Assembly (NCBI GenBank): GCA_965217115.1
Contig: OZ244239.1
Location: forward strand, 512,001 to 576,000
Direction of reading: 5' to 3'
From: Bdellovibrionales bacterium
GTDB taxonomy: Bacteria > Bdellovibrionota > Bdellovibrionia > Bdellovibrionales > CAYMLA01
Length of the DNA stretch: 64,000 nucleotides
The notes beneath the pieces are model-generated. The model did not search any database. It saw nothing but the letters and a program-made list of their open reading frames with translations, and was not told the origin of the DNA. The position numbers and the translations under genes were made by a program. Positions within the stretch are counted from its first letter, which is position 1. Each line of letters starts with the position of its first letter. Shown one piece after another: positions 1 to 64,000 of the stretch.

Positions 1-65
1 AAGAAAAAACCTACCTCTGTATGGAGTAACTCCACATATCCTCATACTTGAACTTTACTATGAAA

Positions 66-740
66 TCAAAAAAGACATCCATCCTTCATCTCCAATACCT
101 TTGGAAAATTAAAAGCAAATTGTCGATCGTGAGTCACCACAACAAGAGCCAGGTTTAGAGATTCATGCAATTGAAAAAATAAATCTTGAATATTCACGCG
201 AGTTTCAGAATCTAAATTACCCGTCGGCTCATCGGCAAAAAGAATCTCTGGCTTCATCACTAACGCCCTCGCAACAGCCACTCTCTGTTGTTCCCCCCCA
301 CTCAACTCACTGGGAAAATGTTTAACTCTGTCTCTTAAACCCAAATCACAGAGAAGCTTTTCTGATCTCTCATTGGCCTCTTTCCTAGAGACGCCTCCCA
401 CTAAACAGGGCATTGCCACATTTTCTATGGCTGTAAACTCATTTAAAAGATGATGAGACTGAAAAACAAATCCCATGGAAGTGTTCCTAAATCGAGATGT
501 TTCAATATCCGTTTTCTGAGCAAGATCCTCACCCTTAAACAAAAGCCTCCCGTTATCAGGACGATCTAAAGTTCCCAAAATATGAAGCAGCGTACTCTTA
601 CCCGAACCAGAAGAGCCCATGATGGAAATAGCCTCACCACTTTTTAACTCAAGATCAATACCCTTTAGAATTTCAAGCCTTCCCTCGCGATAACTCTTCG
701 TCAAATTCTCAGCTTTTAATAAAATCGATTTCTCACTCAT
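66..740 (-). CDS. lolD: Lipoprotein-releasing ABC transporter ATP-binding protein
   Basis: Walker A GSSGSGKST, LSGGEQQR signature, ADEPTGNLD; directly downstream of a lolC/E-like permease. Confidence 0.9.
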   Translation of the reverse strand: MSEKSILLKAENLTKSYREGRLEILKGIDLELKSGEAISIMGSSGSGKSTLLHILGTLDRPDNGRLLFKGEDLAQKTDIETSRFRNTSMGFVFQSHHLLNEFTAIENVAMPCLVGGVSRKEANERSEKLLCDLGLRDRVKHFPSELSGGEQQRVAVARALVMKPEILFADEPTGNLDSETRVNIQDLFFQLHESLNLALVVVTHDRQFAFNFPKVLEMKDGCLF

Positions 741-1977
741 ATCGTAATCCTTCCACTGGTTTTAATCGCGAACCACGATAGGCAGGGGCCAAAGTCGCTA
801 TGAAACAAACAAGCGTGGTTGCACTAAAAATTAATACTAAGTCTAGAGTTTTCATTATCGGAGAAAACTCACTTAAACGATACACATCCTGAGGTAAAAA
901 GCCCGTGCGACTAACAAATACTTCAAAAATAAAACAAAACAGCACACCCAAGACAATTCCACACAGCGAACCAAAAACTCCAATAATAATTCCTTGCCAA
1001 CGAAATACGCTTAACACACGGTCTGCACTTAAGCCCATTGATTTCATAATCGCAACTTCTGAGTATTTTTTTATAACACGAATATACAAGCTACTGGCCA
1101 TGTTCAAAGCTGCCGCCAAGATCATAATAAATACCACTATGAATATAACTGCTTTCTCCAAAACGATCGCTTCAAACAAATTATGTTCCACCGCCTGCCA
1201 ACGCCTTGTCCAATAAGGATGATCTAATTTTTTATTCAAATTCTTCGATACTCTCTCGGCCATGCTCGAAGAAGTCAGCTTTGTGTACAACCCCGTATAA
1301 TCACGTCCCACTTTCACGCGCACTAATTTTTGCACAGACTTTAGAGGAGCCATTATATAACGACTATCATAGTCGTATTTACCTAAACTTAAAACACCCA
1401 CCAAACGAAACCTACCGAGTCTTCTTTTTAATTCGCCCGAACCTAATTGACTTGCAATGGGGAAGACTACGCGAAACGACTCGCCCACTTTGAGTCCCAT
1501 ACTCTTTACTAATTGCTTTCCCAAAAGTGCTGGAATTAAATCACCGCCTGAGTGATCTTGAGATAAATCAAACTCCCCCTCAACTAAACGATTCTCCAAA
1601 TTCAACACACGTCCAACTGAGTTTTCCTCAATCCCTTGAACGGCAACACCCGATATCTTTCCCTTATGGGCTAATAATCCTTCTACAAATAAAAAAGGAC
1701 TGCCCTCTAACACATCAGAGTCTGCCTTTTTTACTTTTTGCAATAATTCAGGCCATGGTAACATCTGACGGGAGCGGGAGAGAACCAAGACATCCCCTGT
1801 CACATCCACAATAGATTTCTGCAAAGCCACCGAAAACCCCGAAACAACAGCCATGGCAATCACCAAGCATGCAACTCCCAAAATCAAACCAATCAAAGAT
1901 ATCCCATTGGATAAATCAAAACTGTTCCTATCACGATAAAGCGACTTCCAAGCCAACCACAGGGGCAATCGATCCAC
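733..1977 (-). CDS. Lipoprotein-releasing ABC transporter permease (LolC/LolE family)
   Basis: N-terminal TM helix, large periplasmic domain, FtsX-like C-terminal TMs ending ATLAPAYRGSRLKPVEGLRYE; overlaps lolD. Confidence 0.85.
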   Translation of the reverse strand: MDRLPLWLAWKSLYRDRNSFDLSNGISLIGLILGVACLVIAMAVVSGFSVALQKSIVDVTGDVLVLSRSRQMLPWPELLQKVKKADSDVLEGSPFLFVEGLLAHKGKISGVAVQGIEENSVGRVLNLENRLVEGEFDLSQDHSGGDLIPALLGKQLVKSMGLKVGESFRVVFPIASQLGSGELKRRLGRFRLVGVLSLGKYDYDSRYIMAPLKSVQKLVRVKVGRDYTGLYTKLTSSSMAERVSKNLNKKLDHPYWTRRWQAVEHNLFEAIVLEKAVIFIVVFIMILAAALNMASSLYIRVIKKYSEVAIMKSMGLSADRVLSVFRWQGIIIGVFGSLCGIVLGVLFCFIFEVFVSRTGFLPQDVYRLSEFSPIMKTLDLVLIFSATTLVCFIATLAPAYRGSRLKPVEGLRYE

Positions 1978-3123
1978 TACTCCCCCCCCCCTTTTTCTCC
2001 CTGCTCACTCAGAGCTGTCATCTTTAAAAACTCTGTCATAAACTCCTGTAGCTCTCCGTCCAAAACTCCATCGACTCCCGATGTTTCATAACTCGTTCTA
2101 TGGTCCTTCACCATCTTATAGGGGTGCATCACATAGGACCGTATCTGACTCCCCCACTCATTGGCCTTTTTCTGGGAGTTTGCCTCGTCTTTTTCCTTAT
2201 TTCTTCTCTCTATCTCTTTTTCATAAAGGGCTGCTTTCAACATTTTCATCGTGCGCTCACGGTTCTGTATCTGGCTTCTTTCACTCTGACATTGAACCAC
2301 AATTCCTGTTGGAAGATGGGTCATCCTCACCGCTGAATCCGTTCGATTCACATGCTGCCCACCAGCTCCACTCGCCCTATAAGTGTCTACACGCAAATCT
2401 TCTGCTTTAATCTCCTCCACCTCGACAGAATCATCCACCTCTGCCCAAGCAAACACCGAAGCAAAGCTCGTGTGTCTACGAGCGTTGGAATCAAACGGAC
2501 TAATACGCACCAAGCGATGAACGCCTATCTCTGCCTTTAAATATCCATAGGCGTAAGCCCCTTGAATCCTCAAGGTCACAGATTTAATACCCGCTTCATC
2601 TCCATCTGTTCTCTCTAAAACTTCCACCCCAAATCCCTGGCCTTCGGCGTAACGCACATACATACGCATAAGCATGGATGCCCAGTCACAGGATTCTGTC
2701 CCACCAGCCCCTGAGTTGATCGACAAATAAGTGCTCTGACTGTCTAATTCACCATTTAAAATTCTTTTTAACTCTAAAGATTCATAGAGACTTTCTAAAA
2801 CTTTGACTTCAGATTTTAATTCTAAAAAACTACTCTCGTCTTTTTCTTCAACGCTCATTCCTAAGAGAACCTGTCCGTCTTCAATACGTGAGTGAAACCT
2901 CTCCCATTCTTGAATAGATTTCTCTAAAAAACTTCGCTCCTGATTGAGCTGCTGCATTTTGTCTGAGTCATTCCACACGGCTGGATTCTCCGCAGCCATG
3001 TTCACTTCCTGTAAACGCTTAATCTTTGTCTCTAGGTCAAAGATACCCCCGTAAAGCCTCGCAACTCTGACGCAATTGCGATAACTTCGATTTTACCTCT
3101 GCCGTTTCTGTATCAATCGACAA
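1977..3123 (-). CDS. prfB: Peptide chain release factor 2, with programmed +1 frameshift after codon 28
   Basis: SPF and GGQ motifs. Upstream TTG start at 3123 reads MSIDTETAEVKSKLSQLRQSCEALRGYL to CTT TGA C (3042-3036), then continues +1 into the annotated ORF (DLETKIKRLQEVNM...). Confidence 0.93.
3036..3051 (-). promoter_or_regulatory. RF2 autoregulatory +1 frameshift site
   Basis: Minus strand reads CGGGGG-TAT-CTT-TGA-C: internal SD-like sequence, 3-nt spacer, CTT slippery codon, UGA-C stop. Confidence 0.92.
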
Positions 3124-3204
3124 TGCCTTACCCTCTGTCTCTTTTGAAAATTTAACTGCTTTTAGTCTATACGGATTGTTGCCCACGCTCAAGGCTAAAC
3201 CTTT

Positions 3205-4866
3205 TCAGGTTATCTCTTCTCTTGTCCAAACAGTATTAACTCCCCGCTCTTTAGCAATATCCATGGCATCTTCATACCCTGCATCCACATGGCGAAAAAT
3301 TCCCATAGCAGGATCAGCCGTTAAGACTCGCTGTAAACGTTCACTCGCCTTCTGCGTACCATCCGCCAGCGTCACCTGCCCAGAATGTAAACTATAACCC
3401 ATTCCCACTCCACCACCATGATGAAAACTCACCCAAGTCGCGCCGCAAGCCGTGTTCGCCATCAAATTCAACAGAGGCCAATCGGCCACCGCATCAGAAC
3501 CATCCTTCATCCCTTCCGTTTCACGGTTAGGAGAAGCCACGCTGCCACAATCCAAATGATCACGACCAATCACAATCGGGGCCTTCAGCTTTCCCTCTGC
3601 CACCAACTCATTAAAACGCAAACCTGCCTTCGCCCGCTCGCCATACTCCAACCAACAGATACGCGCTGGCAACCCCTGAAAAGATATTCTCTCCTGAGCC
3701 ATGTCCAACCAACTCAAAAGATTTTTCTTATGGGGGAAAAGTTCCCTCAACGCCTCATCAGTCACCCTAATATCCTCGGCATCCCCCGAGAGAGCCACCC
3801 AACGAAACGGACCACTGCCTCGACAAAAGAGAGGGCGAATGTACTCAGGAACAAAACCCTTAATATCAAAAGCATTCTTCAGACCCGCTTCTACAGCACG
3901 GGCGCGAATGTTATTACCATAATCAAAAGTCACCGCGCCTTTTTTCTGCAACGCTAACATTCCCTCCACATGACGACCCATGCTGGCTATAGATTTTTTT
4001 AAATACTCCTCAGAGTTATTCTCTCGCAATCGATCTGCTTCCTCTAAACTCAGACCCTCAGGAATATAACCCACCAAAGGATCGTGGGCCGAAGTTTGAT
4101 CGGTTAAAATATCCGGAACAAAACCCTTGGCAATCAACTGATGAATCACCTCCGCCATGTTTCCCTGCAAAGCGATGGATTTAGCTAGTTTCCGTTCTTT
4201 GTATTTTTCCACTCTGGCTAAAGCATCATCTAAATGATCAGCCACCTCATCAACATAAGAAGTTTCTAAGCGTTTCTTGATTCTTTCAGGGTCCACTTCA
4301 ACCGCCAAAACAACAGCTCCTGTAAAGACTCCCGCCAAGGGCTGCGCCCCTCCCATACCACCAAGCCCAGCCGTTAAAATCACTCGGCCACGCAAGTCAT
4401 CATTAAAATAACGACGTCCCACTTCAACAAATGTTTCATAGGTTCCCTGAATAATTCCCTGACTACCAATGTAAATCCAGGACCCTGCCGTCATTTGCCC
4501 ATACATCATCAGACCCTTTTTATCCAACTCATCAAATTGCTGCCAGGTCGCCCAATTAGGAACCAAGTTAGAATTGGCAATCATCACCCGTGGCGTGTCC
4601 TCTGTCGTCTTAATTACACCCACCGGTTTTCCCGACTGCACCAATAAAGTTTCGTCATTTTCAAGAGTCTTTAATGTTTCAAGAATTTTATCAAAGCAAG
4701 GCCAATTACGGGCCGCCTTACCCTTGCCGCCATACACAATCAAATCCTCTGGCACTTCCGCCACTTCAGGATCTAAATTATTCTGAATCATACGATAAGC
4801 AGCTTCTTGCTGCCAGCCTTTACAGTTTAATTTATCACCCCTAGGGGCTTTTACCACTCTCACCAT
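3205..4866 (-). CDS. hutU: Urocanate hydratase
   Basis: [55 protein letters not shown] motifs. Confidence 0.97.
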
Positions 4867-4868
4867 AT

Positions 4869-6407
4869 CTATAATTCCAATTTTCCAATTGATTTCTGTA
4901 ACGCCTCTAATAAACTATCGGAACGAATTAATTTTTTTATTTTCTCGATGTCATTAGAAAAAACACGATCCTCCTCTGCAAAAGAAACTTCAGAACGAAT
5001 AACATTATAACACGCCTTAACACCCGCTGAAGGTTCTAACGGTTTCAGAAAGTCCAATGCCTGTGCAGCACAAAGTAATTCCATGGCCACAATATTCTCT
5101 GCATTTTTTACTATCTGCCCTAACTTTCTGGCAGCAATCGTCCCCATACTCACATGATCCTCTTTATCTGCCGAAGTCGGGATGCTATCCACCGAAGCTG
5201 GGTGGGATAAAATTTTATTCTCACTCACCAGAGAAGCTGCAGCCACTTGCACAATCATCATACCGCTATTAATACCACCCTTGGGTGTCAAAAATGCTGG
5301 TAATTCACTCATATGGGTATTAACAAGTTTCTCTATCCGACACTCAGAAATACTCGACATCGCACTCATCGACACTCCCAAGAAATCCAAAGCAAAGGCC
5401 ACAGGTTCCCCATGGAAATTACCACAGGACAACACCTTATCCTGATCTGCAAAGACCAAGGGGTTATCCGTACTCGATGCCCCTTCAATTTCCAATGTCT
5501 CAATCCCACTGCGGATGACATCCTTACACGCCCCATGAACAGCCGGCATGCAACGCAAAGAATAAGCATCTTGCACCCTGCCACAATTATCATGACTCTT
5601 AGAAATATCAGAAGATATTCCCAAAATTTTAAGCAAGTTTCTCGCGGTCTTTGCCTCCCCTGGATGGGGACGTGTCGATGCTATCAAGGGATCAAAGGCC
5701 GTCCTCGACCCTCGTAAAGCTTCCAAAGTCATCGCTCCTGACAAGTCAACCATCCACGCAAGCCTTCGAGCTTCATAGACACTCAACATTCCAATGGCCG
5801 TCATCACCTGACAGCCATTAATAAGCGATAGTCCCTCTTTAAGTTGAAGCTCCAATGGCTCCACCCCCGCTTCTTCTAAAATTTTCTGTGTTTCTGTGGG
5901 TCGATTATTATTTTCTCCCCAAACCTCTCCCTCTCCCATCAAACTCAACGCCAAGTGAGCCAAAGGAGCCAAATCACCACTGGCCCCAACACTCCCCTGC
6001 TGGGGAATCACTGGAATAATATCCTTATCTAAAAACTCTAAAATTTTATCCACCACTTCAGGACGAATGCCACTATGCCCTGTCGCCAAAGCATTGGCTC
6101 TTAAAATCATAATTGCCCTTGAAGCACTTTTAGAAAATTTAGGCCCGACACCACAACAATGGGAACGGATTAGGTTTTTTTGTAACTGAATCGTCTCTTC
6201 AGAGGAGATACTCACACTGCTAAAGGCACCAAACCCTGTATTAACACCATAAATAATATCGCCCCTACTCACTCGGCCCATGATATAATCACGGGACTCC
6301 TGCATTTTCTCGCGCGCTTCTTCAGATAAACTTAACTCAAGGTTATTACTATAAGCCCATTTCCATAGCTCATCAACACTGATCCTTTCACCCGATATCA
6401 TTGTCAT
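4869..6407 (-). CDS. hutH: Histidine ammonia-lyase
   Basis: [11 protein letters not shown]-forming [29 protein letters not shown]; adjacent to hutU. Confidence 0.96.
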
Positions 6408-6413
6408 ATTTAA

Positions 6414-7067
6414 TCATCTCCTCTTCAATGCCCCTATACGTTCTTTATAATCTCCCTTAAAAACAAAACTTCCCGCAACAAGGACATCCGCCGAACCACA
6501 CTTGCTCTTGGTCTCAGCAGTGACCCCACCATCAACTTCAATCAAATAATCAGCACTATTATCTTCACGCCATTGGTGTAAAAAATCTATCTTGCTCACT
6601 TGATCCTCCATAAAAAACTGCCCACCAAAACCCGGCTCCACCGTCATTACTAAAGCTAAATCCACCATAGATAAATAAGGAATAACCTCATTCACATCTG
6701 TCCCTGGACGTAAAGTGATTCCAGGCTTAACCCCCTGGCGACGAATCTCTTCAAGCACATTTTTAGGTTCTTTTGTCGACTCCACGTGAATCGTTAAATA
6801 ATCTGCACCTGCTTTAACGAAATCTTCGATATAACGCTCAGGCTCTTCAATCATTAGGTGAACATCCAACACCATAGATGTCATCGGTCTCAGAGACTTC
6901 ACCACAGGCGCTCCAATAGTTAAATTAGGAACAAAGTGCCCATCCATCACATCCACATGGACCCAATCCGCCCCCGCCTCTTCAATACTCAAAATCTCTT
7001 TACCCAAACAGGAAAAATCAGCTGATAAGATACTCGGTGCTACTAAAAATGAATTTTTAACCACCAA
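6414..7067 (-). CDS. rpe: Ribulose-phosphate 3-epimerase
   Basis: APSILSADF, HVDVMDGHFVPNLT, DVHLM, MTVEPGFGGQ, EVDGG. Confidence 0.96.
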   Translation of the reverse strand: MVVKNSFLVAPSILSADFSCLGKEILSIEEAGADWVHVDVMDGHFVPNLTIGAPVVKSLRPMTSMVLDVHLMIEEPERYIEDFVKAGADYLTIHVESTKEPKNVLEEIRRQGVKPGITLRPGTDVNEVIPYLSMVDLALVMTVEPGFGGQFFMEDQVSKIDFLHQWREDNSADYLIEVDGGVTAETKSKCGSADVLVAGSFVFKGDYKERIGALKRR

Positions 7068-8016
7068 AACAATCCCCTTGCTTAATTCTATGACCTTTTA
7101 AAAAATCACTCACGCTTTGTCGACGTCGAGACTCTGGCTGAACCTCTAACACTTCCAACACTCCACCACCCGTGGCAATCAAGAAGCTCTCTGCTGTCAC
7201 AGCCACCACTTCTCCCGACAAGACATCACTCTCAAGTTTTGCTTCCTGAACTTTTGCTTTTACAATTTTTATTTTCTTTCCATCAAAAGTAGAGCGCACT
7301 CCTGGACCCATCACAAAGGCACGCATTTTGTTAAATATCTGATGTGCCGATAAACTCCAATCAATAATAGATTCTTCTTTCTGAATTTTTTTAGCATAGG
7401 TTGCCAAATTGTGATCTTGGGGATCACCTGCCAAATCTCCTTCCAAGTAATCCATGTACTCCGTACACAAGAGTTCACAACCCAGCTTAGCTAAGTCCTC
7501 ATACAACGACATGGAATCCATCTCATCAGTGATCTCTATCTTCCGAACTCCAAGAACATCTCCTGCATCTAATTCTTTAACAAGCATCTGCAAAGCCACA
7601 CCTGTCTCTCTATCTCCTGCCTCAATTGACCTCTGAATAGGAGCCGCCCCCCGCCACCTAGGCAATAAACTGCCATGAATATTCACCACACCTTGAGGGA
7701 ACATATCCAAAAAACTCTGACTCAGTATCTGACCATAGGCTACCACCACTGCTGACTCTGCTCCCAAAGTACGAATTACATCCATCACCTCAGTGGAGGA
7801 CACCTTCTCTGGTGTCATAACTTGAATCCCATTTTTTTCAGCCAATGTTTTCACTGCACTGGCTTGAATCTTCATATTACGACCTGCTGGTCTATCTGGT
7901 TGAGACACAACAGCTACAATATTGTAACGATCATCTTTAATAAGTGATTCCAAGCATGTGGCCGCAAACTGGGGTGTTCCCAAAAAAACCATGCGCACGC
8001 GCACACGATCATTCAC
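7057..8016 (-). CDS. fmt: Methionyl-tRNA formyltransferase
   Basis: FLGTPQFA, QPDRPAGR, NIHGSLLPRWRGAAPIQR, LDAGD; follows def. Confidence 0.96.
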   Translation of the reverse strand: MNDRVRVRMVFLGTPQFAATCLESLIKDDRYNIVAVVSQPDRPAGRNMKIQASAVKTLAEKNGIQVMTPEKVSSTEVMDVIRTLGAESAVVVAYGQILSQSFLDMFPQGVVNIHGSLLPRWRGAAPIQRSIEAGDRETGVALQMLVKELDAGDVLGVRKIEITDEMDSMSLYEDLAKLGCELLCTEYMDYLEGDLAGDPQDHNLATYAKKIQKEESIIDWSLSAHQIFNKMRAFVMGPGVRSTFDGKKIKIVKAKVQEAKLESDVLSGEVVAVTAESFLIATGGGVLEVLEVQPESRRRQSVSDFLKGHRIKQGDCFGG

Positions 8017-8627
8017 TCTTCTGCATCTCGAACATCGATTTTCTCTTCCTCTTCCTCTTCCTCTTCTTCAGGATCAGGATAACCGTGTTTTTTTATCAAT
8101 CGTTTAATTTTATCTCCTTTGATCAAACTCAAACGATCAATGAACAACTTTCCATCTAAATGATCAATCTCATGTTGCGCACAAATAGACATTAAACCAT
8201 CTAATTCTAATTCTAATTCTTTACCATCATGATCTAATCCACGGAGTTTAATCCAATCAAATCTCTCCACGGTTTCAAAATAAGAAGGCAGACTCAAGCA
8301 ACCTTCTCGATAAATCGTTTTTCCTTCTCTCTCAATAATCTCAGGATTAAAAACAATAACCGGTCCACCTATTTTTTTCTCAAGCTCAGTCGCTCCCTCC
8401 GTGTCATAGCGCTCTTTATCCTCATCATCTCTAGGACGTGTATCCATAACAAACAAACGCACTAACTGATCTACTTGAGCCGCCGCTAAGCCAATGCCAT
8501 TAAAATCATACATGGTCTCTAACATATCATTGGCTAATTCTTTCAACTCAGCCGTGACCCGATCAACCTTTTGCGATTTACGTCGTAAACGAGAATCCGG
8601 GTATCTCAATATTTCCAACAAAGCCAC
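8013..8627 (-). CDS. def: Peptide deformylase with acidic poly-Glu tail
   Basis: GIGLAAAQV, EGCLS, QHEIDHLDG motifs. Confidence 0.96.
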   Translation of the reverse strand: MALLEILRYPDSRLRRKSQKVDRVTAELKELANDMLETMYDFNGIGLAAAQVDQLVRLFVMDTRPRDDEDKERYDTEGATELEKKIGGPVIVFNPEIIEREGKTIYREGCLSLPSYFETVERFDWIKLRGLDHDGKELELELDGLMSICAQHEIDHLDGKLFIDRLSLIKGDKIKRLIKKHGYPDPEEEEEEEEEKIDVRDAEE

Positions 8628-8730
8628 AATATCCCTCCCTTTTTTTTGTAACTTTAAGGACTAAGACAGTCGGAGGATTAGTACCTGAATCGGCATAAAC
8701 AATGGAGTAAAAAGAAAATAACCTTGCGCG

Positions 8731-9810
8731 TTATTTTTTAAGCCTCAGAAATAAAAACAACCCTAAGGCACTCATACCTACATTGGGAAGCCAAGCGGCC
8801 AAAACAGGCTCCATTTCTCCATGCCGCCCCAGTGCCAGAGAGGAGCTGTAACAACTCCAATAGATGAAGGCCAAACCAATGCTCACCCCCAAGCCACGCA
8901 TACCTCCACCAGATCTTTGATGATTCACACAAAAGGGCAAACCTAAAAAACTCATTACCAGAGCCGCGAAAGCGAAACTAAACTTAGCCTGATAATCCAT
9001 CTCATAAAGAACCGTATTCAACCCCGCTTCTTTATTCTTTTTAATAAATTTCCTAATCTCTTCCAGACCCAAGGTATTCAATGGCTGAGCGTTGCCCTGG
9101 AGATCATTTATCACGACATCCATCACAATATCTTTTTCAACAAAATCTTGAGTCAGGGGAAAACTTGAACCTCCAGTAAAAAGAGTCACTGTCCCATGCC
9201 GTAAGTGCCAATTCGCCTCATTCATATCCACTTCTTTAGCGGTAATCATCTTTAAGAGTTTCCAATTAGGGCCAAAAGAATATAACGTCAAGCCTTGAGC
9301 CGCTCTCAGCTTCTCACCCAGAGCTCTTACATAAAATAAGTTATTCTTTGAGCGATACCAAATTTTGTTCTTTCTAACCGTGGCATATTGTTCAGGAGTC
9401 TTCTTCATCTCCATGTAAAACACATAGTCTTTCTTTTTATTCAAGGTCGGTAAAATCAAATCGTCGGCAACGAAAGCCAACATAGAAAAAATAGCCACCA
9501 AACCTAAAATAGGTGCGCTCACTCGAATCAAACTTGTTCCAAAACTAAAGAGGGCTATAAGCTCATTATTTTTATTCATGTAACTCAGGGTAAAGATCGT
9601 TGCGCTCATCGCTGCCACCGGAAACATTTGATACATGACCGAAGGGGACATATAAACATAAAAACGAAAGAGCACGTCAAAGGACACATCATAACTAAAT
9701 GCCTTTGATAGGGAGTCCACGGCAATAACGAGAGTTAACAGGGCCAATAGAGTTGCAAAAAAATACCCTATAAATAATCTACAAATATGACGATCCATCA
9801 ACGTAAACAT
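8731..9810 (-). CDS. LPS export ABC permease, LptF/LptG family (LptG-like)
   Basis: 3 TM, periplasmic domain, 3 TM layout; NELIALFSFGTSL and AAWLPN motifs. Confidence 0.8.
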   Translation of the reverse strand: MFTLMDRHICRLFIGYFFATLLALLTLVIAVDSLSKAFSYDVSFDVLFRFYVYMSPSVMYQMFPVAAMSATIFTLSYMNKNNELIALFSFGTSLIRVSAPILGLVAIFSMLAFVADDLILPTLNKKKDYVFYMEMKKTPEQYATVRKNKIWYRSKNNLFYVRALGEKLRAAQGLTLYSFGPNWKLLKMITAKEVDMNEANWHLRHGTVTLFTGGSSFPLTQDFVEKDIVMDVVINDLQGNAQPLNTLGLEEIRKFIKKNKEAGLNTVLYEMDYQAKFSFAFAALVMSFLGLPFCVNHQRSGGGMRGLGVSIGLAFIYWSCYSSSLALGRHGEMEPVLAAWLPNVGMSALGLFLFLRLKK

Positions 9811-9880
9811 ATCTATAAGTTACAGTAAAAACTCATAAATCCTAATTGACTCAACCTAATAATCAGCGTTAACTGGACCC

Positions 9881-10780
9881 ATGTCCTTACGCGTCTTGTT
9901 AGCTGATGAGAGTTCAGCCATAAAAAAAGTCATTGAGCTAGCCCTTCAAGAACAGGGAGTGGAGGTCAAACCTGTGAATATCGGCCTCGATGTCGTCTCC
10001 GTGGCTAAGAATTTCAAGCCACATATCATATTTGCAGATGTCCTTTTACAGAAATGCAGTGGCTACGATGTCTGTTTTAAAGTTAAAAATGACCCTGATC
10101 TCAAGGAAATACCCGTTATTCTTATGTGGAGCAGTTTCATGGAGCTAGATGAGAAGAAACTCGCCCGCTCTGCACCAGATGAAAAACTAGAAAAGCCCTT
10201 TAGCGCTGAACAATTACAAGAAATTATTGGAAAATTTGCCCCACAAAATCAAAACCCTGTTGCAAGTTTTTTAAGCATGCCCTCCTCCGAAAAAGATGAA
10301 CCCGTTTTACCCCGCGATACGACAATCTCTCATACTGAGATCACTAATATAAAAACACCTCCGGCTATTCCAACTCCCCCCCCTCTTGTTTCTCTAGATA
10401 TCAATGCTAAAGAGACGAGTGACGGCTTAGATGATGACTGGCAAATGACACCTCTCCAAGAGAAAATAGCCCCTTCAAAGGAAGGGACAGAGCTTTCAGA
10501 GGATTTCTCTCAAGTCAATCTTCAACAGGCAGCTACAGACATGGATGACCTGACTTCTGAACTTTCACTAAACGATTTTCCTAAAGAAACCACATCTAAT
10601 AATCTACAGGTAGCTCCCGATATTGAACAAAAAGTACAACTGCTTATTTCCAAGGAAGTTCAAGAGCAAACGCAAGCCCTCATTGAAGAAACCGTTATGA
10701 AAATCGTTCCTGATATTGCTGAAAAACTTATCTCCCAAGAACTTAACCGACTTCTTAAAGAAGTGGAAAAATCATTTTAA
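9881..10780 (+). CDS. romR: RomR-like response regulator (receiver, Pro/acidic linker, C-terminal helix)
   Basis: N-terminal receiver (LLADES, FADV, KPF); low-complexity linker; C-terminal IVPDIAEKLISQELNRL resembles the conserved RomR C-terminus. Confidence 0.7.
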   Translation: MSLRVLLADESSAIKKVIELALQEQGVEVKPVNIGLDVVSVAKNFKPHIIFADVLLQKCSGYDVCFKVKNDPDLKEIPVILMWSSFMELDEKKLARSAPDEKLEKPFSAEQLQEIIGKFAPQNQNPVASFLSMPSSEKDEPVLPRDTTISHTEITNIKTPPAIPTPPPLVSLDINAKETSDGLDDDWQMTPLQEKIAPSKEGTELSEDFSQVNLQQAATDMDDLTSELSLNDFPKETTSNNLQVAPDIEQKVQLLISKEVQEQTQALIEETVMKIVPDIAEKLISQELNRLLKEVEKSF

Positions 10781-10808
10781 CAAAAATTCTTCTAGAGGGA
10801 CCTTCTCT

Positions 10809-11672
10809 ATGGACCTAAACACCCTTATTAAGGCTGCCATTAAAGAAGACATGCCACACGGAGATGCCACCACTGACTGCCTGGCGCAACCGCCAAAAGT
10901 GGGTATCGCTTCCTTACAAGCCAAAGAAGACATCATACTCTCAGGCATAACACCTTTTGAACACACTCTCAGCTCTATCGAACCCACAGCTAAAATCAAT
11001 TGGCATTTTAATGACGGAGACTTAGTTCTCAATAAGCAAACTATCTGTTCTATCTCTGGAGATCTTTTGCAGATTCTCAAAGCTGAACGTATTGCTTTGA
11101 ATTTTATAGGTCATCTCTCTGGTATCGCCACATTAACACAGTGTTTTGTAAAACAAGCCGTTCACACTCAAACAAAGATTATCGACACACGCAAAACCAT
11201 GGCCGGATATCGACAATTGGAGAAAGAAGCTGTTATTCACGGAGGAGGGGGCAATCATCGACAAAGTTTAAGTGATGCTATTCTTATTAAAGAAAACCAT
11301 ATCATACTTATGGGGGGCATCTCCGCAGCTGTTACAAAAATTCGTGAAAATACGGAACTCACCATCGAAGTTGAAGTCGATACACTTCAAAAAGTTAAAG
11401 AAGCTATTGAGTTAAACGTCCATCGTATTCTCTTAGACAATATGGATGATGAAACACTCGAAGAAGCTCTCGCGCTTATCCCCTCTCATATTGAAACAGA
11501 GGTTAGCGGTAATATAACCATAGACAGAGTTTCTCAAATTGCAAAGCTCGGGGTTAATTATATCAGCGTTGGCGCTCTTACCCATTCAGCTCCTTGCGCA
11601 GATATAAGTCTTCTGTTTAACTGGCAAACCATTCAAAATACAACTGAAGACCATCATTCAGGATCAATATAA
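10809..11672 (+). CDS. nadC: Nicotinate-nucleotide pyrophosphorylase (quinolinate phosphoribosyltransferase)
   Basis: ERIALN, DTRKT, NHR, IKENH, EVEV, ILLDN, ISVGALTHSA; ATG at 10809 with upstream AGAGGGA. Confidence 0.95.
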   Translation: MDLNTLIKAAIKEDMPHGDATTDCLAQPPKVGIASLQAKEDIILSGITPFEHTLSSIEPTAKINWHFNDGDLVLNKQTICSISGDLLQILKAERIALNFIGHLSGIATLTQCFVKQAVHTQTKIIDTRKTMAGYRQLEKEAVIHGGGGNHRQSLSDAILIKENHIILMGGISAAVTKIRENTELTIEVEVDTLQKVKEAIELNVHRILLDNMDDETLEEALALIPSHIETEVSGNITIDRVSQIAKLGVNYISVGALTHSAPCADISLLFNWQTIQNTTEDHHSGSI

Positions 11673-11675
11673 ATA

Positions 11676-12383
11676 ATGTTCGATACAGGAACCGTTGCAA
11701 AAAGTTGGGCTGAAGAAAATAATATTCCCCACCACTACCAATCTGAAATCACAAGCACTAATGACTGGGCAAAAGAAGAAGGTTCTTCTAAGAACTGTCT
11801 ATTCATTACTAGCTTTCAAAGGTTTGGACGTGGACGTGGGGAAAACGCTTGGCAAGAACTGTCTCCAGGTTCTCATTTTTCCCTCTCCTGGTCTTTTTCA
11901 CTCACGGCTTCTCCCCACCCGACTCTTTCAGCAAAAACTGGCCTGGCCCTTATAAAATCTCTCAGAGGAAGCTGGAACTATATTGATTTTGCTCTTAAAG
12001 CTCCAAACGACATCTATGTTAGAGAAAAAAAAATAGCTGGTATTCTTATTGAAACTATTAGCCAGGGCGATCAGCATCTCTGTGTTATTGGTATCGGCCT
12101 AAACGTTTGGGAAAACCCTCTAACAGCATCGACTTGCCTCAAAAATGTTTTGCCCTCTAAGGCTTTAGGAGAAAAGATTTTTTTTAACTTCTTAAGCCGG
12201 CTTAATCTCGAACTTAATCTTATTATAAAAACACCCTCTTCTAATCTACTTTACAACGATAGACAAGAGTTAAAAGAAGTCCTTAATCAATTCCACGCCT
12301 TTGCAAAAGATCAAGTTAGCGAAGTCTCTCCCGATGGAAGTATCACTCAACAGTCAGGCACAACTCACTGGGCCTCATTATGA
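11676..12383 (+). CDS. birA: Biotin--[acetyl-CoA carboxylase] ligase without N-terminal HTH
   Basis: STND, Q..GRGR...W, K.PND, KIAGILIE, IGIGLNV. Confidence 0.85.
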   Translation: MFDTGTVAKSWAEENNIPHHYQSEITSTNDWAKEEGSSKNCLFITSFQRFGRGRGENAWQELSPGSHFSLSWSFSLTASPHPTLSAKTGLALIKSLRGSWNYIDFALKAPNDIYVREKKIAGILIETISQGDQHLCVIGIGLNVWENPLTASTCLKNVLPSKALGEKIFFNFLSRLNLELNLIIKTPSSNLLYNDRQELKEVLNQFHAFAKDQVSEVSPDGSITQQSGTTHWASL

Positions 12384-12910
12384 TTCGTCATATTTTTTAC
12401 ATTCTTCTTATATCCTTTACTCTTCTGAGTGCAATTCTTGCCTATCGTCTCGGCGTGTTTAAACCAGTCAAGTTGGAGATCAAGAAGCAAACACAGTTTC
12501 AAGTCATTTTTAAAGAACACATCGGCCCCTATCACAAAATCGTTCCTATCATTGAAGGGGTTGAAAAGTGGGCCAAAGCCAATGGGCTCCCTTGCACAAG
12601 ATCTTTTGGGGCCTTCTTAGATGACCCCAAGACCACCGAAGAAGTCAGATTAAGAAGCCACGGTGGCTGCCTTATCAATTCATTACCCTTAAACCTTCCA
12701 GAGGGTTTTAAAAGTGCGCACATACAACTTAGCCAATACGTGTACGCCGAGTTTACCGGCTCACCAGGTATCGGTGTGTGGAAGGTCTATTCACCTGTAT
12801 TTGAATTAATGAAGAAGCGACGTTTCCAAAAGTTGTCACCTATCTATGAAGTCTACGAGATCACGGGTAAAGACAGTATGAAAACCAGATATTATTTCCC
12901 ATTTAAATAA
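12380..12910 (+). CDS. GyrI-like small-molecule-binding domain protein with N-terminal anchor
   Basis: N-terminal hydrophobic helix; HIGPY, DDP..T....LRS..G and IYEVY motifs. Confidence 0.65.
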   Translation: MIRHIFYILLISFTLLSAILAYRLGVFKPVKLEIKKQTQFQVIFKEHIGPYHKIVPIIEGVEKWAKANGLPCTRSFGAFLDDPKTTEEVRLRSHGGCLINSLPLNLPEGFKSAHIQLSQYVYAEFTGSPGIGVWKVYSPVFELMKKRRFQKLSPIYEVYEITGKDSMKTRYYFPFK

Positions 12911-12914
12911 TTTG

Positions 12915-15161
12915 CTATTTCTCAATGAAAGAACGTAAGAGATTCAATGCCGAACCCGCCTTAAACCACTTGATCTGATCTTCATTATAGGTGTGCTTGG
13001 TTTGAATACTTTCAACAGAACCATCTCTGTGTTTTAAAACCACTTCTAGGTTTTTTCCCGGAGCAAAATCCTTCAAACCAATAACGGAAACAGAATCTCC
13101 CTCTCGAATTTTATCGTAATCACTCGTATTAGAAAAATGCAGGCCTAACATTCCCTGTTTTTTTAAGTTTGTCTCATGGATACGAGCAAAGCTCCGCGCT
13201 AAAACAACGACCCCACCAAGATGACGGGGACACATCGCCGCATGCTCTCGACTACTGCCCTCTCCATAGTTCTCATCACCAATGATCATCCAATTTTTTC
13301 CTGTGCCCTTATAAGAACGGGCTATTTTAGAATACGGCTTTTCCTTATCATGCCCAACCTCTCCCGTAAAAGCATTATCAGCTCCTATCAGAAGGTTGTC
13401 TGAAATATTATCCAAATGCCCACGAAAACGTAACCACTTACCACCTGGGCAAATATGATCCGTCGTGCACTTGCCCTTTACTTTCGCCAAAATAGATATT
13501 TCCTCAAAGTCCTCACCTGACCATGCAGCAAACGGTTCTAACAAAGCCAAACGCTCCGAACCTTCAGGCACTCTCACTTCAACCCCGCTGCCCTTGGGAG
13601 ATTGATAACCTTCACTGTCTGGCACAAAGCCTTTCTCTGGTAATTCTGGAGCCTGGGGTGCTTGCAATTTTATTTTACCCTTTGGACCTTCTAACTCTTG
13701 AGTCATAGGATTGAAGCCTAAATTCCCCGCAAGGCCAAGGGCCATCACCAACTCAGGGCTACCGATAAAAGAGAGTGTCTCCCCATTGCCATCGTTTCTT
13801 CCTCGAAAATTACGATTGAAACTCGTCACAATCGTATTGGTTTCACCCACCTTAATATCATCGCGCCTCCACTGACCAATACATGGGCCACAGGCATTCG
13901 TTAACATCGTGGCTCCCACATCATTTAGAGTCTTAGAGTAACCGTCTCTCTGAATCGTATTAGCGACTAAACTTGAACCAGGGGATACAAAAAAGTTTTG
14001 TGGCATTTTTATCCCCACTGACGAGGCCTGTTTCGCCACGAATGAAGCTCTACCAATATCCTCATAGGAAGAGTTGGTACAAGAGCCAATCAACGCCGCC
14101 GATAACTTCGTCGGCCATCCATTCTTCTCACACTCTTTAGCCACTTCACTAATGGGACGAGCTAAATCTGGAGAATGGGGACCCACGAGATGGGGCTCCA
14201 AAACCGACAAATCAATCTCAACAACAAGATCGTAATGATCTTTTGGTGATGCTAAAACCTCCTCATCAGCACATAAAATATCTCTGTGACTCTCGGCCAA
14301 CTCCACAAGAAAATCTCGTTCTGTTGCCTTTAAATAATCTGCCATTCTATTATCATAGGGAAAAACAGAACAAGTCGCCCCCAGTTCAGCCCCCATATTA
14401 GTGATCGTCGCTTTACCAGTGCAACTGATGGAGTTTAAACCTTCACCAAAATACTCAATAATACGATTGGTCCCGCCCTTTACAGTTAAGATTCCCAAAA
14501 GTTTCAAAATAACATCCTTAGCCGATGTCCAGCCATTGAGTTCCCCTGTTAAACGAACCCCGACAATTTCTGGATCTTTCACCTCCCAAGTTAACCCTGC
14601 CATAACATCAGAGGCATCCGCCCCCCCGACCCCAATGGCACACATCCCTAAACCACCAGCATTCGGAGTGTGAGAGTCTGTTCCAATCATCAATCCACCG
14701 GGAAATGCATAGTTCTCCAAAATAATCTGATGAATAATTCCCGAACCAGGTTTCCAAAAACCAATTCCATAACGACTGGCCGCAGAACCTAAAAATTCAA
14801 AAACCTCTTTATTAAGCTCATTTGAAGCTGGAAGATCTTTGTCTTTACCCATGTAACCTTGAATCAAATGATCACAATGAACCGTTGAAGGCACAGCTGC
14901 CTCCTCTTTTCCTGCTAACATAAACTGCAACAAAGCCATCTGCGCCGTCGCATCCTGCATCGCCACACGATCAGGCCGTAATTGTAAGAAGCTCTTCCCC
15001 CGTCCAAATTCCTGGGATTCAACATTATCCAAATGCCCAAACAATACCTTCTCTGCTAAGGTCAACGGACGCTGTAAACGTTTCCGAACAATCTCAATGT
15101 TTTGACGGCTTTTTGCATAAATCTTTTTCACCATATCTGAAGTCGTTTCAATCACAGCCAT
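12915..15161 (-). CDS. Aconitate hydratase (mitochondrial-type subfamily)
   Basis: [68 protein letters not shown]. Confidence 0.95.
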
Positions 15162-15253
15162 CTAAAATTCTCCTTGTGTCACACTCTGAATACTTTCCAG
15201 ACTATGCTCTGCTTCTTGGTGTTTGCAGTCAAGAACTGTTTGTTTGATTTGGG

Positions 15254-15384
15254 CAAAGAGGTGTTTTTTAAATGACATATATTCTTTAGCTCAGACATTC
15301 GTTTGGCTGCGGCGCTCGCTTTGCGAGCATCGCACCAATCCGAACTCGCTAAAGAATATATGTCATTTAAAAAACACATCTTTG
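15254..15384. repeat. Palindromic element copy 1
   Basis: 37-bp arms 15254-15290 and 15348-15384 (1 mismatch) enclose a nested hairpin core TCAGACATTCG...GCTCGC-TTT-GCGAGC...CGAACTC. Confidence 0.95.
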
Positions 15385-15401
15385 AAATCTGCGGCTGGGC
15401 T

Positions 15402-15540
15402 GGGAACAACGGAGAGAGAGAGAGAGAGGGAACAACGGAGAAGGACGGGAATAATGGAGAAAGAGACAGAGGGGGGACAACGGAGAAAGAGAAAGAGGGG
15501 GGGAACAACGGAGAGAGAGAAGGAAGGGGGGGGGGGGGGG
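15402..15540 (+). repeat. Purine-rich GGGAACAACGGAGA-type repeats and G15 tract
   Basis: About four GG(G/A)ACAACGGAGA units with (GA)n spacers; G run at 15526-15540. Confidence 0.85.
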
Positions 15541-15550
15541 AGCGATTTGT

Positions 15551-15587
15551 AAAAAAAAGCTACAATTTTATGATTGTAGCTTTTTTT
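15551..15587. terminator. Intrinsic (bidirectional-type) terminator downstream of lipoprotein 1
   Basis: A8-GCTACAA-loop-TTGTAGC-T7. Confidence 0.8.
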
Positions 15588-15609
15588 AACTATTATTTAA
15601 GAGCTAATT

Positions 15610-16701
15610 TTAGATACAATAAATCTTATCCAAAAATACACTTGGTAATTCTATAACATTCGGAGGTTGATCACCGCGCAGTCTTAACAATGTTCGCTTG
15701 GTAGGTTTCGTCTTCAATTCCCACACATCTGTCGTCTCATTAAACTCATAAACATCACTTGAAACATCATCAAAGGGTTCATACCTAATGGAGTAGGAAA
15801 GTAGGTTATCATAACCTGACTCTTTACAAATATTAGCGGCACCCTTTTTGGCCATAGGTAGAAAGCTGTCATCAACAAGATCGTTCATATGTATAATGGT
15901 CCTAAAAGCTCTCCGAATAGTCCAAGCTTCATCGGCGTTTTTTATTAGGAAAAAACTAGATTCTGTATAAAAATTGCTAGCAGGCTTCATAACAGTTGCT
16001 AGTTTTGCCGCAAGAATACTCTTTATCATCTCTGGATAATCGTCATTAATAGCAGAATTATCCTTAAAATGAGAAAGTGTTGTGCCGAAGCAAGTTATAG
16101 ACGCCATATAATTTTTTTTCTCGCCTATTTCTTCATTATAATTATTATAATACATGGAATACTTTTTATCATCACTCTCAAATTTAAAGTAATGGCTCTT
16201 AATATCTAGAGTGTCTGGAAACATACTGCCAGAAACTGGGTTTGATACCAGTGTGGCATGAAGAACAGGATAAGTTACTTTAAAATCATAGTAGTTGGCA
16301 GGCATAGATTCAAAAACCTCAGTTCGACTAGTATAATCATTTATTGTTGTATACCTTCCAAGTTCAGGGCTAGTAAAACCAAGGAAAGAGCAAATCTTTT
16401 GCACTTGCTCGTCTCCATCTTCTCCAGATATCCTTATGCCATTACCAATAGTAATTGGTTTCACGGCATCATCTCCTATCTCATTGATTGCTGATAATCT
16501 CACACTGTCATCTGCGGAAAAATATTCAACCTTAACATTCGTATCTTCTTTGCTTCCGTCTCCCACGACTGCTCCACGGTAACTCGTATCAATAATCACA
16601 ACATCACTGCCTTGATAAATATCATCATCATCACACCCAGAGATACTTAAACCAAGTAGCAAAGATAAGAGAGAATTCCTCATTATTAGTGTCTTTTTCA
16701 T
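15610..16701 (-). CDS. Predicted lipoprotein, paralog 1 (unknown function)
   Basis: Signal peptide with lipobox LSISG-C23; 363 aa; closely paralogous to 17867..18955. Confidence 0.85.
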   Translation of the reverse strand: MKKTLIMRNSLLSLLLGLSISGCDDDDIYQGSDVVIIDTSYRGAVVGDGSKEDTNVKVEYFSADDSVRLSAINEIGDDAVKPITIGNGIRISGEDGDEQVQKICSFLGFTSPELGRYTTINDYTSRTEVFESMPANYYDFKVTYPVLHATLVSNPVSGSMFPDTLDIKSHYFKFESDDKKYSMYYNNYNEEIGEKKNYMASITCFGTTLSHFKDNSAINDDYPEMIKSILAAKLATVMKPASNFYTESSFFLIKNADEAWTIRRAFRTIIHMNDLVDDSFLPMAKKGAANICKESGYDNLLSYSIRYEPFDDVSSDVYEFNETTDVWELKTKPTKRTLLRLRGDQPPNVIELPSVFLDKIYCI

Positions 16702-17057
16702 TTTTAGATCCTTTTAGATAAAGATTAGAGAATAGAGAAAACAATATTCCCATGTAGGTTGATTATTTCTTTGTTTATTAAATTATTAGACCCTGATTAT
16801 AACCGAAGAGAGAGAGTTTTTCTTAAGAAACTTACAAAGTTGAATATTTTACAAATGCCCATCAAGAGAACTTATCTTTTCCAAAATATTTTAAGCGTGT
16901 GACGAGAGAAGCTGTTGTAACTTACCGTAAATACTATGACCTAATCTGTATTTATTTTATTTCTATTTATTTGGTAGATTGTAATCTATTTTCCAAAAAA
17001 GCACTAAAATCAAACAATAGACGCCTATTCCTCTCCCCTTCGCTGTTCCTTACCCTC

Positions 17058-17760
17058 TCTCCGTTGTTTCCAGCCCAGCCCAGCTGCAGATTTTAAAAAT
17101 ATGTTTTTTTAAATGAATGTTTATTCTTTAGCTCAGACATTCGTTTGGCTGCGGCGCTCGCTTTGCGAGCATCGCACCAATCCGAACTCGCTAAAGAATA
17201 AATATTCATTTAAAAAACCACCCTTTACCAAATAATAGGTTTTAGCCAAGTCGAAAAATGCCACAATAATTCAACCTCCCCAGTTAGTTGTCCCCGTCCC
17301 CCTCTCCGTTGTTCCCAGCCCAGATGCAGATTTCAAAAATATGTCTTTTTAAATGAATGTTTATTTTTTAGCTCAGACATTCGTTTGGCTGCGGCGCTCG
17401 CTTCGCGAGCATCGCACCAATCCGAACTCGCTAAAGAATAAACATTCATTTAAAAAATCACCCTTTACCAAATAATAGGTTTTAGCCGAGCCGGAAAATG
17501 CCACAATATTCAACCTCCCCAGTTAGTTGTCCCCGTCCCCGTCTCCATCTCCATTACTCCCGTCCCCTTTTCCTGTTGTTCCTAGCCCAGATGCAGATTT
17601 CAAAAATATGTCTTTTTAAATGAATGTTTATTTTTTAGCTCAGACATTCATTTGGCTGCGGCGCTCGCTTCGCGAGCATCGCACCAATTCGAACTCGCTA
17701 AAGAATATATGTCATTTAAAAAACACATCTTTGAAATCTGCATCTGGGCTGGGAACAACG
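17058..17760. repeat. Tandem array of three palindromic element copies (2, 3, 4) with shared linker
   Basis: GCTCAGACAT starts at 17131, 17371 and 17638 (periods 240 and 267 bp); linker CACCCTTTACCAAATAATAGGTTTTAGCC...GCCACAAT recurs. Confidence 0.95.
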
Positions 17761-17806
17761 GAGAAGGACGGGAATAATGGAGAAAGAGGGGGGGGGAGCG
17801 ATTTGT

Positions 17807-17844
17807 AAAAAAAAAGCTACAACTTTATGATTGTAGCTTTTTTT
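17807..17844. terminator. Intrinsic terminator downstream of lipoprotein 2 (duplicate of 15551-15587)
   Basis: A9-GCTACAA-loop-TTGTAGC-T7. Confidence 0.8.
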
Positions 17845-17866
17845 AACTATTATTTAAGAGCTAATT

Positions 17867-18955
17867 TTAGATACAATAAATCTTATCCAAAAATGCACTT
17901 GGTGCTTCCATTTCATCCGGCGGTGTATTAGGACCTCGCTTCCTTATTATTGTTCGCTTGGTAGGTTTCGTCTTCAATTCCCACACATCTGACGTCTCAT
18001 TAAACTCATAAACATGACTTGAAACATCATCAACGAATTCATATCTAAGGGTGTAGGAAAGCAGATTATTATAACCTGACTCTTTACAAATATTAGCGGC
18101 ACCCTTTTTGGCCATGTCTAGAAAATTGTCCTCATCGTCGTAATCGCGCACACGTATAAAGTTCTCAAATCTAAGATGCCAAAAGTCATGGGCATTTTTT
18201 ATCAGGAAAAAACTAGATCCTGTATAGAAATTGCTAGCAGGCTTTATAATAGTTGCTAGTTTTGCCGCAAGAATACTCTTTATCATCTCTGGATAATCGT
18301 CATTAATAGCAGAATTATCCTTAAAATGAGAAAGTGTTGTGCCGAAGCAAGTTATCGATGCCATATAACTCTTTTTCTCGCCTATTTCGTTTTCTATATA
18401 GCTTTCATAATATTTGGGCCGCTCTTTCTCGCTATCAAAATAATGACTCTGAATATCTAGAGTGTCTGGAAACATACTGCCAGAAACTGAATTTGGTACC
18501 AATGTGGCATGAAGAACGGGATAAGTTGCGCTGAAGTCTCTGTAATTTCTGTGGGTATATTCAGGCTTCTCTCTATAAACCTCAGTTCGACTAGTATAAT
18601 CATTTATTATTGTATACCGTCCAAGTTCAGGGCTAGTAAAACCAAGGAAAGAACAAATTTTTTGCACTTGCTCGCCTCCATTTTCTCCAGAAATTCTTAT
18701 ACCACCACCAATAGTAATTGGTACTGTGGCATCTCCTGCCTCATTGATTGCTGATAATTTCACACTGTCATCTGTGGAAAAATATTCAACCTTAACATTC
18801 GTATCTTCATTGCTTCCGTTTCCCTCAACTATTCCACGGTGACTCGTATCAATAACGACATTAGGAGAACTACCTGTATAGTCATTACACCCAGAGATAC
18901 TTAAACCAAGTAGCAAAGATAAGAGAGAATTCCTCATTATTAGTGTCTTTTTCAT
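17867..18955 (-). CDS. Predicted lipoprotein, paralog 2 (unknown function)
   Basis: Signal peptide and lipobox identical to paralog 1; 362 aa. Confidence 0.85.
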   Translation of the reverse strand: MKKTLIMRNSLLSLLLGLSISGCNDYTGSSPNVVIDTSHRGIVEGNGSNEDTNVKVEYFSTDDSVKLSAINEAGDATVPITIGGGIRISGENGGEQVQKICSFLGFTSPELGRYTIINDYTSRTEVYREKPEYTHRNYRDFSATYPVLHATLVPNSVSGSMFPDTLDIQSHYFDSEKERPKYYESYIENEIGEKKSYMASITCFGTTLSHFKDNSAINDDYPEMIKSILAAKLATIIKPASNFYTGSSFFLIKNAHDFWHLRFENFIRVRDYDDEDNFLDMAKKGAANICKESGYNNLLSYTLRYEFVDDVSSHVYEFNETSDVWELKTKPTKRTIIRKRGPNTPPDEMEAPSAFLDKIYCI

Positions 18956-19246
18956 TTTAGATCCTTTTAGCTAAAGATTAGAGAATAGATAAAACAATAT
19001 TCCCATGTAGGTTGATTATTTCTTTTTTATTAAATTATTAGATCCTGATTATAACCGAAGAGAGAAAATTTTTCTTAAGAAACTTACAAAGTTGAATATT
19101 TTACAAATGCCCATCAAGAGAACTTATCTTCTCCAAAATATTTTAAGCGTGTGACGAGAGAAGCTATTCTAACTTACCGTAAATACTATGATCTAATCTG
19201 TATTTATTTTATTTCTATTTATTTGGTAGATTGTAATTATTTCCCA

Positions 19247-19301
19247 AAAAAACACCCTTTGCCAAATAATAGGTTTTAGCCGAGTCGGAAAATGCCACAA
19301 T
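19247..19301 (+). repeat. Isolated fragment of the repeat-array linker
   Basis: AAAAAACACCCTTTGCCAAATAATAGGTTTTAGCCGAGTCGGAAAATGCCACAAT matches the linkers near 17215, 17455 and 21935. Confidence 0.85.
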
Positions 19302-19618
19302 TAATTACTTTTGATAATGTCTCATCTTATTACTGGATTCACGATATAGAGTCTTACATCGACGAGAGCCTAGAAAGCGAAAAGAAGGCTTATTAGCCCC
19401 TTCTCTGCTTCGTTTTCTACTCACTAAAAGCACCCTAAACTTAGAGATATCTTTGCCTGAAAAACTAATTTACTCTCTATGATATCAAGTGTTTACAAAA
19501 ATATAAGATTACGTAAACTCTTCCTAACTTGCTAAAAAGACGGTATTTGAACGTTTTTTGCACAGATTTTGGTCGATTTATGTTATTATAGACGTAGAAA
19601 GTACCGATAAAAGAAGGT

Positions 19619-20050
19619 ATGGAGGCAAATATGTCAGATTCAGCACAGACAATAAATAATGATGTTAATGGTGGAATACTAAATTCACTAGGCATCTTAA
19701 CTGAGGATGGCATGGGTTTTCATCCTGATGCATTTTTTAAATATAGTCCCTACAGCAGAACAGTCCTTGCAAAAGAAGCAAAAGTTTCCAGAACTAATTT
19801 ATACAAAGATACTGTTAAATTAAGCACTATTAAGCAATTAAGAAAAGGTATCCTTCAAGTTGTAATGGGAACAGATTTAACTATCGAGCTTTTTAAAGAC
19901 AATACAGAAGAAGCAATCAAATGGTTTAATGCTCCAAATACAATGCTATCTGGTGAATCTCCTTTTGAAGTCTGTATTAGAAGTGATGGACATGGACTTT
20001 TAAACTGGTTAAGAGGGAGACTTGGTTACAGCGATGCTGTCCCTTTTTAA
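19619..20050 (+). CDS. Antitoxin, Xre/MbcA/ParS family
   Basis: HTH-like LAKEAKVSRTNLY; C-terminal ELFKDNTEEAIKWFNAPNTMLSGESPFEV typical of the toxin-binding domain; precedes a RES gene. Confidence 0.8.
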   Translation: MEANMSDSAQTINNDVNGGILNSLGILTEDGMGFHPDAFFKYSPYSRTVLAKEAKVSRTNLYKDTVKLSTIKQLRKGILQVVMGTDLTIELFKDNTEEAIKWFNAPNTMLSGESPFEVCIRSDGHGLLNWLRGRLGYSDAVPF

Positions 20051-20150
20051 TTGATAGTGGCCAAAACAAAAAAGAAAACCACTAAAAAAAAACACAGCAA
20101 AGAAAAAGGTTCCAAAAAAATATATTATACGCTTTAGTAAAGAAGTTCTT

Positions 20151-20795
20151 TTGAAGTATGTCCAAGATGATATTCAAAAAAATCAACAAATAGAAAAAAA
20201 TCAAATAATTGAATCAATGAGGTTTGAGCATTCGTTAAATACTCAAGGGAAATTAAACTTTCAAACATTTAAAGTTTCTTTTAATGATCCTGTTTATAGA
20301 GTTTATCCAAAACAGTTTAGTGTAACTAGCATCCTTGGGAGCATCTCTGACGGTGCGAGATTAAATATTGGAGGGCCACAAATTCTAAAATCAAATTTTC
20401 CTTTTAATAAATTTGGAGCATTATATATTTCAAATACAATGGCTGGGGCAATTGCAGAATATTGTCAGGGAACGCCTTTAGATAAAAATGACTACAAGTA
20501 CACACTGCAACCTCAAAAAACTTTTGAGTTGTGGGATTTAGATAAAGTTGTTAGCAACTTGCAAATTTCATCTCTGAAATTTCTAATTGATAAATTACCA
20601 ATTGGAGGTGGCTGGGGAAATTGCAAAGTCCCAATGCCTTCTCAGATATTAGCAACTTGGTTAAAAAGCATAGATGGTGATGGGATAATGTATACTTCGA
20701 CTAAAGACCTAAACTCTAAGATTATTGCGATCTTCACACAAAATGATAGAGAATCTGAAAATAATTTTTCAATAATTAGCAGAACAAATATATAA
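20151..20795 (+). CDS. RES-domain toxin (start uncertain; may begin at GTG 20057 through a frameshift)
   Basis: VYR, GARLN, ALYIS, AIAE, SQILATWL, DGIMYTS motifs of RES NAD+-degrading toxins. Confidence 0.8.
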   Translation: MKYVQDDIQKNQQIEKNQIIESMRFEHSLNTQGKLNFQTFKVSFNDPVYRVYPKQFSVTSILGSISDGARLNIGGPQILKSNFPFNKFGALYISNTMAGAIAEYCQGTPLDKNDYKYTLQPQKTFELWDLDKVVSNLQISSLKFLIDKLPIGGGWGNCKVPMPSQILATWLKSIDGDGIMYTSTKDLNSKIIAIFTQNDRESENNFSIISRTNI

Positions 20796-21132
20796 TTAAA
20801 ATAACTGCTAGAAGAAAAGAAAGCTCTTATGATTATTCCTACGTTATTCCGTAGTGACAATTTACCAGAAACTGTTTTTTCAGAAAATGATTTTTAGCAT
20901 AGAAGAAGGACTTGGGGTAAATATTATAAGACAGAAGGATTGATGGCAAAATTTAGTGATGCCGGCAAAGCTGGATGGAGTTAAAAAGCCTAGCATGGCT
21001 TGTTTCTGCCCACGTTAGCTATGTTAATGCTCCGACAGGTAAAACCCCAACAACAAGAACAGTTTTTCTCTGACTCCTCAAGTAGCTTAAATGCTAGAAC
21101 TGCTGCCATCGATTAACTCTCAGAACCCTTGG

Positions 21133-21582
21133 TCAAACGTGTCCGATGCTTCGTTGAATAATTTGATCAAGTTTTCCTAAAAATTTAGATCGATCGGTCT
21201 TAGTCATGGAACTGGGGCCAGTGTTGGTATGTCCTAGAGTTCTAAGATGGGCATTTATTTTTCTTGCAGCTAGTGCGCTACCGATATTTTCCTCATCAAA
21301 TTCATAACCTTTTGCTCCGAGTACTTTGGCTTCTTTTTGAATTCCACGTTCAGCTAAAAGCAAATCTGCTGTAATGAGAATGTCACCAGCTTTGATATTC
21401 TCAGCTATCCAGTCATCGGCAGCATCAAAGTCATTGGAGACCACTTGCATTTCAATGTTTTTATCCAGGGGAGTATTTAAGTATTGATTGGCGACAACAA
21501 TCACTTTTAACTGGTAACGAGCAGCTACTTTATAAGTTTCTTCTTTAACTGTGCAGCCATCAGCGTCGATATAAATTGTCAT
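21133..21582 (-). CDS. yaiI: YaiI/YqxD (DUF188) family protein
   Basis: IYIDADGC.VK, FDAADDWI, DILITADLLLA motifs. Confidence 0.9.
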   Translation of the reverse strand: MTIYIDADGCTVKEETYKVAARYQLKVIVVANQYLNTPLDKNIEMQVVSNDFDAADDWIAENIKAGDILITADLLLAERGIQKEAKVLGAKGYEFDEENIGSALAARKINAHLRTLGHTNTGPSSMTKTDRSKFLGKLDQIIQRSIGHV

Positions 21583-21672
21583 TTAAGTCCCTTTCAATTT
21601 GTCATCTTTAGTCTATATAAAACAGCATCAGAGAGAATAACTATCAAGCAACATCTATTTCATAACCCCTTT

Positions 21673-21757
21673 CCCCCGTTGTTCCCGTCCTTCCCAACTA
21701 TTCCTGTCCCCCGTTGTTCCCGTCCTTCCCAACTATTCCTGTCCCCCGTTATTCCCA
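21673..21757 (+). repeat. 35-bp pyrimidine-rich tandem repeat
   Basis: CCCCCGTTGTTCCCGTCCTTCCCAACTATTCCTGT twice plus a partial third copy; contains the reverse complement of the GGGAACAACGG motif. Confidence 0.9.
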
Positions 21758-22186
21758 GTCCAGCTGCAGGTTTCAAAAATATGTTTTTTTAAATGGACAT
21801 CTATTCTTTAGCGAGTTCGGTATGTTTTTTAAATAAATATTTATTCTTTAGCTCAGACATTCGTTTGGCTGCGGCGCTCGCTTTGCGAGCATCGCACCAA
21901 TCCGAACTCGCTAAAGAATAAACATTCATTTAAAAAACCACCCTTTGCCAAACAATAGGCTTTAGCCGAGCCGAAAAATGCCACAATAATTCAATCTCCC
22001 CAGTTAGTTGTTCCCGTTCCTATCTCCGTTGTTCCCAGTCCAGCTGCAGATTTCAAAGATGTGTTTTTTAAATGGACATCTATTCTTTAGCGAGTTCGGA
22101 TTGATGCGATGCTCGCGAAGCGAGCGCCGCAGCCAAACGAATGTCTGAGCTAAAGAATAGATGTCCATTTAAAAAACACCTCTTTG
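21757..22186. repeat. Truncated palindromic element, copy 5 (21825-21937) and inverted-core copy 6 (22054-22186)
   Basis: Arm plus GAGTTCGG stub at ~21785-21820; full + core from 21853; reverse-oriented core at 22092-22148. Confidence 0.93.
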
Positions 22187-22192
22187 CCCAAA

Positions 22193-23359
22193 TCAAACAA
22201 AAGATTGCTTTTTGATTTTTTCTAGAATAATCTTCTCAACCTTAACCGGATCCGTCGGATCAACACTAAAATAAGACTGCTGTTCACAACGTTTTTTCTC
22301 TGTAATCAACCACTTTAAAATATTAGATAACTTTTTATTTTTCTTATCGTGGAAAAAAGGATCATTGTTTAAAGCGTCCTTCGCTTTTTTTAGGGACCTT
22401 AATTCAGAAGGATCTTTTTCTCCTACGCTGTAACAATGAAGATCGTATTTTTTCACGTCCTCAGGCAACACACCTAAGAATCGCACATCAGAAGCCGAAA
22501 AATCAGCATTTCGGATCAAGCTTGCCGCCGACCCCGCCTTCAAGGTCCGATAAATATTCTGAATCGTGTACGCATCCAGATCTCCAAAGAAATACATCGG
22601 TGCCTTCACCTGCTCCTGAATAAGTCGACACCAACCACGCACTCCATTGCTCGGAACACCCTGCGCACCAATCACAATGCATCTATGTCTTTTCGTAAAT
22701 CCATTGGCCACCAGAGTATTCGCCGTACCCTCTGACTCGACAACCAAGGAAAAATCAATCTTGCCCCTCGTTTTTAAGCTCAATGCTTGGGGCTTATTTT
22801 TAGGCTGAAACGGAGTCGTCCCCAACGTAGATAGGTCAACAACCGCCTTCTCTTCATCAGGTAAAGTCTCAGTGACTATCAATTGTTTCGAGTAAGTTTG
22901 ACCACCACGATCATTGGCAAAACAATTAAGCTCCTCACGATACACTTCTAACATATCACAAATAAACTCAATTACAGAATCACTCTCAATCTGATCATTG
23001 AAATCTAAGGGTTTTAACTCTTTATTGCTTTTCACCATACCCTTGGCTAAATAATAAATCTCACGCTTAGTATTCTGAGAGCCTATATCTAGGTTCCGTA
23101 AAAATATCTCTAATAGGAAAACCACCCGTGCCATCTTCTGTACCGACGAGACATTCAACTCTGTCTTCACCTTTTTTTCGCCAGGGGTTAGATACCCTAC
23201 CTTAGAGTCGTAAAAAGAATTATCAAGAGAGCACTTGATCGCTTCCAACATCGGACGGCGACTGTTCTCCAAATCCTTTAACATCTTATCACACAGAATC
23301 ATGGATTCTTTAGGGATGTCTTTTTTCAGCTCTCTTATGCGTGCCCGTGTTTTAGCCAT
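22193..23359 (-). CDS. top6A: DNA topoisomerase VI subunit A (Spo11-like)
   Basis: TKREIYY catalytic Tyr motif, TOPRIM VVESEG, GVP, FGDLDAY (DxD); follows top6B. Confidence 0.9.
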   Translation of the reverse strand: MAKTRARIRELKKDIPKESMILCDKMLKDLENSRRPMLEAIKCSLDNSFYDSKVGYLTPGEKKVKTELNVSSVQKMARVVFLLEIFLRNLDIGSQNTKREIYYLAKGMVKSNKELKPLDFNDQIESDSVIEFICDMLEVYREELNCFANDRGGQTYSKQLIVTETLPDEEKAVVDLSTLGTTPFQPKNKPQALSLKTRGKIDFSLVVESEGTANTLVANGFTKRHRCIVIGAQGVPSNGVRGWCRLIQEQVKAPMYFFGDLDAYTIQNIYRTLKAGSAASLIRNADFSASDVRFLGVLPEDVKKYDLHCYSVGEKDPSELRSLKKAKDALNNDPFFHDKKNKKLSNILKWLITEKKRCEQQSYFSVDPTDPVKVEKIILEKIKKQSFV

Positions 23360-23366
23360 TTCTCCA

Positions 23367-25208
23367 CTACCTTTTCTTAGACTTCTTGGTCTTCTTTTTC
23401 TTCTTAACTGTTTTCTTCTTAGCTGCTTTTTTCTTGGTTACTGATTCCTTTTTTTTCTTTTTGATGGCTCTCTTCTCAATCACCTTTTTTTTCTTCTTAG
23501 CCCCTTTCTTCTTCTGTGTCTTATTCAACAACAAAGGAGATGATTCCTCTTTGCTCTCTCCCTCAACACCCAAAACCTGGTCTTGTTTCACCTTTAGCTG
23601 AGCCAATCTCTCACTCGCCGAAGCCAGTTTTTCTTCAGCCTGATCAGTGTCACGACCCAAAATAGAAGATAAACCATCAATCGCTTTTCTCCTTCTCTTA
23701 TCGCTAGCTCCGGTTAAGCGCACAAGTGTGTTCACCAATATAGGTCCAAATTGCTCTATATGTTGCTTCTTTCTCTCCAAATCAGCTTCACGAAATTCTT
23801 TCTTAATATGACGACTCAACTTCTGTCCCGCCTGAATCAAAGCACGACGAATTTCCTCCACCAGTTCATTACTAGAATCGATTGTCTCTTTAGAGGCATT
23901 CTTAAATTTGATAAACGGTGACACGACACTCACTGCAAAAACATAGGGACCCAGAGGCAAAGAACCCTTCGGTTGACTCAACCCATAGGCTTTCCAATTC
24001 ACTGATTCAATCGCCTGAGTCACTGCACAAGCCGCTTTATCAAACTGCAAAGGCACTCGATTGGCAAAACGTAATAACTGAACAGACCCTTCACTCGTCT
24101 CCGCTTTTCTCTCTTGAAAACGAGCCAAAGCCACCTCAATCACAACAGGCTTAAAATCACAAATCGTCGGACGACGACAAACCACACTGAAAAAATCCAC
24201 TTCTCCCAAACGAAGAATGCTCTTAGACAATGCCTCTTCGCCAACCTTCAACACCGATTTCGTACTCGGAGCTAACAAATCTGTATCCTGTAATACCTGG
24301 AAAACCTTCTTAAACTCAGCATCACCCATAGATGAAATAGATTTATCCAATATTGCTTTTTTTAAACCGTTCTTTTTTAAATCCTTAAAAGTGTTATCAG
24401 ACACTCGGGAAAAGCCTGTTTTTAAAAACTTACCCAGTGGCACTTTGCCAAATAAATGGGCGTGGGTGATAAATTCGCCTAATTTCATCGTGTGTGGATG
24501 GGGAGGTGTTGGTTGGGGAATGGAAGGCGTCTCCTCTGACACTCTCTCAATGTAAATTTCTTCACGATCTAAAAGTTTATATCTAAGTGTTAGGTGAGGA
24601 TTCACCAAAGTTGTTCCATCCAAGTAAGTCAGAATTCCGCCATCGCCATTTAATTGAACACGGCCATCAATTTTAAACTCTACACTCACCCCATGGGAAC
24701 GATTCCAATCAAGGGTTTTCCGATCTTTTAAAACACCCTTATTGCCTTTAATATCCACATCAACAAAACACGACACCGCCTTGCGCATACGCTGAGTTTT
24801 ACTTAAAACCTTCACGCCCTTAGCGTTGGTCAACTGCGCCCAAGTCGTAGCTGCAGATATTCCAATTCCTTGCTGCCCCCTAGAACATTGTCCTTTCCCA
24901 AATTTAGACGATGCCAAGTACTCTCCGTAAACCTTGGCTAAATCATCCTCCTCAATGCCAGGACCGTTATCCTCAATGACTATTTTGATTAAATCCGCAT
25001 TTTTTGCCGATCCTTTACCTACTTTTTCTACTATCACCTTGATTTCAGGAAGCAAACCAGCTTCCTCACAAGCATCTAATGAGTTATCTACCGCCTCTTT
25101 CAAGGTCGTTAACACCGCCTTGATCGGCGACGAAAACCCCACCTGCTGGAGGTTCTTAGCAAAATATTCAGCTGTACTACTCTGTGTGATTTGATTTCTC
25201 TTTGCCAT
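23367..25208 (-). CDS. top6B: DNA topoisomerase VI subunit B with Lys-rich C-terminal tail
   Basis: AEYFAKNLQQVGF, GHKL EAVDNSLDA, DNGPGI, SRGQQGIGIS, RFANRVPL, FKNASKE. Confidence 0.93.
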   Translation of the reverse strand: MAKRNQITQSSTAEYFAKNLQQVGFSSPIKAVLTTLKEAVDNSLDACEEAGLLPEIKVIVEKVGKGSAKNADLIKIVIEDNGPGIEEDDLAKVYGEYLASSKFGKGQCSRGQQGIGISAATTWAQLTNAKGVKVLSKTQRMRKAVSCFVDVDIKGNKGVLKDRKTLDWNRSHGVSVEFKIDGRVQLNGDGGILTYLDGTTLVNPHLTLRYKLLDREEIYIERVSEETPSIPQPTPPHPHTMKLGEFITHAHLFGKVPLGKFLKTGFSRVSDNTFKDLKKNGLKKAILDKSISSMGDAEFKKVFQVLQDTDLLAPSTKSVLKVGEEALSKSILRLGEVDFFSVVCRRPTICDFKPVVIEVALARFQERKAETSEGSVQLLRFANRVPLQFDKAACAVTQAIESVNWKAYGLSQPKGSLPLGPYVFAVSVVSPFIKFKNASKETIDSSNELVEEIRRALIQAGQKLSRHIKKEFREADLERKKQHIEQFGPILVNTLVRLTGASDKRRRKAIDGLSSILGRDTDQAEEKLASASERLAQLKVKQDQVLGVEGESKEESSPLLLNKTQKKKGAKKKKKVIEKRAIKKKKKESVTKKKAAKKKTVKKKKKTKKSKKR

Positions 25209-25361
25209 ACAACACCCGCGTCCATCTAAAACTAGCCTTCTCCTCCACTATCAGGATTTTGTAAAGGGCTGGCAACACTTACAAAAAGCGTGACACACAC
25301 TGGCAATTCCCTGTATCCACTCTCTACTGCCACTGAGGATGTCACACCAGCCAGCACTGCC

Positions 25362-27332
25362 TTAGTTTTTGGGATTAAGTCCAGCCCTTTTTTGTAGCCT
25401 TTTAGCAGAGTGTTTCTCAAGAATTAAAGCCAAGGGTAAGTGATTGGCTAACAGCCCATAGAACACCTGCGCTTCAATGCACATTAAAATACTTGGCGAA
25501 CGGGCTACCACGGTGGCCGTACGCCTAACACCTGGATATAACAGCGCTATCTCTCCAAAAAAATCTCCTGTCCCCATTTGATTAATTCTTTTATCTCCAT
25601 TAACAACGTCTAACTGCCCCTGAATCACGAAATACCCTGAGTCAGCCACTTCTCCCTCATTTATGACATGAACTCCCTGGGCTAATTCCACAATTTTCCC
25701 ACAATTGAGAATACCATCCATCGCTTCACGGGGAATCTCTTTAAACAAAGGACTTCCAACCATACTCTGCACACTCCAAATCCGATGGCGCAGGAAACGT
25801 GCTTGTTCACCGTCTAAAAACTGCTTCCCATTCAAGTGTTGACGATATTTTAAGCAAAGCAACAGTGATTCCTCTTCGCAAACCACATCTCCCGAGCGAC
25901 GATGGCCCAAGAAATAACCACTCTCTCCAAAGACAGCCCCTCTCTGTAAACTGGTCACCAATACTCGACGATGACCTTTAAATCTTTTCATTACAACCAG
26001 ACGACCTTTAACAACAATGTACAGATCTCTGTCACTAGCCCCTTGCCGACAGACACTCACACCTTTGCTAACCTTCAACAACCGACACCCCTTGAGCATT
26101 TCATCTCTCACTGCCACTGGCAGTAACCGCACAAAAGGAAGATCATTTATAATATTTTCAGATTTTGCACTCTCCGTAACTATTTCATTTTGTGGTGAAG
26201 ACCAGCGACCCATGATTTCTGTCAGAGGCAATGCTCGATAATCCACTGCCTGTACAATGTCTTCCAAAAAAGAAATAAAAAATATTAATAAGTAGCCTAT
26301 CACTAGAGCACCATAGAGTGTCTCTCTTCCCTCCACAAAACCTCGACTCCAGACAAACTTTATAAAAGGAAAAAGAACGAAGAGGATCGATAACCCTAAA
26401 GCCATAACCCATAGAATCCTTAAGGTCGTTACTCCACTGGCTATTAATTGATCAATATCACCGTATAATCGATTAAAACTGCTCTTTAGAATCTTCGTCA
26501 TTGCTGTCCACGCGAAGGGTGATATGGAAAAAATTCCATAGATAAACACCCCTATCCAAACCACTGCCAACTGCTCCTCTTCAAGGCCTATCATCGTCGC
26601 TAAGAGAAAAAGAAAAAACACGCTCAATAGATTTAAAATATAAATCCATAAAAACTTTCCTGAAAAAGAGTCTCCATGCTCTTCTTTTTGCACCCAAACT
26701 CCTAAGCCGAGAAGGCTAACATTCAACCCCCATTCCCATCGGAGACGATCAACCCCTATTTTAAAAAAGCATTCAATAGAACTGGAAAAAAACTGCCCTA
26801 GAAAAACACTGGAAATTAAAACAAGAAAAACCCCCACTAGAGATTCATTAACTGGTAAAGACACGAACACCGACGGAGAAAAAGCTATCCAATCAATAAA
26901 AGCCAGAGAGAATATCGCAGTGAATAAGCATAAAAACCCTACAAGTAAGAGGTTCCACCCTTTTCCTAAATACCCTCCTACGACAGACCCCAGCCCAACA
27001 TGGGCCAACGGATTGGCCAACAACGATGCTGGCCAGTCATATTGAACCTGCAAACTCCTTATGTACCTTTGCGCCTCCCCATCAACCAAAAGCCGCAAAT
27101 AAGCCAACAAGTTAAGCGCATCAAACAAACCTTGAAAATCTGGTTTCTCTCCCCGACAAAATTCCTTCTGTATGATGTCTGATATGGAAGAACCTTCTCT
27201 CAAAGACACTAAATAAGGCAATGCGCTGATGCCGATATCAACCCCTTCCTCTCTACCCTTACAGTAAAGAACTCTTTTGACTGAGTCGATTTCAAATTTA
27301 TATAATCGCAAAGTGTTTTTTTCAATAGCCAC
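25362..27332 (-). CDS. Multi-TM membrane protein with two C-terminal cyclic-nucleotide-binding domains
   Basis: FGESGY...RRSGDV and FFGEIALL....RTATV cNMP motifs; 6-8 hydrophobic segments in the N-terminal half. Confidence 0.8.
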   Translation of the reverse strand: MAIEKNTLRLYKFEIDSVKRVLYCKGREEGVDIGISALPYLVSLREGSSISDIIQKEFCRGEKPDFQGLFDALNLLAYLRLLVDGEAQRYIRSLQVQYDWPASLLANPLAHVGLGSVVGGYLGKGWNLLLVGFLCLFTAIFSLAFIDWIAFSPSVFVSLPVNESLVGVFLVLISSVFLGQFFSSSIECFFKIGVDRLRWEWGLNVSLLGLGVWVQKEEHGDSFSGKFLWIYILNLLSVFFLFLLATMIGLEEEQLAVVWIGVFIYGIFSISPFAWTAMTKILKSSFNRLYGDIDQLIASGVTTLRILWVMALGLSILFVLFPFIKFVWSRGFVEGRETLYGALVIGYLLIFFISFLEDIVQAVDYRALPLTEIMGRWSSPQNEIVTESAKSENIINDLPFVRLLPVAVRDEMLKGCRLLKVSKGVSVCRQGASDRDLYIVVKGRLVVMKRFKGHRRVLVTSLQRGAVFGESGYFLGHRRSGDVVCEEESLLLCLKYRQHLNGKQFLDGEQARFLRHRIWSVQSMVGSPLFKEIPREAMDGILNCGKIVELAQGVHVINEGEVADSGYFVIQGQLDVVNGDKRINQMGTGDFFGEIALLYPGVRRTATVVARSPSILMCIEAQVFYGLLANHLPLALILEKHSAKRLQKRAGLNPKN

Positions 27333-27356
27333 GGATATATTCTCACTTAAACATTC

Positions 27357-27647
27357 TTAGTCGTCTTCTAATTTCATTAAAGTTAATTCTGCGGGGGTGT
27401 AGTATTTTTTTTTGCTGTTACAGTCCTTACAAGAAACCACGACATTTTTCTTTGTCGTCTTCCCTCCCCTAACAATCGGAATCACATGATCCATCGTGAG
27501 CTGTTCTTTTAAAAACTTTCCCTCACAGTAATAACAATTCCCATACCCCAGTTTCTGCCTCCACCACTGACTCTTGCGCAGTAATCTAGCTTTCGCCTTT
27601 TCCTTTCGGCAATGACTCTGACTGGCCAATTCAAAATAATCACTCAT
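27357..27647 (-). CDS. HNH endonuclease
   Basis: CYYC...TMDHVIP..RGG.....N.V.SCKDCN..K. Confidence 0.9.
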   Translation of the reverse strand: MSDYFELASQSHCRKEKAKARLLRKSQWWRQKLGYGNCYYCEGKFLKEQLTMDHVIPIVRGGKTTKKNVVVSCKDCNSKKKYYTPAELTLMKLEDD

Positions 27648-27844
27648 CTCTGCACCTAGAAAGAGGCCCTAAGAGAAAAATCTTGGCATAACGCGCCCAG
27701 ACTTTTCCCGTGAATCCCATGTTTAACCCTTTTACGTGTCATCTTGAGCTTAATTCATTTTATGCCTATTGCCAATTTTTTCTATTCTTGTTAGATATTC
27801 CACCATCAAACGGTGATGGAATATTTAACTTTTAAGAGGGGCTC

Positions 27845-28078
27845 ATGTCTCCAGAGCAGATTGAGAATAAATTAAAAGAGAAATACGTAGATAGCGATAT
27901 CACTGTTTCCGATCTCACAGGAACCCAAGATCATTACCAAGTTGAGATTACATCTAATAGCTTTTCTGGTCTCACTCGTATCAAGCAACATCAACATGTC
28001 ATGGACACCTTTTCAACAGAACTCAAAAGCGGGGAAATTCACGCTTTATCCATTAAAACAAGGACTCAGCCATTATGA
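27845..28078 (+). CDS. BolA/IbaG family protein
   Basis: DHYQV.I.S..F.G...IKQHQ.V, IHALSIKT; upstream of grxD. Confidence 0.9.
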   Translation: MSPEQIENKLKEKYVDSDITVSDLTGTQDHYQVEITSNSFSGLTRIKQHQHVMDTFSTELKSGEIHALSIKTRTQPL

Positions 28079-28392
28079 TAAGCACTGAACATAAAGAGCG
28101 TATTAAATCGATGATCACAAGCACTCCCGTTTTTTTATTTATGAAAGGGAACCCTCAATCTCCCCAATGCGGTTTTTCTGCACGCGCCGTAGCTATTTTG
28201 ATGAACTTGGGAGTTAAGTTTGAATCCTTTGATGTTTTAGAAGATGAAGGTATTCGTTCAGGAATCAAAGAGTTTTCCAATTGGCCCACAATCCCCCAAC
28301 TCTATCTAAATGGAAGTTTGGTCGGTGGTAGCGATATCATTATGGAAATGTATGAAAGTGGTGAACTTAAAGAACAGGTCGCCACTCTATAG
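28075..28392 (+). CDS. grxD: Monothiol glutaredoxin
   Basis: FMKG.P..PQCGFS, WPTIPQLY, GGSDI. Confidence 0.95.
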   Translation: MISTEHKERIKSMITSTPVFLFMKGNPQSPQCGFSARAVAILMNLGVKFESFDVLEDEGIRSGIKEFSNWPTIPQLYLNGSLVGGSDIIMEMYESGELKEQVATL

Positions 28393-28546
28393 AGGCCATC
28401 CCCTTGTGTCTTGGTACTTTAAGTAGAAAAAAACTAGAAATTACCATTTTTTTAATTTGCTTCTAAAGGCAGAACTCTCTGAAAATAAAAACGGGTTGCT
28501 TTCTTAACAACCCGTCTCATAAGTTTATGCTATGTCGCCTCTCTAT

Positions 28547-28588
28547 TTAAAACTCTTCTGACTAAGGCTTAAAACTCTTCTGAATAAG
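28547..28588 (+). repeat. 20-bp direct repeat, period 22
   Basis: TTAAAACTCTTCTGA(C/A)TAAG at 28547 and 28569. Confidence 0.8.
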
Positions 28589-28744
28589 TTTATCTGTGGG
28601 TTTCTGCCGAATAAAATAACCATCTTAAAGAAAACGGCTCATCAGAAAAAAATTGGCTCCACTATTTATCATGAAGAATCTTTAAAAAGGGACTATTTAT
28701 TTTTAGCTTTTGGGGAAGCGGGGTTTTGTTTAGAGGCCAGCTTG

Positions 28745-30040
28745 TTATTTACGTCCCAATGTTCCAAATATTTTTTGGCTTCGAGCTAAAAAGAACAGCC
28801 CTGGAATAGCTAATAACGTTCCTAAAATATAAAAATGGAAATAGCCCACATGCTGGAAAGATTGTAAAACCAACGGTTGATTCCTAAAAAAGACAATCAC
28901 ATCTCCTGAAAAGCCAGCAAACATCGTCCGTCCCACTGAGGCTAAGCTCGCAAAGAGAGCATACTGAGTCGCTGTAAAACTCTTATTTGTAAGTAACCCC
29001 ATAAAGGCCACCAGAGCCGCTGTACCCATACCACTGGAAACATCTTCAAAAAACACGACTCCTGCAAAGTTCCACCTCGTTGGCGACAGTGCTAAAACTG
29101 CAAATAAAACTGTCGAAACAGCCTGCAAAATCCCCGAAACCCATAAAGCTCTATAGTGACCAAAGCGAAAGATCAGTCCACCGCCTAAAAACAAGCCCAA
29201 CAGTGTCGAAAAAAGTCCTAAGGTTGAAGCGATCTCACCGATATCTTTATTTGTAAAACCCACGTCAGAATAAAAAGGGCGGCTCATCGAACCTGCAAAA
29301 GAATCACCAAACTTATAAAAGAAAATAAACAGCAATATATAAAATGCATGGGAACGCTTAAAAAATTCCTTAAAGGGAACAAAAACACTTTCAGTCAAAG
29401 TCGTCAGTCTCGGTTGTTGATTTTCAGGTTCATCCGCCCATAATGTCGTGACTATACCCACCAACATAAAGCCAGCCATTAGCAAAAACATTTGATTAAA
29501 TGACCAATTCCAAGTTTCACTGTCTGTTATCCAAATACCAAATCCCGAAGCCACCCACATAGCCACACGATAACCATAAACCCCAAAAGAAGCCCCTATA
29601 CCCAGTTCATCCCTAGACAGAGCCTCATTACGATAAGCATCCACCGCCACATCTTGGGAGGCAGAAAAAAAACAAAGTAAAAATCCCATTAAAGCAATAT
29701 AACCCACTGAATCCTGAGGATTCCCAAAGCTTAACAATACAAACGACAACAGCAACAGTGCCTGAGTGATCAACAACCAACTCTTTCGACGACCCACCTT
29801 AAATGGGCTGAAACGATCAAATAGAAAAGCCCACAAAAAATTATATGAATAGGGAATCGCTATCCATGAGATATAACCAATGGTCGAAAGATCTACTCCA
29901 AACTTCTTTAGCCAGAGTTTGACACTTCCATAAACCACCATAATAGGTAAGCCACTTGAAAAGCCTAAGAGCAAGATAACCAACATTCTCTTCGTCTTTA
30001 AAAGACGCAACATTTCCATGAAACTAGGCTTCTGCGACAT
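28745..30040 (-). CDS. ampG: AmpG family muropeptide MFS permease
   Basis: LLGFSSGLP, GRRKSWLL.TQ, SASQDVAVDAYR, FTATQYAL. Confidence 0.9.
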   Translation of the reverse strand: MSQKPSFMEMLRLLKTKRMLVILLLGFSSGLPIMVVYGSVKLWLKKFGVDLSTIGYISWIAIPYSYNFLWAFLFDRFSPFKVGRRKSWLLITQALLLLSFVLLSFGNPQDSVGYIALMGFLLCFFSASQDVAVDAYRNEALSRDELGIGASFGVYGYRVAMWVASGFGIWITDSETWNWSFNQMFLLMAGFMLVGIVTTLWADEPENQQPRLTTLTESVFVPFKEFFKRSHAFYILLFIFFYKFGDSFAGSMSRPFYSDVGFTNKDIGEIASTLGLFSTLLGLFLGGGLIFRFGHYRALWVSGILQAVSTVLFAVLALSPTRWNFAGVVFFEDVSSGMGTAALVAFMGLLTNKSFTATQYALFASLASVGRTMFAGFSGDVIVFFRNQPLVLQSFQHVGYFHFYILGTLLAIPGLFFLARSQKIFGTLGRK

Positions 30041-30193
30041 AATATTCTCCCCTCAAATAAATATACCCCAAGAACAACCTTCTTACCTTAAAAAAAACAC
30101 GGCAAAGAGACTTGACGAGACAGCTCTACAAACTCTAGATTACCCACAAACCTTCGGTAAACTATTATTTACAAAGTCTCAGGAGTCAAAAAC

Positions 30194-30706
30194 ATGAATT
30201 TAACAAAGAAAATGCTCATTACTCTAACACTGATCCTCCCACTATCCTCATGGGCAAAAGTAGACCTTATCTACGACAGAAAAGGTGTTGCTATTGAAGG
30301 GTATGATGTTGTCTCCTACATTCAAGATAACAGAGCGCAAAAAGGTGACGGAAAAATTCAATCTACCTTTAAAGGCACCAAATACTATTTTTCCTCTCAA
30401 AACAACAAAAACAAGTTTGTAAAATCCCCTGAGAAATATCTTCCAGCTTACGGTGGATGGTGTGCCTGGGCCATGGCTGAATATGGCGATTTTGCTGAGA
30501 TCGATCCAGAATCATTTTTAGTCGTTACAACGACAAGTGGCCAAAAACAAACACTGCTCTTTTATAAGAGTTGGCGCAATAATACTCGCAAAAAATGGAC
30601 TCAAAAAATCAAAGGAAACACTGCCAAGACCACACTTAAAAAACAACTAGGCCTTATTAAAACCGCTAACAAAAACTGGGCTGCACATCTAATAAAAGCA
30701 GAGTAG
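30194..30706 (+). CDS. Secreted YHS-domain protein
   Basis: Signal peptide; AIEGYDVVSY, YYFSS..N...F...PEKYLPAYGGWCAWAM. Confidence 0.85.
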   Translation: MNLTKKMLITLTLILPLSSWAKVDLIYDRKGVAIEGYDVVSYIQDNRAQKGDGKIQSTFKGTKYYFSSQNNKNKFVKSPEKYLPAYGGWCAWAMAEYGDFAEIDPESFLVVTTTSGQKQTLLFYKSWRNNTRKKWTQKIKGNTAKTTLKKQLGLIKTANKNWAAHLIKAE

Positions 30707-30715
30707 CCTCACTGT

Positions 30716-31900
30716 ATGGAGTTTATTCAAGAATCTCAAAAACCTATCTATCTTGATTTACAAAGGGATCTGACAAAACTTATCAAGCAAGGTCACCCTT
30801 GGCTCTATCGTTCAGCGTTCAAGGATCTTCCTGAAACTCCTGCTGGCGCTATCGCCCTTATTAGATACAAAAACAAAGTCATTGCAACGGGCTACTACTC
30901 TCCCTCAAGTGCCCTTGCAGTTCGTGTGTGCACACAAGACGGGGTGCGTTTAGACGATAAATGGGCTCATCAACAATTAGAGCGAGCTTTAAAAAATCGT
31001 AAATCCTTTGAAGACTCCCAGACCAATGCCTTTCGTCTCATTAATGGTGAAGGAGATGGCCTCCCCGGTCTGACTTGTGACATTTATAACCAGCATGCTG
31101 TAGTACAATTAGACGGGCACGCTCCTGCTCATTTTTGGAATACAAAATCCATTGCTCAGTGGATAACTAAAAACCTCCCCATAATAAACGTCATTGAAAA
31201 AAATCGTGAGAGCCAGGATAAAAATCTCCCCCTCATCGGCACTCTTCCTGATAAGCCGATCTCCTTCACTGAACACGGTTTAAATTTCCAGGCTGACATT
31301 GTGAATGGTCAGAAAACAGGGTTTTTCTTAGATCAGAGGGAGAACAGACATCTTATTAAGCGGTTTTCAGAAGGGCGAAGTGTTCTGAATCTCTTCTCCT
31401 ACACGGGAGGCTTTTCGATTTATGCTGGTGCTGGAGGGGCTTCTGAAGTGACTTCCGTAGATATCGCCCGTCCTGCCACCTTAGAAGCTCAAGCCAATTG
31501 GCAACTCAATCAGCTCTCGGCAGAACATCATGCTCTGAGTGCCAATGTTTTCGATTTTCTTGACGAAAATAAAGGGCGGCAGACCTGGGATCTCGTTATT
31601 GTCGATCCCCCTTCTTTTGCCCCTTCGAATAAATCAACAGACAAGGCTCTACAAAGTTACAAAACGATTTTCACTAAAGCCATCAACGTCACCAGCGCAT
31701 CTGGCCTCATTGCTCTTAGCTCCTGCTCTAGTCATATCGATTTTCCTACATTCTTAGGCCTTTGCGAAAACGCTTTATCTACCGCCCACCGACGAGGCCA
31801 TGTCCTTTGCACACAAGGACAACCCCATGATCACCCTTTCCCCATTATTTTAAAAGAATACCGTTATCTCAAGTTTGTTCTTATCCAACTGACCAACTAA
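30716..31900 (+). CDS. Class I SAM-dependent rRNA methyltransferase (RlmI-like)
   Basis: GHPWLY PUA-like start, RLINGEGDGLPGL, GQKTGFFLDQRENR, LNLFSYTGGF, VDPPSF, SCS. Confidence 0.88.
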   Translation: MEFIQESQKPIYLDLQRDLTKLIKQGHPWLYRSAFKDLPETPAGAIALIRYKNKVIATGYYSPSSALAVRVCTQDGVRLDDKWAHQQLERALKNRKSFEDSQTNAFRLINGEGDGLPGLTCDIYNQHAVVQLDGHAPAHFWNTKSIAQWITKNLPIINVIEKNRESQDKNLPLIGTLPDKPISFTEHGLNFQADIVNGQKTGFFLDQRENRHLIKRFSEGRSVLNLFSYTGGFSIYAGAGGASEVTSVDIARPATLEAQANWQLNQLSAEHHALSANVFDFLDENKGRQTWDLVIVDPPSFAPSNKSTDKALQSYKTIFTKAINVTSASGLIALSSCSSHIDFPTFLGLCENALSTAHRRGHVLCTQGQPHDHPFPIILKEYRYLKFVLIQLTN

Positions 31901-31990
31901 ATTTGTCTCTTGAGCGGCGGAGAAAAAACTAGACCTTGGTATAGTTTCCGCCTCCCCTCTGGAAAATTTGATAAAGTTTAAAATCAATGA

Positions 31991-32887
31991 ATGTACCCTA
32001 TCAAAAGGAGCCTCGTCACAATAAGGGGGATTTTTGTGAGAGTTCTATTCCTGATTATAGCTCTCACCCAAATATCATGGGCCTCACCCCATGGTTTTCT
32101 CTACTACGGCGAAAAATTCTACCAAAATATCAAAGATCATCACAAAAATGAAAAATTAAAAAACTCTCTATTCCATATCTTAAATGAAACTCATATTGCG
32201 CAGCTCAATGAAAAGCCCGATCTCATCGTCCCTAATTGCCCTGAAAATGTGAAATGCTACAGACAAAAATCTATTCCATATCGAGCCGCTCGCAAAAAAC
32301 TCTTTGGTTATCTTCATTTAGAACAAAGCGGTGGAGAGTATTACGTTCTCGACGTTTATTGCCAGAAAATCTACGGCCAAACAGAATTTCCAGATGGGGA
32401 ATCTCCTGGGCCTGGTCGTATTCCCTCCCCAAAATTCATAAACACAGAACACACTTGGCCCCAAAGCCGTTTTTCTAAACATTTTCCCAAACATCTGCAA
32501 AAGGGCGATCTCCACGCTCTATTTCCAGTGAGCTCAAAATCTAATAATGTTCGTGGTAACATTCAGATGGGAGAACCTTCTATCATCACCAACCAAATAT
32601 GCGCCAATGCATCTAGAGGACATGATAACAAACTACCTAAAAGAACCCCTTACTTTGACCCCCCAGATTCACACAAAGGCAACGCAGCCCGAGCGCTTTT
32701 TTATTTTTCTGCAAGATACCAAATTCCCATTTCGGCTGAGGAAGAAAAAACCATAAAAAAATGGCACCTTCTAGATCCTGTGGATGAGTTTGAAAAATGG
32801 CGTCATCAGAAAATCTATGAAATACAAAAAAACCGCAACCCTTTCATTGATCACCCAGAACTTGTTCACTCGATAAAAGATTTTTAG
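31991..32887 (+). CDS. Secreted endonuclease I family nuclease (start possibly GTG 32036)
   Basis: NTEHTWPQS, DLHALFP, KGNAARALFYF, DPVD, NRNPFIDHP. Confidence 0.9.
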   Translation: MYPIKRSLVTIRGIFVRVLFLIIALTQISWASPHGFLYYGEKFYQNIKDHHKNEKLKNSLFHILNETHIAQLNEKPDLIVPNCPENVKCYRQKSIPYRAARKKLFGYLHLEQSGGEYYVLDVYCQKIYGQTEFPDGESPGPGRIPSPKFINTEHTWPQSRFSKHFPKHLQKGDLHALFPVSSKSNNVRGNIQMGEPSIITNQICANASRGHDNKLPKRTPYFDPPDSHKGNAARALFYFSARYQIPISAEEEKTIKKWHLLDPVDEFEKWRHQKIYEIQKNRNPFIDHPELVHSIKDF

Positions 32888-32911
32888 CCTGTGCCGCCGT
32901 TTGGCTTATCC

Positions 32912-33184
32912 CTACAATGATAATAAACCAGAAATTTTAGAAGCCTTCTGATAAATATCTATAATATCACCACTGGATACAAATATCTTTTCTAAAGTCA
33001 CGGCCACATAAGCTCCCTTGCTCGAAGGCCTCACACTCACCTCGGCACCGGGTACCAACAAGATAACTTCATTTTCACGATCACTAGGAATAATGAACTT
33101 AAAAGTGTACTTCAAAGGCCACTCTTCATTTTCTAAGAGCTTTTTTAAATTCTGTAGTTTGCCCTTCTCATCCGTAGATTCCAT
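32912..33184 (-). CDS. DUF493 family protein
   Basis: WP..Y.FKFI.P, R.SSKG.Y.AVT motifs. Confidence 0.8.
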   Translation of the reverse strand: MESTDEKGKLQNLKKLLENEEWPLKYTFKFIIPSDRENEVILLVPGAEVSVRPSSKGAYVAVTLEKIFVSSGDIIDIYQKASKISGLLSL

Positions 33185-33194
33185 TTTTATTTAC

Positions 33195-34259
33195 CTATTG
33201 CAGGATACCTATACTATTTAAGTCTTCCAAAGAGCGAGAGAGACGCTGGGAAAATATTTCCTCACCTGAGCGCAGCCACTTACGAGGGTCATAAAATTTC
33301 TTATTCGGCCTATCATCGCCATCAGGATTACCAATCTGAGATTGTAAATATCCCTGATTATCATTGTAATAGTCCCTCACCCCATCCCAAAAAGCCCACT
33401 GCAAGTCGGTGTCGATATTCATCTTCACAACCCCGTAACTAATGGCCTCACGGATTTCATCACGGGAAGAACCCGATCCTCCATGGAAAACAAAGTTCAC
33501 GGGATTCGACTCTTGTTTTAATTTATTTTTTATATAATCTTGAGAGTTTTTAAGAATAATAGGGGTCAAATGAACATTGCCCGGTTTATAAACTCCATGC
33601 ACATTACCAAAAGAAGCTGCAATGGTAAAATTATCACTCACTTTTTTTAACTGTTCATAGGAGAAACACACCTCATCTGGTTGAGTGTAAAGTTTAGAAT
33701 TATCTATATCCGTGTTGTCCACACCGTCTTCCTCTCCGCCCGTCACTCCTAACTCAATCTCAATACCCGTATTAATTTTTTCCATTCGCTTAAAATATTT
33801 TACACAAGTTGTTATGTTCTCTTCTAAAGTTTCTTCGGAGAGATCAAGCATATGGGAGCTAAAAAGTGGTTTACCATTTTTCTCAAAGAATTTTTCTCCC
33901 TCCTCAATCAGTCCATCAATCCAGGGAAGTAATTTTCTAGCCGCATGATCCGTGTGTAAAATCACCGGGACACCATACTTTTCAGCCATCAAATGCACAT
34001 GATAAGCCGCAGAAATCGCCCCAGCCACTGCCCCTCTCTCCCCTTCATTAGAAAGTCCCTTACCTGCAAAAAAATGAGCTCCGCCATTGGACAATTGGAT
34101 AATAATAGGAGATTTAAGCCTCTTAGCTGTCTCTAAAACTGAATTCACCGAATTTGTTCCAATCACATTCACAGCGGGTAACGCAAAACTCTTTTCCTTT
34201 GCATAGCTATAAAGCTCTAGCATCTGTGAACCATGTAAAACACCTGAATTGAGCTTCAT
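33195..34259 (-). CDS. fbaA: Fructose-bisphosphate aldolase class II
   Basis: FALPAVN, HTDH, SHMLDLS, ELGVTGGEEDG, FGNVHGVY, VFHGGSG, KMNIDTD; likely start MKLNSG at 34259. Confidence 0.96.
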   Translation of the reverse strand: MKLNSGVLHGSQMLELYSYAKEKSFALPAVNVIGTNSVNSVLETAKRLKSPIIIQLSNGGAHFFAGKGLSNEGERGAVAGAISAAYHVHLMAEKYGVPVILHTDHAARKLLPWIDGLIEEGEKFFEKNGKPLFSSHMLDLSEETLEENITTCVKYFKRMEKINTGIEIELGVTGGEEDGVDNTDIDNSKLYTQPDEVCFSYEQLKKVSDNFTIAASFGNVHGVYKPGNVHLTPIILKNSQDYIKNKLKQESNPVNFVFHGGSGSSRDEIREAISYGVVKMNIDTDLQWAFWDGVRDYYNDNQGYLQSQIGNPDGDDRPNKKFYDPRKWLRSGEEIFSQRLSRSLEDLNSIGILQ

Positions 34260-34342
34260 ACTCTTATCCCCATAAAAAAACCTCTTCTCCATTCCCTAAC
34301 AAACCACTAAATCCACAAAAAGCCATACTTAAGATACTCTGC

Positions 34343-35698
34343 TTGAAAAAAACAAGTATACGTTCGATTATAGAGCTTATGGGAAAGGTTATATTCTACA
34401 TTTACAGGCTCATCTACTTCCTTCTGCGCTTCACTCTGCCACCTCTGGCCTCTGTCTTCAATGAAAAAATCAGAATAGGAGTTCAATTACGTCAGAAATC
34501 TTGGACTTTCCCTGAAAATCTAAGAACAAGTCCCAATAATAGATTCTGGTTTCATTGCTCTTCTGGAGAGTTTGAGTATGCCAAACCTATTATAAGAACT
34601 CTCAAAAAAGAATATCCACAATCCACCATCATCGTCACTTATTTCTCTCCCTCCTACCGAGAGAATATCCAACAATCCATCGATGTCGATTACAGCTATC
34701 CTCTTCCATGGGATCAACCAAAACCCATTCAAGCTTTTTTAAAAAAGACCAACCCCTCGCGATTAATTATTATCAAAACAGACCTGTGGCCTGAACTCAT
34801 TTATCAAGTTCACCGACAGAAAATCCCTCTTTTTCTTGTCGCTGCTAACTTTTATCAACACACAAAAATAACTAACCGCATATTTCGTCCCTTGTACCGT
34901 TTTCTACTCTCTCATTTTAAACATATTTCCTGTATTAGCTCCGAGGATCAAAAAATCCTGCATAAAATATCCCCCCAAACGTCCTCTTCCTGTGATGGTG
35001 ACCCTCGCTATGAACAAGTGTTCCATCGTTTACAAACATCTTCTTTAATAAAGATCGCTCTTAAAAAAAACATCCAGAGAAGCAAAACTTTTATTATGGG
35101 CTCAACTTGGCCCCAAGATGATAAAGAGCTTTTTATCGCTATGGAAAAGTTACGCTCAAAGGATTCTGGGTTTTCTTTTATTCTTGTTCCCCATGAGTTA
35201 AATACAAATAAACTCCTTTATCTCTGCGACAAGCTCACCGAACTTAACTTCACTGTTCGCTTTTACTCTGAGACATCGGTTTGGCACCCCGGGGAAATCC
35301 TCCTTGTCGATCAAAGAGGACTTCTTGCACAATTATACACTTGGGCAGCATACGCCTTTGTTGGCGGATCTTTCAAAAAGTCTATTCACAGTGTCATGGA
35401 ACCACTGTCTGTAGGTTGTCTCACTTTTGTTGGCCCCTATAACTATAACAATCGTGAAGCACAACTCTTTAAAAAGTATCACTTAACAGCACCCTCAAGC
35501 CATCAAGACTCAGATCGTGAAAACTCTTCCATCTCTCCAGTTATCGAAGTCAAAGACGGCTCTGCCATCTATGAAAATATAATCACACTGCAAAAAAGCC
35601 CTGTCCCTGAAGAAGTGGACCATATCTCTGAAGAAATTATTTCTTTCGTTAAAAAAAATCTCGGTGCTTCGCAGAAGATACTTGAATCCATTGCTTAA
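34343..35698 (+). CDS. waaA: 3-deoxy-D-manno-octulosonic acid (Kdo) transferase
   Basis: WFHCSSGE, TYFSPS, LWPE, GSTW, VPHE, AFVGGS, HSVMEP. Confidence 0.85.
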   Translation: MKKTSIRSIIELMGKVIFYIYRLIYFLLRFTLPPLASVFNEKIRIGVQLRQKSWTFPENLRTSPNNRFWFHCSSGEFEYAKPIIRTLKKEYPQSTIIVTYFSPSYRENIQQSIDVDYSYPLPWDQPKPIQAFLKKTNPSRLIIIKTDLWPELIYQVHRQKIPLFLVAANFYQHTKITNRIFRPLYRFLLSHFKHISCISSEDQKILHKISPQTSSSCDGDPRYEQVFHRLQTSSLIKIALKKNIQRSKTFIMGSTWPQDDKELFIAMEKLRSKDSGFSFILVPHELNTNKLLYLCDKLTELNFTVRFYSETSVWHPGEILLVDQRGLLAQLYTWAAYAFVGGSFKKSIHSVMEPLSVGCLTFVGPYNYNNREAQLFKKYHLTAPSSHQDSDRENSSISPVIEVKDGSAIYENIITLQKSPVPEEVDHISEEIISFVKKNLGASQKILESIA

Positions 35699-35714
35699 AG
35701 GAGAGAGTTTACTA

Positions 35715-36386
35715 ATGAAAAGATATAAACACCGTCTTATTAATGCCATTCTAACTATCAGCTTTAGTCTCTTTAGCTATAACGTCCAAGCTGCCTACTA
35801 TGCTTGCCATAATGAAAAAAGAGATGGAACTATACTATTTTCTTGGGATAAATCAGAGTTGCGGGTAGAAAAAAACACTTTCCTCTATAAGTCTTTTAAC
35901 TCTCCATTATACAGTGAACAGCTCAATACAAAAACAAAAAGTGGCAGTTATAATATACGGAAATCCAAAAACATGATCACATTAACTTATGTTGGCTTAA
36001 CTGCAAAAGCCAAGGTTAAACATCCATCTGGACAATTAACACCCGACTCACCTAAAATACAAAATATTACAAATTTACAAAAAGCAGTTCGTTATCATGC
36101 TGTTTTTTTTTCTTTAACCAAATATACATTTGATCTAAAAAAGAAATCTTTAACTTTATCTCTCCAAGACCTCTATCCTCCAAAAGAGGTTACAAAACAA
36201 AAATTTAAACAAAACAGGGGGAAAATCAAAATTTCTCACACAGGGAAGGCGACGAAGAGAGAAATAGACACTGTGTTCCCTGATACTAAACATATAAACA
36301 CTTATTTATATCCCCATTGCGAAGAAGAAGGTGTTATAAAAAACTGGCTCCGTTATTTTTACAATATCTTTTCATATGTTTGGTAA
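35715..36386 (+). CDS. Hypothetical secreted protein
   Basis: ATG at 35715 after AAGGAGAG; signal peptide ending VQA. Confidence 0.6.
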   Translation: MKRYKHRLINAILTISFSLFSYNVQAAYYACHNEKRDGTILFSWDKSELRVEKNTFLYKSFNSPLYSEQLNTKTKSGSYNIRKSKNMITLTYVGLTAKAKVKHPSGQLTPDSPKIQNITNLQKAVRYHAVFFSLTKYTFDLKKKSLTLSLQDLYPPKEVTKQKFKQNRGKIKISHTGKATKREIDTVFPDTKHINTYLYPHCEEEGVIKNWLRYFYNIFSYVW

Positions 36387-36602
36387 ACAGGCTCCCATCG
36401 TTTTCCCACCGCTCAATTAAACTGTGGAAAGCGAAATCAAGTACGAACAACTTGTTCTTCTGTAAGTTTTTTCTTCATTTGAGGTTTCTCTGTGCTTTTT
36501 GACACAGATGGACTCAATGTGCAAGTTTCCCCGTTTTCGGAAGAACATCACTTAAGTAAACGAGTGTTTGAGTGCAAATCTAAAATATGGTACTCGTGTA
36601 TT

Positions 36603-37082
36603 GTGACAAAAGATAAAATAGCTCCTTCTAATAAATGGCATGTCCGTTTTCTCAAACTTGCCTTTGAAATTGCCTCATGGTCCAAGGACCGATCAACCAA
36701 AGTGGGGGCCGTTATTATCGGGCCCGACAAAGACCCCCGCTCTTTTGGTTACAACGGTTTTCCTCGTGATGTGAACGATAGTGTTGATGCTAGACACGAA
36801 CGTCCTCTCAAATACGCATGGACCGAACACGCAGAAAAAAATGCTCTTGCAAATTGCGCCCGCGTCGGAATACCTACAAAGAACTGTTCTATTTATATCA
36901 CCCATTTTCCCTGCTCAAATTGTTCACGCATGATCATTCAATCAGGAATTAAAGAGGTGGTTGTCGACTCAGCATCTATTAATAATGATTTCGGTCAACG
37001 CTGGGATGAAGACCTAAAAATCTCCAAAGAGATGCTCACCGAAGCAAACGTAGATATTCAATTTATTGATTTAAACCCATAG
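36603..37082 (+). CDS. dCMP deaminase family protein
   Basis: SKD.STKVGA, GYNGFP, HAE, PCSNC; start placed at GTG 36603 (uncertain). Confidence 0.88.
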   Translation: MTKDKIAPSNKWHVRFLKLAFEIASWSKDRSTKVGAVIIGPDKDPRSFGYNGFPRDVNDSVDARHERPLKYAWTEHAEKNALANCARVGIPTKNCSIYITHFPCSNCSRMIIQSGIKEVVVDSASINNDFGQRWDEDLKISKEMLTEANVDIQFIDLNP

Positions 37083-37098
37083 AACTGAGCCGTGCTTT

Positions 37099-37746
37099 TC
37101 AATCCTTAATCACTAACTTATTGGGCAGCTCATTTACATCGTCAGGTTTAATAGGGAAATATTCACCCAGAATTTCTCCGCACTTGTGAATTCCCTTGGT
37201 CAATCCCCTCACCATATCTCGATCCTTAATTCCACTTAAAATATCATTCATCACTCCACACCAAACATCAGAGCCCTGTATTTTCCTATCAATGGCATCA
37301 TCAGCCAACACCACCACCTGTCTTTCCAGTAGAGAGATAAAGAGTAAAATTCCTGTTCCGTCACGGGTTTGCGTGATGTTAGATTGATAGAATTCCAATT
37401 GAGCCCTCTCAAACACCTGTCTCTGTCGATCAGGCAAAGGCACCAAAACCCTCTGCAAATAGTTGCAACGACTGCCAAGAATGGCCGTTAAAACGGCTGC
37501 AAGAAACACAACCAACATTCCCTGCCAGAAAACAATCCCTGATAAAACAATGATCCAACCTAAAGCCATCACTCCCAAAAACAAAATCAATGGCACATGG
37601 CCCACCGTGCTCGAACTACGCACAATCACCGGAACAATCTCTCCGGCCGTTTGTAACTCAGCCTTAGCCACAGCTTTTTGGATATCTTCTATCTTCTGAA
37701 CATCTAAATAAGACTTTAACCAATAGGGTATCGCCATCATCACCAA
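37099..37746 (-). CDS. TPM-domain membrane protein
   Basis: AE..T.GEIV, T....GIL.FIS..ER....LAD, NELPN; lemA operon context. Confidence 0.85.
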   Translation of the reverse strand: MVMMAIPYWLKSYLDVQKIEDIQKAVAKAELQTAGEIVPVIVRSSSTVGHVPLILFLGVMALGWIIVLSGIVFWQGMLVVFLAAVLTAILGSRCNYLQRVLVPLPDRQRQVFERAQLEFYQSNITQTRDGTGILLFISLLERQVVVLADDAIDRKIQGSDVWCGVMNDILSGIKDRDMVRGLTKGIHKCGEILGEYFPIKPDDVNELPNKLVIKD

Positions 37747-38519
37747 CCTCCAGAGGCGCCACCGCCACTAAAACCGCCACCACCACCAGAGAAACCGCCA
37801 AAACCGCCGCCGCCACCACGTCTTCCACCACTCAACAGACTAATAAAAAGCAGTGTTCTAAAAGTAGGACTCACGATGGCCATCACGATAACTAGTAAAA
37901 ACAATATAATCTCAAAAAGGCCCATGGATTTTTTCTGTCGTGATTTTTTCCCATGGACCTGACCTTTTGCCGCTGTCCCAGAAAGCCCCTTCCAATTAGC
38001 ATCAGGATGGGCGTAACGTAAAATCTGAAAAACTCCAGCCATCACCCCGTTATCAAATTGCCCACGCTTAAAATGGGGCGTTATCACATCTCCAATCACT
38101 CGTTTTGAATAGGCATCTGTTAAGTTACCCTCAAGGCCCTCCCCTACTTCAATACGCATTTTACGCTCTTTTTTAGCGATCAATAATAAAACGCCATTGT
38201 CTTCTTTCTTTGATCCTAATTTCCATTTTTCCACCACACGCAGAGACAAAGACTCTATCGGTTCGTCCTCTAAACTAGGAACAACCAATACAACCAACTG
38301 GGTTCCCATCTGTTTTTTGACTTGATGTAAGAGACCTCTCAATCTCCGAACTGTCGGTTTTTGTAACAAACCCGCTTGGTCCATCACAGGAGCTGTTAGA
38401 CGGGGAATCGTCACTGACTTTGTTTCAGCCTCTCCAACTCCGCAAAAGGAGAGAATTGTAAAAAGAAAGAGGGCTCTTCTTAAAACCTCAGCGCTGTTTT
38501 GCCACCGCCATAAAAGCAT
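37740..38519 (-). CDS. TPM-domain protein (YgcG-like) with Gly-rich tail
   Basis: V.D.A..L, WKLG....DNGVLLL, RIEVG.GLEG.LTD, GGGGFSGGGASGGW. Confidence 0.9.
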   Translation of the reverse strand: MLLWRWQNSAEVLRRALFLFTILSFCGVGEAETKSVTIPRLTAPVMDQAGLLQKPTVRRLRGLLHQVKKQMGTQLVVLVVPSLEDEPIESLSLRVVEKWKLGSKKEDNGVLLLIAKKERKMRIEVGEGLEGNLTDAYSKRVIGDVITPHFKRGQFDNGVMAGVFQILRYAHPDANWKGLSGTAAKGQVHGKKSRQKKSMGLFEIILFLLVIVMAIVSPTFRTLLFISLLSGGRRGGGGGFGGFSGGGGGFSGGGASGGW

Positions 38520-38520
38520 C

Positions 38521-39108
38521 CTAAAATTTCACTTCAGGTGTTTGTTCCACGGCTTTCACATCAGCCACTGTCCATTGAGCCATTTTGCTATGACCATAGA
38601 CAATACTGTTAGTCCAGCTACTGGGAGGCACTGTTACGAGATCATTGAATTCTTTGATCGATTCAATCAAGCGTTGACGGGCCACAGTGATTCGATTCTC
38701 TGTCCCCTCCAACTGTGATTGCAGATCACGAAAATTAGCATCTGCCTTTAATTGTGGGTATCTCTCGGCCACCACCATTAATCGCCCCAACGCTTGGCTT
38801 AAACCACCTTGAGCTGCTTGAAACTGTTTAATCTGCTTTGCAGAACTTCGACTCGGGTCAATTGTTACTTGAGTGGCCTTAGCACGGGCATTGATCACTG
38901 CCTGTAAAGTCTCCTTCTCATGGTTGGCATAACCTTTCACCGTCTTTACTAAGTTAGGAATTAAATCTGCACGACGTTTATACTGATTCGTGACCTGAGC
39001 CTGTTTAGCATCCACTTCATTTTTCGCTCTTGGAATCGATTGAACTCCACAACCAGCAATAACCAAAGAAAACAGACAAATTACGACCTTTAAATATTTC
39101 ACAACCAC
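38521..39108 (-). CDS. lemA: LemA family protein
   Basis: QYKRRADLIPNLV.TVKGYA.HE, ERYPQLKA, LEGTENRI.VAR. Confidence 0.93.
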   Translation of the reverse strand: MVVKYLKVVICLFSLVIAGCGVQSIPRAKNEVDAKQAQVTNQYKRRADLIPNLVKTVKGYANHEKETLQAVINARAKATQVTIDPSRSSAKQIKQFQAAQGGLSQALGRLMVVAERYPQLKADANFRDLQSQLEGTENRITVARQRLIESIKEFNDLVTVPPSSWTNSIVYGHSKMAQWTVADVKAVEQTPEVKF

Positions 39109-39129
39109 TTCTTCACCCCTTAATTTAAA

Positions 39130-39624
39130 TTACAAATCTGATTTATTCTCCTTAATCCAATTCAATACATCATCATGATGGGTTTTGGTCTTCACTTTAT
39201 CAAAGACATGCTTTACTCGCCCGTCTTTACCAATAATAAAAGTGGTTCTCAATATACCCATAAATTCCTTACCCATGAATTTCTTACTTCCCCATGTCCC
39301 ATATTTCTCAGCAACTTTATGACCCTCGTCAGACAGCAAATCAAAATTAAGATCATATTTATTTGTAAATTTGGTTAATTTATCTGGCATATCAGGACTG
39401 ATTCCCAATACAACAGCTCCTTGACGAGTGTAATCTCCCTTCACATCACGCAATCCACAGGATTGGACCGTACATCCTGGAGTCAGAGCTCTAGGATAAA
39501 AGTACAACACAACGATCTTATCATCGCGATAATTTTTTAAAGAGATTTTCTCTTCATCTTGATTATTCAACGTAAATACTGGTGCAACATTACTAATTCT
39601 TATCAGTGCCATAACAAATCCCAT
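39130..39624 (-). CDS. bcp: Thioredoxin-dependent peroxiredoxin (BCP)
   Basis: LYFYP...TPGCTVQSC, GISPD, LLSD, RTTFII. Confidence 0.92.
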   Translation of the reverse strand: MGFVMALIRISNVAPVFTLNNQDEEKISLKNYRDDKIVVLYFYPRALTPGCTVQSCGLRDVKGDYTRQGAVVLGISPDMPDKLTKFTNKYDLNFDLLSDEGHKVAEKYGTWGSKKFMGKEFMGILRTTFIIGKDGRVKHVFDKVKTKTHHDDVLNWIKENKSDL

Positions 39625-39838
39625 GAAAATAGATACTTTTGCCCATGCATCATTCTATAATAATTCATACCCGTCAATTGGTAACTATTGTTTAGATACG
39701 GCACTAGAAAGGATCTCGCTAAAATCCTTGTTGTATGCAATGCGATATATTCAAGTTTTTTGATGGGATCCGTTTGATCTCTGTAAAAAAAGGTGGGTTA
39801 ATTACAGGCTGAACAGCAGGTAACACTAATATGGGGGA

Positions 39839-41371
39839 GTGGTTATGATTTTTCGCTTATTTCTTACAGGTTTCATGGCATTTACGATGCACGCAAATGC
39901 AGCAGAGTACCTTGTTAAATACAAAGACACGGACAGTGGCACTCTGAAAATTGCCCTACAAAAATTGGACAGTTTACAAATCCTCGATACTCACGCTAGG
40001 GGGAGACTCCTAAAAGTGGATATTGATAGAAGCGAAGAGGCCGCGACTTTAATTTCAATTACAAAGAGGGCCGAGGTTGAGTACGTTGTCCCTAACTTTA
40101 AACTCCACGCTTTTCGCGCACCTATTCATATTCAAGCACTAAAAAAACAATGGGCCAATGATAAGGTCAATGCCTCAACTGCTTGGACATTAGCTGGCAA
40201 TAAGGGTTCTAAAGACGTTATCGTCGCCGTTATAGATACTGGTGTTGATTACAACCACGAGTCTTTAAGAACTAACATGCTTCCGGGCTACGATTTCCGT
40301 GACAATGATGACGACCCAATGGATGAAACCAGCTCTCGCAACCCAGGCCATGGAACACATTGTTCTGGCTCCGTGGGGGGCACGGGTGATGTTGACGGAG
40401 GGATTCAAGGTTTGTCTCCCCTCGTTTCAATTCTGCCCATTCGCTTTCTCGGATCTGATGGCTCTGGAGATCTTATGAATGGAATCAAGTCCATTGATTA
40501 TGCCATTCAAAAAGGCGCCCATATTATTTCTGCTAGCTGGGGTGCTCCTGTTAGTCGTTCAGATGCCAAGGCTCTTATTGAAGCCGTGCAACGAGCCGAT
40601 GACGCTGGAGTTATTTTTATCGCTGCTGCCGCCAATGAAGGCAAAAACAACGATTCAAGGGATATTTTTCCGGCCAATTCAGGAACTCCTAATATGATTG
40701 CAGTGGCTGCTTCTAATAAAGATGACAACAAGCCCAGCTGGTCTAACTTCGGTTTATCTTCTGTTGATATTTCAGCACCAGGCCACAATATCTTAAGCAC
40801 ACTACCAAAAAATAAGTATGGTAATCTTTCAGGGACTTCCATGGCGACTCCTCTTCTTGCAGGACTCGTTGCATTGCTTAAAGCACAGAACAGAGATCTT
40901 ACAGGCCTTCAAGTCAAAGCGCTTATGCAGAGCACAGCTAAGCAAATAGACATAAAAATCGCCTGTAACTGTCGTGTGGATGCTGGGGCAGCGATGAAAG
41001 CACTCGTTGAAGAGAAGATGATTGTTGTTCCTGCTGCGACAACAGTAGAAGTGAACGGAACTCAGAAGTTTGAAGCTCTTAACGGAGTTGGCCCTTTTAA
41101 GTTTTCGGTTGCTGATACTGCTGTTGCCACTATCTCAGCAGATGGTGTTTTAACTGCAAAAGCAGATGGAGAAACACAGGTTACGATCACTGATGCCAAC
41201 AATGTAAAAGCCCAATCACTTAAAATTCGAGTGGGCAAGAAAGACTCTGGCGACGGCGGCGGCGGCGGTGGTGGTGGTGGTGGTGGCGCCGGTCAATGTC
41301 CTCTGCCAAACCCCGCACAGTGTGAGCAAATCTGCAAACTTATACCTTCATTGCCGTGGTGTAAAAAGTAA
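39839..41371 (+). CDS. Secreted S8 subtilase with Ig-like domain, poly-Gly linker and Cys-rich tail
   Basis: Signal peptide; catalytic triad VIDTG / HGTH / GTSMA; Big_2-like VATISADGVLTAKADGETQVT. Confidence 0.92.
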   Translation: MVMIFRLFLTGFMAFTMHANAAEYLVKYKDTDSGTLKIALQKLDSLQILDTHARGRLLKVDIDRSEEAATLISITKRAEVEYVVPNFKLHAFRAPIHIQALKKQWANDKVNASTAWTLAGNKGSKDVIVAVIDTGVDYNHESLRTNMLPGYDFRDNDDDPMDETSSRNPGHGTHCSGSVGGTGDVDGGIQGLSPLVSILPIRFLGSDGSGDLMNGIKSIDYAIQKGAHIISASWGAPVSRSDAKALIEAVQRADDAGVIFIAAAANEGKNNDSRDIFPANSGTPNMIAVAASNKDDNKPSWSNFGLSSVDISAPGHNILSTLPKNKYGNLSGTSMATPLLAGLVALLKAQNRDLTGLQVKALMQSTAKQIDIKIACNCRVDAGAAMKALVEEKMIVVPAATTVEVNGTQKFEALNGVGPFKFSVADTAVATISADGVLTAKADGETQVTITDANNVKAQSLKIRVGKKDSGDGGGGGGGGGGGAGQCPLPNPAQCEQICKLIPSLPWCKK

Positions 41372-41388
41372 TCACAGGGCAGTGCTTT

Positions 41389-41426
41389 AAAAAAAAAGGG
41401 TCTCTAAAAATGGAGACCCTTTTTTT
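41389..41426. terminator. Bidirectional intrinsic terminator between subtilase and argS
   Basis: A9-GGGTCTC-loop-GAGACCC-T7 between convergent genes. Confidence 0.88.
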
Positions 41427-41467
41427 ATGCATTTTTTAAAGAAGATTCTACCTCCCTCAGACAGCCA

Positions 41468-43624
41468 CTACATTCTTTCCACAGTCTCAATACCAATCAG
41501 CTCAAGGCCCTTAGACAAAACTTTCCCAACACTCTGAATTAATGCTCCACGGGTGTGCTTCAAAGCCTCAGATTTCGCTTTTAGAACTGAACACTGTTTA
41601 TACATACGGCTGTAATCCTTTGATAGGCCATATAAATAAATACACAAAAGCTGAGGCTCATAGCGTTCGCCCGCCTTCTTCGCCGTGTCTTCAAATAACA
41701 TAAGCTTGCGTAAAACTAAACTTTCACTCTCATCTACCAAGAGAGACCAATCGATCAAACCTTTATTGATCTCTCCTAAGTCACGCAAAATAGAACGGGT
41801 TCGTGCATAGGCGTACATCATATAAGGCCCTGTATTGCCTGTTTGCGCTGTCCACTCATTCAAGTCAAAAACAATGTTTTTGTTATTATCCTGATTGAGC
41901 ATTCCATATTTAATCGTAGCGACTGCAATTTTATGGGCCGTGTTTGTAATTTCTTTTTCTGACCACTTCTCTTCTGATTTGCCATTCTCATACTTACACA
42001 AAAAATCTTCTCTAATTTTCTTTAACAAGAGAGCCTTTAATTCAGAAAACAAGATGATGTTTCCTTTGCGTGAACTCATCTTACCATCGGGACGTTCCAC
42101 CATGCCATAAGACAAATGATAACAATCCTTGGCTTTTTCATACCCCATCAACTCAAGAGCTTTAAACGCCTGTTGAAAATGCAATGACTGTGCGCTGTCC
42201 ACAACATAGACAGATTTGTCCACTTTAAATTTATCAAACTTCATCTGCGCTAACGCAATATCCTTTGTCGAGTAAAGCCCCGTGCCATTGGACTTTAACA
42301 AGAGAAAAAAGGGAAGTTTGTAAGCACTCAGATCTGCGCCGATAGCTCCTTCGGATTTAACAAGAACTCCCTTCTTATAGTAATCCATAACTATCTTCTT
42401 GCCTTGGTCCCCCACATCCGATTCATAAAAATCATGGGTAAAACAAACATCCAACCAGCTATAGATTTGTTTAAATTCATCCAAAGACCACTGCCGTGTT
42501 CTCTTCCAAAGAGCCACCGTTTCTGGGTCACCAGATTCCAGGGCTTTTAATGTGTCACCCACCCCTTTTTCACGTCTTTTCATCTCTTCTAAAACACTCA
42601 CCCCATCCTCTAAGGCCCCTTGGATTTTTAAAACTTCAGAAATTGGCTGCCCTTCCTGAGTTCCTTGGGGAAAAACATAGATTTTATTCTTGTCTTCACC
42701 TAAAGCTAGCTCCTTCTGGCTGCAAATCAATCCTTCGCTAAAAACACCCTTCTTCTCAGTTTTCAATACCTCTCGCCCAGCAAAACGTTCACCCACGGGA
42801 ACATAGGCAACGACATCGGCAATCTTAAAACCGACTCCTCCACAAACCACTGTCTTTTCAAGGGAAGATTCACCAAAAGTTGAAACTGTTACAAGCTGCC
42901 ACTTTTCATTTTGTGGATGCTTCTTTATTTTTTTCACACAAGCCGTCATCACCCCTGGAAATGGAGCTTGTGTCAGTAAAGTAAAGTCCATCATTTCATT
43001 GGCCTTTACATACAACTCTCCGAGAAACTCTCCCCTTTTATGCTTAGGAACATCTCCTTTAAAATATTCTTTGTAGAACCACAAACACTTGGCCACATGG
43101 GTTCCCACATCGCCAAAGTAATTCACAGGCAAGACATCATACCCCCCCCAAGCACAAATGCGAGAAATAGCATCCCCTAGGGCCACGTTGCGCATATGAC
43201 CCACATGAAAAGCCTTATGGGTATTGGGTTGTGAATACTCCACCATCACTTTTTGTTTTTGACTCGATCTATTGCCTAAATACGAGCCTTCTAAAATATC
43301 ATTTATTAAATTCCCCGCAAGGTGTGTCCTATCAATAACAAAATTTAAGTAAGGACCTGCGGCAATGACCTGAGCTATTGCATCCAGACAACCCACCTCT
43401 TTACCCATCTCTTCAGCTAGGCTCTTAGCAATTTGAGGAGGCCCTTTGCGCAATATTTTAGCCAGTGCAAAACAAGGGAAAGCGATATCTCCCATGCTGG
43501 CATCTTTTGGCACTTCTAAAAGATGACGAATCTTCTGTCGATCAAAATCATCAGATTTCAAATCAGGTGTTAAAGATAAAATTTTCTGACTAACTAAATC
43601 AGCTACCTGTAAAAAGTAATTCAT
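41468..43624 (-). CDS. argS: Arginine--tRNA ligase with inserted tRNA-binding OB-fold
   Basis: VEYSQPN, HVGH (HIGH), KMSSRKG, GNTGPY..YAYAR, C-terminal ERM; 718 aa. Confidence 0.95.
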   Translation of the reverse strand: MNYFLQVADLVSQKILSLTPDLKSDDFDRQKIRHLLEVPKDASMGDIAFPCFALAKILRKGPPQIAKSLAEEMGKEVGCLDAIAQVIAAGPYLNFVIDRTHLAGNLINDILEGSYLGNRSSQKQKVMVEYSQPNTHKAFHVGHMRNVALGDAISRICAWGGYDVLPVNYFGDVGTHVAKCLWFYKEYFKGDVPKHKRGEFLGELYVKANEMMDFTLLTQAPFPGVMTACVKKIKKHPQNEKWQLVTVSTFGESSLEKTVVCGGVGFKIADVVAYVPVGERFAGREVLKTEKKGVFSEGLICSQKELALGEDKNKIYVFPQGTQEGQPISEVLKIQGALEDGVSVLEEMKRREKGVGDTLKALESGDPETVALWKRTRQWSLDEFKQIYSWLDVCFTHDFYESDVGDQGKKIVMDYYKKGVLVKSEGAIGADLSAYKLPFFLLLKSNGTGLYSTKDIALAQMKFDKFKVDKSVYVVDSAQSLHFQQAFKALELMGYEKAKDCYHLSYGMVERPDGKMSSRKGNIILFSELKALLLKKIREDFLCKYENGKSEEKWSEKEITNTAHKIAVATIKYGMLNQDNNKNIVFDLNEWTAQTGNTGPYMMYAYARTRSILRDLGEINKGLIDWSLLVDESESLVLRKLMLFEDTAKKAGERYEPQLLCIYLYGLSKDYSRMYKQCSVLKAKSEALKHTRGALIQSVGKVLSKGLELIGIETVERM

Positions 43625-43717
43625 AACGCCTCAAGTATAACTGTGAAAACCTCTTTTTATCAAAAAAATAATCGAAGTCACCGAGAATCCATCTCGATGA
43701 TATTTTTTAGCATTGGT

Positions 43718-44416
43718 TTAGTGTACTCTTATATTATTCTTCATTTTATCAGGAAAGGCCATCTCGTCAGCAACCTGCAAAATAGCCTTACAAAGAATAT
43801 TTAGTGACCCCTGTAAAGCTCCATTGCCATCTAGTATATGATTCGCATAACTCTTTGACGGCTCAACAAAGGTGTCGTGCATGGGGGCCACATACTTAGC
43901 AAACTGACTTTCGATATACTCCAATGTCCGACCTCTTTCGGCCACATCTCTTTTTTTACGGCGTTCAAAGCGTATCTCTTCATCAGCTTCAACAAAAAAT
44001 GCTAAATCAAGATTTCCTCGCACCTGTGGCTGAGTCAAAATTAAAATACCATCCACCAAGATCACAGCCCGAGGCTGAAGTTCCATCGAATCCAACGAAC
44101 GACTATGAGTCAAAAAATCGTAGCAAGGAACATCAATGGTGTTGCCACATTTTAAGCTTTTAAGATGATCACCAAGAAGATCAAAATCCAAACTACTGGG
44201 ATGATCAAAGTTAATCTCTCTCCCCTCGCTAAACTCCTTAGAGACATCTCGATAATAGCTGTCTTGGAAAAGAACAGAACAATATTCCTCACCCAGCAAC
44301 TGAGCAAGCCCACGGGCCAAGGTCGTTTTGCCCGAGCAACTACCGCCAGAAAGGCCAATTATTAAAGGTGATAATTTCTTAGAAAAACCCTCTGTCATAG
44401 GAAACTGTTTAATCAT
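43718..44416 (-). CDS. udk: Uridine kinase
   Basis: GGSCSGKTT, QDSYY, NFDHP, YDF.TH.R, RD..ERGR, FVEPSK. Confidence 0.9.
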   Translation of the reverse strand: MIKQFPMTEGFSKKLSPLIIGLSGGSCSGKTTLARGLAQLLGEEYCSVLFQDSYYRDVSKEFSEGREINFDHPSSLDFDLLGDHLKSLKCGNTIDVPCYDFLTHSRSLDSMELQPRAVILVDGILILTQPQVRGNLDLAFFVEADEEIRFERRKKRDVAERGRTLEYIESQFAKYVAPMHDTFVEPSKSYANHILDGNGALQGSLNILCKAILQVADEMAFPDKMKNNIRVH

Positions 44417-44485
44417 TAAGTGTGCTGCGCGTCAAGCCGTGAAAAATGTATTTCTATTCCGAGAATAAGGCTATCAATAACTCCT

Positions 44486-45226
44486 ATGAAACTTCAAAAA
44501 CTCACCGCTCTTGCCTTTTTTCTTATTTTATCCAATGTAACTATGGCTATGGCTATGGCCCTAGAAAACATTCCTCTCACATCTTCATCTGGTTGGCTTG
44601 AAGTTAAATATGATAACCTCCCTGCAAATAAAATTCATTTTGACTCCCAAGCTGCTTCCCACAAAACGCTCACTATGGATATTGATCGTTCTGCCAGTCC
44701 ACTTATTTTTCCTTTCTCCCAGGAGAGATCCATCCAGCAAATTGTGGTCACAGCCAAGGTTCACGGTCATCTAAAAATTTCTGACAAAAAAATACAAGGC
44801 TCTAAAGGGGCTGATGACTTTGTCTTTCGTCTTGGGTTTGTTAGACCTGGAAAAAAGACGCTCTCTCTCTGGCAAAAACCCTTCGCCTCCAAGTGGGTTA
44901 CGCAACTCTTTAACTTAGCTCCTAAAGGCTCTGGCATTGATAGTATCCTATTTTTGAGTGTCCCCAGCACCTCTCAACTCACAGGAAAAAAACGCACTCA
45001 CCCCGCAAGTGACCTTATACAAGAAATATTTCTCAAGCCCGTCAGTAAAAATGGCTCCATTAATATCCATTACACCTTTCCTAAGCCTATCCCCACCCTC
45101 GCCCTCTGGTTGAGTAGTGATGGGGACGACACAAAATCCAAGTATCAAATTCAAATATCAAAAATAACTATCAACCCCCATCTTAAAAAAAAGTTTCACC
45201 CCACGAGTAAGAATAAAAATCCATGA
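44486..45226 (+). CDS. Secreted hypothetical protein (possibly DUF3047-like)
   Basis: Signal peptide from ATG 44486; SASPL, K.ADDF..R and SDGDDT motifs. Confidence 0.5.
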   Translation: MKLQKLTALAFFLILSNVTMAMAMALENIPLTSSSGWLEVKYDNLPANKIHFDSQAASHKTLTMDIDRSASPLIFPFSQERSIQQIVVTAKVHGHLKISDKKIQGSKGADDFVFRLGFVRPGKKTLSLWQKPFASKWVTQLFNLAPKGSGIDSILFLSVPSTSQLTGKKRTHPASDLIQEIFLKPVSKNGSINIHYTFPKPIPTLALWLSSDGDDTKSKYQIQISKITINPHLKKKFHPTSKNKNP

Positions 45227-45876
45227 CCAAAATGGAACGCGTCTCTATTATTGAGAAACGATTACAGAAGTTCTATCCCGCCCCACCTATACCTCTAGAT
45301 CACAAAGACTCTTACACCCTGCTCATTGCTGTCCTGCTCTCGGCCCGATGCACGGATGTGCGAGTCAATAAAATCACCCCCACTTTATTTAAAATGGCCG
45401 ACACTCCTGAAAAAATGATTCGCCATTCTATCGAGGAAATAAGAGAGATCATCCGCCCCTGTGGACTCTCTCCCATGAAAGCAAAGGCTATTTACAATTT
45501 ATCCCATATTCTAATCGATGAACATAAGGGACTCGTTCCTGCAAATTTTGTGGACTTAGAAAAGCTCCCTGGCGTGGGTCATAAAACAGCTTCCGTGGTT
45601 ATGTCCCAAGCATTTGGCCACCCTGCTTTTGCTGTCGACACCCACGTCCATCGTTTAGCCCAACGCTGGAAGCTCACCAACGGCAAGAATGTCGTACAAA
45701 CTGAAAAAGATCTGAAAAGCCTCTTCCCAAAAGAGAGTTGGACCAGGCTTCATTTACAAATTATCTATTACGCCCGTGAACACTGCCAGGCAAGGGCTTG
45801 TTATGGTCTCGTCTGCCCTATTTGCAAAGAGCTTTTTCCTAAACGAAAAACTCCCCTTAAAACTTTAAACCCATAA
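45223..45876 (+). CDS. nth: Endonuclease III
   Basis: LLIAVLLSA..TD..VN, HhH LPGVGHKTA, AVDTHV.R; C-terminal 4-Cys cluster. Confidence 0.93.
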   Translation: MTKMERVSIIEKRLQKFYPAPPIPLDHKDSYTLLIAVLLSARCTDVRVNKITPTLFKMADTPEKMIRHSIEEIREIIRPCGLSPMKAKAIYNLSHILIDEHKGLVPANFVDLEKLPGVGHKTASVVMSQAFGHPAFAVDTHVHRLAQRWKLTNGKNVVQTEKDLKSLFPKESWTRLHLQIIYYAREHCQARACYGLVCPICKELFPKRKTPLKTLNP

Positions 45877-45890
45877 AAAACAAAGAGAGG

Positions 45891-46775
45891 TTATTCAAAA
45901 ATAATCTGTCCCTGATCCACCGTTAAATTTAAACGATGACCTTTGCCTTTTTTTACTTTCTCTAAACCCTCAACACTCCCCTTCTTAACTTGTACATAGG
46001 GAAGATAAGAAACTCCTCCCTTAGGTGTCACCTTTAGCTGTCCATACTCTAAATACGCCTCAACATTTTGAACTGGCTCAAATAAAAGCACCTCACCTTC
46101 TTGCAAATTTATCTTAAAAGATATTCCCAGTGGAACCTGCAGTTCACAATCAGTCGTGTACTCACCTACAGGTAAAGACAATACAAGCTTTCCGTCTTTT
46201 TTACGCTTTTCCAAGAAAATCTTCGATAAAGCTCCATGTACCTCCTCAAAAGAGCACTCATAAGATAGATTTTTTCGATCCTCAAACAAAACTCTCCACC
46301 TTCCTCTTGTCGATGTCACATCCAGAAATTGATAACCTTCAACACTCTCAACGCCTTTGCGCATGTAATCACTTCCAACATTATAATTCCAAACATAAGA
46401 ACCTATTGAATTTGTATCAAAACTAAATGGCATTGAAAACTGATGATAAATAAAATAGGCTAGCGTAGAAAAAAATAACACACTCAATAGAGTCGCCATT
46501 AAAAGAAACTTCAACAAAAAGGGTGTCTTTCTCTTCTTAGGCAGAGGCAACTCTTTCCGTGCCGTCAATCGACAGGCCATATCATATGCAGAGCCTTGAG
46601 AATTTAAAATTCTTTGGAAAGAGTCCCTTGTTTCACACATATTCAGCTTATTTTTTAAATTTTTAGATAATTCCTGCAACAGATCGACACGATCTTCCAC
46701 TCTTAAGTGCTTAAGGTTTTTTTCCACATCAGAGAGATAAATGTGAAACCGCTTCTCCTGCCAAGAATTCATCAT
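45891..46775 (-). CDS. Membrane protein with HAAS/DUF1700-like N-terminus and extracytoplasmic beta-rich domain
   Basis: YL..V...L..L....R.D.L.EL N-terminus, one TM; third gene of ECF operon. Confidence 0.5.
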   Translation of the reverse strand: MMNSWQEKRFHIYLSDVEKNLKHLRVEDRVDLLQELSKNLKNKLNMCETRDSFQRILNSQGSAYDMACRLTARKELPLPKKRKTPFLLKFLLMATLLSVLFFSTLAYFIYHQFSMPFSFDTNSIGSYVWNYNVGSDYMRKGVESVEGYQFLDVTSTRGRWRVLFEDRKNLSYECSFEEVHGALSKIFLEKRKKDGKLVLSLPVGEYTTDCELQVPLGISFKINLQEGEVLLFEPVQNVEAYLEYGQLKVTPKGGVSYLPYVQVKKGSVEGLEKVKKGKGHRLNLTVDQGQIIFE

Positions 46776-47020
46776 TACTTACTGTCCTTGAATTTTTTTA
46801 GAACCTGATCTTCAAGAGAACGTAAATCTGAATCTCTGTTTTGCGCCCTCCCATTTGCTCGCTCTAAAACGGCTTCACGTAAAATTTCATATTGCTTCTG
46901 AATTTTCTGACACGTTCTACAAATACGCATATGCCAATTAAAAGTCCATCTCTCCCATAGGCTTAACTCTCTCCCCGAAGACAGCACTTGATTGACTCTC
47001 TTGCACGTACTAATCGCCAC
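46775..47020 (-). CDS. Zinc-binding anti-sigma factor (zf-HC2)
   Basis: C...V...LS and HMRICRTC (HxxxCxxC); overlaps the ECF sigma gene. Confidence 0.8.
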   Translation of the reverse strand: MAISTCKRVNQVLSSGRELSLWERWTFNWHMRICRTCQKIQKQYEILREAVLERANGRAQNRDSDLRSLEDQVLKKFKDSK

Positions 47021-47606
47021 CAGGAACCTCCTCTTTTACTTGCAAGCACAGGCGAAGCTTATTCTTAGCTCGATACATAAGCACCCCTAAGTGAGTGTCT
47101 GTAATATCTAGGATCTTACAGATTTCTTCACTCGGCTCTCCCTCAACCTCTCTGAGAACAAAAACCATTCGCTGCTTGTCTGGTAAAGCCTGTAAACACT
47201 CCTCCAAGGCCACCCCTGTCTGTGCTATCTCCATAAATCTCTGGGGGCTTAACGGAGCCTTTTTCCAATGCCCCGTTTGATCAAAACCACTCTCTATTAT
47301 TTCATCAATCTTTTCATCTAGAAAATAACGTTGCTCTTTTCGACGGTGCTCTCTTACCTTATTGTAAAGAATCCCCATTAAATAAGTCTTAACATGGGAT
47401 CTACCCTCAAAGCTGTCTATTTTTTCAAAAAAAGTGACCCATGTTATCTGCACCAACTCATAGGCTCGATCCTCATTAAGCCCCATGCCCATCGCCGTTC
47501 GGAAAAACAGCGTGGTGTAGGCCCTCACTAAATCCTCAATAGCACCCGAGTTTTTCTGTTTGAGAAGCTCTAGAAAATCCTCAGTAGCAAATTTCTGTAG
47601 AAGCAC
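47010..47606 (-). CDS. ECF RNA polymerase sigma factor
   Basis: Region 2 AYELVQ...FEGRS..KTYL.GILYNK; region 4 LP.KQR.VFVLRE.EG...EEIC.IL...YRAK. Confidence 0.92.
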   Translation of the reverse strand: MLLQKFATEDFLELLKQKNSGAIEDLVRAYTTLFFRTAMGMGLNEDRAYELVQITWVTFFEKIDSFEGRSHVKTYLMGILYNKVREHRRKEQRYFLDEKIDEIIESGFDQTGHWKKAPLSPQRFMEIAQTGVALEECLQALPDKQRMVFVLREVEGEPSEEICKILDITDTHLGVLMYRAKNKLRLCLQVKEEVPGGD

Positions 47607-47620
47607 TGATCTTGCCTAAC

Positions 47621-48310
47621 TTAGGGGTTACGTGAATTAATAGTGAATAAGTGGTAGTAGAGAAAATATAATTCTTTAAAAGTAGCCATCAAAGATTTAG
47701 CTAACGCCTCTCTCTGTGCTTTGAGATCCTTTTCACTTATTCCTCGGAATTTTTTTAACTCTCTTTCAATAGTAAACTCTGCACCTTCCAGAACTCCAGG
47801 AGCATCAATGTACAATTCATTCAGAGAATGGGAAGTTCCAGCATATTTGCTCAGTTCTTTTTGAATTTTTGCTGCCGAATGTCCTTGTTCCCAAATATAG
47901 TTTTCCTCATTCTGACCAAACCACAACCAAGAAGTTTTCGCCTGCTTTTGCAACCAATCATTAATCTGTAAAGACAACGCCTTCTTATTAGACTTCATCC
48001 CTTTTATAAATGAATTCATTGCTAGAACCTTATTATTCATATCAAACCCTGCCCAGATTTTATAGGTCTGATCATTAAAATCATACAACCGGCGTACCCG
48101 AAATCCAAATCTCGGAGAATGTCTTATCTTTGGATTCAAAGATTTTAATTGGTTTAAGACGATGTCATTATAAAAAGCCTCACTAATTTTTTTACCATCT
48201 TGAACATGGGGTTCACTATATATAACTGCAAAAGGTCGATAGTACTTTTCATTAAGTTTTTGTAAAACTTCTTTGCTTAAACCATCAAGCCACACAGTAG
48301 GTTCAGACAT
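47621..48310 (-). CDS. Hypothetical protein
   Basis: 229-aa ORF with GAGG before ATG; no family recognised. Confidence 0.6.
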   Translation of the reverse strand: MSEPTVWLDGLSKEVLQKLNEKYYRPFAVIYSEPHVQDGKKISEAFYNDIVLNQLKSLNPKIRHSPRFGFRVRRLYDFNDQTYKIWAGFDMNNKVLAMNSFIKGMKSNKKALSLQINDWLQKQAKTSWLWFGQNEENYIWEQGHSAAKIQKELSKYAGTSHSLNELYIDAPGVLEGAEFTIERELKKFRGISEKDLKAQREALAKSLMATFKELYFLYYHLFTINSRNP

Positions 48311-48737
48311 AATGTTAGCCTCACACGATAGTGATTAATATTATTTTCACTCATAAACAGCTCTATTCAATAGATAATACTACACAAAATTGGGGCTGTT
48401 GCCAAGCGATGACCTTCTTCATTGCTCGACCTCAGCTCTCAATTTAACCTCCAGCCAAAGGTCTTGTCTCTACAAAAAGGGGTGCTTAATATAGATATGA
48501 GCCTTTTTATCACAATCACCTGGGGGAATAAACCATGCTCCAAACGACAGTCTTCAATATGTTTTTTTCTGAAAATAGAGCTGATGGCAAACTCAGCTAG
48601 TTTTTAAAAATTTTAACCGTGTAATTATTTCCAAAGCAAGTGCTCACATTGATTATTTTCATAAAAGCTGGTATTATTCAAAAAAAAAAGTTATGGGCCT
48701 GAGCTTATAGCTAAAACTAAACCCTTAGGAGACCGTT

Positions 48738-49148
48738 ATGTTAAAACAATCTATAAAACTTGTTATGGGACTTATGTTCATTTCATTAAGCATCACACCT
48801 GCTTATGGTGCCTACGATGATGTCAATGGAGATCTAAGCACGCTAACAAAGACTTTGGAAAGTGATGAGGCTAGAGCTGAAATTCAAAGCCAATGTGAGG
48901 CAATAAAGAAAGTTTCTAAAACAGGAATTTACGCTGCTTCAGTGACTAATCTTTTAGACGTATGGAAGTTTGATCTTGTTATGTCTTATCCAGCAGGAGC
49001 CATTTTGACTGTGCTTGCTCTGTGGTTAGTAGCTAATGCTGAGTGCGATTCTCCTCTGAATCTATCTAATATTTTTCCCGATGGTTTTTTTGACGAAGAC
49101 GTTGATGACGTTGTCTTCTTTGAAAAAAGAAATGGTGGTTCAATTTAG
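48738..49148 (+). CDS. Hypothetical secreted/membrane protein
   Basis: AGGAG RBS, signal peptide, internal hydrophobic segment; followed by a terminator. Confidence 0.6.
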   Translation: MLKQSIKLVMGLMFISLSITPAYGAYDDVNGDLSTLTKTLESDEARAEIQSQCEAIKKVSKTGIYAASVTNLLDVWKFDLVMSYPAGAILTVLALWLVANAECDSPLNLSNIFPDGFFDEDVDDVVFFEKRNGGSI

Positions 49149-49216
49149 AATTTTTGATACAGAAGACACTCGGCTTGTAACTCAGCCTTACATACAAAAA
49201 CAATAGCTTTTCAATT

Positions 49217-49248
49217 AAAAAAAGAACCCCTAGCGGTTCTTTTTTTTT
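49217..49248. terminator. Bidirectional intrinsic terminator
   Basis: A7-GAACC-loop-GGTTC-T9 between convergent genes. Confidence 0.8.
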
Positions 49249-49343
49249 GCCTTCCTTAATTAAACACCAAGCCCGAGTCGGTTTTCCAACCATGGGGGCA
49301 TCAATGGAAGGGCTAGAATATCGATTAAAACATCCTCAAGTGG

Positions 49344-49913
49344 TTAACAAACAGGTAAAACTTTACAAGTCGCCTCTTTGATCGATTTCACCTCACGTGA
49401 AACTCTCCTGAGAACCTCTTCAGCAAAAGATTTTTCTTCCACCTTGAAATCCTCCAAAGACACCGTCTCAACTGGAGTTCCTGTATTTGAAACATTCACC
49501 GCAAAATGAATCAACAAAGAGTTCACGCTTCGAGTTGCTATACTAATACTGTGCTTACCCTTATCAACAAAAACATCGTCACCCTCCCTCGATAATCCAG
49601 AAGTTAGCCCAGCCTCCGAAGACAAGTCTCGCAAAACATCCATAACAATAGATGCCATTAATCTCTGCAGAACCACCCCTGAGAAAAGTTCTCGATCAAA
49701 TAACTCTAAAATAAAATGAACCATACGCCCACCACAAATCTGAGCACCTGCTAAACGATCTTCTCCATCCACCATGTGCTCTAAATCCACATCGCACGGA
49801 CCTACCCACGACAAAATAGAATCACCCAGCACACCATATTCAAGATAGGCATACAAAGTTCGCAACTGACTGCCATCATACTTAAATGATTTTTTTAAAA
49901 ATAATGTCTTCAT
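49344..49913 (-). CDS. DUF366 family protein
   Basis: YDGSQL, G.C.V....MVD.ED, M.HF, R.GDD, SISIAT, HFA.NV; overlaps the queC stop (ATGA). Confidence 0.75.
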   Translation of the reverse strand: MKTLFLKKSFKYDGSQLRTLYAYLEYGVLGDSILSWVGPCDVDLEHMVDGEDRLAGAQICGGRMVHFILELFDRELFSGVVLQRLMASIVMDVLRDLSSEAGLTSGLSREGDDVFVDKGKHSISIATRSVNSLLIHFAVNVSNTGTPVETVSLEDFKVEEKSFAEEVLRRVSREVKSIKEATCKVLPVC

Positions 49914-50623
49914 TGAAAATCTCCCTTAACTCCAATCTCTTGCAAGGCTCGCCTATCGCGCTGACAGCTTTCACATTTTCCACACCATTTATGACCGTTA
50001 TGATAACAAGGCCACATTTGAGAAAAATCCACATTCAATGTCTTACCCAAACGAGCAATCTCAGGTTTTGTCATCTCTGTTGTAAAACATTTCGTCTTCA
50101 CCTGATTCGCCGTGGAAAAAGAAAAACTCACATCAAGCGCCTGTAAATAATCCTGGCTATTATCCGGAAAAGTCTGCGCTTCCTCCAAATTAAAACCAGG
50201 GATCACATATTCAGCGCCTAAGCCCTCAGCAAAACCCGCTGCAATATTTAGAAAAATCCCATTGCGATTAGGAACCCAAACTGCTTTTGCTGTCTCTATA
50301 GAGGCTTCCTCTCCATCAATATCAACTCTATCACCCACTGGAATTTCTTGGGACAAATTAATTAAACTCGTTTCAGTAAAATCCCTAAACCAAGTCAAAT
50401 CTATCAAACGATGTTTAAGTCCCAACTGACGACAGAATTCTGCCGATGCTGTATTTTCTCCCGTAAACGCTCTTTGCCCATAATTAAAGGTCAGAGCCAG
50501 TACCACATCAAGCTCTCTGTCAGCGGCAAATAGGTTCACTGTCGAATCCAGGCCTCCTGATAAAAGAACAACCCCTTTACTTCTCTCCACTGCTGTTTTC
50601 ACCGCTGTTCTTACTGCCCTCAT
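49910..50623 (-). CDS. queC: 7-cyano-7-deazaguanine synthase
   Basis: LLSGGLDS, F.YGQR, VPNRN.IFL, FPD, CY......CGKCESC.. Confidence 0.93.
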   Translation of the reverse strand: MRAVRTAVKTAVERSKGVVLLSGGLDSTVNLFAADRELDVVLALTFNYGQRAFTGENTASAEFCRQLGLKHRLIDLTWFRDFTETSLINLSQEIPVGDRVDIDGEEASIETAKAVWVPNRNGIFLNIAAGFAEGLGAEYVIPGFNLEEAQTFPDNSQDYLQALDVSFSFSTANQVKTKCFTTEMTKPEIARLGKTLNVDFSQMWPCYHNGHKWCGKCESCQRDRRALQEIGVKGDFQ

Positions 50624-50930
50624 CCGGCGTCATTTTTTTCTCTATATTCTCCAAGACTTTCTTACCCGTGCGTTTCACAATCTCTTTGCCACCCTCCACA
50701 ATATCACCTGTCTCATCAAGCAGCCCTTGAACCTTCTGCGCTCTTTTCAAAATGCCCATGGCGATCTTCTGTAGGGTCTCATCATTCTCTAGCTTTTCAC
50801 TGAGCTTTTCACTGAGCTTCCCACTGACTTTCTCCATCTGCTTATCGAGTTTTTTCCCCAAGTCTGTCTCTTGGAATTTCTCTGTTTTTTCCTTTAAAGA
50901 TTTTTTTATCTTTTTTTTCAAATCATCCAT
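50577..50930 (-). CDS. Hypothetical charged helical protein
   Basis: Lys/Glu-rich; KLS(G/E) tetrapeptide repeat from a 12-bp tandem repeat at 50791-50826; in operon between recJ and queC. Confidence 0.55.
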   Translation of the reverse strand: MDDLKKKIKKSLKEKTEKFQETDLGKKLDKQMEKVSGKLSEKLSEKLENDETLQKIAMGILKRAQKVQGLLDETGDIVEGGKEIVKRTGKKVLENIEKKMTPDEGSKNSGENSSGEK

Positions 50931-52755
50931 GCACTGTCACCTCTTTCAATGAGCCTGAATAAGTCATATTCGACTTATTCTTTTTACGAACATCCTTTAA
51001 AAGCAGTTGCAAACTCTTTCGGCCTGCAAAATAATTCCATTGTGGCTCAGCCAAAACATCCAATTCAAGCCCTTCAACCAAACCTTTCTCAAAAATAACA
51101 TGCCCCTTATCTGGATAAAACCACAAAGTATCCAGAGAATACCCACTGCGATCTTTAATTTTTAACTTCAAATGACCACCGTTTAATTCGCGCACACTCA
51201 CCACTGTTAGCCCATTAAAACAAAAAACAGGGGTTTCAAATGCCACTCCAAATGGCCCCAAGGCTTCGTACCACTTCATAAAACGAGGAGTCAAATCACT
51301 CAAGTCCATTATTCCATCAAAATGAATCACTGCCTCTCTAGCTCCAACCTTAACACTATCAGCCAAGCTTTTGTTCAATAACTCTACAAACAAACCTTCT
51401 TGCTCTTTTTTTAAGGAAAATCCACTGGCCCCAGCATGACCTCCGAAATGCATCAAACTCTCTTTACATTTTTCCAAAATTTCAACTAGATTAAATCCTG
51501 AATTGTCATCTGGAATACGGGCACTTCCCGTGATCACTCCCTCCCCGTTGCAATTTCCAACAAAAGCAGGGACACCATATTTCTGCGATAACCTTGTCGC
51601 CACTAAGCCCACCACTCCCTTGTGATACTCCTCCGAGTAAACCCACACAAAAGAACTCAGATCTTGTTTATCAATACGGCTTAATGCATCCTGTTCAGCT
51701 TCTTTCTGTAACTTCACACGTAACTCATTTTTTTCTAAAACATCTTTGATCAGTTTTTTAGCTTCTTCATCTGTCTCTGCTAAAAAAACATCAAGAGGTA
51801 AAACACCCATTTCCATTCGACTCAAAGCATTTAATTTTGGTGAAAATCGAATGGCCACATCAGCTCCAGTCAACGCTCGACCTGATAAACCCAATTCCTT
51901 AAGAAGAATCTTTAATCCCGATCTATCCGTCTTGGCCAACTCTATAATACCATGCTTCACCAAGACACGATTCTCATCTACCAGTGGAACCATATCCGTC
52001 AGGGTTGCAATAGCAAATAAATCTAGCAACTCCTTAGGCTCAAAATGAGTCTCTAGCAATTTCAACTTCTGAAACCTATTACGCAAAGCTAGAATAAGAA
52101 AAAATGCCACCCCTGTTCCACAGAGATGACCCAAACCTGATTCACAATCAGGCCTGTTCGGATTCACCACCGCCACAGCATCAGGAAGTAAAATATCACG
52201 CCGATTTGTATCACTTGTTTTGGGCAAATGATGATCCGTCACAATCACATCAACTCCTAAAGCCTTTGCCTTAGAAACTGTTTCTATATTTGTAATTCCC
52301 ACGTCCACCGTAAGAATCAAGCTCACGCCCTCTCTCTTCAACTTCTCAACAGCATGAAAATGAAACCCATATCCCTCAGACAAACGCTTAGGTTGATAGT
52401 GTTGTAGATTTTTAAACCCTAACAGGGACAAGCCCTGTAACAGTAGAACCACTCCTGGAGTTCCATCCAAATCGAAATCTCCATAAATTCCTATTTTTTC
52501 ACCGTTTTCATAGGCCAGAAGCAATCGCGCCACCGCTTTGTCCATGTCTTTCATCAAGAACGGACTTCGCATATTCGATAACGTGGGAGAGAGCCAATTT
52601 TGAATATCAACCTCATCACAAATACCACGATTAGAGAGTATTTGGCGAATGGGGTCTGGGATTTTTAATTTAGACTTCGAAGCATTTAAGCCCGAAGAAG
52701 ACCCTTCCTTGAATTTCTGACTCTCCTCCCTAGAAATCCATGTGGTCTTCTTCAC
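50923..52755 (-). CDS. recJ: Single-stranded-DNA-specific exonuclease
   Basis: YGDFDLDG, R.SEGYG, TVDVG, TDHH, DMVPL..ENR, GGH.GA.G, GPFG. Confidence 0.95.
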   Translation of the reverse strand: MKKTTWISREESQKFKEGSSSGLNASKSKLKIPDPIRQILSNRGICDEVDIQNWLSPTLSNMRSPFLMKDMDKAVARLLLAYENGEKIGIYGDFDLDGTPGVVLLLQGLSLLGFKNLQHYQPKRLSEGYGFHFHAVEKLKREGVSLILTVDVGITNIETVSKAKALGVDVIVTDHHLPKTSDTNRRDILLPDAVAVVNPNRPDCESGLGHLCGTGVAFFLILALRNRFQKLKLLETHFEPKELLDLFAIATLTDMVPLVDENRVLVKHGIIELAKTDRSGLKILLKELGLSGRALTGADVAIRFSPKLNALSRMEMGVLPLDVFLAETDEEAKKLIKDVLEKNELRVKLQKEAEQDALSRIDKQDLSSFVWVYSEEYHKGVVGLVATRLSQKYGVPAFVGNCNGEGVITGSARIPDDNSGFNLVEILEKCKESLMHFGGHAGASGFSLKKEQEGLFVELLNKSLADSVKVGAREAVIHFDGIMDLSDLTPRFMKWYEALGPFGVAFETPVFCFNGLTVVSVRELNGGHLKLKIKDRSGYSLDTLWFYPDKGHVIFEKGLVEGLELDVLAEPQWNYFAGRKSLQLLLKDVRKKNKSNMTYSGSLKEVTVHG

Positions 52756-52760
52756 TTAAC

Positions 52761-53693
52761 TTAAGCCGCTATTTTTTTACTAGAGAATTTATCCAGCAAC
52801 ATCATCACAGGGGCGGCCACATATATTGAAGAATAGGTTCCCACGATAATACCAATACCCAAAGTAAAAGCAAAATCAGAAATCACTCCACCTGCAATAA
52901 AATACAGCGCTACCGTTGCCAACAAGGTCGTCAATGAGGTCAAAATCGTGCGCCCTAAAACGTCGTTGATCGATCGATTGACGATAACAGATAACAATGT
53001 TCCACGGAAAACACCTAAGTTCTCACGAATACGATCGTAATTAACAATAGTGTCATTCAAAGAGTAACCGATAATAGTTAAAATCGCCGCCATGATCTGC
53101 ACGTTCACCTCTTTGCCCAAGATCGAGAAAATTCCTAACGTAATAATCGAGTCGTGGAACAAACAAAGCACAGCGCCGGGAGCAAACTTATAATCAAAGC
53201 GTAAACCCACATAAATTAAAATCAGCAACAGACAATAAAAGCCTGCCAAAATACCATTCGTCTTTAACTCCTCACCAATCTGCGGGCCCACCGAATCCAC
53301 ACGACGGATATCCACACCTTGATTAGCATACTTAGATTTCAGAGACGACACGATGTCATTGATAAGGCGACTGGAAAATTCATTGGTCTCTTTATCCGTT
53401 TTACCCTTTTGGGCCTGAAAACGTAAAAGCATCTCATGACCATCGCCGAAAGACTGAATCATAACTCCAGAAGCCCCTGCACTGGCTGCCAGCTGTCGCA
53501 GGTCTTCTTGATTCACGTTCTCCTTAAATTTCACCTGAATCTCTGTTCCTCCAGCAAAATCAATTCCTAAATTAACTCCCCTAGTCCCTAAAAGAACCAA
53601 AGAAATAGCAACAAGAACTATAGACACAAAACCAAACATTCTTGACTTGCCTATAAAATCAATTTTTCCCGCACTGACTTTTGACATTCTCAA
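52761..53693 (-). CDS. secF: Protein translocase subunit SecF
   Basis: LGIDFAGGT, VGPQIG.EL, HD, IGYSLNDTIV.YDRIRE, GTYSSI. Confidence 0.96.
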   Translation of the reverse strand: MRMSKVSAGKIDFIGKSRMFGFVSIVLVAISLVLLGTRGVNLGIDFAGGTEIQVKFKENVNQEDLRQLAASAGASGVMIQSFGDGHEMLLRFQAQKGKTDKETNEFSSRLINDIVSSLKSKYANQGVDIRRVDSVGPQIGEELKTNGILAGFYCLLLILIYVGLRFDYKFAPGAVLCLFHDSIITLGIFSILGKEVNVQIMAAILTIIGYSLNDTIVNYDRIRENLGVFRGTLLSVIVNRSINDVLGRTILTSLTTLLATVALYFIAGGVISDFAFTLGIGIIVGTYSSIYVAAPVMMLLDKFSSKKIAA

Positions 53694-53703
53694 ATCTCCC
53701 TAA

Positions 53704-55395
53704 CTAAATAGATAATTTTTTAAAACCAAACTTTTCTACTAATAAATCAAACACAGCCCGTGTAAAAAAGATCGCTGTAAACATGGAAGTAATGATTCCA
53801 ATCAATAACGTCACAGCAAAACCTCTAATAGGACCCGTACCAAAATACATCAACACCACACAGACCACGGCCGTTGTAATATTAGCATCAAAAATGGCCG
53901 AAAAAGCCCGACCATAACCTTCCTTAAGGGACAGCTTTAACCCAGCCCCCTTTACCAGCTCCTCTTTAATCCTTTCAAAAATAATCACGTTGGCATCCAC
54001 CGCCATACCCACAGTCAAAATAATCCCTGCCACACCAGGAAGGGTTAACGTTGCACCCAAGCTCGCTAAAACAGCGATAACCATGACTATATTAAAAATC
54101 AATGCCACATTCGCCACTAAACCAAAGCCCTTATACCAAAAAAGCATAAAAATCAATACTAAGATGCCAGCAATCAAACCCGCCAGCTTTGCTCTATCAA
54201 TAGAATCTCTCCCCAGAGTCGGGCCGACTGTTCTCTCTTCTAACTGCTCCAAACTAGCGGGCAAAGACCCGGCTCTCAAAGCCATACTCACCGTTTTTGC
54301 TTCGTTCAACGTGTTTTGACGATTCCCACTGCCCAAAGTGATCTGTGCACTACCACCGGCGATACGACTCTTAATATTAGGAGCTGACTTTACGACATTA
54401 TCCAAAACAATAGCCATTAAACGGTTTATGTTTTTCCCCGTCAAATCTGCAAATTTCTTTCCACCGAGAACATTAAAACGCAAACTCACAATGGGAGTTC
54501 CGAATTCATCAAAGCCCACAAAGGCATCCTCTAAATCATCTCCGCCTAGATCTGTATCTGTCTCTAAAAGATAGGGGATGCGGCCTGCGGCCATCGTCTT
54601 AGCATTTGAACTCTTCTCAAAGTAAATCACAGTTCCTTTGGGTTTCTTCTTAACATCCTTATTCAAACGCTTAATATAATCAGAGTAGGAGAGTTTCTCT
54701 AAAGAGTATTTCCCTTTTTTCTCTGCCTCTGAAATCCAACCCTGCAACTCCTCTGGTGTTGCCTTGCTTGAAACAATCATAAATTCCAACCGAGCCGCTG
54801 TATTAATCAGTTTTTTTGCTCCAGCAGCATCCTCCACTCCAGGTAACTGAACCAATATACGATCAATCCCCTGAGCCGTGATACTAGGCTCTGACACTCC
54901 AAATTCATCAATCCGATTACGAATCGTCTCAATCGCTTGCTCTAACACTTTTTTATTATAATCCCTCAGATAGGTTTCATAATAGCGAACGAGCACATGT
55001 TGAGAATCTTCACTCAAAATTTGCAAAGTCGTGTTATAACTATCACCTAAGAACTTCTTCACTTGCTCCAAAGAAGCTCCACCCAAATTAATGGATAATT
55101 CTCCCGCCTTCGCCTCTGTCACATCAACACCAGCAACTATGATCTTATCTTCTTTCATATCAACGACAACAGACTTTGCTAAACGGCGGGAACTCTCTGC
55201 CACAACACTGTCCACATCCACACCCATCACTAAGTGAAGACCTCCTTGAATATCCAAGCCATAATTCAACCGATCACTAGTGAACCACCAAGATTTCTTA
55301 TCCAAATTTATAAAATTCGGCGATGACCACATTGCACTCAGAATAAACACCCCAGCTATCACTATCCATCTCATTTTTAAACTTTCAATGATCAT
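53704..55395 (-). CDS. secD: Protein translocase subunit SecD
   Basis: GLDIQGG, RIDEFGVSEP, VQLPG, LRAGSLPA, VGPTLG, GMAVDANV.IFERI. Confidence 0.96.
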   Translation of the reverse strand: MIIESLKMRWIVIAGVFILSAMWSSPNFINLDKKSWWFTSDRLNYGLDIQGGLHLVMGVDVDSVVAESSRRLAKSVVVDMKEDKIIVAGVDVTEAKAGELSINLGGASLEQVKKFLGDSYNTTLQILSEDSQHVLVRYYETYLRDYNKKVLEQAIETIRNRIDEFGVSEPSITAQGIDRILVQLPGVEDAAGAKKLINTAARLEFMIVSSKATPEELQGWISEAEKKGKYSLEKLSYSDYIKRLNKDVKKKPKGTVIYFEKSSNAKTMAAGRIPYLLETDTDLGGDDLEDAFVGFDEFGTPIVSLRFNVLGGKKFADLTGKNINRLMAIVLDNVVKSAPNIKSRIAGGSAQITLGSGNRQNTLNEAKTVSMALRAGSLPASLEQLEERTVGPTLGRDSIDRAKLAGLIAGILVLIFMLFWYKGFGLVANVALIFNIVMVIAVLASLGATLTLPGVAGIILTVGMAVDANVIIFERIKEELVKGAGLKLSLKEGYGRAFSAIFDANITTAVVCVVLMYFGTGPIRGFAVTLLIGIITSMFTAIFFTRAVFDLLVEKFGFKKLSI

Positions 55396-55748
55396 CGCTG
55401 CCCCTCTTGCGCTGTCGATGCAATTTGACTCTTTAGCATCTTAATCTTTACATCTTCTGAAATTTCTAAGGTCACATATTTTTCAGTCACCCCTTCTATT
55501 GTTCCCAAAATACCACTGGCAGTGAGAACTGAATCACCTTTTTTAATATTAGCAATAAACCCTTGGTGGGCTTTCTGACGTTTTCCCTGGGGACGAATAA
55601 TTAAGAAATAAAAAATCGCAAAAATAAATACAAATGGTAAGAACATCTCTACAATAGAGGGCTGTTGAGCAGCCTCCTCTTGAGCCCAAGCGATCGAACC
55701 GAATTGCAACACACTCCACGACAAAACACCTAACAAACTCCACGACAT
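55392..55748 (-). CDS. yajC: Preprotein translocase subunit YajC
   Basis: FYFLIIRPQ.KRQK, KKGD.V.T.SGI.G; ATG at 55748 after GGAG. Confidence 0.93.
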   Translation of the reverse strand: MSWSLLGVLSWSVLQFGSIAWAQEEAAQQPSIVEMFLPFVFIFAIFYFLIIRPQGKRQKAHQGFIANIKKGDSVLTASGILGTIEGVTEKYVTLEISEDVKIKMLKSQIASTAQEGQR

Positions 55749-55888
55749 GACGAGCTCTCCTTTTGGAAAAAAATACAACCCTAGGATTCTTATCTAATCT
55801 CAGGAAAATTCAATCATTACTTGATGTTCTATGAATAAAACAGCTTTTTGTGCCGCAGCTCACCATGGGTTTTCCCCGGTATTCACTC

Positions 55889-58011
<2,123 letters not shown>

Positions 58012-58072
58012 GGAACGTTTTATAGTAACTTCTCTCCATGATGTCCAAAGATTATAGTGAGCAGATGTTTTT

Positions 58073-59566
58073 TTACTCTATAACTCTAAAATCACGCATC
58101 ATGCCCATGGCGCCATGCTCAAGATTGTGACAATGGAAAGGGTAATAACCCGTGAAATCATCAAATCTTTTAATCACTCGAACACGCTGGCCAATCCAGA
58201 GAAGCATCGTGTCCTTCCAGCCTGTATCAATAAAGCCCTCATCAAAATCTCCAGTCCTATCTATAACCTGAAACTGAGAACCGTGAATATGAACAGGGTG
58301 AACCATTCCCATATTCCCTGTATTCTCAAATTCCCAAATCTCCATAGAACCAAGCTTAACCGTCTCTTTGTTCCGTGATTTTTTCATTTCGTAACTCAAA
58401 CCATCAATGGTCCACCCCTTGCCCCGAGACATGGAAAATTTAAAAACCTTTGGGGCTCCATAGTTCTCAGCTTGAGTGGGGTTCAAACGCTCGATATGGC
58501 TCAAGTGAGTCGGTAAGCTGTTTGATCTCTTTGGAAGGTCAGCAATTTTGAACGGGATAACTGTAAACCCTCTATTGCCGCCTTTTACAAAGGGAACACT
58601 GTCTAAACTCATCTCAGACTCTAATTGGTAACTGGAGAAATCCTTCCAGAGATCAACCCTCTCCCCTGGTGCAAGATAGGTATAATTCCTTATCAAAGGG
58701 CGCTCAAGCAAGCCCCCGTCAGTTCCAATGATCTCCAAAGGGCTTCCATCGCTCCAGCCCAATTTATATATTCTCGCATTTGAGGCATTAACAATCCGAA
58801 TTCTATGGGGGCATTTTGCAACAGAGGTTTGATATCTTGGAAAGCCGTTGAGGCAGATTTCTTTGCCCATCATCCCCATCATGCGATCATGTCGCCCTCT
58901 AGGAAGGTAAGACAATTCGTTATCCTCTGTAAACGTTCGATCTTGAAGAACAAATAATTTTTCAAACTCTCTCTCTGGTAAACCAAGCCCACTCTCTTCT
59001 TCATCATTAATAATGAGCAGTCCCGCTAAACCATGATAAATTTGATATCCCGTTCGACCATGGGGATGGGGGTGGTACCAATATGTTCCAGCTCTGTTTT
59101 TAATTTCAAACTCATAAATAAATTCATTTTTCGGTTCAATGGCGTAACTCGGGTGAGCATCTTCTCTCTCGGGCAAATGCAGTCCATGCCAATGGATAAT
59201 ACTCTTCTCAGGGAGGTGGTTCTTAAAACGAATTCTCACCTTTTGACCTCGGCGAAGCCGAATCGTCGGCCCTATAAAGCTATTTGATTCCTGACTCAAG
59301 GTCGACGTCGGGCCCTTTAAAATTTTCCCAGAAAATCGCCATGTTTTTGTTGCCTTTCCTGAGAGGATTTGTATTTTTTCTTCACTTGCAAACATTTCAA
59401 TATCAATGTCAGGTTTAAAATCAATCGATGGTGTGTCTCTTAAGACTTCCTTGATTTTTTTCTGAGCAAAATCCTCAAAACCCAATGATTGCAATGGGAG
59501 TAACGATGCGCCCGCAATGGCTGTCTTTTTTATAAATTCTCGTCTTCCGCTATCATCAGATTTCAT
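58073..59566 (-). CDS. Tat-exported multicopper oxidase (CueO-like)
   Basis: Tat motif SGRREFIK; Cu ligands HWHG, WYHPH, HPVHIHG, HCHNLEHGAMGMM; likely start MKSDD at 59566. Confidence 0.92.
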   Translation of the reverse strand: MKSDDSGRREFIKKTAIAGASLLPLQSLGFEDFAQKKIKEVLRDTPSIDFKPDIDIEMFASEEKIQILSGKATKTWRFSGKILKGPTSTLSQESNSFIGPTIRLRRGQKVRIRFKNHLPEKSIIHWHGLHLPEREDAHPSYAIEPKNEFIYEFEIKNRAGTYWYHPHPHGRTGYQIYHGLAGLLIINDEEESGLGLPEREFEKLFVLQDRTFTEDNELSYLPRGRHDRMMGMMGKEICLNGFPRYQTSVAKCPHRIRIVNASNARIYKLGWSDGSPLEIIGTDGGLLERPLIRNYTYLAPGERVDLWKDFSSYQLESEMSLDSVPFVKGGNRGFTVIPFKIADLPKRSNSLPTHLSHIERLNPTQAENYGAPKVFKFSMSRGKGWTIDGLSYEMKKSRNKETVKLGSMEIWEFENTGNMGMVHPVHIHGSQFQVIDRTGDFDEGFIDTGWKDTMLLWIGQRVRVIKRFDDFTGYYPFHCHNLEHGAMGMMRDFRVIE

Positions 59567-59745
59567 TTTAATTCCTCTTAAAAGAGCACAATCTAGCACG
59601 TAAAATCCAGAAATACCAGAGAACTCATCTCAGCATTTTAAAGGGGCTTCTTTGAGTTGACCCTCTAAGGAAAACCACGCAATAATTAACTCCATTCAAT
59701 CTTGTGACCTAACCAGAATAAATTACAAATTTAATTGAAATAATT

Positions 59746-61566
59746 ATGCAAGAAAACAAACAGGACATTTTAAAAAAAGTTTTTGGCTTTAACTCTTTTC
59801 GCCCCCTGCAGGAATCTGTCGTGGACTCTATATTGGCGAAAAAAGATGTCTTAATGATCCTACCCACGGGTGGGGGCAAGTCCCTATGCTATCAATTACC
59901 AGCTCTATTAATGGACGGTGTGGTTATAGTGGTCTCCCCTCTTTTGGCCTTAATGCAAGATCAAGTGATGTCCCTAAAAGCAAAGGGCATCAAAGCGGCC
60001 ATGATATCTTCCCTACAAGATTTAAGCGAGATTAACAAAATTAAGATAGATTTAAGAAAACAGGAGATAAAAATCCTATTTATCGCACCAGAGAGGTTAC
60101 AAAATCAGACTTTTCTGCATTTTCTCCATTCTTTAGATATCTCTTTCTTTGCCATTGACGAAGCCCATTGTGTTAGCGAATGGGGGCATGAATTCCGTTC
60201 AGACTATCGACAGCTGGGCTTGATAAAAGACACTTTCCCCAAGGTCAATGTCGCAGCCTTCACCGCCACTGCAACAAAGCCTGTGGAGAAAGACATTATT
60301 ACCCAATTAAATTTCAATGGGAAAAACATCGTGCGTGGGCCTGTCTATCGCGACAATTTATTTATCAATGTTCTGAAACGACAAAAAAATGGTTACCAAC
60401 AGCTCTTAGATTTTCTAGGAACACATGAAAATGAACAGGGGATTATTTACACATTCTCACGAAAAAACACAGAGTCCTTAACTGATTTTCTACAGAAGAA
60501 CGGTTTCAAGGCCAAAGCCTACCATGCGGGGCTTAATAAAAAGAGCCGAGTGAGGTCTTTTAAAGATTTTGTAAATGATGATATAGATATCATGGTCGCA
60601 ACCATTGCCTTCGGGATGGGGATCGACAAGAGCAACATCCGTTTCGTTGTACACATGTCTATGGCCAAAACCTTGGAGGGTTATTATCAAGAGATCGGTC
60701 GAGCTGGCCGTGATGGTCTAAAATCTGAAGTTTTACTCCTCTACTCAACTGCTGATCTCGTGCAATTAGGGAGGTTCACCAGTGAGATTGAGGATGAGAA
60801 CTACAAACAAGTCGCCTATAAAAAATTAAACCTCATGAAACAATACTCCTATCAAGAGGGCTGTCGACACCAAACCTTGAGTCAATACTTTGGCGACAAA
60901 ATGTCTGGGTGCAAAACTCAATGTGACAACTGTCTGAATCCCGACACAGAACGAACAGATATTAGTGTTTTGTCACAGAAGTTTTTATCTACAATTTATA
61001 GAGTTCAACAAAAATTTGGCCAACTCCATGTTATTGATATTTTAATTGGGGCCAAGAACCAGAAGATCTTTAACAATCGTCATGAAGAGCTCTCGGTTTA
61101 TGGAATTGGTTCAGACACGAGTAAATCCAAGTGGAGACTCATTGCCGATAGGTTGTTTGAGGTCGGTGCCTTCACTATCAACCCTGAGTTTAAAACCCTA
61201 CAACTCACGGAACTCTCTATGGAGATTATGCGCTCCAATGAAGCTGTGGACATTAAAAGCTCCCATTTAGAGGGGGTTAAACCATCTGTTGGAAGGGCAG
61301 CTCAGAGAACCAAATCCAATGCTCTTGGAACTGTGGAGCTTGAAGTTAATGAAGATGTGTTTCATCAATTAAAAACACTTAGAAAAAGTATCGCCGATAA
61401 AATTTCCATGCCCGCCTATATTGTTTTTGATAACCGAGCTTTGGCAGAAATGGCTCATTTCATGCCCGATACAAAAGAGAAGTTCTTAAACATTAGAGGC
61501 GTTGGCCAAGTGAAATTTGAAAAATACGGACAGGAGTTTTTAGACCTCCTCATAAAATTAAAATAA
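59746..61566 (+). CDS. recQ: ATP-dependent DNA helicase RecQ
   Basis: PTGGGKSLCYQ, DEAHC.SEWGH.FR, TATA, YHAG, FGMGIDK, QE.GRAGRDG, Zn/RQC and HRDC regions. Confidence 0.97.
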   Translation: MQENKQDILKKVFGFNSFRPLQESVVDSILAKKDVLMILPTGGGKSLCYQLPALLMDGVVIVVSPLLALMQDQVMSLKAKGIKAAMISSLQDLSEINKIKIDLRKQEIKILFIAPERLQNQTFLHFLHSLDISFFAIDEAHCVSEWGHEFRSDYRQLGLIKDTFPKVNVAAFTATATKPVEKDIITQLNFNGKNIVRGPVYRDNLFINVLKRQKNGYQQLLDFLGTHENEQGIIYTFSRKNTESLTDFLQKNGFKAKAYHAGLNKKSRVRSFKDFVNDDIDIMVATIAFGMGIDKSNIRFVVHMSMAKTLEGYYQEIGRAGRDGLKSEVLLLYSTADLVQLGRFTSEIEDENYKQVAYKKLNLMKQYSYQEGCRHQTLSQYFGDKMSGCKTQCDNCLNPDTERTDISVLSQKFLSTIYRVQQKFGQLHVIDILIGAKNQKIFNNRHEELSVYGIGSDTSKSKWRLIADRLFEVGAFTINPEFKTLQLTELSMEIMRSNEAVDIKSSHLEGVKPSVGRAAQRTKSNALGTVELEVNEDVFHQLKTLRKSIADKISMPAYIVFDNRALAEMAHFMPDTKEKFLNIRGVGQVKFEKYGQEFLDLLIKLK

Positions 61567-61775
61567 CCCATGTCCTTTTCCACTAAAAGAGAGGAGACAA
61601 GGGATCACAGCTAACTCCACATCAGATAGTGCTTATCCTGTAATGTTTTCATGTTCGGAAATACCTAGAACACTTTTTCTAGGGGCTTCTGGGGGATTTT
61701 CTAGATTCGTGTTACTAATATAGTAATTTAACGCGATGCGCCATTAAGGTGCCTCATAAACAGAGGAGACAAAAA

Positions 61776-62255
61776 ATGAAAACACTCTTAATAACTATTT
61801 TCTTGTTAAGTGCCGGGACAATCTTAGCAGAAGATCAAAACAGTAAAGATGACTTTAAATTGACCAAGAAAGGATTCTTGTTTTGTGAAAACGACTACTT
61901 AAAACAGAATTATCGGCTTGAAAAGCTACAGGCGAGATTATTAATCCAGTCTACTGGGAAAGACATTCTAAGAGTGTTAATCATTTGGAGAGACAAAAAT
62001 AAGATAAGCTTGGGCGATATTTTTAGGGTCAAAAGGGTTAGCAGTAAAGTTCATGTTTTAGAAAATATTACGGGAGAACAAGATCTTACTTTAGAGTTAG
62101 ACGAACTTGATGTGGAAAAAAACTACGAAGCTTCGGGAGTTTTAAAAACTCAAGGCTGGCTAGGTATTCGTGAAGAATACGGAAGTTGGCCTCTTCGCTG
62201 TACTAAAAAAGTTGATAATATTAATGTGAGCCTATTTAAAGGAAAGTATTTCTAG
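61776..62255 (+). CDS. Hypothetical secreted protein
   Basis: GAGGAG RBS, ATG at 61776, signal peptide MKTLLITIFLLSAGTILA. Confidence 0.65.
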   Translation: MKTLLITIFLLSAGTILAEDQNSKDDFKLTKKGFLFCENDYLKQNYRLEKLQARLLIQSTGKDILRVLIIWRDKNKISLGDIFRVKRVSSKVHVLENITGEQDLTLELDELDVEKNYEASGVLKTQGWLGIREEYGSWPLRCTKKVDNINVSLFKGKYF

Positions 62256-62381
62256 AGATACGGCTGTTTATCTTTACCCAAATCATGGCCGTGCTTTTTA
62301 ATTTCAAATTTTAACCCTTTTGATTTTACAAAGCACAGCCTATCTAAAAATAACTCAAGGGAATCTCCCCTACCACTGCCC

Positions 62382-62929
62382 TCACTCTGTAAGGTTTTCT
62401 TCTAGCAACCGACGAGTTTCATCTAGAATATCTCTGGCCTCTCTAGTGATTCTGTCTTAATCTTTTAAAATCAAAGAGATCTGACAACCACGGTGTCCCC
62501 AAGATCATTTTACGAATAACCACCGGTCCACGTCCCAATGTATTGTCAAAATAAATTCTTAAATCTTTCCCGTTAAAAAAATACCAATGATAAGCTAATA
62601 ATTTTTTTGATAGCAGGTCACAGACAAATCTTAGAGCTAATATTGAAAAGCCCTCAAGGGTTCCAGTATTTTCATGTAAGAACGATCTTCATCAGTTTTT
62701 TTTAGGTGGGTTGCCAAAGAAGTTAAAGTTAAAATTAAACCCAAGTCCAACTGATGTTGTCCCCATTTTCAGTCTTCAATGTTTACCCTGCCCCCTAAAG
62801 TGGTTCTTAACCTTAGACAATTGCACACGAATCACTCTCTCTGTGAGGTCGTGTCTAACCACCATTGAAGCGTTTGCATGGAATACAAGCACTTAATAAA
62901 ACACTTGTCACAGTCGCTAATTTAAAGAT
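62382..62929 (-). pseudogene. Probable decayed gene for a secreted protein
   Basis: Strong GGAGG site followed by a broken signal-peptide-like stretch (KLATVTSVLL / VLVFHANAS) with no start codon, then protein-like frames broken by stops and shifts. Confidence 0.35.
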
Positions 62930-62955
62930 ACCTCCCTTAGACTTTCGAGGTATTC

Positions 62956-63939
62956 TCACGAATTCAATTCTCTTAAAGCGATCTCCCTGCGTTTCTTACG
63001 AACTTTAATAAAGTAATCACGACTATCTTTGAGGGCTCGAGTATAAAAAGAAATTTGATCGTTCATAACCTCTAGTTCACTTTTTTTGTATGCAAGCGCT
63101 TCCCCTTCTATATCCAAACGTCCTAGCCCTTTTTGACTTTTGATGAGTCTTGTTCTGTATGCTGAGCCCAGCCCAGCACCGGCAAATGACATATTGCTGC
63201 TAATCTCTGCAAAAGCGTCATACATGACATTACTGGCAACGATCGCCTGTTCTTTGTAACTCTCAATGTAGGGCTTGCGTTTTTCAAGGGCCTCTTCAAG
63301 TTTTCCTTGATCCCTTTCTATTTCCTCTTCTGTAATATTTAATTCAGACCTGGCAAGATCCATTTTATATTTAAACTTGCTCAATTCTATTTTCTTTTTA
63401 GTCAGTTCTCTAGACAATTCCTGATTTGAATTGATAACATCTTTAAAGTAGTCCACAGAGTAATCTGATTTACCTTTAAATATATCTCCTCCTGGATTTG
63501 ACACTTCGAGATATTGATAGAAGGTGGTCCACATGAGTTCAGCCATATTAGATTGAAAGGTTTTGGAGTTAACCAAAACAACCATGTCAAAATCTTTAGA
63601 TCGCGAGTACTGAGACACGATGTTGAAATCTTCCTCTATACTTCTCCACGCTGATTTTTTCAGTGAACGCGATAGAACAGGGCTCCCCTTGTTTATCAGC
63701 GAGTTCGTCACGACAATGACTTTGGTTCTATGGATTGCCTGTAGGAAGTGAGGCAAATGAACCTGATCTCTGACTTGATAACGGTCGGCTTTATAGGGCT
63801 CATCGACAAAGTGGCGTAGTAGCTCATTTGCCGTAGTATGGAAAAGTAAAGCACTTCCATTGAATTGCGAAGAGGGCTCTTTAGAAAAAGAAAGGCTCCC
63901 TACTGATAAAAAGCACAGAATTAAGATTTTTAGCTTCAT
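62956..63939 (-). CDS. Hypothetical secreted protein with coiled-coil C-terminal half
   Basis: GAGGAG RBS, signal peptide, heptad-like Glu/Lys-rich C-terminus. Confidence 0.65.
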   Translation of the reverse strand: MKLKILILCFLSVGSLSFSKEPSSQFNGSALLFHTTANELLRHFVDEPYKADRYQVRDQVHLPHFLQAIHRTKVIVVTNSLINKGSPVLSRSLKKSAWRSIEEDFNIVSQYSRSKDFDMVVLVNSKTFQSNMAELMWTTFYQYLEVSNPGGDIFKGKSDYSVDYFKDVINSNQELSRELTKKKIELSKFKYKMDLARSELNITEEEIERDQGKLEEALEKRKPYIESYKEQAIVASNVMYDAFAEISSNMSFAGAGLGSAYRTRLIKSQKGLGRLDIEGEALAYKKSELEVMNDQISFYTRALKDSRDYFIKVRKKRREIALRELNS

Positions 63940-64000
63940 GGCAAACTCCTCAAGATTAATGCCTTTACGCTTTTATACGTTGCGTTATTTGGTGTAAAAA

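Follow-up and report, generated by a model that had tools for sequence, protein, structure and literature searches.

Relation to described repeat systems

REPIN and REP sequences, as presented by Bertels and Rainey (2011; PMC3116915) and in bioRxiv 10.1101/2021.07.10.451892, are extragenic, multicopy hairpins formed by imperfect palindromes of 100 to 150 nt, with stems maintained by compensatory changes, tandem arrays that include the flanks, proximity to RAYT genes, and no target site duplication (TSD), and their populations can outlive the loss of the enzyme. In these accounts conservation lies in two REP units at the base of the hairpin, and Di Nocera et al. (2013; PMC3733652) place a GTAG or CGTC tag at one REP end. 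IS200/IS605 elements and their gene-less derivatives (PATEs) rely on a single-stranded DNA transposition that recognizes hairpins and insert 3' of a short target without TSD; for ISDra2, the example cited here, the target is TTGAT (PMC2806898). CALINs without an integrase are common in the survey of Cury et al. (2016; PMC4889954), which describes imperfect palindromes with unpaired bases between mostly orphan, promoter-poor genes, repeats that are more alike within than between arrays, and attC sites with a variable terminal structure.

We analyzed a 64,000-nucleotide window of a Bdellovibrionales genome (GCA_965217115.1 OZ244239.1:512001-576000), in which a hairpin repeat brackets a 7-kb block between top6A and the aconitase gene. 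This repeat is REPIN-like but oriented and anchored at stop codons, and its closest known kind is REPIN/REP with a Y1 (RAYT/IS200-like) transposase. It shares with that kind an extragenic, multicopy, imperfectly palindromic hairpin, a stem in which 27 of 36 predicted pairs keep pairing through two-sided changes with few G-U intermediates (55 copies), tandem arrays that repeat the flanks, the lack of TSD, and, in one relative (G020), clustering near Y1 HUH genes. It differs in that RAYT is absent from the genome, in conserving the tip rather than the base, in having neither GTAG/CGTC tags nor their complements in the 55-copy consensus, in having an orientation, two different boxes (left and right), and an iteron tail, and in setting its left box on stop codons, with copies bracketing islets of orphan genes. 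In 13 of 55 copies (nine loci) the left box directly follows TTGAT, the ISDra2 target, although this motif forms part of the family consensus, is not universal, and may simply be repeat sequence; each unit has one large hairpin instead of separate left-end and right-end hairpins, and there is no tnpA or tnpB. CALINs resemble this family in their palindromes with unpaired bases between mostly orphan, promoter-poor genes, in the greater likeness of repeats within than between arrays, and in the absence of a nearby integrase, but here the R-box triplets do not occur in attC order, the tip is invariant, gene-less tandem arrays occur, copies are anchored on housekeeping gene ends at about 20 loci, and IntI is found nowhere in the genome (TIGR02249 scores of 120.7, 93.6, and 46.2 bits versus a cutoff of 265).

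ERIC/IRU, Correia (CREE/NEMIS), and neisserial intergenic mosaic elements are likewise intergenic imperfect palindromes of 100 to 150 bp near gene ends, carry no enzyme, and are tied to variable regions. The TA duplications and IS-like terminal repeats of Correia elements are not seen at the top6A-aconitase islet, and to our knowledge an invariant tip with an iteron tail has been described for none of these elements.

An accessory islet between top6A and aconitase

The islet and its flanks contain the following features (strand given where one applies):

12915 to 15161, minus: aconitase (Pfam Aconitase and Aconitase_C), downstream flank, on the same strand after top6A in relatives
15162 to 15238: unique 77-bp spacer upstream of aconitase, single-copy in the genome
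15239 to 15415, plus: L, the left boundary copy in canonical (+) orientation, with TTTGTTTGA and left box TTTGGGCAAAG, hairpin at about 15246 to 15389, core at about 15290 to 15347, and right box TTGAAATCTGC..CTGGGAACAACGG
15416 to 15541, plus: purine-rich tail with five GGGAACAACGG-like iterons and a G14 run
15549 to 15587: ordinary bidirectional terminator hairpin of lipoprotein gene 1
15610 to 16701, minus: orphan lipoprotein gene 1, 363 aa, no Pfam family
17061 to 17267: internal hairpin copy with (-)-type flanks and a (+) core, i.e., a flipped tip
17306 to 17507: second internal flipped-tip copy
17573 to 17764: hybrid copy flanked on either side by a right box, where the two units of the 2.26-kb lipoprotein-module tandem duplication meet
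17867 to 18955, minus: orphan lipoprotein gene 2, 362 aa, 75% identical to gene 1
19246 to 19301: solo left-box-type flank without a hairpin
19619 to 20795, plus: Xre/ParS-type antitoxin (19619 to 20050) and RES-domain toxin (20151 to 20795); Pfam Xre_MbcA_ParS_C and RES
21133 to 21582, minus: yaiI (DUF188, by Pfam)
21660 to 21987: pyrimidine-rich iteron tract, partial copy (21746 to 21820), and third flipped-tip copy (21823 to 21987)
22023 to 22201, minus: R, the right boundary copy in canonical (-) orientation, its left box beginning on the top6A stop codon
22193 to 25208, minus: top6A (22193 to 23359) and top6B (23367 to 25208), upstream flank, identified by Pfam and conserved in 39 of 40 relatives

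Twenty-four relatives carry top6A and aconitase on one contig. In six of them aconitase follows top6A on one strand after a gap of only 17 to 30 bp, at the place where the 77-bp spacer sits in our genome; the gap is 164 to 241 bp in 2 and 0.4 to 6.4 kb in 14, and the larger gaps hold unrelated open reading frames (ORFs) and none of the 7-kb cargo. Because top6A directly adjoins aconitase in relatives, the 7-kb segment is an insertion of accessory DNA between the two genes. The sequence-only reading had suggested looking for such an empty site, which the tight junctions supply.

The cargo is as that reading had described it, with two lipoproteins, a RES toxin-antitoxin pair, and yaiI. Both lipoprotein paralogues carry a lipoprotein signal without a Pfam family; a search of 5.8e9 proteins for homologues of gene 1 returned only itself and its paralogue, and a search of 150 further genomes from the order found it in none. 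The lipoprotein module has been duplicated in tandem over about 2.26 kb (repeat spacing, 2250 to 2263). RES homologues occur in 3 of 40 relatives at 30 to 35% identity, and those of yaiI in 17 of 40 at 35 to 73%, at other genomic places; yaiI looks lineage typical and vertically inherited, and relocated into the islet. The GC content is 31 to 37% in the lipoprotein and toxin-antitoxin parts versus 42 to 46% in the flanks. The two orphan lipoproteins, the Xre-RES pair, and the relocated yaiI form a mosaic of differing ages.

The boundary repeats

L and R lie on opposite strands and are 95.5% identical over 179 columns, with about eight differences (E = 1e-76, blastn against the genome), in agreement with an earlier manual alignment; a repeat search recovered the same pair as three arms, with a perfect 36-nt stretch (15239 to 15274 and 22166 to 22201). 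Scattered 178-bp units meeting by chance had been named as the counterexplanation, but the pairing is not chance: L and R are each other's best genomic match and copies elsewhere are at most 85% alike (blastn). Each copy folds into a single long hairpin; L as single-stranded DNA reaches -54.6 kcal/mol versus -19.0 +/- 3.0 for 200 shuffles (z = -11.9).

R contains the top6A stop codon (22193 to 22195) with the two preceding codons, and L begins 78 bp from the aconitase start (15161), both as first reported, and inspection of the sequence flanking the pair upheld the absence of a direct repeat or TSD. Both outward-facing ends of the bracket are the left end of the oriented element. L also bears 9 to 10 nt of the top6A coding end, inverted relative to R. 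The Top6A C terminus, [FY][VI]-stop, is conserved among relatives, which makes TTTGTTTGA a native part of the top6A coding region in R; because L carries these same nucleotides, we infer that L was copied from the right-hand junction, as a recent inverted duplicate, rather than inserted independently.

A genome-wide family of oriented hairpins

The boundary copies belong to a family with 92 non-overlapping matches at about 20 loci (nhmmer, genome), of which 60 span 150 or more of the 186 model positions and count as full copies. Inside the 7-kb segment there are four further copies besides the partial one. Aligning 55 of the 60 full copies shows a unit built, in order, of a left box, a long and freely covarying stem, an asymmetric tip of 60 nt that is invariant, the other arm of the stem, and a right box with a tail of GGGAACARCGG iterons; its two ends are unlike each other. 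The tip is invariant in 29 columns and comprises two inverted half-sites of about 25 to 28 nt around a 3-nt loop, with unpaired bases on one side, whereas the stems are locus specific, as local copying would predict. The stem base reads GTTTTTT...AAAAAAC. The unit is not an intrinsic terminator: its T run falls on the stem's 5' side, and each lipoprotein gene has a separate terminator that follows the stop codon and precedes the hairpin. No Rfam family matched it.

The family normally has its left box on a gene's stop codon or directly behind it. Of the 60 full copies, 19 have a left box that lies on or abuts the stop codon of a gene reading into it, and one further case was seen, with ORFs taken from a longest-ORF script rather than a gene finder. 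The bracket recurs elsewhere: where orientation switches within clusters, left boxes face outward in seven cases versus one (outside the top6A-aconitase locus), and accessory genes gather on the right-box side. Tandem arrays are present at 351, 717, 1924, and 2027 kb. Among 150 other genomes of the order, the tip (model R1) is multicopy in 14, with copy numbers of 1 to 30 or more.

Within the islet, the copy at 17573 to 17764 combines a left arm of the 17346 type with a right arm of the L type, and the tip is flipped relative to its flanks in 3 of 57 cores, all of them at this locus. The hybrid copy and the flipped tips are signs that local copies have recombined, and we take such recombination to be the process that probably assembled the islet.

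Search for a mobilizing enzyme

Pfam and profile searches found no recombinase or transposase within the 7-kb segment, and genome-wide searches placed the nearest tyrosine recombinase at 605 kb, outside the window. Besides XerC and XerD, the genome encodes one IME-type integrase (at 743 kb), accompanied by Xis, MobC, and TraD, one truncated resolvase 0.9 Mb from the islet, and one rve, at 1.56 Mb; DDE_Tnp_1, IS110, and Y1_Tnp (PF01797) have no match in it. Nor was a Y1 remnant found there, the top tblastn match (E = 0.006) lying inside an unrelated 386-aa ORF. The tip is little decayed despite the lack of a Y1 gene in the genome.

The sequence-only reading had suggested looking for HUH or RAYT genes beside other copies; this genome has no Y1 gene, but in G020, 5 of 7 hairpins lie 142 to 378 nt from genes for a protein of about 181 aa. 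This protein has the HUH motif NHIHLE, matches Y1_Tnp, and scores 28 to 31 bits against the NCBIfam IS200 model, below its cutoff of 55. Its closest solved relatives are chains 2xm3, 2xma, and 2xo6, labeled "transposase," which we take to be ISDra2 TnpA, a further likeness to IS200/IS605. The hairpin is not the fixed end of an insertion sequence, because what the seven Y1 loci of G020 have in common is limited to the ORF and the approximately 25 nt preceding it. The link between Y1 genes and hairpins comes from this one relative: in G005, G007, G011, and G085, none of 51 hairpins lies within 10 kb of a Y1 match, the hairpin-rich G089 and G142 are absent from the genomes with a Y1_Tnp match, and the Y1 family, present in 66 of 150 genomes overall, is equally frequent in genomes without the hairpin. 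We infer a Y1 enzyme as the former mobilizer.

Alternative explanations

The sequence-only reading proposed a non-autonomous or invertible platform built from a hairpin family. Its account of inserted accessory DNA, bracketed by family members with no enzyme nearby, stands; its single composite element is not supported, and we consider it highly improbable that L and R are terminal inverted repeats of a non-autonomous composite transposon whose whole 7 kb was moved in by a transposase acting in trans. The inverted terminal copies do have identical outer ends, and the block fits the top6A-aconitase gap exactly and is lower in GC, but TSD is absent, the outer 9 to 10 nt of L are top6A coding sequence, four further hairpin copies subdivide a mosaic cargo with a lineage-typical yaiI, the lipoproteins are unique, no similar block was found elsewhere, and the full unit recurs at its many other loci. 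Both outer ends are also the same end type of an oriented element, whereas a Y1-type transposase needs left plus right ends on one strand. A search for MITE or composite features gave the same picture, with element ends unlike each other, no TSD, no DDE_Tnp_1, IS110, or Y1 match in the genome, which has a single rve, and no sign in the data examined that the block moved as a unit. Crossovers between L and R could instead flip the 6.6-kb interior and alter expression of the lipoproteins or aconitase; variable surface lipoproteins are typical switch cargo, and 179-bp inverted repeats of such identity, with perfect 36-nt runs, are long enough for homologous recombination, by which flipping is physically possible. 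A dedicated invertible cassette nevertheless seems very unlikely: there is no invertase, neither a Hin-type gene other than the truncated resolvase nor a tyrosine invertase, and promoter-like sites are no more frequent than in shuffles. Four runs showed no opposite-strand joint at L or R, although their contigs, built from short reads, stop in the hairpins and so carry no weight on orientation.

An integron-like or other site-specific platform would treat the hairpin or the right-box iterons as the site of a recombinase acting in trans, be it XerCD, the IME integrase, or some unknown enzyme, with cassettes added singly beside a gene-end copy and the junction duplicated each time. Copies of the unit do separate modules; elsewhere, direct-repeat copies at 1814 to 1821 kb also carry about 45 nt of a kpsF-like housekeeping gene end; ORFs between copies are mostly orphan (46 of 59 inside clusters without a Pfam family versus 20 of 76 outside, by manual tally); and the one-sided unpaired tip bases are attC-like, in a setting where integrase-free CALINs are common. 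We still find this reading unlikely, given that the integron integrase is absent, the best TIGR02249 score belonging to a XerC-like protein, that the third recombinase belongs to the IME, that the stem base lacks AAC...GTT triplets in that order, that an invariant tip on a variable stem is the reverse of attC, that numerous copies form gene-less tandem arrays 165 to 190 bp apart, and that the toxin-antitoxin module lacks its own hairpin. A structural element serving the host, for example one bound by a nucleoid or repair protein, one that stabilizes mRNA 3' ends, or a hot spot for breaks at replication forks or palindromes, is less likely still. Long palindromes are recombination hot spots, and the islets would then be secondary, as such spots tolerate or provoke insertions; the tip is nearly invariant in the genome and conserved in other families of the order, and copies in relatives lie just past ORF stops at 9 of 11 loci examined. 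Against this, the patchy distribution and widely varying copy number fit a selfish repeat better than an essential site, and the unit is no intrinsic terminator and matches no Rfam family.

Assembly of the islet and its implications

With the repeat pair, family anatomy, stop-codon placement, empty site, mosaic cargo, hybrid and flipped copies, and enzyme absence established, we favor, as the probable though by no means certain explanation, an islet that grew between top6A and aconitase, bracketed and subdivided by oriented REPIN-like hairpins, and was built by recombination. The ancestral spacing would have been 17 to 30 bp, with R as an ordinary family copy whose left box sat at the top6A end and L as its later inverted duplicate, retaining the last top6A codons. 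Local copies may then have recombined by unequal crossing-over, gene conversion, and arm-to-arm exchange, assembling and reshuffling the islet, and transposition of the whole block would not have been the route. Most likely the hairpins themselves formerly spread as single strands through a Y1 (HUH) transposase of the RAYT or IS200-like kind that has since been lost, and RecA could possibly still flip the block through the 179-bp inverted copies.

A more far-reaching possibility, which we raise only tentatively, is that these hairpins mark an undescribed gene-capture platform of Bdellovibrio-like bacteria, with the oriented hairpin unit as its working part. If so, a gene-end copy would receive new DNA on its iteron side through an enzyme that works on the folded strand, whether a Y1/HUH protein in trans or one not yet recognized, and islets of orphan genes bracketed with left boxes outward would accumulate, with no integrase, at the ends of about 20 housekeeping genes.

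Boundary hairpins, cargo and the empty site

The accessory islet of about 7 kb between top6A and the aconitase gene lies in G000, the Bdellovibrionales genome under study (a single contig of 2.17 Mb, 39.6% GC), and is bounded by two hairpin copies, L and R. The inverted pair, the top6A stop codon within R and the cargo between the copies, all described in the sequence-only reading, were confirmed in every detail. By blastn, L and R align on opposite strands with 95.5% identity over 179 columns (E = 1e-76), and a repeat search of the window found a perfect 36-nt stretch shared by their outer ends. Both copies consist of a long, imperfect hairpin and its flanks; L, folded as single-stranded DNA, reaches -54.6 kcal/mol versus -19.0 +/- 3.0 in 200 shuffles, and its reverse strand, folded as RNA, gives a z of -12.1. 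R includes the TGA of top6A and the preceding two codons, L begins 78 bp off the aconitase start, and four more hairpin copies or part-copies lie in the interior.

Features of the islet and its flanks (window coordinates)
12915-15161, minus strand: aconitase, flanking the islet at L
15239-15415, plus strand: boundary hairpin L
15610-16701 and 17867-18955: two lipoprotein paralogues, 362/363 aa, signal …LGLSISGC, no Pfam family
Inside the islet: Xre_MbcA_ParS_C / RES pair (Pfam)
Inside the islet: yaiI (DUF188)
22023-22201, minus strand: boundary hairpin R
22193-23359, minus strand: top6A, flanking the islet at R

The neighboring Top6B (23367-25208) carries a lysine-rich terminal tail of about 60 residues (…KKKGAKKKKKVIEKRAIKKKKKESVTKKKAAKKKTVKKKKKTKKSKKR), which we take to resemble histone-H1-like DNA-binding tails.

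Among 40 relatives from the order, Top6A is present in 39 and a close aconitase (E <= 1e-100) in 26, and the two genes share one contig in 24 genomes. The empty site that had been suggested as a check exists, with top6A directly beside aconitase in six of these 24. The larger gaps contain between one and four unrelated ORFs, with neither long inverted repeats nor homologues of the islet cargo. The tight junctions and the unrelated gap contents together indicate that this spot is variable across the order and that the 7-kb segment is an insertion.

Distance between top6A and aconitase in relatives
17-30 bp: 6 genomes (G004, G008, G016, G019, G026, G035)
164-241 bp: 2 genomes
0.4-6.4 kb: 14 genomes
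14.9 kb: 1 genome
148 kb: 1 genome

The islet cargo is a mosaic. The lipoproteins have no relatives in 150 other genomes of the order and match only each other among 5.8 billion proteins in a word-based search, and the RES protein has distant relatives in 3 of 40 genomes. Seventeen of 40 relatives carry yaiI (35-73% identity), at other genomic places and with neighbors that are not conserved in the three relatives inspected; in 15 of the 17 carriers its identity (57-73%) is about that of the flanking housekeeping genes. GC content is 31-37% in the lipoprotein and toxin-antitoxin parts, about 40% in yaiI and 42-46% in the flanks. The two lipoproteins share 75% protein identity; dS is 0.24, and dN/dS is 0.58 over the whole length and about 1.0 across the first 60 codons. 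The regions upstream of the two genes and the ends that encode the signal peptides are 94-99% identical; either the flanks undergo homogenization or the mature parts are diversifying.

Anatomy and placement of the hairpin family

A profile built from full copies gave 92 non-overlapping matches at about 20 loci of the genome, 60 of which span at least 150 of the 186 model positions. Fifty-five of these 60 full copies were aligned (five with insertions were excluded), and they define an oriented element:

Left box: (T)TGA-TTTGGGCAAAG
Outer stem: about 25-30 bp, differing from locus to locus with pairing kept
Tip: 60 nt, asymmetric, 29 invariant columns; TCAGACATTCGTTTGGCAGCG..GCTCGC-loop-GCGAGCATCGCACCAATCCGAACTC
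Second stem arm: between tip and right box
Right box: TTGAAATCTGC…GACTGGGAACARCGG
Tail: purine-rich, with GGGAACARCGG repeats (iterons), beyond the right box

Of 36 predicted stem pairs, 27 have changed at both positions among copies, and G-U intermediates are few. The right box by itself, about 50 nt long, also occurs beside a full copy in three to four tandem repeats with periods of about 66-132 bp (G000:C1:1657514-1657761, 1026011-1026426 and 1510288-1510435) and thus behaves as a separately amplifiable module. Runs of about 14 and about 9 G close the purine-rich tails at 15525-15541 and 17789-17797 in the window, both 3' of lipoprotein genes and just outside their terminators; one short-read contig terminates in the first run, and the two runs may be variable in length.

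The placement of the family follows a recurring layout. Genes were called with our own longest-ORF procedure, a rough stand-in for a gene finder, which gave 1859 ORFs of 100 aa or longer that make up 87.5% of the genome. By these calls, 19 of the 60 full copies have their left box directly at, or overlapping, the stop codon of an inward-reading gene, with the model start lying -27 to 0 from the ORF end; one further such case is visible in the sequences. The genes that end at left boxes are ordinary ones, such as purF-like, lipB, methylmalonyl-CoA mutase, rlmL, polA and kpsF-like genes. In clusters outside the islet locus, copies switch from plus to minus strand, with left boxes outward, seven times and in the reverse sense once. 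Of the ORFs that fall within a cluster, from its first copy to its last, 46 of 59 lack a Pfam family, versus 20 of 76 in the 2.5-kb flanks (ORFs of at least 80 aa, Pfam E <= 1e-4, counted by hand). The order is thus the end of a housekeeping gene, left box, hairpin, right box with iterons, and orphan genes, often followed by a mirror-image copy, and the L/R bracket is one case of this layout.

A role of the big hairpin as a terminator was rejected, as its T run lies on the 5' side of the stem and each lipoprotein gene has a separate A-stem-T terminator between its stop codon and the hairpin; a scan for sigma-70 promoters and terminators gave counts no different from those in shuffles. GC skew places the origin at about 1.26 Mb and the terminus at about 0.17 Mb, and a replication-strand bias of the tip was dropped, since both arms hold mixed orientations and the copies are non-independent. 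No Rfam family reached its gathering score in the window, where matches at E up to 10 were only sub-threshold long-hairpin miRNA look-alikes, and no tRNA or tmRNA was found at 14000-24000. Among the papers listed in a search of the Bdellovibrio literature on palindromic intergenic repeats, no title or abstract described such a family.

Local homogenization and probable recombination

The six copies at the islet locus are mutually 89-95% alike and at most 87% alike to copies at other loci, and similarity within loci generally exceeds that between loci. Therefore, L and R are not paired by chance, but they are not a private pair either; they are the outermost two of a set of locally homogenized copies. 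In four relatives, the Top6A C terminus is …[FY][VI]-stop at the position aligned with …SFV-stop of G000, and thus the TTT GTT TGA found in R belongs to the native coding sequence. L holds the inverted top6A end, TTTGTTTGA(T), beside otherwise unique DNA. As an independent repeat insertion would not carry top6A codons, we infer that L was copied from the R junction; it may have arisen from the top6A end by inverted duplication or by conversion.

Other copies at the locus also carry marks of exchange. The two lipoprotein modules are tandem duplicates (period 2250-2263 bp), and the copy at 17573-17764 occupies their junction; it bears a right box at either end, a left arm resembling that of the copy at 17346 and a right arm identical to that of L, the mix expected from unequal exchange inside the conserved tip. 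The orientation of tip to flank is fixed in all but 3 of 57 tips found with a fuzzy pattern, and those three (17105, 17346 and 21823) are all at the islet locus, each a plus-sense tip within minus-sense flanks; this fits arm-to-arm exchange within a single palindrome and subsequent local copying. At 19246-19301, a left-box flank stands alone, with no hairpin.

Short-read contigs from four runs of one sample and study break within the hairpins, one of 21.5 kb ending at 15268 and one of 6.2 kb starting at 22172. The only joint seen between opposite strands lies inside yaiI at depth 3. In run X1, one contig connects 19400 with 21147 across six other letters and lacks the Xre-RES pair (depth 5.5 versus 8.3 for the pair-bearing contig, with one side of the joint just 30 nt); it is possibly a toxin-antitoxin presence/absence variant, with no hairpin at its edges. 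Another contig joins 19237 to 16995, and in three runs contigs diverge at 15658 and 19629 into 255 nt of unlike sequence, so that strains may coexist with a different lipoprotein gene body and different DNA from the antitoxin start onward. Together, these joints and loose ends give a weak hint of coexisting variants in this one sample.

Recombinase genes of G000 and a candidate mobilizing enzyme in a relative

G000 encodes three tyrosine recombinases, two of them XerC/XerD-like and the third in an integrative mobilizable element at 743 kb; none of the three reaches the integron-integrase cutoff. That small element (G000:C1:742000-750000) comprises the 367-aa tyrosine recombinase, an excisionase-like ORF and MobC-like and TraD-like genes, with no hairpin copy in or beside it. 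One truncated resolvase gene and one rve-type gene are both distant from all clusters, and the genome has no match to DDE_Tnp_1, IS110 or Y1_Tnp.

We surveyed the family in 150 other genomes of the order with a tip covariance model (A2, R1), which outperformed an exact 25-nt tip pattern; the latter had one match beyond G000 in 185,579 species genomes and is too strict to describe the distribution. The tip occurs in multiple copies in 14 of the 150 genomes, representing at least six families, and in 9 of 11 loci examined the hairpin lies directly past an ORF stop, often amid convergent ORFs. At a locus in one relative, G020, the hairpin adjoins a 179-aa ORF matching Y1_Tnp, the HUH transposase type that includes RAYT and IS200/IS605-like enzymes. 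Five of the seven G020 hairpins lie 142-378 nt from Y1 genes, one of which is hairpin flanked on both sides; given 12 Y1 matches in 2.4 Mb, the chance of this proximity is, by our rough estimate, well below 1e-6. These proteins (about 181 aa, 80-83% alike, with the HUH motif NHIHLE) score below the cutoffs of the NCBIfam IS200 and REP-transposase models and, at E values of 0.003-0.01, match the transposase chains 2xm3, 2xma and 2xo6 of the PDB. Several observations speak against a straightforward Y1 account. The seven loci have just the ORF and about 25 nt upstream in common, and G000 has no homologue.

Also against it, none of 51 hairpins in G005, G007, G011 and G085 has a Y1 match within 10 kb, and hairpin-carrying genomes of the order are not enriched for Y1. 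Of the 150 genomes, 117 have Y1_Tnp matches and 66 have the G020-type subfamily, suggesting that the order holds many lineage-specific hairpin/Y1 systems. Y1_Tnp-like genes there encode about 180-260 aa and are often multicopy, a single genome having up to 27 or more matches; G000 is among the few genomes without one. In 13 of 55 aligned copies, at nine loci, the left box comes immediately after TTGAT, the pentanucleotide behind which ISDra2 (IS200/IS605) is described as inserting without target duplication (PMC2806898). Because TTGAT belongs to the repeat consensus, it serves as a lead to Y1 rather than as a test, and it may be a second hint at a Y1-type mobilizer.

Relation to known kinds of elements

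For IS200/IS605, it is established that the Y1-type mechanism has both element ends on one strand. An inverted pair with left boxes outward would thus not form a movable unit. The proposal of a 7-kb composite element mobilized in trans, like MITE and composite-transposon readings, fails on target-site duplication, matching ends and an enzyme, and the islet is not supported as a single trans-mobilized or invertible cassette. The part of the proposal that is supported is the broader one, a platform built from a hairpin repeat family. An integron or CALIN reading fails for lack of an integrase, of R-box triplets and of a variable terminal structure.

Among described kinds, the REPIN comes closest. 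REPINs are hairpins of REP doublets with common compensatory changes, found in ordered tandem arrays that include flanks and in clusters beside RAYT genes (PMC3116915), and their populations are described as decaying slowly after RAYT loss (bioRxiv 10.1101/2021.07.10.451892). The G000 family shares the hairpin, the covariation and the extragenic multicopy arrays, but it lacks a RAYT and GTAG/CGTC tags, conserves the tip rather than the base, has oriented left and right boxes and an iteron tail, and is anchored at stop codons and brackets orphan-gene islets. We rate it as an orphan REPIN-like family of unusual anatomy that is consistently associated with accessory islets.

If this is true, a REPIN-like family would, after the loss of its enzyme, still steer the placement of orphan and surface-protein genes in a small, predatory-type genome, by providing gene ends with palindromes and with dispersed, highly conserved homology. 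The rules of this steering would be testable (left box at a stop codon, cargo on the iteron side, left boxes of a bracket outward), and a candidate enzyme family would have been identified in relatives. The finding bears on how accessory genes are gained and shuffled in streamlined genomes that are nearly without transposases or integrases.

Follow-up and report, generated by a model that had tools for sequence, protein, structure and literature searches.

Two tandem predicted lipoprotein genes in a Bdellovibrionales bacterium with a near-identical framework and five divergent loops

In this study, two tandem lipoprotein paralogs, A and B, were analysed in a 64-kb stretch of DNA (the window, meaning the whole stretch that was analysed). 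The two genes share a near-identical framework and upstream region, and they differ sharply in five short segments (V1 to V5) that look older, at the DNA level, than the sequence around them. With a probability of about 0.55, this arrangement arose by gene duplication and subsequent recombination between the copies, in which the loops acted as sites of escape or of patching, and two isoforms were kept. The lipoprotein family to which A and B belong is new and unannotated, and the divergence pattern of the pair is of an ordinary kind.

Results

Paralogs A and B

Both open reading frames are located on the minus strand, A at 15610..16701 (363 aa) and B at 17867..18955 (362 aa). BLASTP aligned the two proteins with 279/371 identities (75%) and 17 gap columns. 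An earlier note on this DNA had described them as tandem lipoprotein paralogs with long identical blocks, and the blocks that it quoted were found in both; identical stretches include the signal peptide with the lipobox LSISGC, EQVQKICSFLGFTSPELGRYT and YMASITCFGTT...AAKLAT, and the longest identical run covers 39 aa, or 105 nt. Both N-termini read MKKTLIMRN-SLLSLLLGLS-ISGC and comprise a positive N-terminal region, a hydrophobic core and a lipobox, a pattern that was read by eye and not with a dedicated predictor. The signal peptide occupies residues 1-22 of A, with the lipobox ISGC and Cys23, and B carries the same one; its codons are identical at 69/69 nt. The lipobox pattern given in an extract of PMC12462473 is [LVI][ASTVI][GAS]C, and the lipobox and Cys23 are kept in 9/9 aligned family members that have an N-terminus. 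By these sequence criteria, A and B are predicted lipoprotein precursors and substrates of signal peptidase II. Past the cleavage site, the mature protein starts with CDDDD in A and with CNDY in B.

The two genes differ by nine indels, all of which are in frame (multiples of three), and all invariant residues of the family are retained in A and in B. Since both reading frames are intact despite these nine indels, and omega in the framework is 0.32, both copies are kept by selection.

Flanking DNA and the tandem unit

The similarity of the two genes extends into the surrounding DNA, as the earlier note had also stated. The region of approximately 290 bp upstream of A (16702..16991, minus strand), which contains AAGGA shortly before the ATG, was aligned with the corresponding region of B (18956..19245, minus strand) and gave 278 matches, 9 mismatches and 6 gap columns, a near-identity for which regulatory constraint could be an alternative cause. 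Moreover, the stretch from the stop codon to the terminator gave 64 matches, 1 mismatch and 6 gap columns. A two-way terminator-like hairpin with a 16-pair stem and A and T runs on either side lies just past the stop codon of A (15552..15587), and the same hairpin lies past that of B (17809..17844). Short GGGAACAACGGAGA-type tandem repeats with a run of 15 G (15402..15540, repeat family D9) are situated between the terminator of A and a palindromic repeat element just downstream of this gene (15258..15378, repeat families D1, D2, D6 and D8), and a shorter version of the GGGAACAACGGAGA-type repeats, with 9 G, follows B (17751-17796). Five further cores of the palindromic element were located at 17144-17181, 17384-17421, 17651-17688 (downstream of B), 21864-21901 and 22100-22137. 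The core was thus matched 6 times versus 0 expected, always within 15.3-22.1 kb, and the element folds at -67.6 kcal/mol (z -14.2). Taken as a whole, a 2.26-kb unit consisting of the 290-bp upstream region, the lipoprotein gene, the terminator, the short repeats and the palindromic element is present twice in tandem. The earlier note had proposed a check of whether each further allele or donor fragment lies beside the hairpin repeat; at the one related locus, L001, neither the hairpin repeat nor a second gene copy was found, and an association of the family with this repeat was rejected on this one locus. The promoter scan was uninformative (14 sites versus 14.2 expected), and Rfam and tRNA scans of the window returned no matches.

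Genomic neighbourhood

A and B sit in a 7-kb low-GC islet (15162-22192) between the aconitase and topoisomerase VI genes, which is bounded and interrupted by the palindromic element. All five genes in the islet have a GC3 (0.22-0.31) below the minimum of 0.312 among 30 core genes. The same islet contains, divergent from B, a gene pair on the plus strand (19619..20795) for an Xre-family antitoxin (19619-20050) and a RES-domain toxin (20151-20795). This pair was matched by PF09722 at 1.1e-5 and by PF08808 at 3.9e-8, and also by NF049845 at 4.5e-6, but with 26.7 bits against a cut-off of 90. The RES toxin thus has an Xre antitoxin of its own. In scans of the window ORFs, no partner gene, cognate toxin, phage gene or defence-family match was found near A and B; neither of the two signs by which an anti-phage defence or immunity function was judged, a defence-family match or an adjacent cognate toxin, was present. 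Searches of the 64-kb window with tblastn, and with blastn using short words, revealed no third copy or fragment of A or B, so the additional alleles or silent donor fragments that the earlier note had suggested looking for did not turn up there. Furthermore, none of the 63 window ORFs scanned against Pfam contained a reverse-transcriptase domain. The presence of Lpt, Kdo-transferase and a MacB/Lol-type ABC transporter in the window indicates that the organism has two membranes.

Five variable segments

The five sharply diverging segments with indels that the earlier note had listed are real and lie where it placed them, at alignment columns 24-50, 131-148, 178-196, 263-288 and 345-362. They contain 43/108 identical columns, compared with 236/263 in the framework, and hold 8 of the 9 in-frame indels. 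The clustering of the A/B differences (variance per 15-column window) was reached by 0/10,000 shuffles, and the longest identical run at the amino acid level by 7/10,000; at the nucleotide level, no shuffle among 2,000 matched the clustering or the identical runs of 105 and 69 nt (0/2,000 each).

All five segments are given here by their position in A, on the minus strand, with the B counterpart. V1 (residues 24-49, 16555..16632; B, 18815-18886) has 14/27 identical columns and forms the predicted tether after the lipid-modified Cys. V2 (residues 130-143, 16273..16314; B, 18524-18577) has 6/18 identical columns and a 4-codon indel, and V3 (residues 173-190, 16132..16185; B, 18389-18436) has 6/19. 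The corresponding values are 9/26 for V4 (residues 257-281, 15859..15933; B, 18119-18190) and 8/18 for V5 (residues 338-354, 15640..15690; B, 17897-17950). In eight distant relatives, the length ranges from 9 to 18 aa for V2, from 3 to 28 aa for V3 and from 19 to 34 aa for V4. Throughout this small family, length varies at V1-V5 and is almost constant in the framework segments; the gap fraction in the same eight relatives is 0.222 at columns that differ between A and B and 0.089 elsewhere (p=2e-5).

In the AF2 model of A, most of V1-V4 has a pLDDT below 50, and in that of B this applies to parts of V1, V3 and V4, although low pLDDT is expected wherever the alignment varies, and loop pLDDT is thus not independent evidence of flexibility. 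The values below 50 cover residues 1-46 (A) and 1-34 (B) in the V1 region, 173-190 (A) and 182-190 (B) in V3, and 264-273 (A) and 272-275 (B) in V4. In V5, the ten residues 341-350 average a pLDDT of 60 (A) and 70 (B). Several loops had been described in the earlier note as rich in aromatic and charged residues. The charged part of this description held (DEKR, 65/200 residues in loops versus 112/479 in framework; Fisher p=0.016, the two sequences not being independent), and the aromatic part did not reach significance (FWY, 28/200 versus 54/479; p=0.37).

Substitution pattern

Pairwise omega (Nei-Gojobori) was 0.80 in the pooled loops and 0.32 in the framework; these values are conservative, because they are pairwise estimates only. 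By segment, omega for V1 to V5 was 0.98, 0.63, saturated, 0.80 and 0.98, and none was above 1; a loop omega near 1 with saturated dS is compatible with positive selection on some loop sites. The loops differ by approximately 35% at all three codon positions (0.353 at positions 1 and 2 versus 0.348 at position 3) and the framework by 6-9%, and these loop figures are inflated by uncertain alignment and draw on few silent sites (S=54).

The kind of substitution differs as well. The ratio of transitions to transversions (Ts:Tv) is 44:53 in the loops and 40:14 in the framework (p=0.0007), and 30/61 changed codons in the loops were hit more than once, compared with 6/47 in the framework (p=7e-5). 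At third positions, the loops differ by 0.348 (16 ts:16 tv) and the framework by 0.092 (20:4; p=0.012). Among codons for identical amino acids, silent differences occur in 12/42 within loops and 21/229 outside (p=0.0013), and they occur in 28/160 within 3 codons of an amino acid change but in 5/111 farther off (p=0.0011). Runs of silent identity gave a weak test, in which 1,388/10,000 shuffles reached the length of the longest run and 470/10,000 reached the sum of squared run lengths. Overall, the upstream DNA, signal peptide and framework look young (3-9% different, transition-rich), and the loops look old or replaced, half of their changed codons having been hit two or three times. Because silent differences, Ts:Tv and multi-nucleotide codon changes are all unlike in loops and framework, the pair is a mosaic at the DNA level and not a duplicate of uniform age. 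The parts of this mosaic differ in apparent age, which is indicative of gene conversion or segmental exchange; the latter had been anticipated in the earlier note. With two sequences compared, conversion tracts and imported patches look the same. Uneven silent divergence and long identical tracts, two marks of concerted evolution, are both present.

Family and predicted structure

A and B, and likewise all 10 aligned members of the family, have no Pfam or NCBIfam match above the cut-off. PHROGs gave no match above its cut-off, PADLOC gave only a chance-level match of 14 bits in A and none in B, and a sequence-profile search of the PDB gave 0 matches at E up to 10. The word-index homologue search found only A and B, and its profile version added one more. 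Among 1.84 billion representative proteins, the family accounts for about 10 clusters, and its sole taxon-labelled relative is in a Halobacteriovoraceae MAG. The family alignment contained A, B and 8 relatives (P0003-P0010) out of 12 matches; left out were a 71-aa fragment (P0011), a 224-aa fragment that was used in another alignment (P0012) and a probably spurious repeat protein of 1024 aa (P0013, E 9.8e-4). A 5-sequence alignment seeded the search for related loci. Word searches of the literature, which cannot find a protein by its sequence, returned no paper on the family.

The AF2 models reached a pLDDT of 73.1 and a pTM of 0.74 for A, and 76.5 and 0.78 for B. The predicted layout is a low-confidence tether of approximately 25 residues followed by an alpha/beta body, and the family invariants are four cysteines, R90, H148 and H211; the predicted disulfide pairs are C104-C204 and C292-C362. 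With Foldseek, neither model matched a PDB entry, and model A matched no BFVD entry, at E<=0.001; the top rows had chance-level TM values of 0.06-0.16. The ESM Atlas yielded a best score of 0.79 and no named lead.

Two structural candidates were rejected. A helix-Cys-x-x-G-[FY] motif, present twice, is reminiscent of SRCR domains, and the Foldseek rows of this type were 8hd8_A, a TMPRSS2 entry whose chain we take to carry an SRCR domain (probability 0.14 and 0.18), and CD163 SRCR2-4 (0.04), all with E above 0.2. The domain pieces had no Pfam match at E up to 10. An internal duplication of a helix-plus-sheet module was likewise rejected, since hhalign of the two halves covered only 14 columns (E 0.08, probability 0.7%); a further match in this comparison (d1-dm) was an artefact of sequence slices that shared 8 residues.

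Discussion

The proposed history would begin with duplication of the gene by recombination between flanking copies of the repeat. Gene conversion between A and B would then keep the framework and the 5' region alike, and five structurally permissive loops would escape conversion, with indels and divergence stopping the tracts; alternatively, the loops may have been patched in from diverged alleles. In either case, the loops would drift at a near-neutral rate. The products would be two similarly regulated isoforms of a predicted lipid-anchored, probably disulfide-stabilised envelope protein, which would differ in putatively exposed loops and differ at the position following the lipidated Cys, occupied by D in A and by N in B. 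In Escherichia coli, the residue after the lipidated Cys directs a lipoprotein to its membrane (the +2 rule), a rule not known to hold in this organism. By analogy with it, the D/N difference could place A and B in different membranes. A putative binding role would be more likely for the two proteins than an enzymatic role.

A stable scaffold in which diversifying selection keeps five loops different, either for a variable partner such as a prey or host surface or a phage or for immunity, would agree with the strong clustering of the differences, with the somewhat raised share of charged residues and with the intactness of both copies. Selection against conversion of the loops would likewise produce a framework and promoter that are alike and loops that are not, and the one relative with a taxon label belongs to a family of bacterial predators. 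Nevertheless, such selection, which the earlier note had put forward for an antibody-like scaffold, is rather unlikely to be the explanation. Omega never exceeds 1 in the loops, the loops diverge as much at third codon positions as at replacement-rich ones, they are generic indel spots of the family with low model confidence, aromatic enrichment is not significant, and no partner gene, cognate toxin, phage gene or defence-family match was found nearby. Disordered positions with neutral dN/dS, which the same note had named as speaking against its view, are largely what was seen (low pLDDT, omega near 1).

The position of the loops at unconstrained, length-variable sites would equally suit a plain duplication of a single age, without recombination, in which constraint was relaxed in the loops and purifying selection acted on the framework alone; the contrast in omega and the non-significant longest-run silent test are in line with this. 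However, purifying selection at the protein level leaves unexplained the 3-fold silent excess in or near the loops, the Ts:Tv contrast at third positions and the difference between non-coding upstream DNA (approximately 3% mismatched) and loop third positions (35%), which makes such a history improbable. The sharp borders between identical and divergent blocks, and the repeat elements adjoining both genes, also bring to mind programmed diversification by a diversity-generating retroelement (DGR) or by cassettes, with silent donor fragments being copied into an expression site. A DGR was rejected for the 64-kb window on the grounds of no extra copy, no reverse-transcriptase domain among the 63 ORFs and a mixed substitution spectrum; loop substitutions are not adenine-specific, indels are frequent, and both copies possess full promoter regions, signal peptides and terminators, so that programmed diversification of either kind is very improbable. 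Near-neutral evolution in parts of the gene might finally suggest that one of the duplicates is decaying into a pseudogene, but this is hardly credible when both frames are complete, 9/9 indels are multiples of three, and invariant family residues, upstream regions and terminators are kept in both copies.

Duplication with recombination between the copies, if true, would make the pair a small and clear-cut case of a tandem duplicate in bacteria that evolves in concert while its loops escape. The analysis also flags an unannotated lipoprotein family in which four cysteines are invariant and for which no fold relative could be detected, which is useful for annotation and not surprising. It is improbable that A and B represent a lineage-restricted family of variable-loop receptors in Halobacteriovoraceae or related predators, with a new disulfide-locked alpha/beta fold and two co-expressed specificities. 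If that were so, conversion would keep promoter, signal peptide and framework identical, the five exposed loops and the residue that sorts the proteins to a membrane would be kept different by selection, and the two co-expressed specificities would be directed at prey-envelope or other surface ligands.

Comparison with known systems

According to an extract of Tsuru & Kobayashi (2008, PMC2568036), the lpl cluster of Staphylococcus aureus in the nuSa-alpha island consists of tandem lipoprotein-like paralogs, in which conserved sequence inside the ORFs is the recombination site, variable regions are shuffled, and intergenic DNA evolves with the adjoining gene parts. As far as that extract describes it, the cluster resembles A and B in being tandem lipoprotein paralogs in a genomic island, with conserved ORF sequence and variable regions. 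Unlike it, the A/B family is unrelated and without a Pfam match, and has two copies, not many; moreover, lpl genes vary in their 5' and 3' halves, which flank a single conserved block in the centre, whereas A and B have five short loops.

The Opa proteins of Neisseria are outer-membrane beta-barrels with semivariable and hypervariable loops, and their expression is switched by repeats in the coding region. They share with A and B a near-identical framework, a few sharply differing loops with indels and a mosaic among paralogs maintained by recombination. Unlike Opa, A and B are predicted lipoproteins, their repeats and G-run lie downstream of the terminators, and there is no known host-immunity setting. 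The variable proteins of DGRs are similar in combining localised hypervariability with a constant scaffold, but no reverse transcriptase or template repeat was found with A and B in the window, and the two genes show no adenine-specific pattern and have many indels.

The MAT fibre proteins of Bdellovibrio are, in an extract of Caulton et al. (2024, PMC10769870), a family of predator surface proteins with diversified binding parts involved in prey recognition. If the present organism is a predator, A and B would be comparable as diversified predator surface proteins, their surface location and binding being putative. As described in that extract, MAT proteins are trimeric fibres with chimeric tips, whereas A and B had no Pfam, PDB or viral-structure match and no detected fibre or adhesin fold. 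If the loops turned out to be under selection as a recognition surface in a predator, A and B would constitute a second kind of diversified prey-recognition surface protein beside the MAT fibres.

Duplicated unit and genomic islet

The lipoprotein paralog genes A (15610..16701, minus strand) and B (17867..18955, minus strand) encode proteins of 363 and 362 aa, respectively, which share 75% identity (279/371, with 17 gap columns). Alignment of 1.9 kb around each copy showed that the homology extends beyond the genes to a duplicated unit of approximately 2.26 kb (start-to-start spacing of 2251-2263 bp) that begins approximately 290 bp 5' of the ATG, continues through the coding sequence and its terminator hairpin into short C/CT-rich repeats, and closes with a palindromic repeat element. 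Between the two 290-bp upstream regions there were 9 mismatches and 6 gap columns next to 278 matching positions, the signal-peptide codons were identical at 69/69 nt, and the stretch from the stop codon to the terminator differed by 1 mismatch (terminator-like hairpins at 15552-15587 for A and 17809-17844 for B). These alignments confirmed the description of tandem paralogs with near-identical upstream DNA and terminators in the earlier note.

Both genes lie within a 7-kb stretch (15162-22192) flanked on one side by the gene for aconitase and on the other by those for topoisomerase VI. The five genes of this islet are A, B, an Xre-type antitoxin gene, a RES-domain toxin gene and a YaiI-family gene. 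The Xre/ParS-type antitoxin and RES-domain toxin genes (19619-20795) are divergent from B and adjoin the lipoprotein genes. The GC content of the islet is 0.368 versus 0.41 for the window, none of its five genes (GC3 0.22-0.31) reaches the lowest GC3 among 30 core genes (0.312), and no integrase was seen in the stretch. A and B are thus located in a small accessory islet, and the repeat copies scattered through it provide ready material for unequal recombination.

The palindromic element has a core that was found six times versus 0 expected, always between 15.3 and 22.1 kb: one 3' of each lipoprotein gene, two further copies between the genes and two at the right edge of the islet. The element (approximately 120 bp; 15209-15383, 17051-17732 and 21746-22170) forms a long hairpin (-67.6 kcal/mol, z -14.2) and consists of long A/T-rich arms, a GC-rich asymmetric core and often an additional shared flank (CCGTTGTTCCCAGCCCAG...CAGATTTCAAA). 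Nesting or truncation was seen in some of the six copies, which all lie within 7 kb; with respect to the shared flank, the core can point either way (five plus, one minus), and the copy at 17651 has this flank on both sides. The element looks MITE- or REP-like, and a search of Rfam gave no match. The association of family genes with the hairpin repeat, a point raised in the earlier note, was found 3' of A and B and failed at the related locus in a Halobacteriovoraceae MAG (L001), which carries a single family copy with neither a second paralog nor the repeat. Furthermore, GGGAACAACGGAGA-type short tandem repeats with a G-run follow A (15402-15540, 15 G) and B (17751-17796, 9 G), and a separate 35-nt tandem repeat is present in two copies at 21668-21737. 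The short repeats and G-runs sit 3' of the terminators, outside promoters and coding sequence, and spurious low-complexity ORFs arise from the short repeats (15179-15656).

Several other features of the window were observed. The genes at 22193-25208 encode both type IIB topoisomerase subunits (Topo VI A/Spo11 and B); Topo VI, uncommon in bacteria, is typically an archaeal and eukaryotic enzyme. An Endonuclease I family protein (31991-32887) and a subtilase with a Big_2 domain (39839-41371) are also encoded. GC skew on the plus strand was negative in 31/32 2-kb bins, reaching -0.36, most genes are on the minus strand, and a single replichore probably contains the whole window.

Divergence of the two copies

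The differences between A and B were concentrated in five variable loop segments, V1-V5 (alignment columns 24-50, 131-148, 178-196, 263-288 and 345-362), where the earlier note had placed them: 43/108 columns were identical in these segments versus 236/263 in the remaining framework. All 9 indels were in frame, and 8 of them fell inside V1-V5. When differences were counted in 15-column windows, their variance was matched by 0/10,000 shuffles; the 39-residue identical run was matched by 7/10,000 and, at nucleotide level, those of 105 and 69 nt by 0/2,000. The clustering thus far exceeds chance, and the observation stands on robust statistics. Charged residues were modestly enriched in the loops (65/200 versus 112/479 in the framework, p=0.016), as had been claimed; the enrichment in aromatic residues claimed with it was not significant (28/200 versus 54/479, p=0.37).

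Pairwise Nei-Gojobori estimates, which compare two sequences only and depend on an uncertain alignment within the loops, gave dS 0.237, dN 0.138 and omega 0.58 for the whole gene, dS 0.156, dN 0.050 and omega 0.32 for the framework, and dS 0.568, dN 0.453 and omega 0.80 for the five loops pooled. The omega values of V1-V5 were 0.98, 0.63, saturated, 0.80 and 0.98; none exceeded 1, which leaves the antibody-like scaffold under diversifying selection proposed from the sequence unsupported. Silent differences at same-amino-acid codons were found at 12/42 codons in the loops versus 21/229 outside (p=0.0013), and at 28/160 codons within 3 codons of an amino-acid change versus 5/111 farther away (p=0.0011). 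The third-position difference was 0.348 in the loops versus 0.092 in the framework, and that of positions 1 and 2 was 0.353 versus 0.057, so the loops are equally different at all codon positions. Moreover, transitions:transversions were 44:53 in the loops versus 40:14 in the framework (p=0.0007) and, at third positions, 16:16 versus 20:4 (p=0.012), and two or three changes were present in 30/61 changed codons of the loops versus 6/47 of the framework (p=7e-5). A run-length test on silent sites only was weak (1,388 and 470 of 10,000 shuffles reached the observed values). The contrasts in silent sites and spectrum are not predicted by amino-acid selection alone, and they indicate that the loops carry DNA either imported or much older than that of the framework, of the signal peptide (no difference in 69 nt) and of the sequence 5' of the genes (approximately 3% mismatches). 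The idea of segmental exchange, also put forward in the earlier note, was supported by these loop/framework contrasts.

Lipoprotein family and predicted structure

Both proteins begin with MKKTLIMRNSLLSLLLGLSISGC and are lipoprotein precursors by sequence, because a positive n-region, a hydrophobic core and the lipobox I-S-G-C are present. Searches of Pfam, NCBIfam, PADLOC and PHROGs with A, B, ten aligned family members and domain-sized pieces gave nothing above cut-off, a word-indexed search of 5.8 billion proteins returned A and B as sole matches, and a profile search of PDB sequences gave 0 matches at E<=10. With HMMER, run exhaustively against 1.84 billion representatives, there were 12 matches, 9 at E<=1e-10, including eight full-length or near-full-length relatives with 28-35% identity. 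These eight were aligned with A and B, leaving aside two fragments (71 and 224 aa) and a repeat protein of 1024 aa (E 9.8e-4). Invariant across the alignment were C104, C204, C292, C362, R90, H148 and H211 (A numbering), and the family shares the lipobox Cys and a set of aromatic residues.

The lengths of V2, V3 and V4 in the eight relatives ranged over 9-18, 3-28 and 19-34 aa, respectively, and framework lengths were near constant (segment F2, 29 aa in 7/8; segment F5, 9 aa in 8/8). Columns that differ between A and B had a higher gap fraction among the relatives (0.222 versus 0.089, p=2e-5) and were less conserved (p=7.5e-7). Judged from this alignment, V1-V5 are not special to the A/B pair and coincide with length-variable segments of the family.

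AlphaFold2 models built from shallow alignments (A, pLDDT 73.1 and pTM 0.74; B, pLDDT 76.5 and pTM 0.78) both predicted an alpha/beta body behind an N-terminal tether of low confidence. Confidence was lowest in the variable segments: the pLDDT was below 50 at residues 1-46, 132-138, 173-190 and 264-273 of A and 1-34, 182-190 and 272-275 of B, with dips to 57-62 at V2 and V4 of B; low values in loops are not independent proof of flexibility, because they are expected wherever the alignment varies. Foldseek at E<=0.001 gave no match in PDB (models A and B) or BFVD (model A), and the TM-scores of the rows listed (0.06-0.16) were noise; as far as these libraries go, the models suggest no known fold. 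A helix-Cys-x-x-G-[FY] motif occurs twice in the protein. Internal duplication was considered and rejected, as a profile comparison of the two halves aligned only 14 columns (E 0.08). The motif also suggested an SRCR-like module, which was not borne out: Pfam found no SRCR in the pieces, and the Foldseek rows behind the idea (CD163 SRCR2-4 and chain 8hd8_A of a TMPRSS2 entry) were at noise level (probability 0.04-0.18, E >0.2).

Among 185,579 species-representative genomes scanned once, a set in which that of the window did not appear, there was one related locus, the 8.6-kb MAG contig L001, where the homologue P0004 adjoins a HipB/HipA toxin-antitoxin pair (4944-6570). The organism of the window may be from the same broad group of predators as this MAG. 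Upstream of the homologue (944-3435) are genes for a DUF4423/HTH protein and a 549-aa protein that had no Pfam match; the ORF of the latter contains a 36-nt tandem repeat (1895-1966). The family is thus beside a toxin-antitoxin module in 2/2 loci, and the types differ (Xre/RES versus HipB/HipA); this proximity is read as a mark of accessory regions and not as a functional link.

Discussion

We favor, with a probability of roughly 0.55, tandem duplication followed by concerted evolution, with the loops escaping conversion or being patched in. The duplication would have occurred in tandem, plausibly via recombination between flanking repeat copies, and conversion tracts between A and B would keep the two copies similar in the 5' region, the signal peptide and the framework. 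In the five loops, presumably structurally permissive, indels and a divergence too great for pairing may halt conversion or let the loops escape it, or the loops may have been patched in from diverged alleles; they would evolve near-neutrally. A plain duplication of a single age with relaxed loops is improbable, since it is contradicted by the silent-site and transition:transversion contrasts. Decay of one copy into a pseudogene is scarcely credible given the intact frames and conserved residues; both copies are maintained, because the ORFs are intact despite nine indels, all family-invariant residues are kept, the framework is constrained (omega 0.32) and the expression signals are near-identical.

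Diversifying selection on a candidate recognition surface would account for the escape of the loops from homogenization and for the enrichment in charged residues; with no omega above 1 and no partner, however, we regard it as rather unlikely, and it is doubtful that A and B are paired receptors with variable loops, built on a new fold in a lineage of predators. Programmed diversification is very improbable: the 64-kb window holds none of the silent donor fragments that the earlier note had envisaged, no reverse transcriptase was found among the 63 window ORFs scanned, and the changes are not adenine-specific.

Under duplication with concerted evolution, the products of A and B are probably isoforms of one envelope protein that is lipid-anchored, stabilized by disulfides and carried on a flexible tether, and the two would be regulated in similar ways. 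LptF/G, a Kdo transferase and a MacB/Lol-type ABC transporter are encoded in the window, and the organism therefore has an outer membrane. After the lipidated Cys, A has Asp and B has Asn, and most relatives have Ser at this site. In E. coli this +2 residue determines the membrane destination, a rule that may not apply to this organism; if it does, the Asp/Asn difference could send A and B to different membranes.

Word searches of the literature, which cannot match by sequence, found no paper on this protein family. A and B belong to a new, unannotated lipoprotein family whose paralog evolution is of a known kind. Opa-type paralogs combine a framework with hypervariable loops, and the A/B pattern works in the same way, although A and B are not members of that family. 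The MAT fibre family of Bdellovibrio (PMC10769870) would offer a functional precedent if the host organism is a predator, with an architecture unrelated to A and B. In the tandem lipoprotein (lpl) cluster of S. aureus, conserved intragenic sequence is the site of recombination and variable regions are shuffled (PMC2568036). Without being lpl family members, A and B show a pattern that works as in this cluster.
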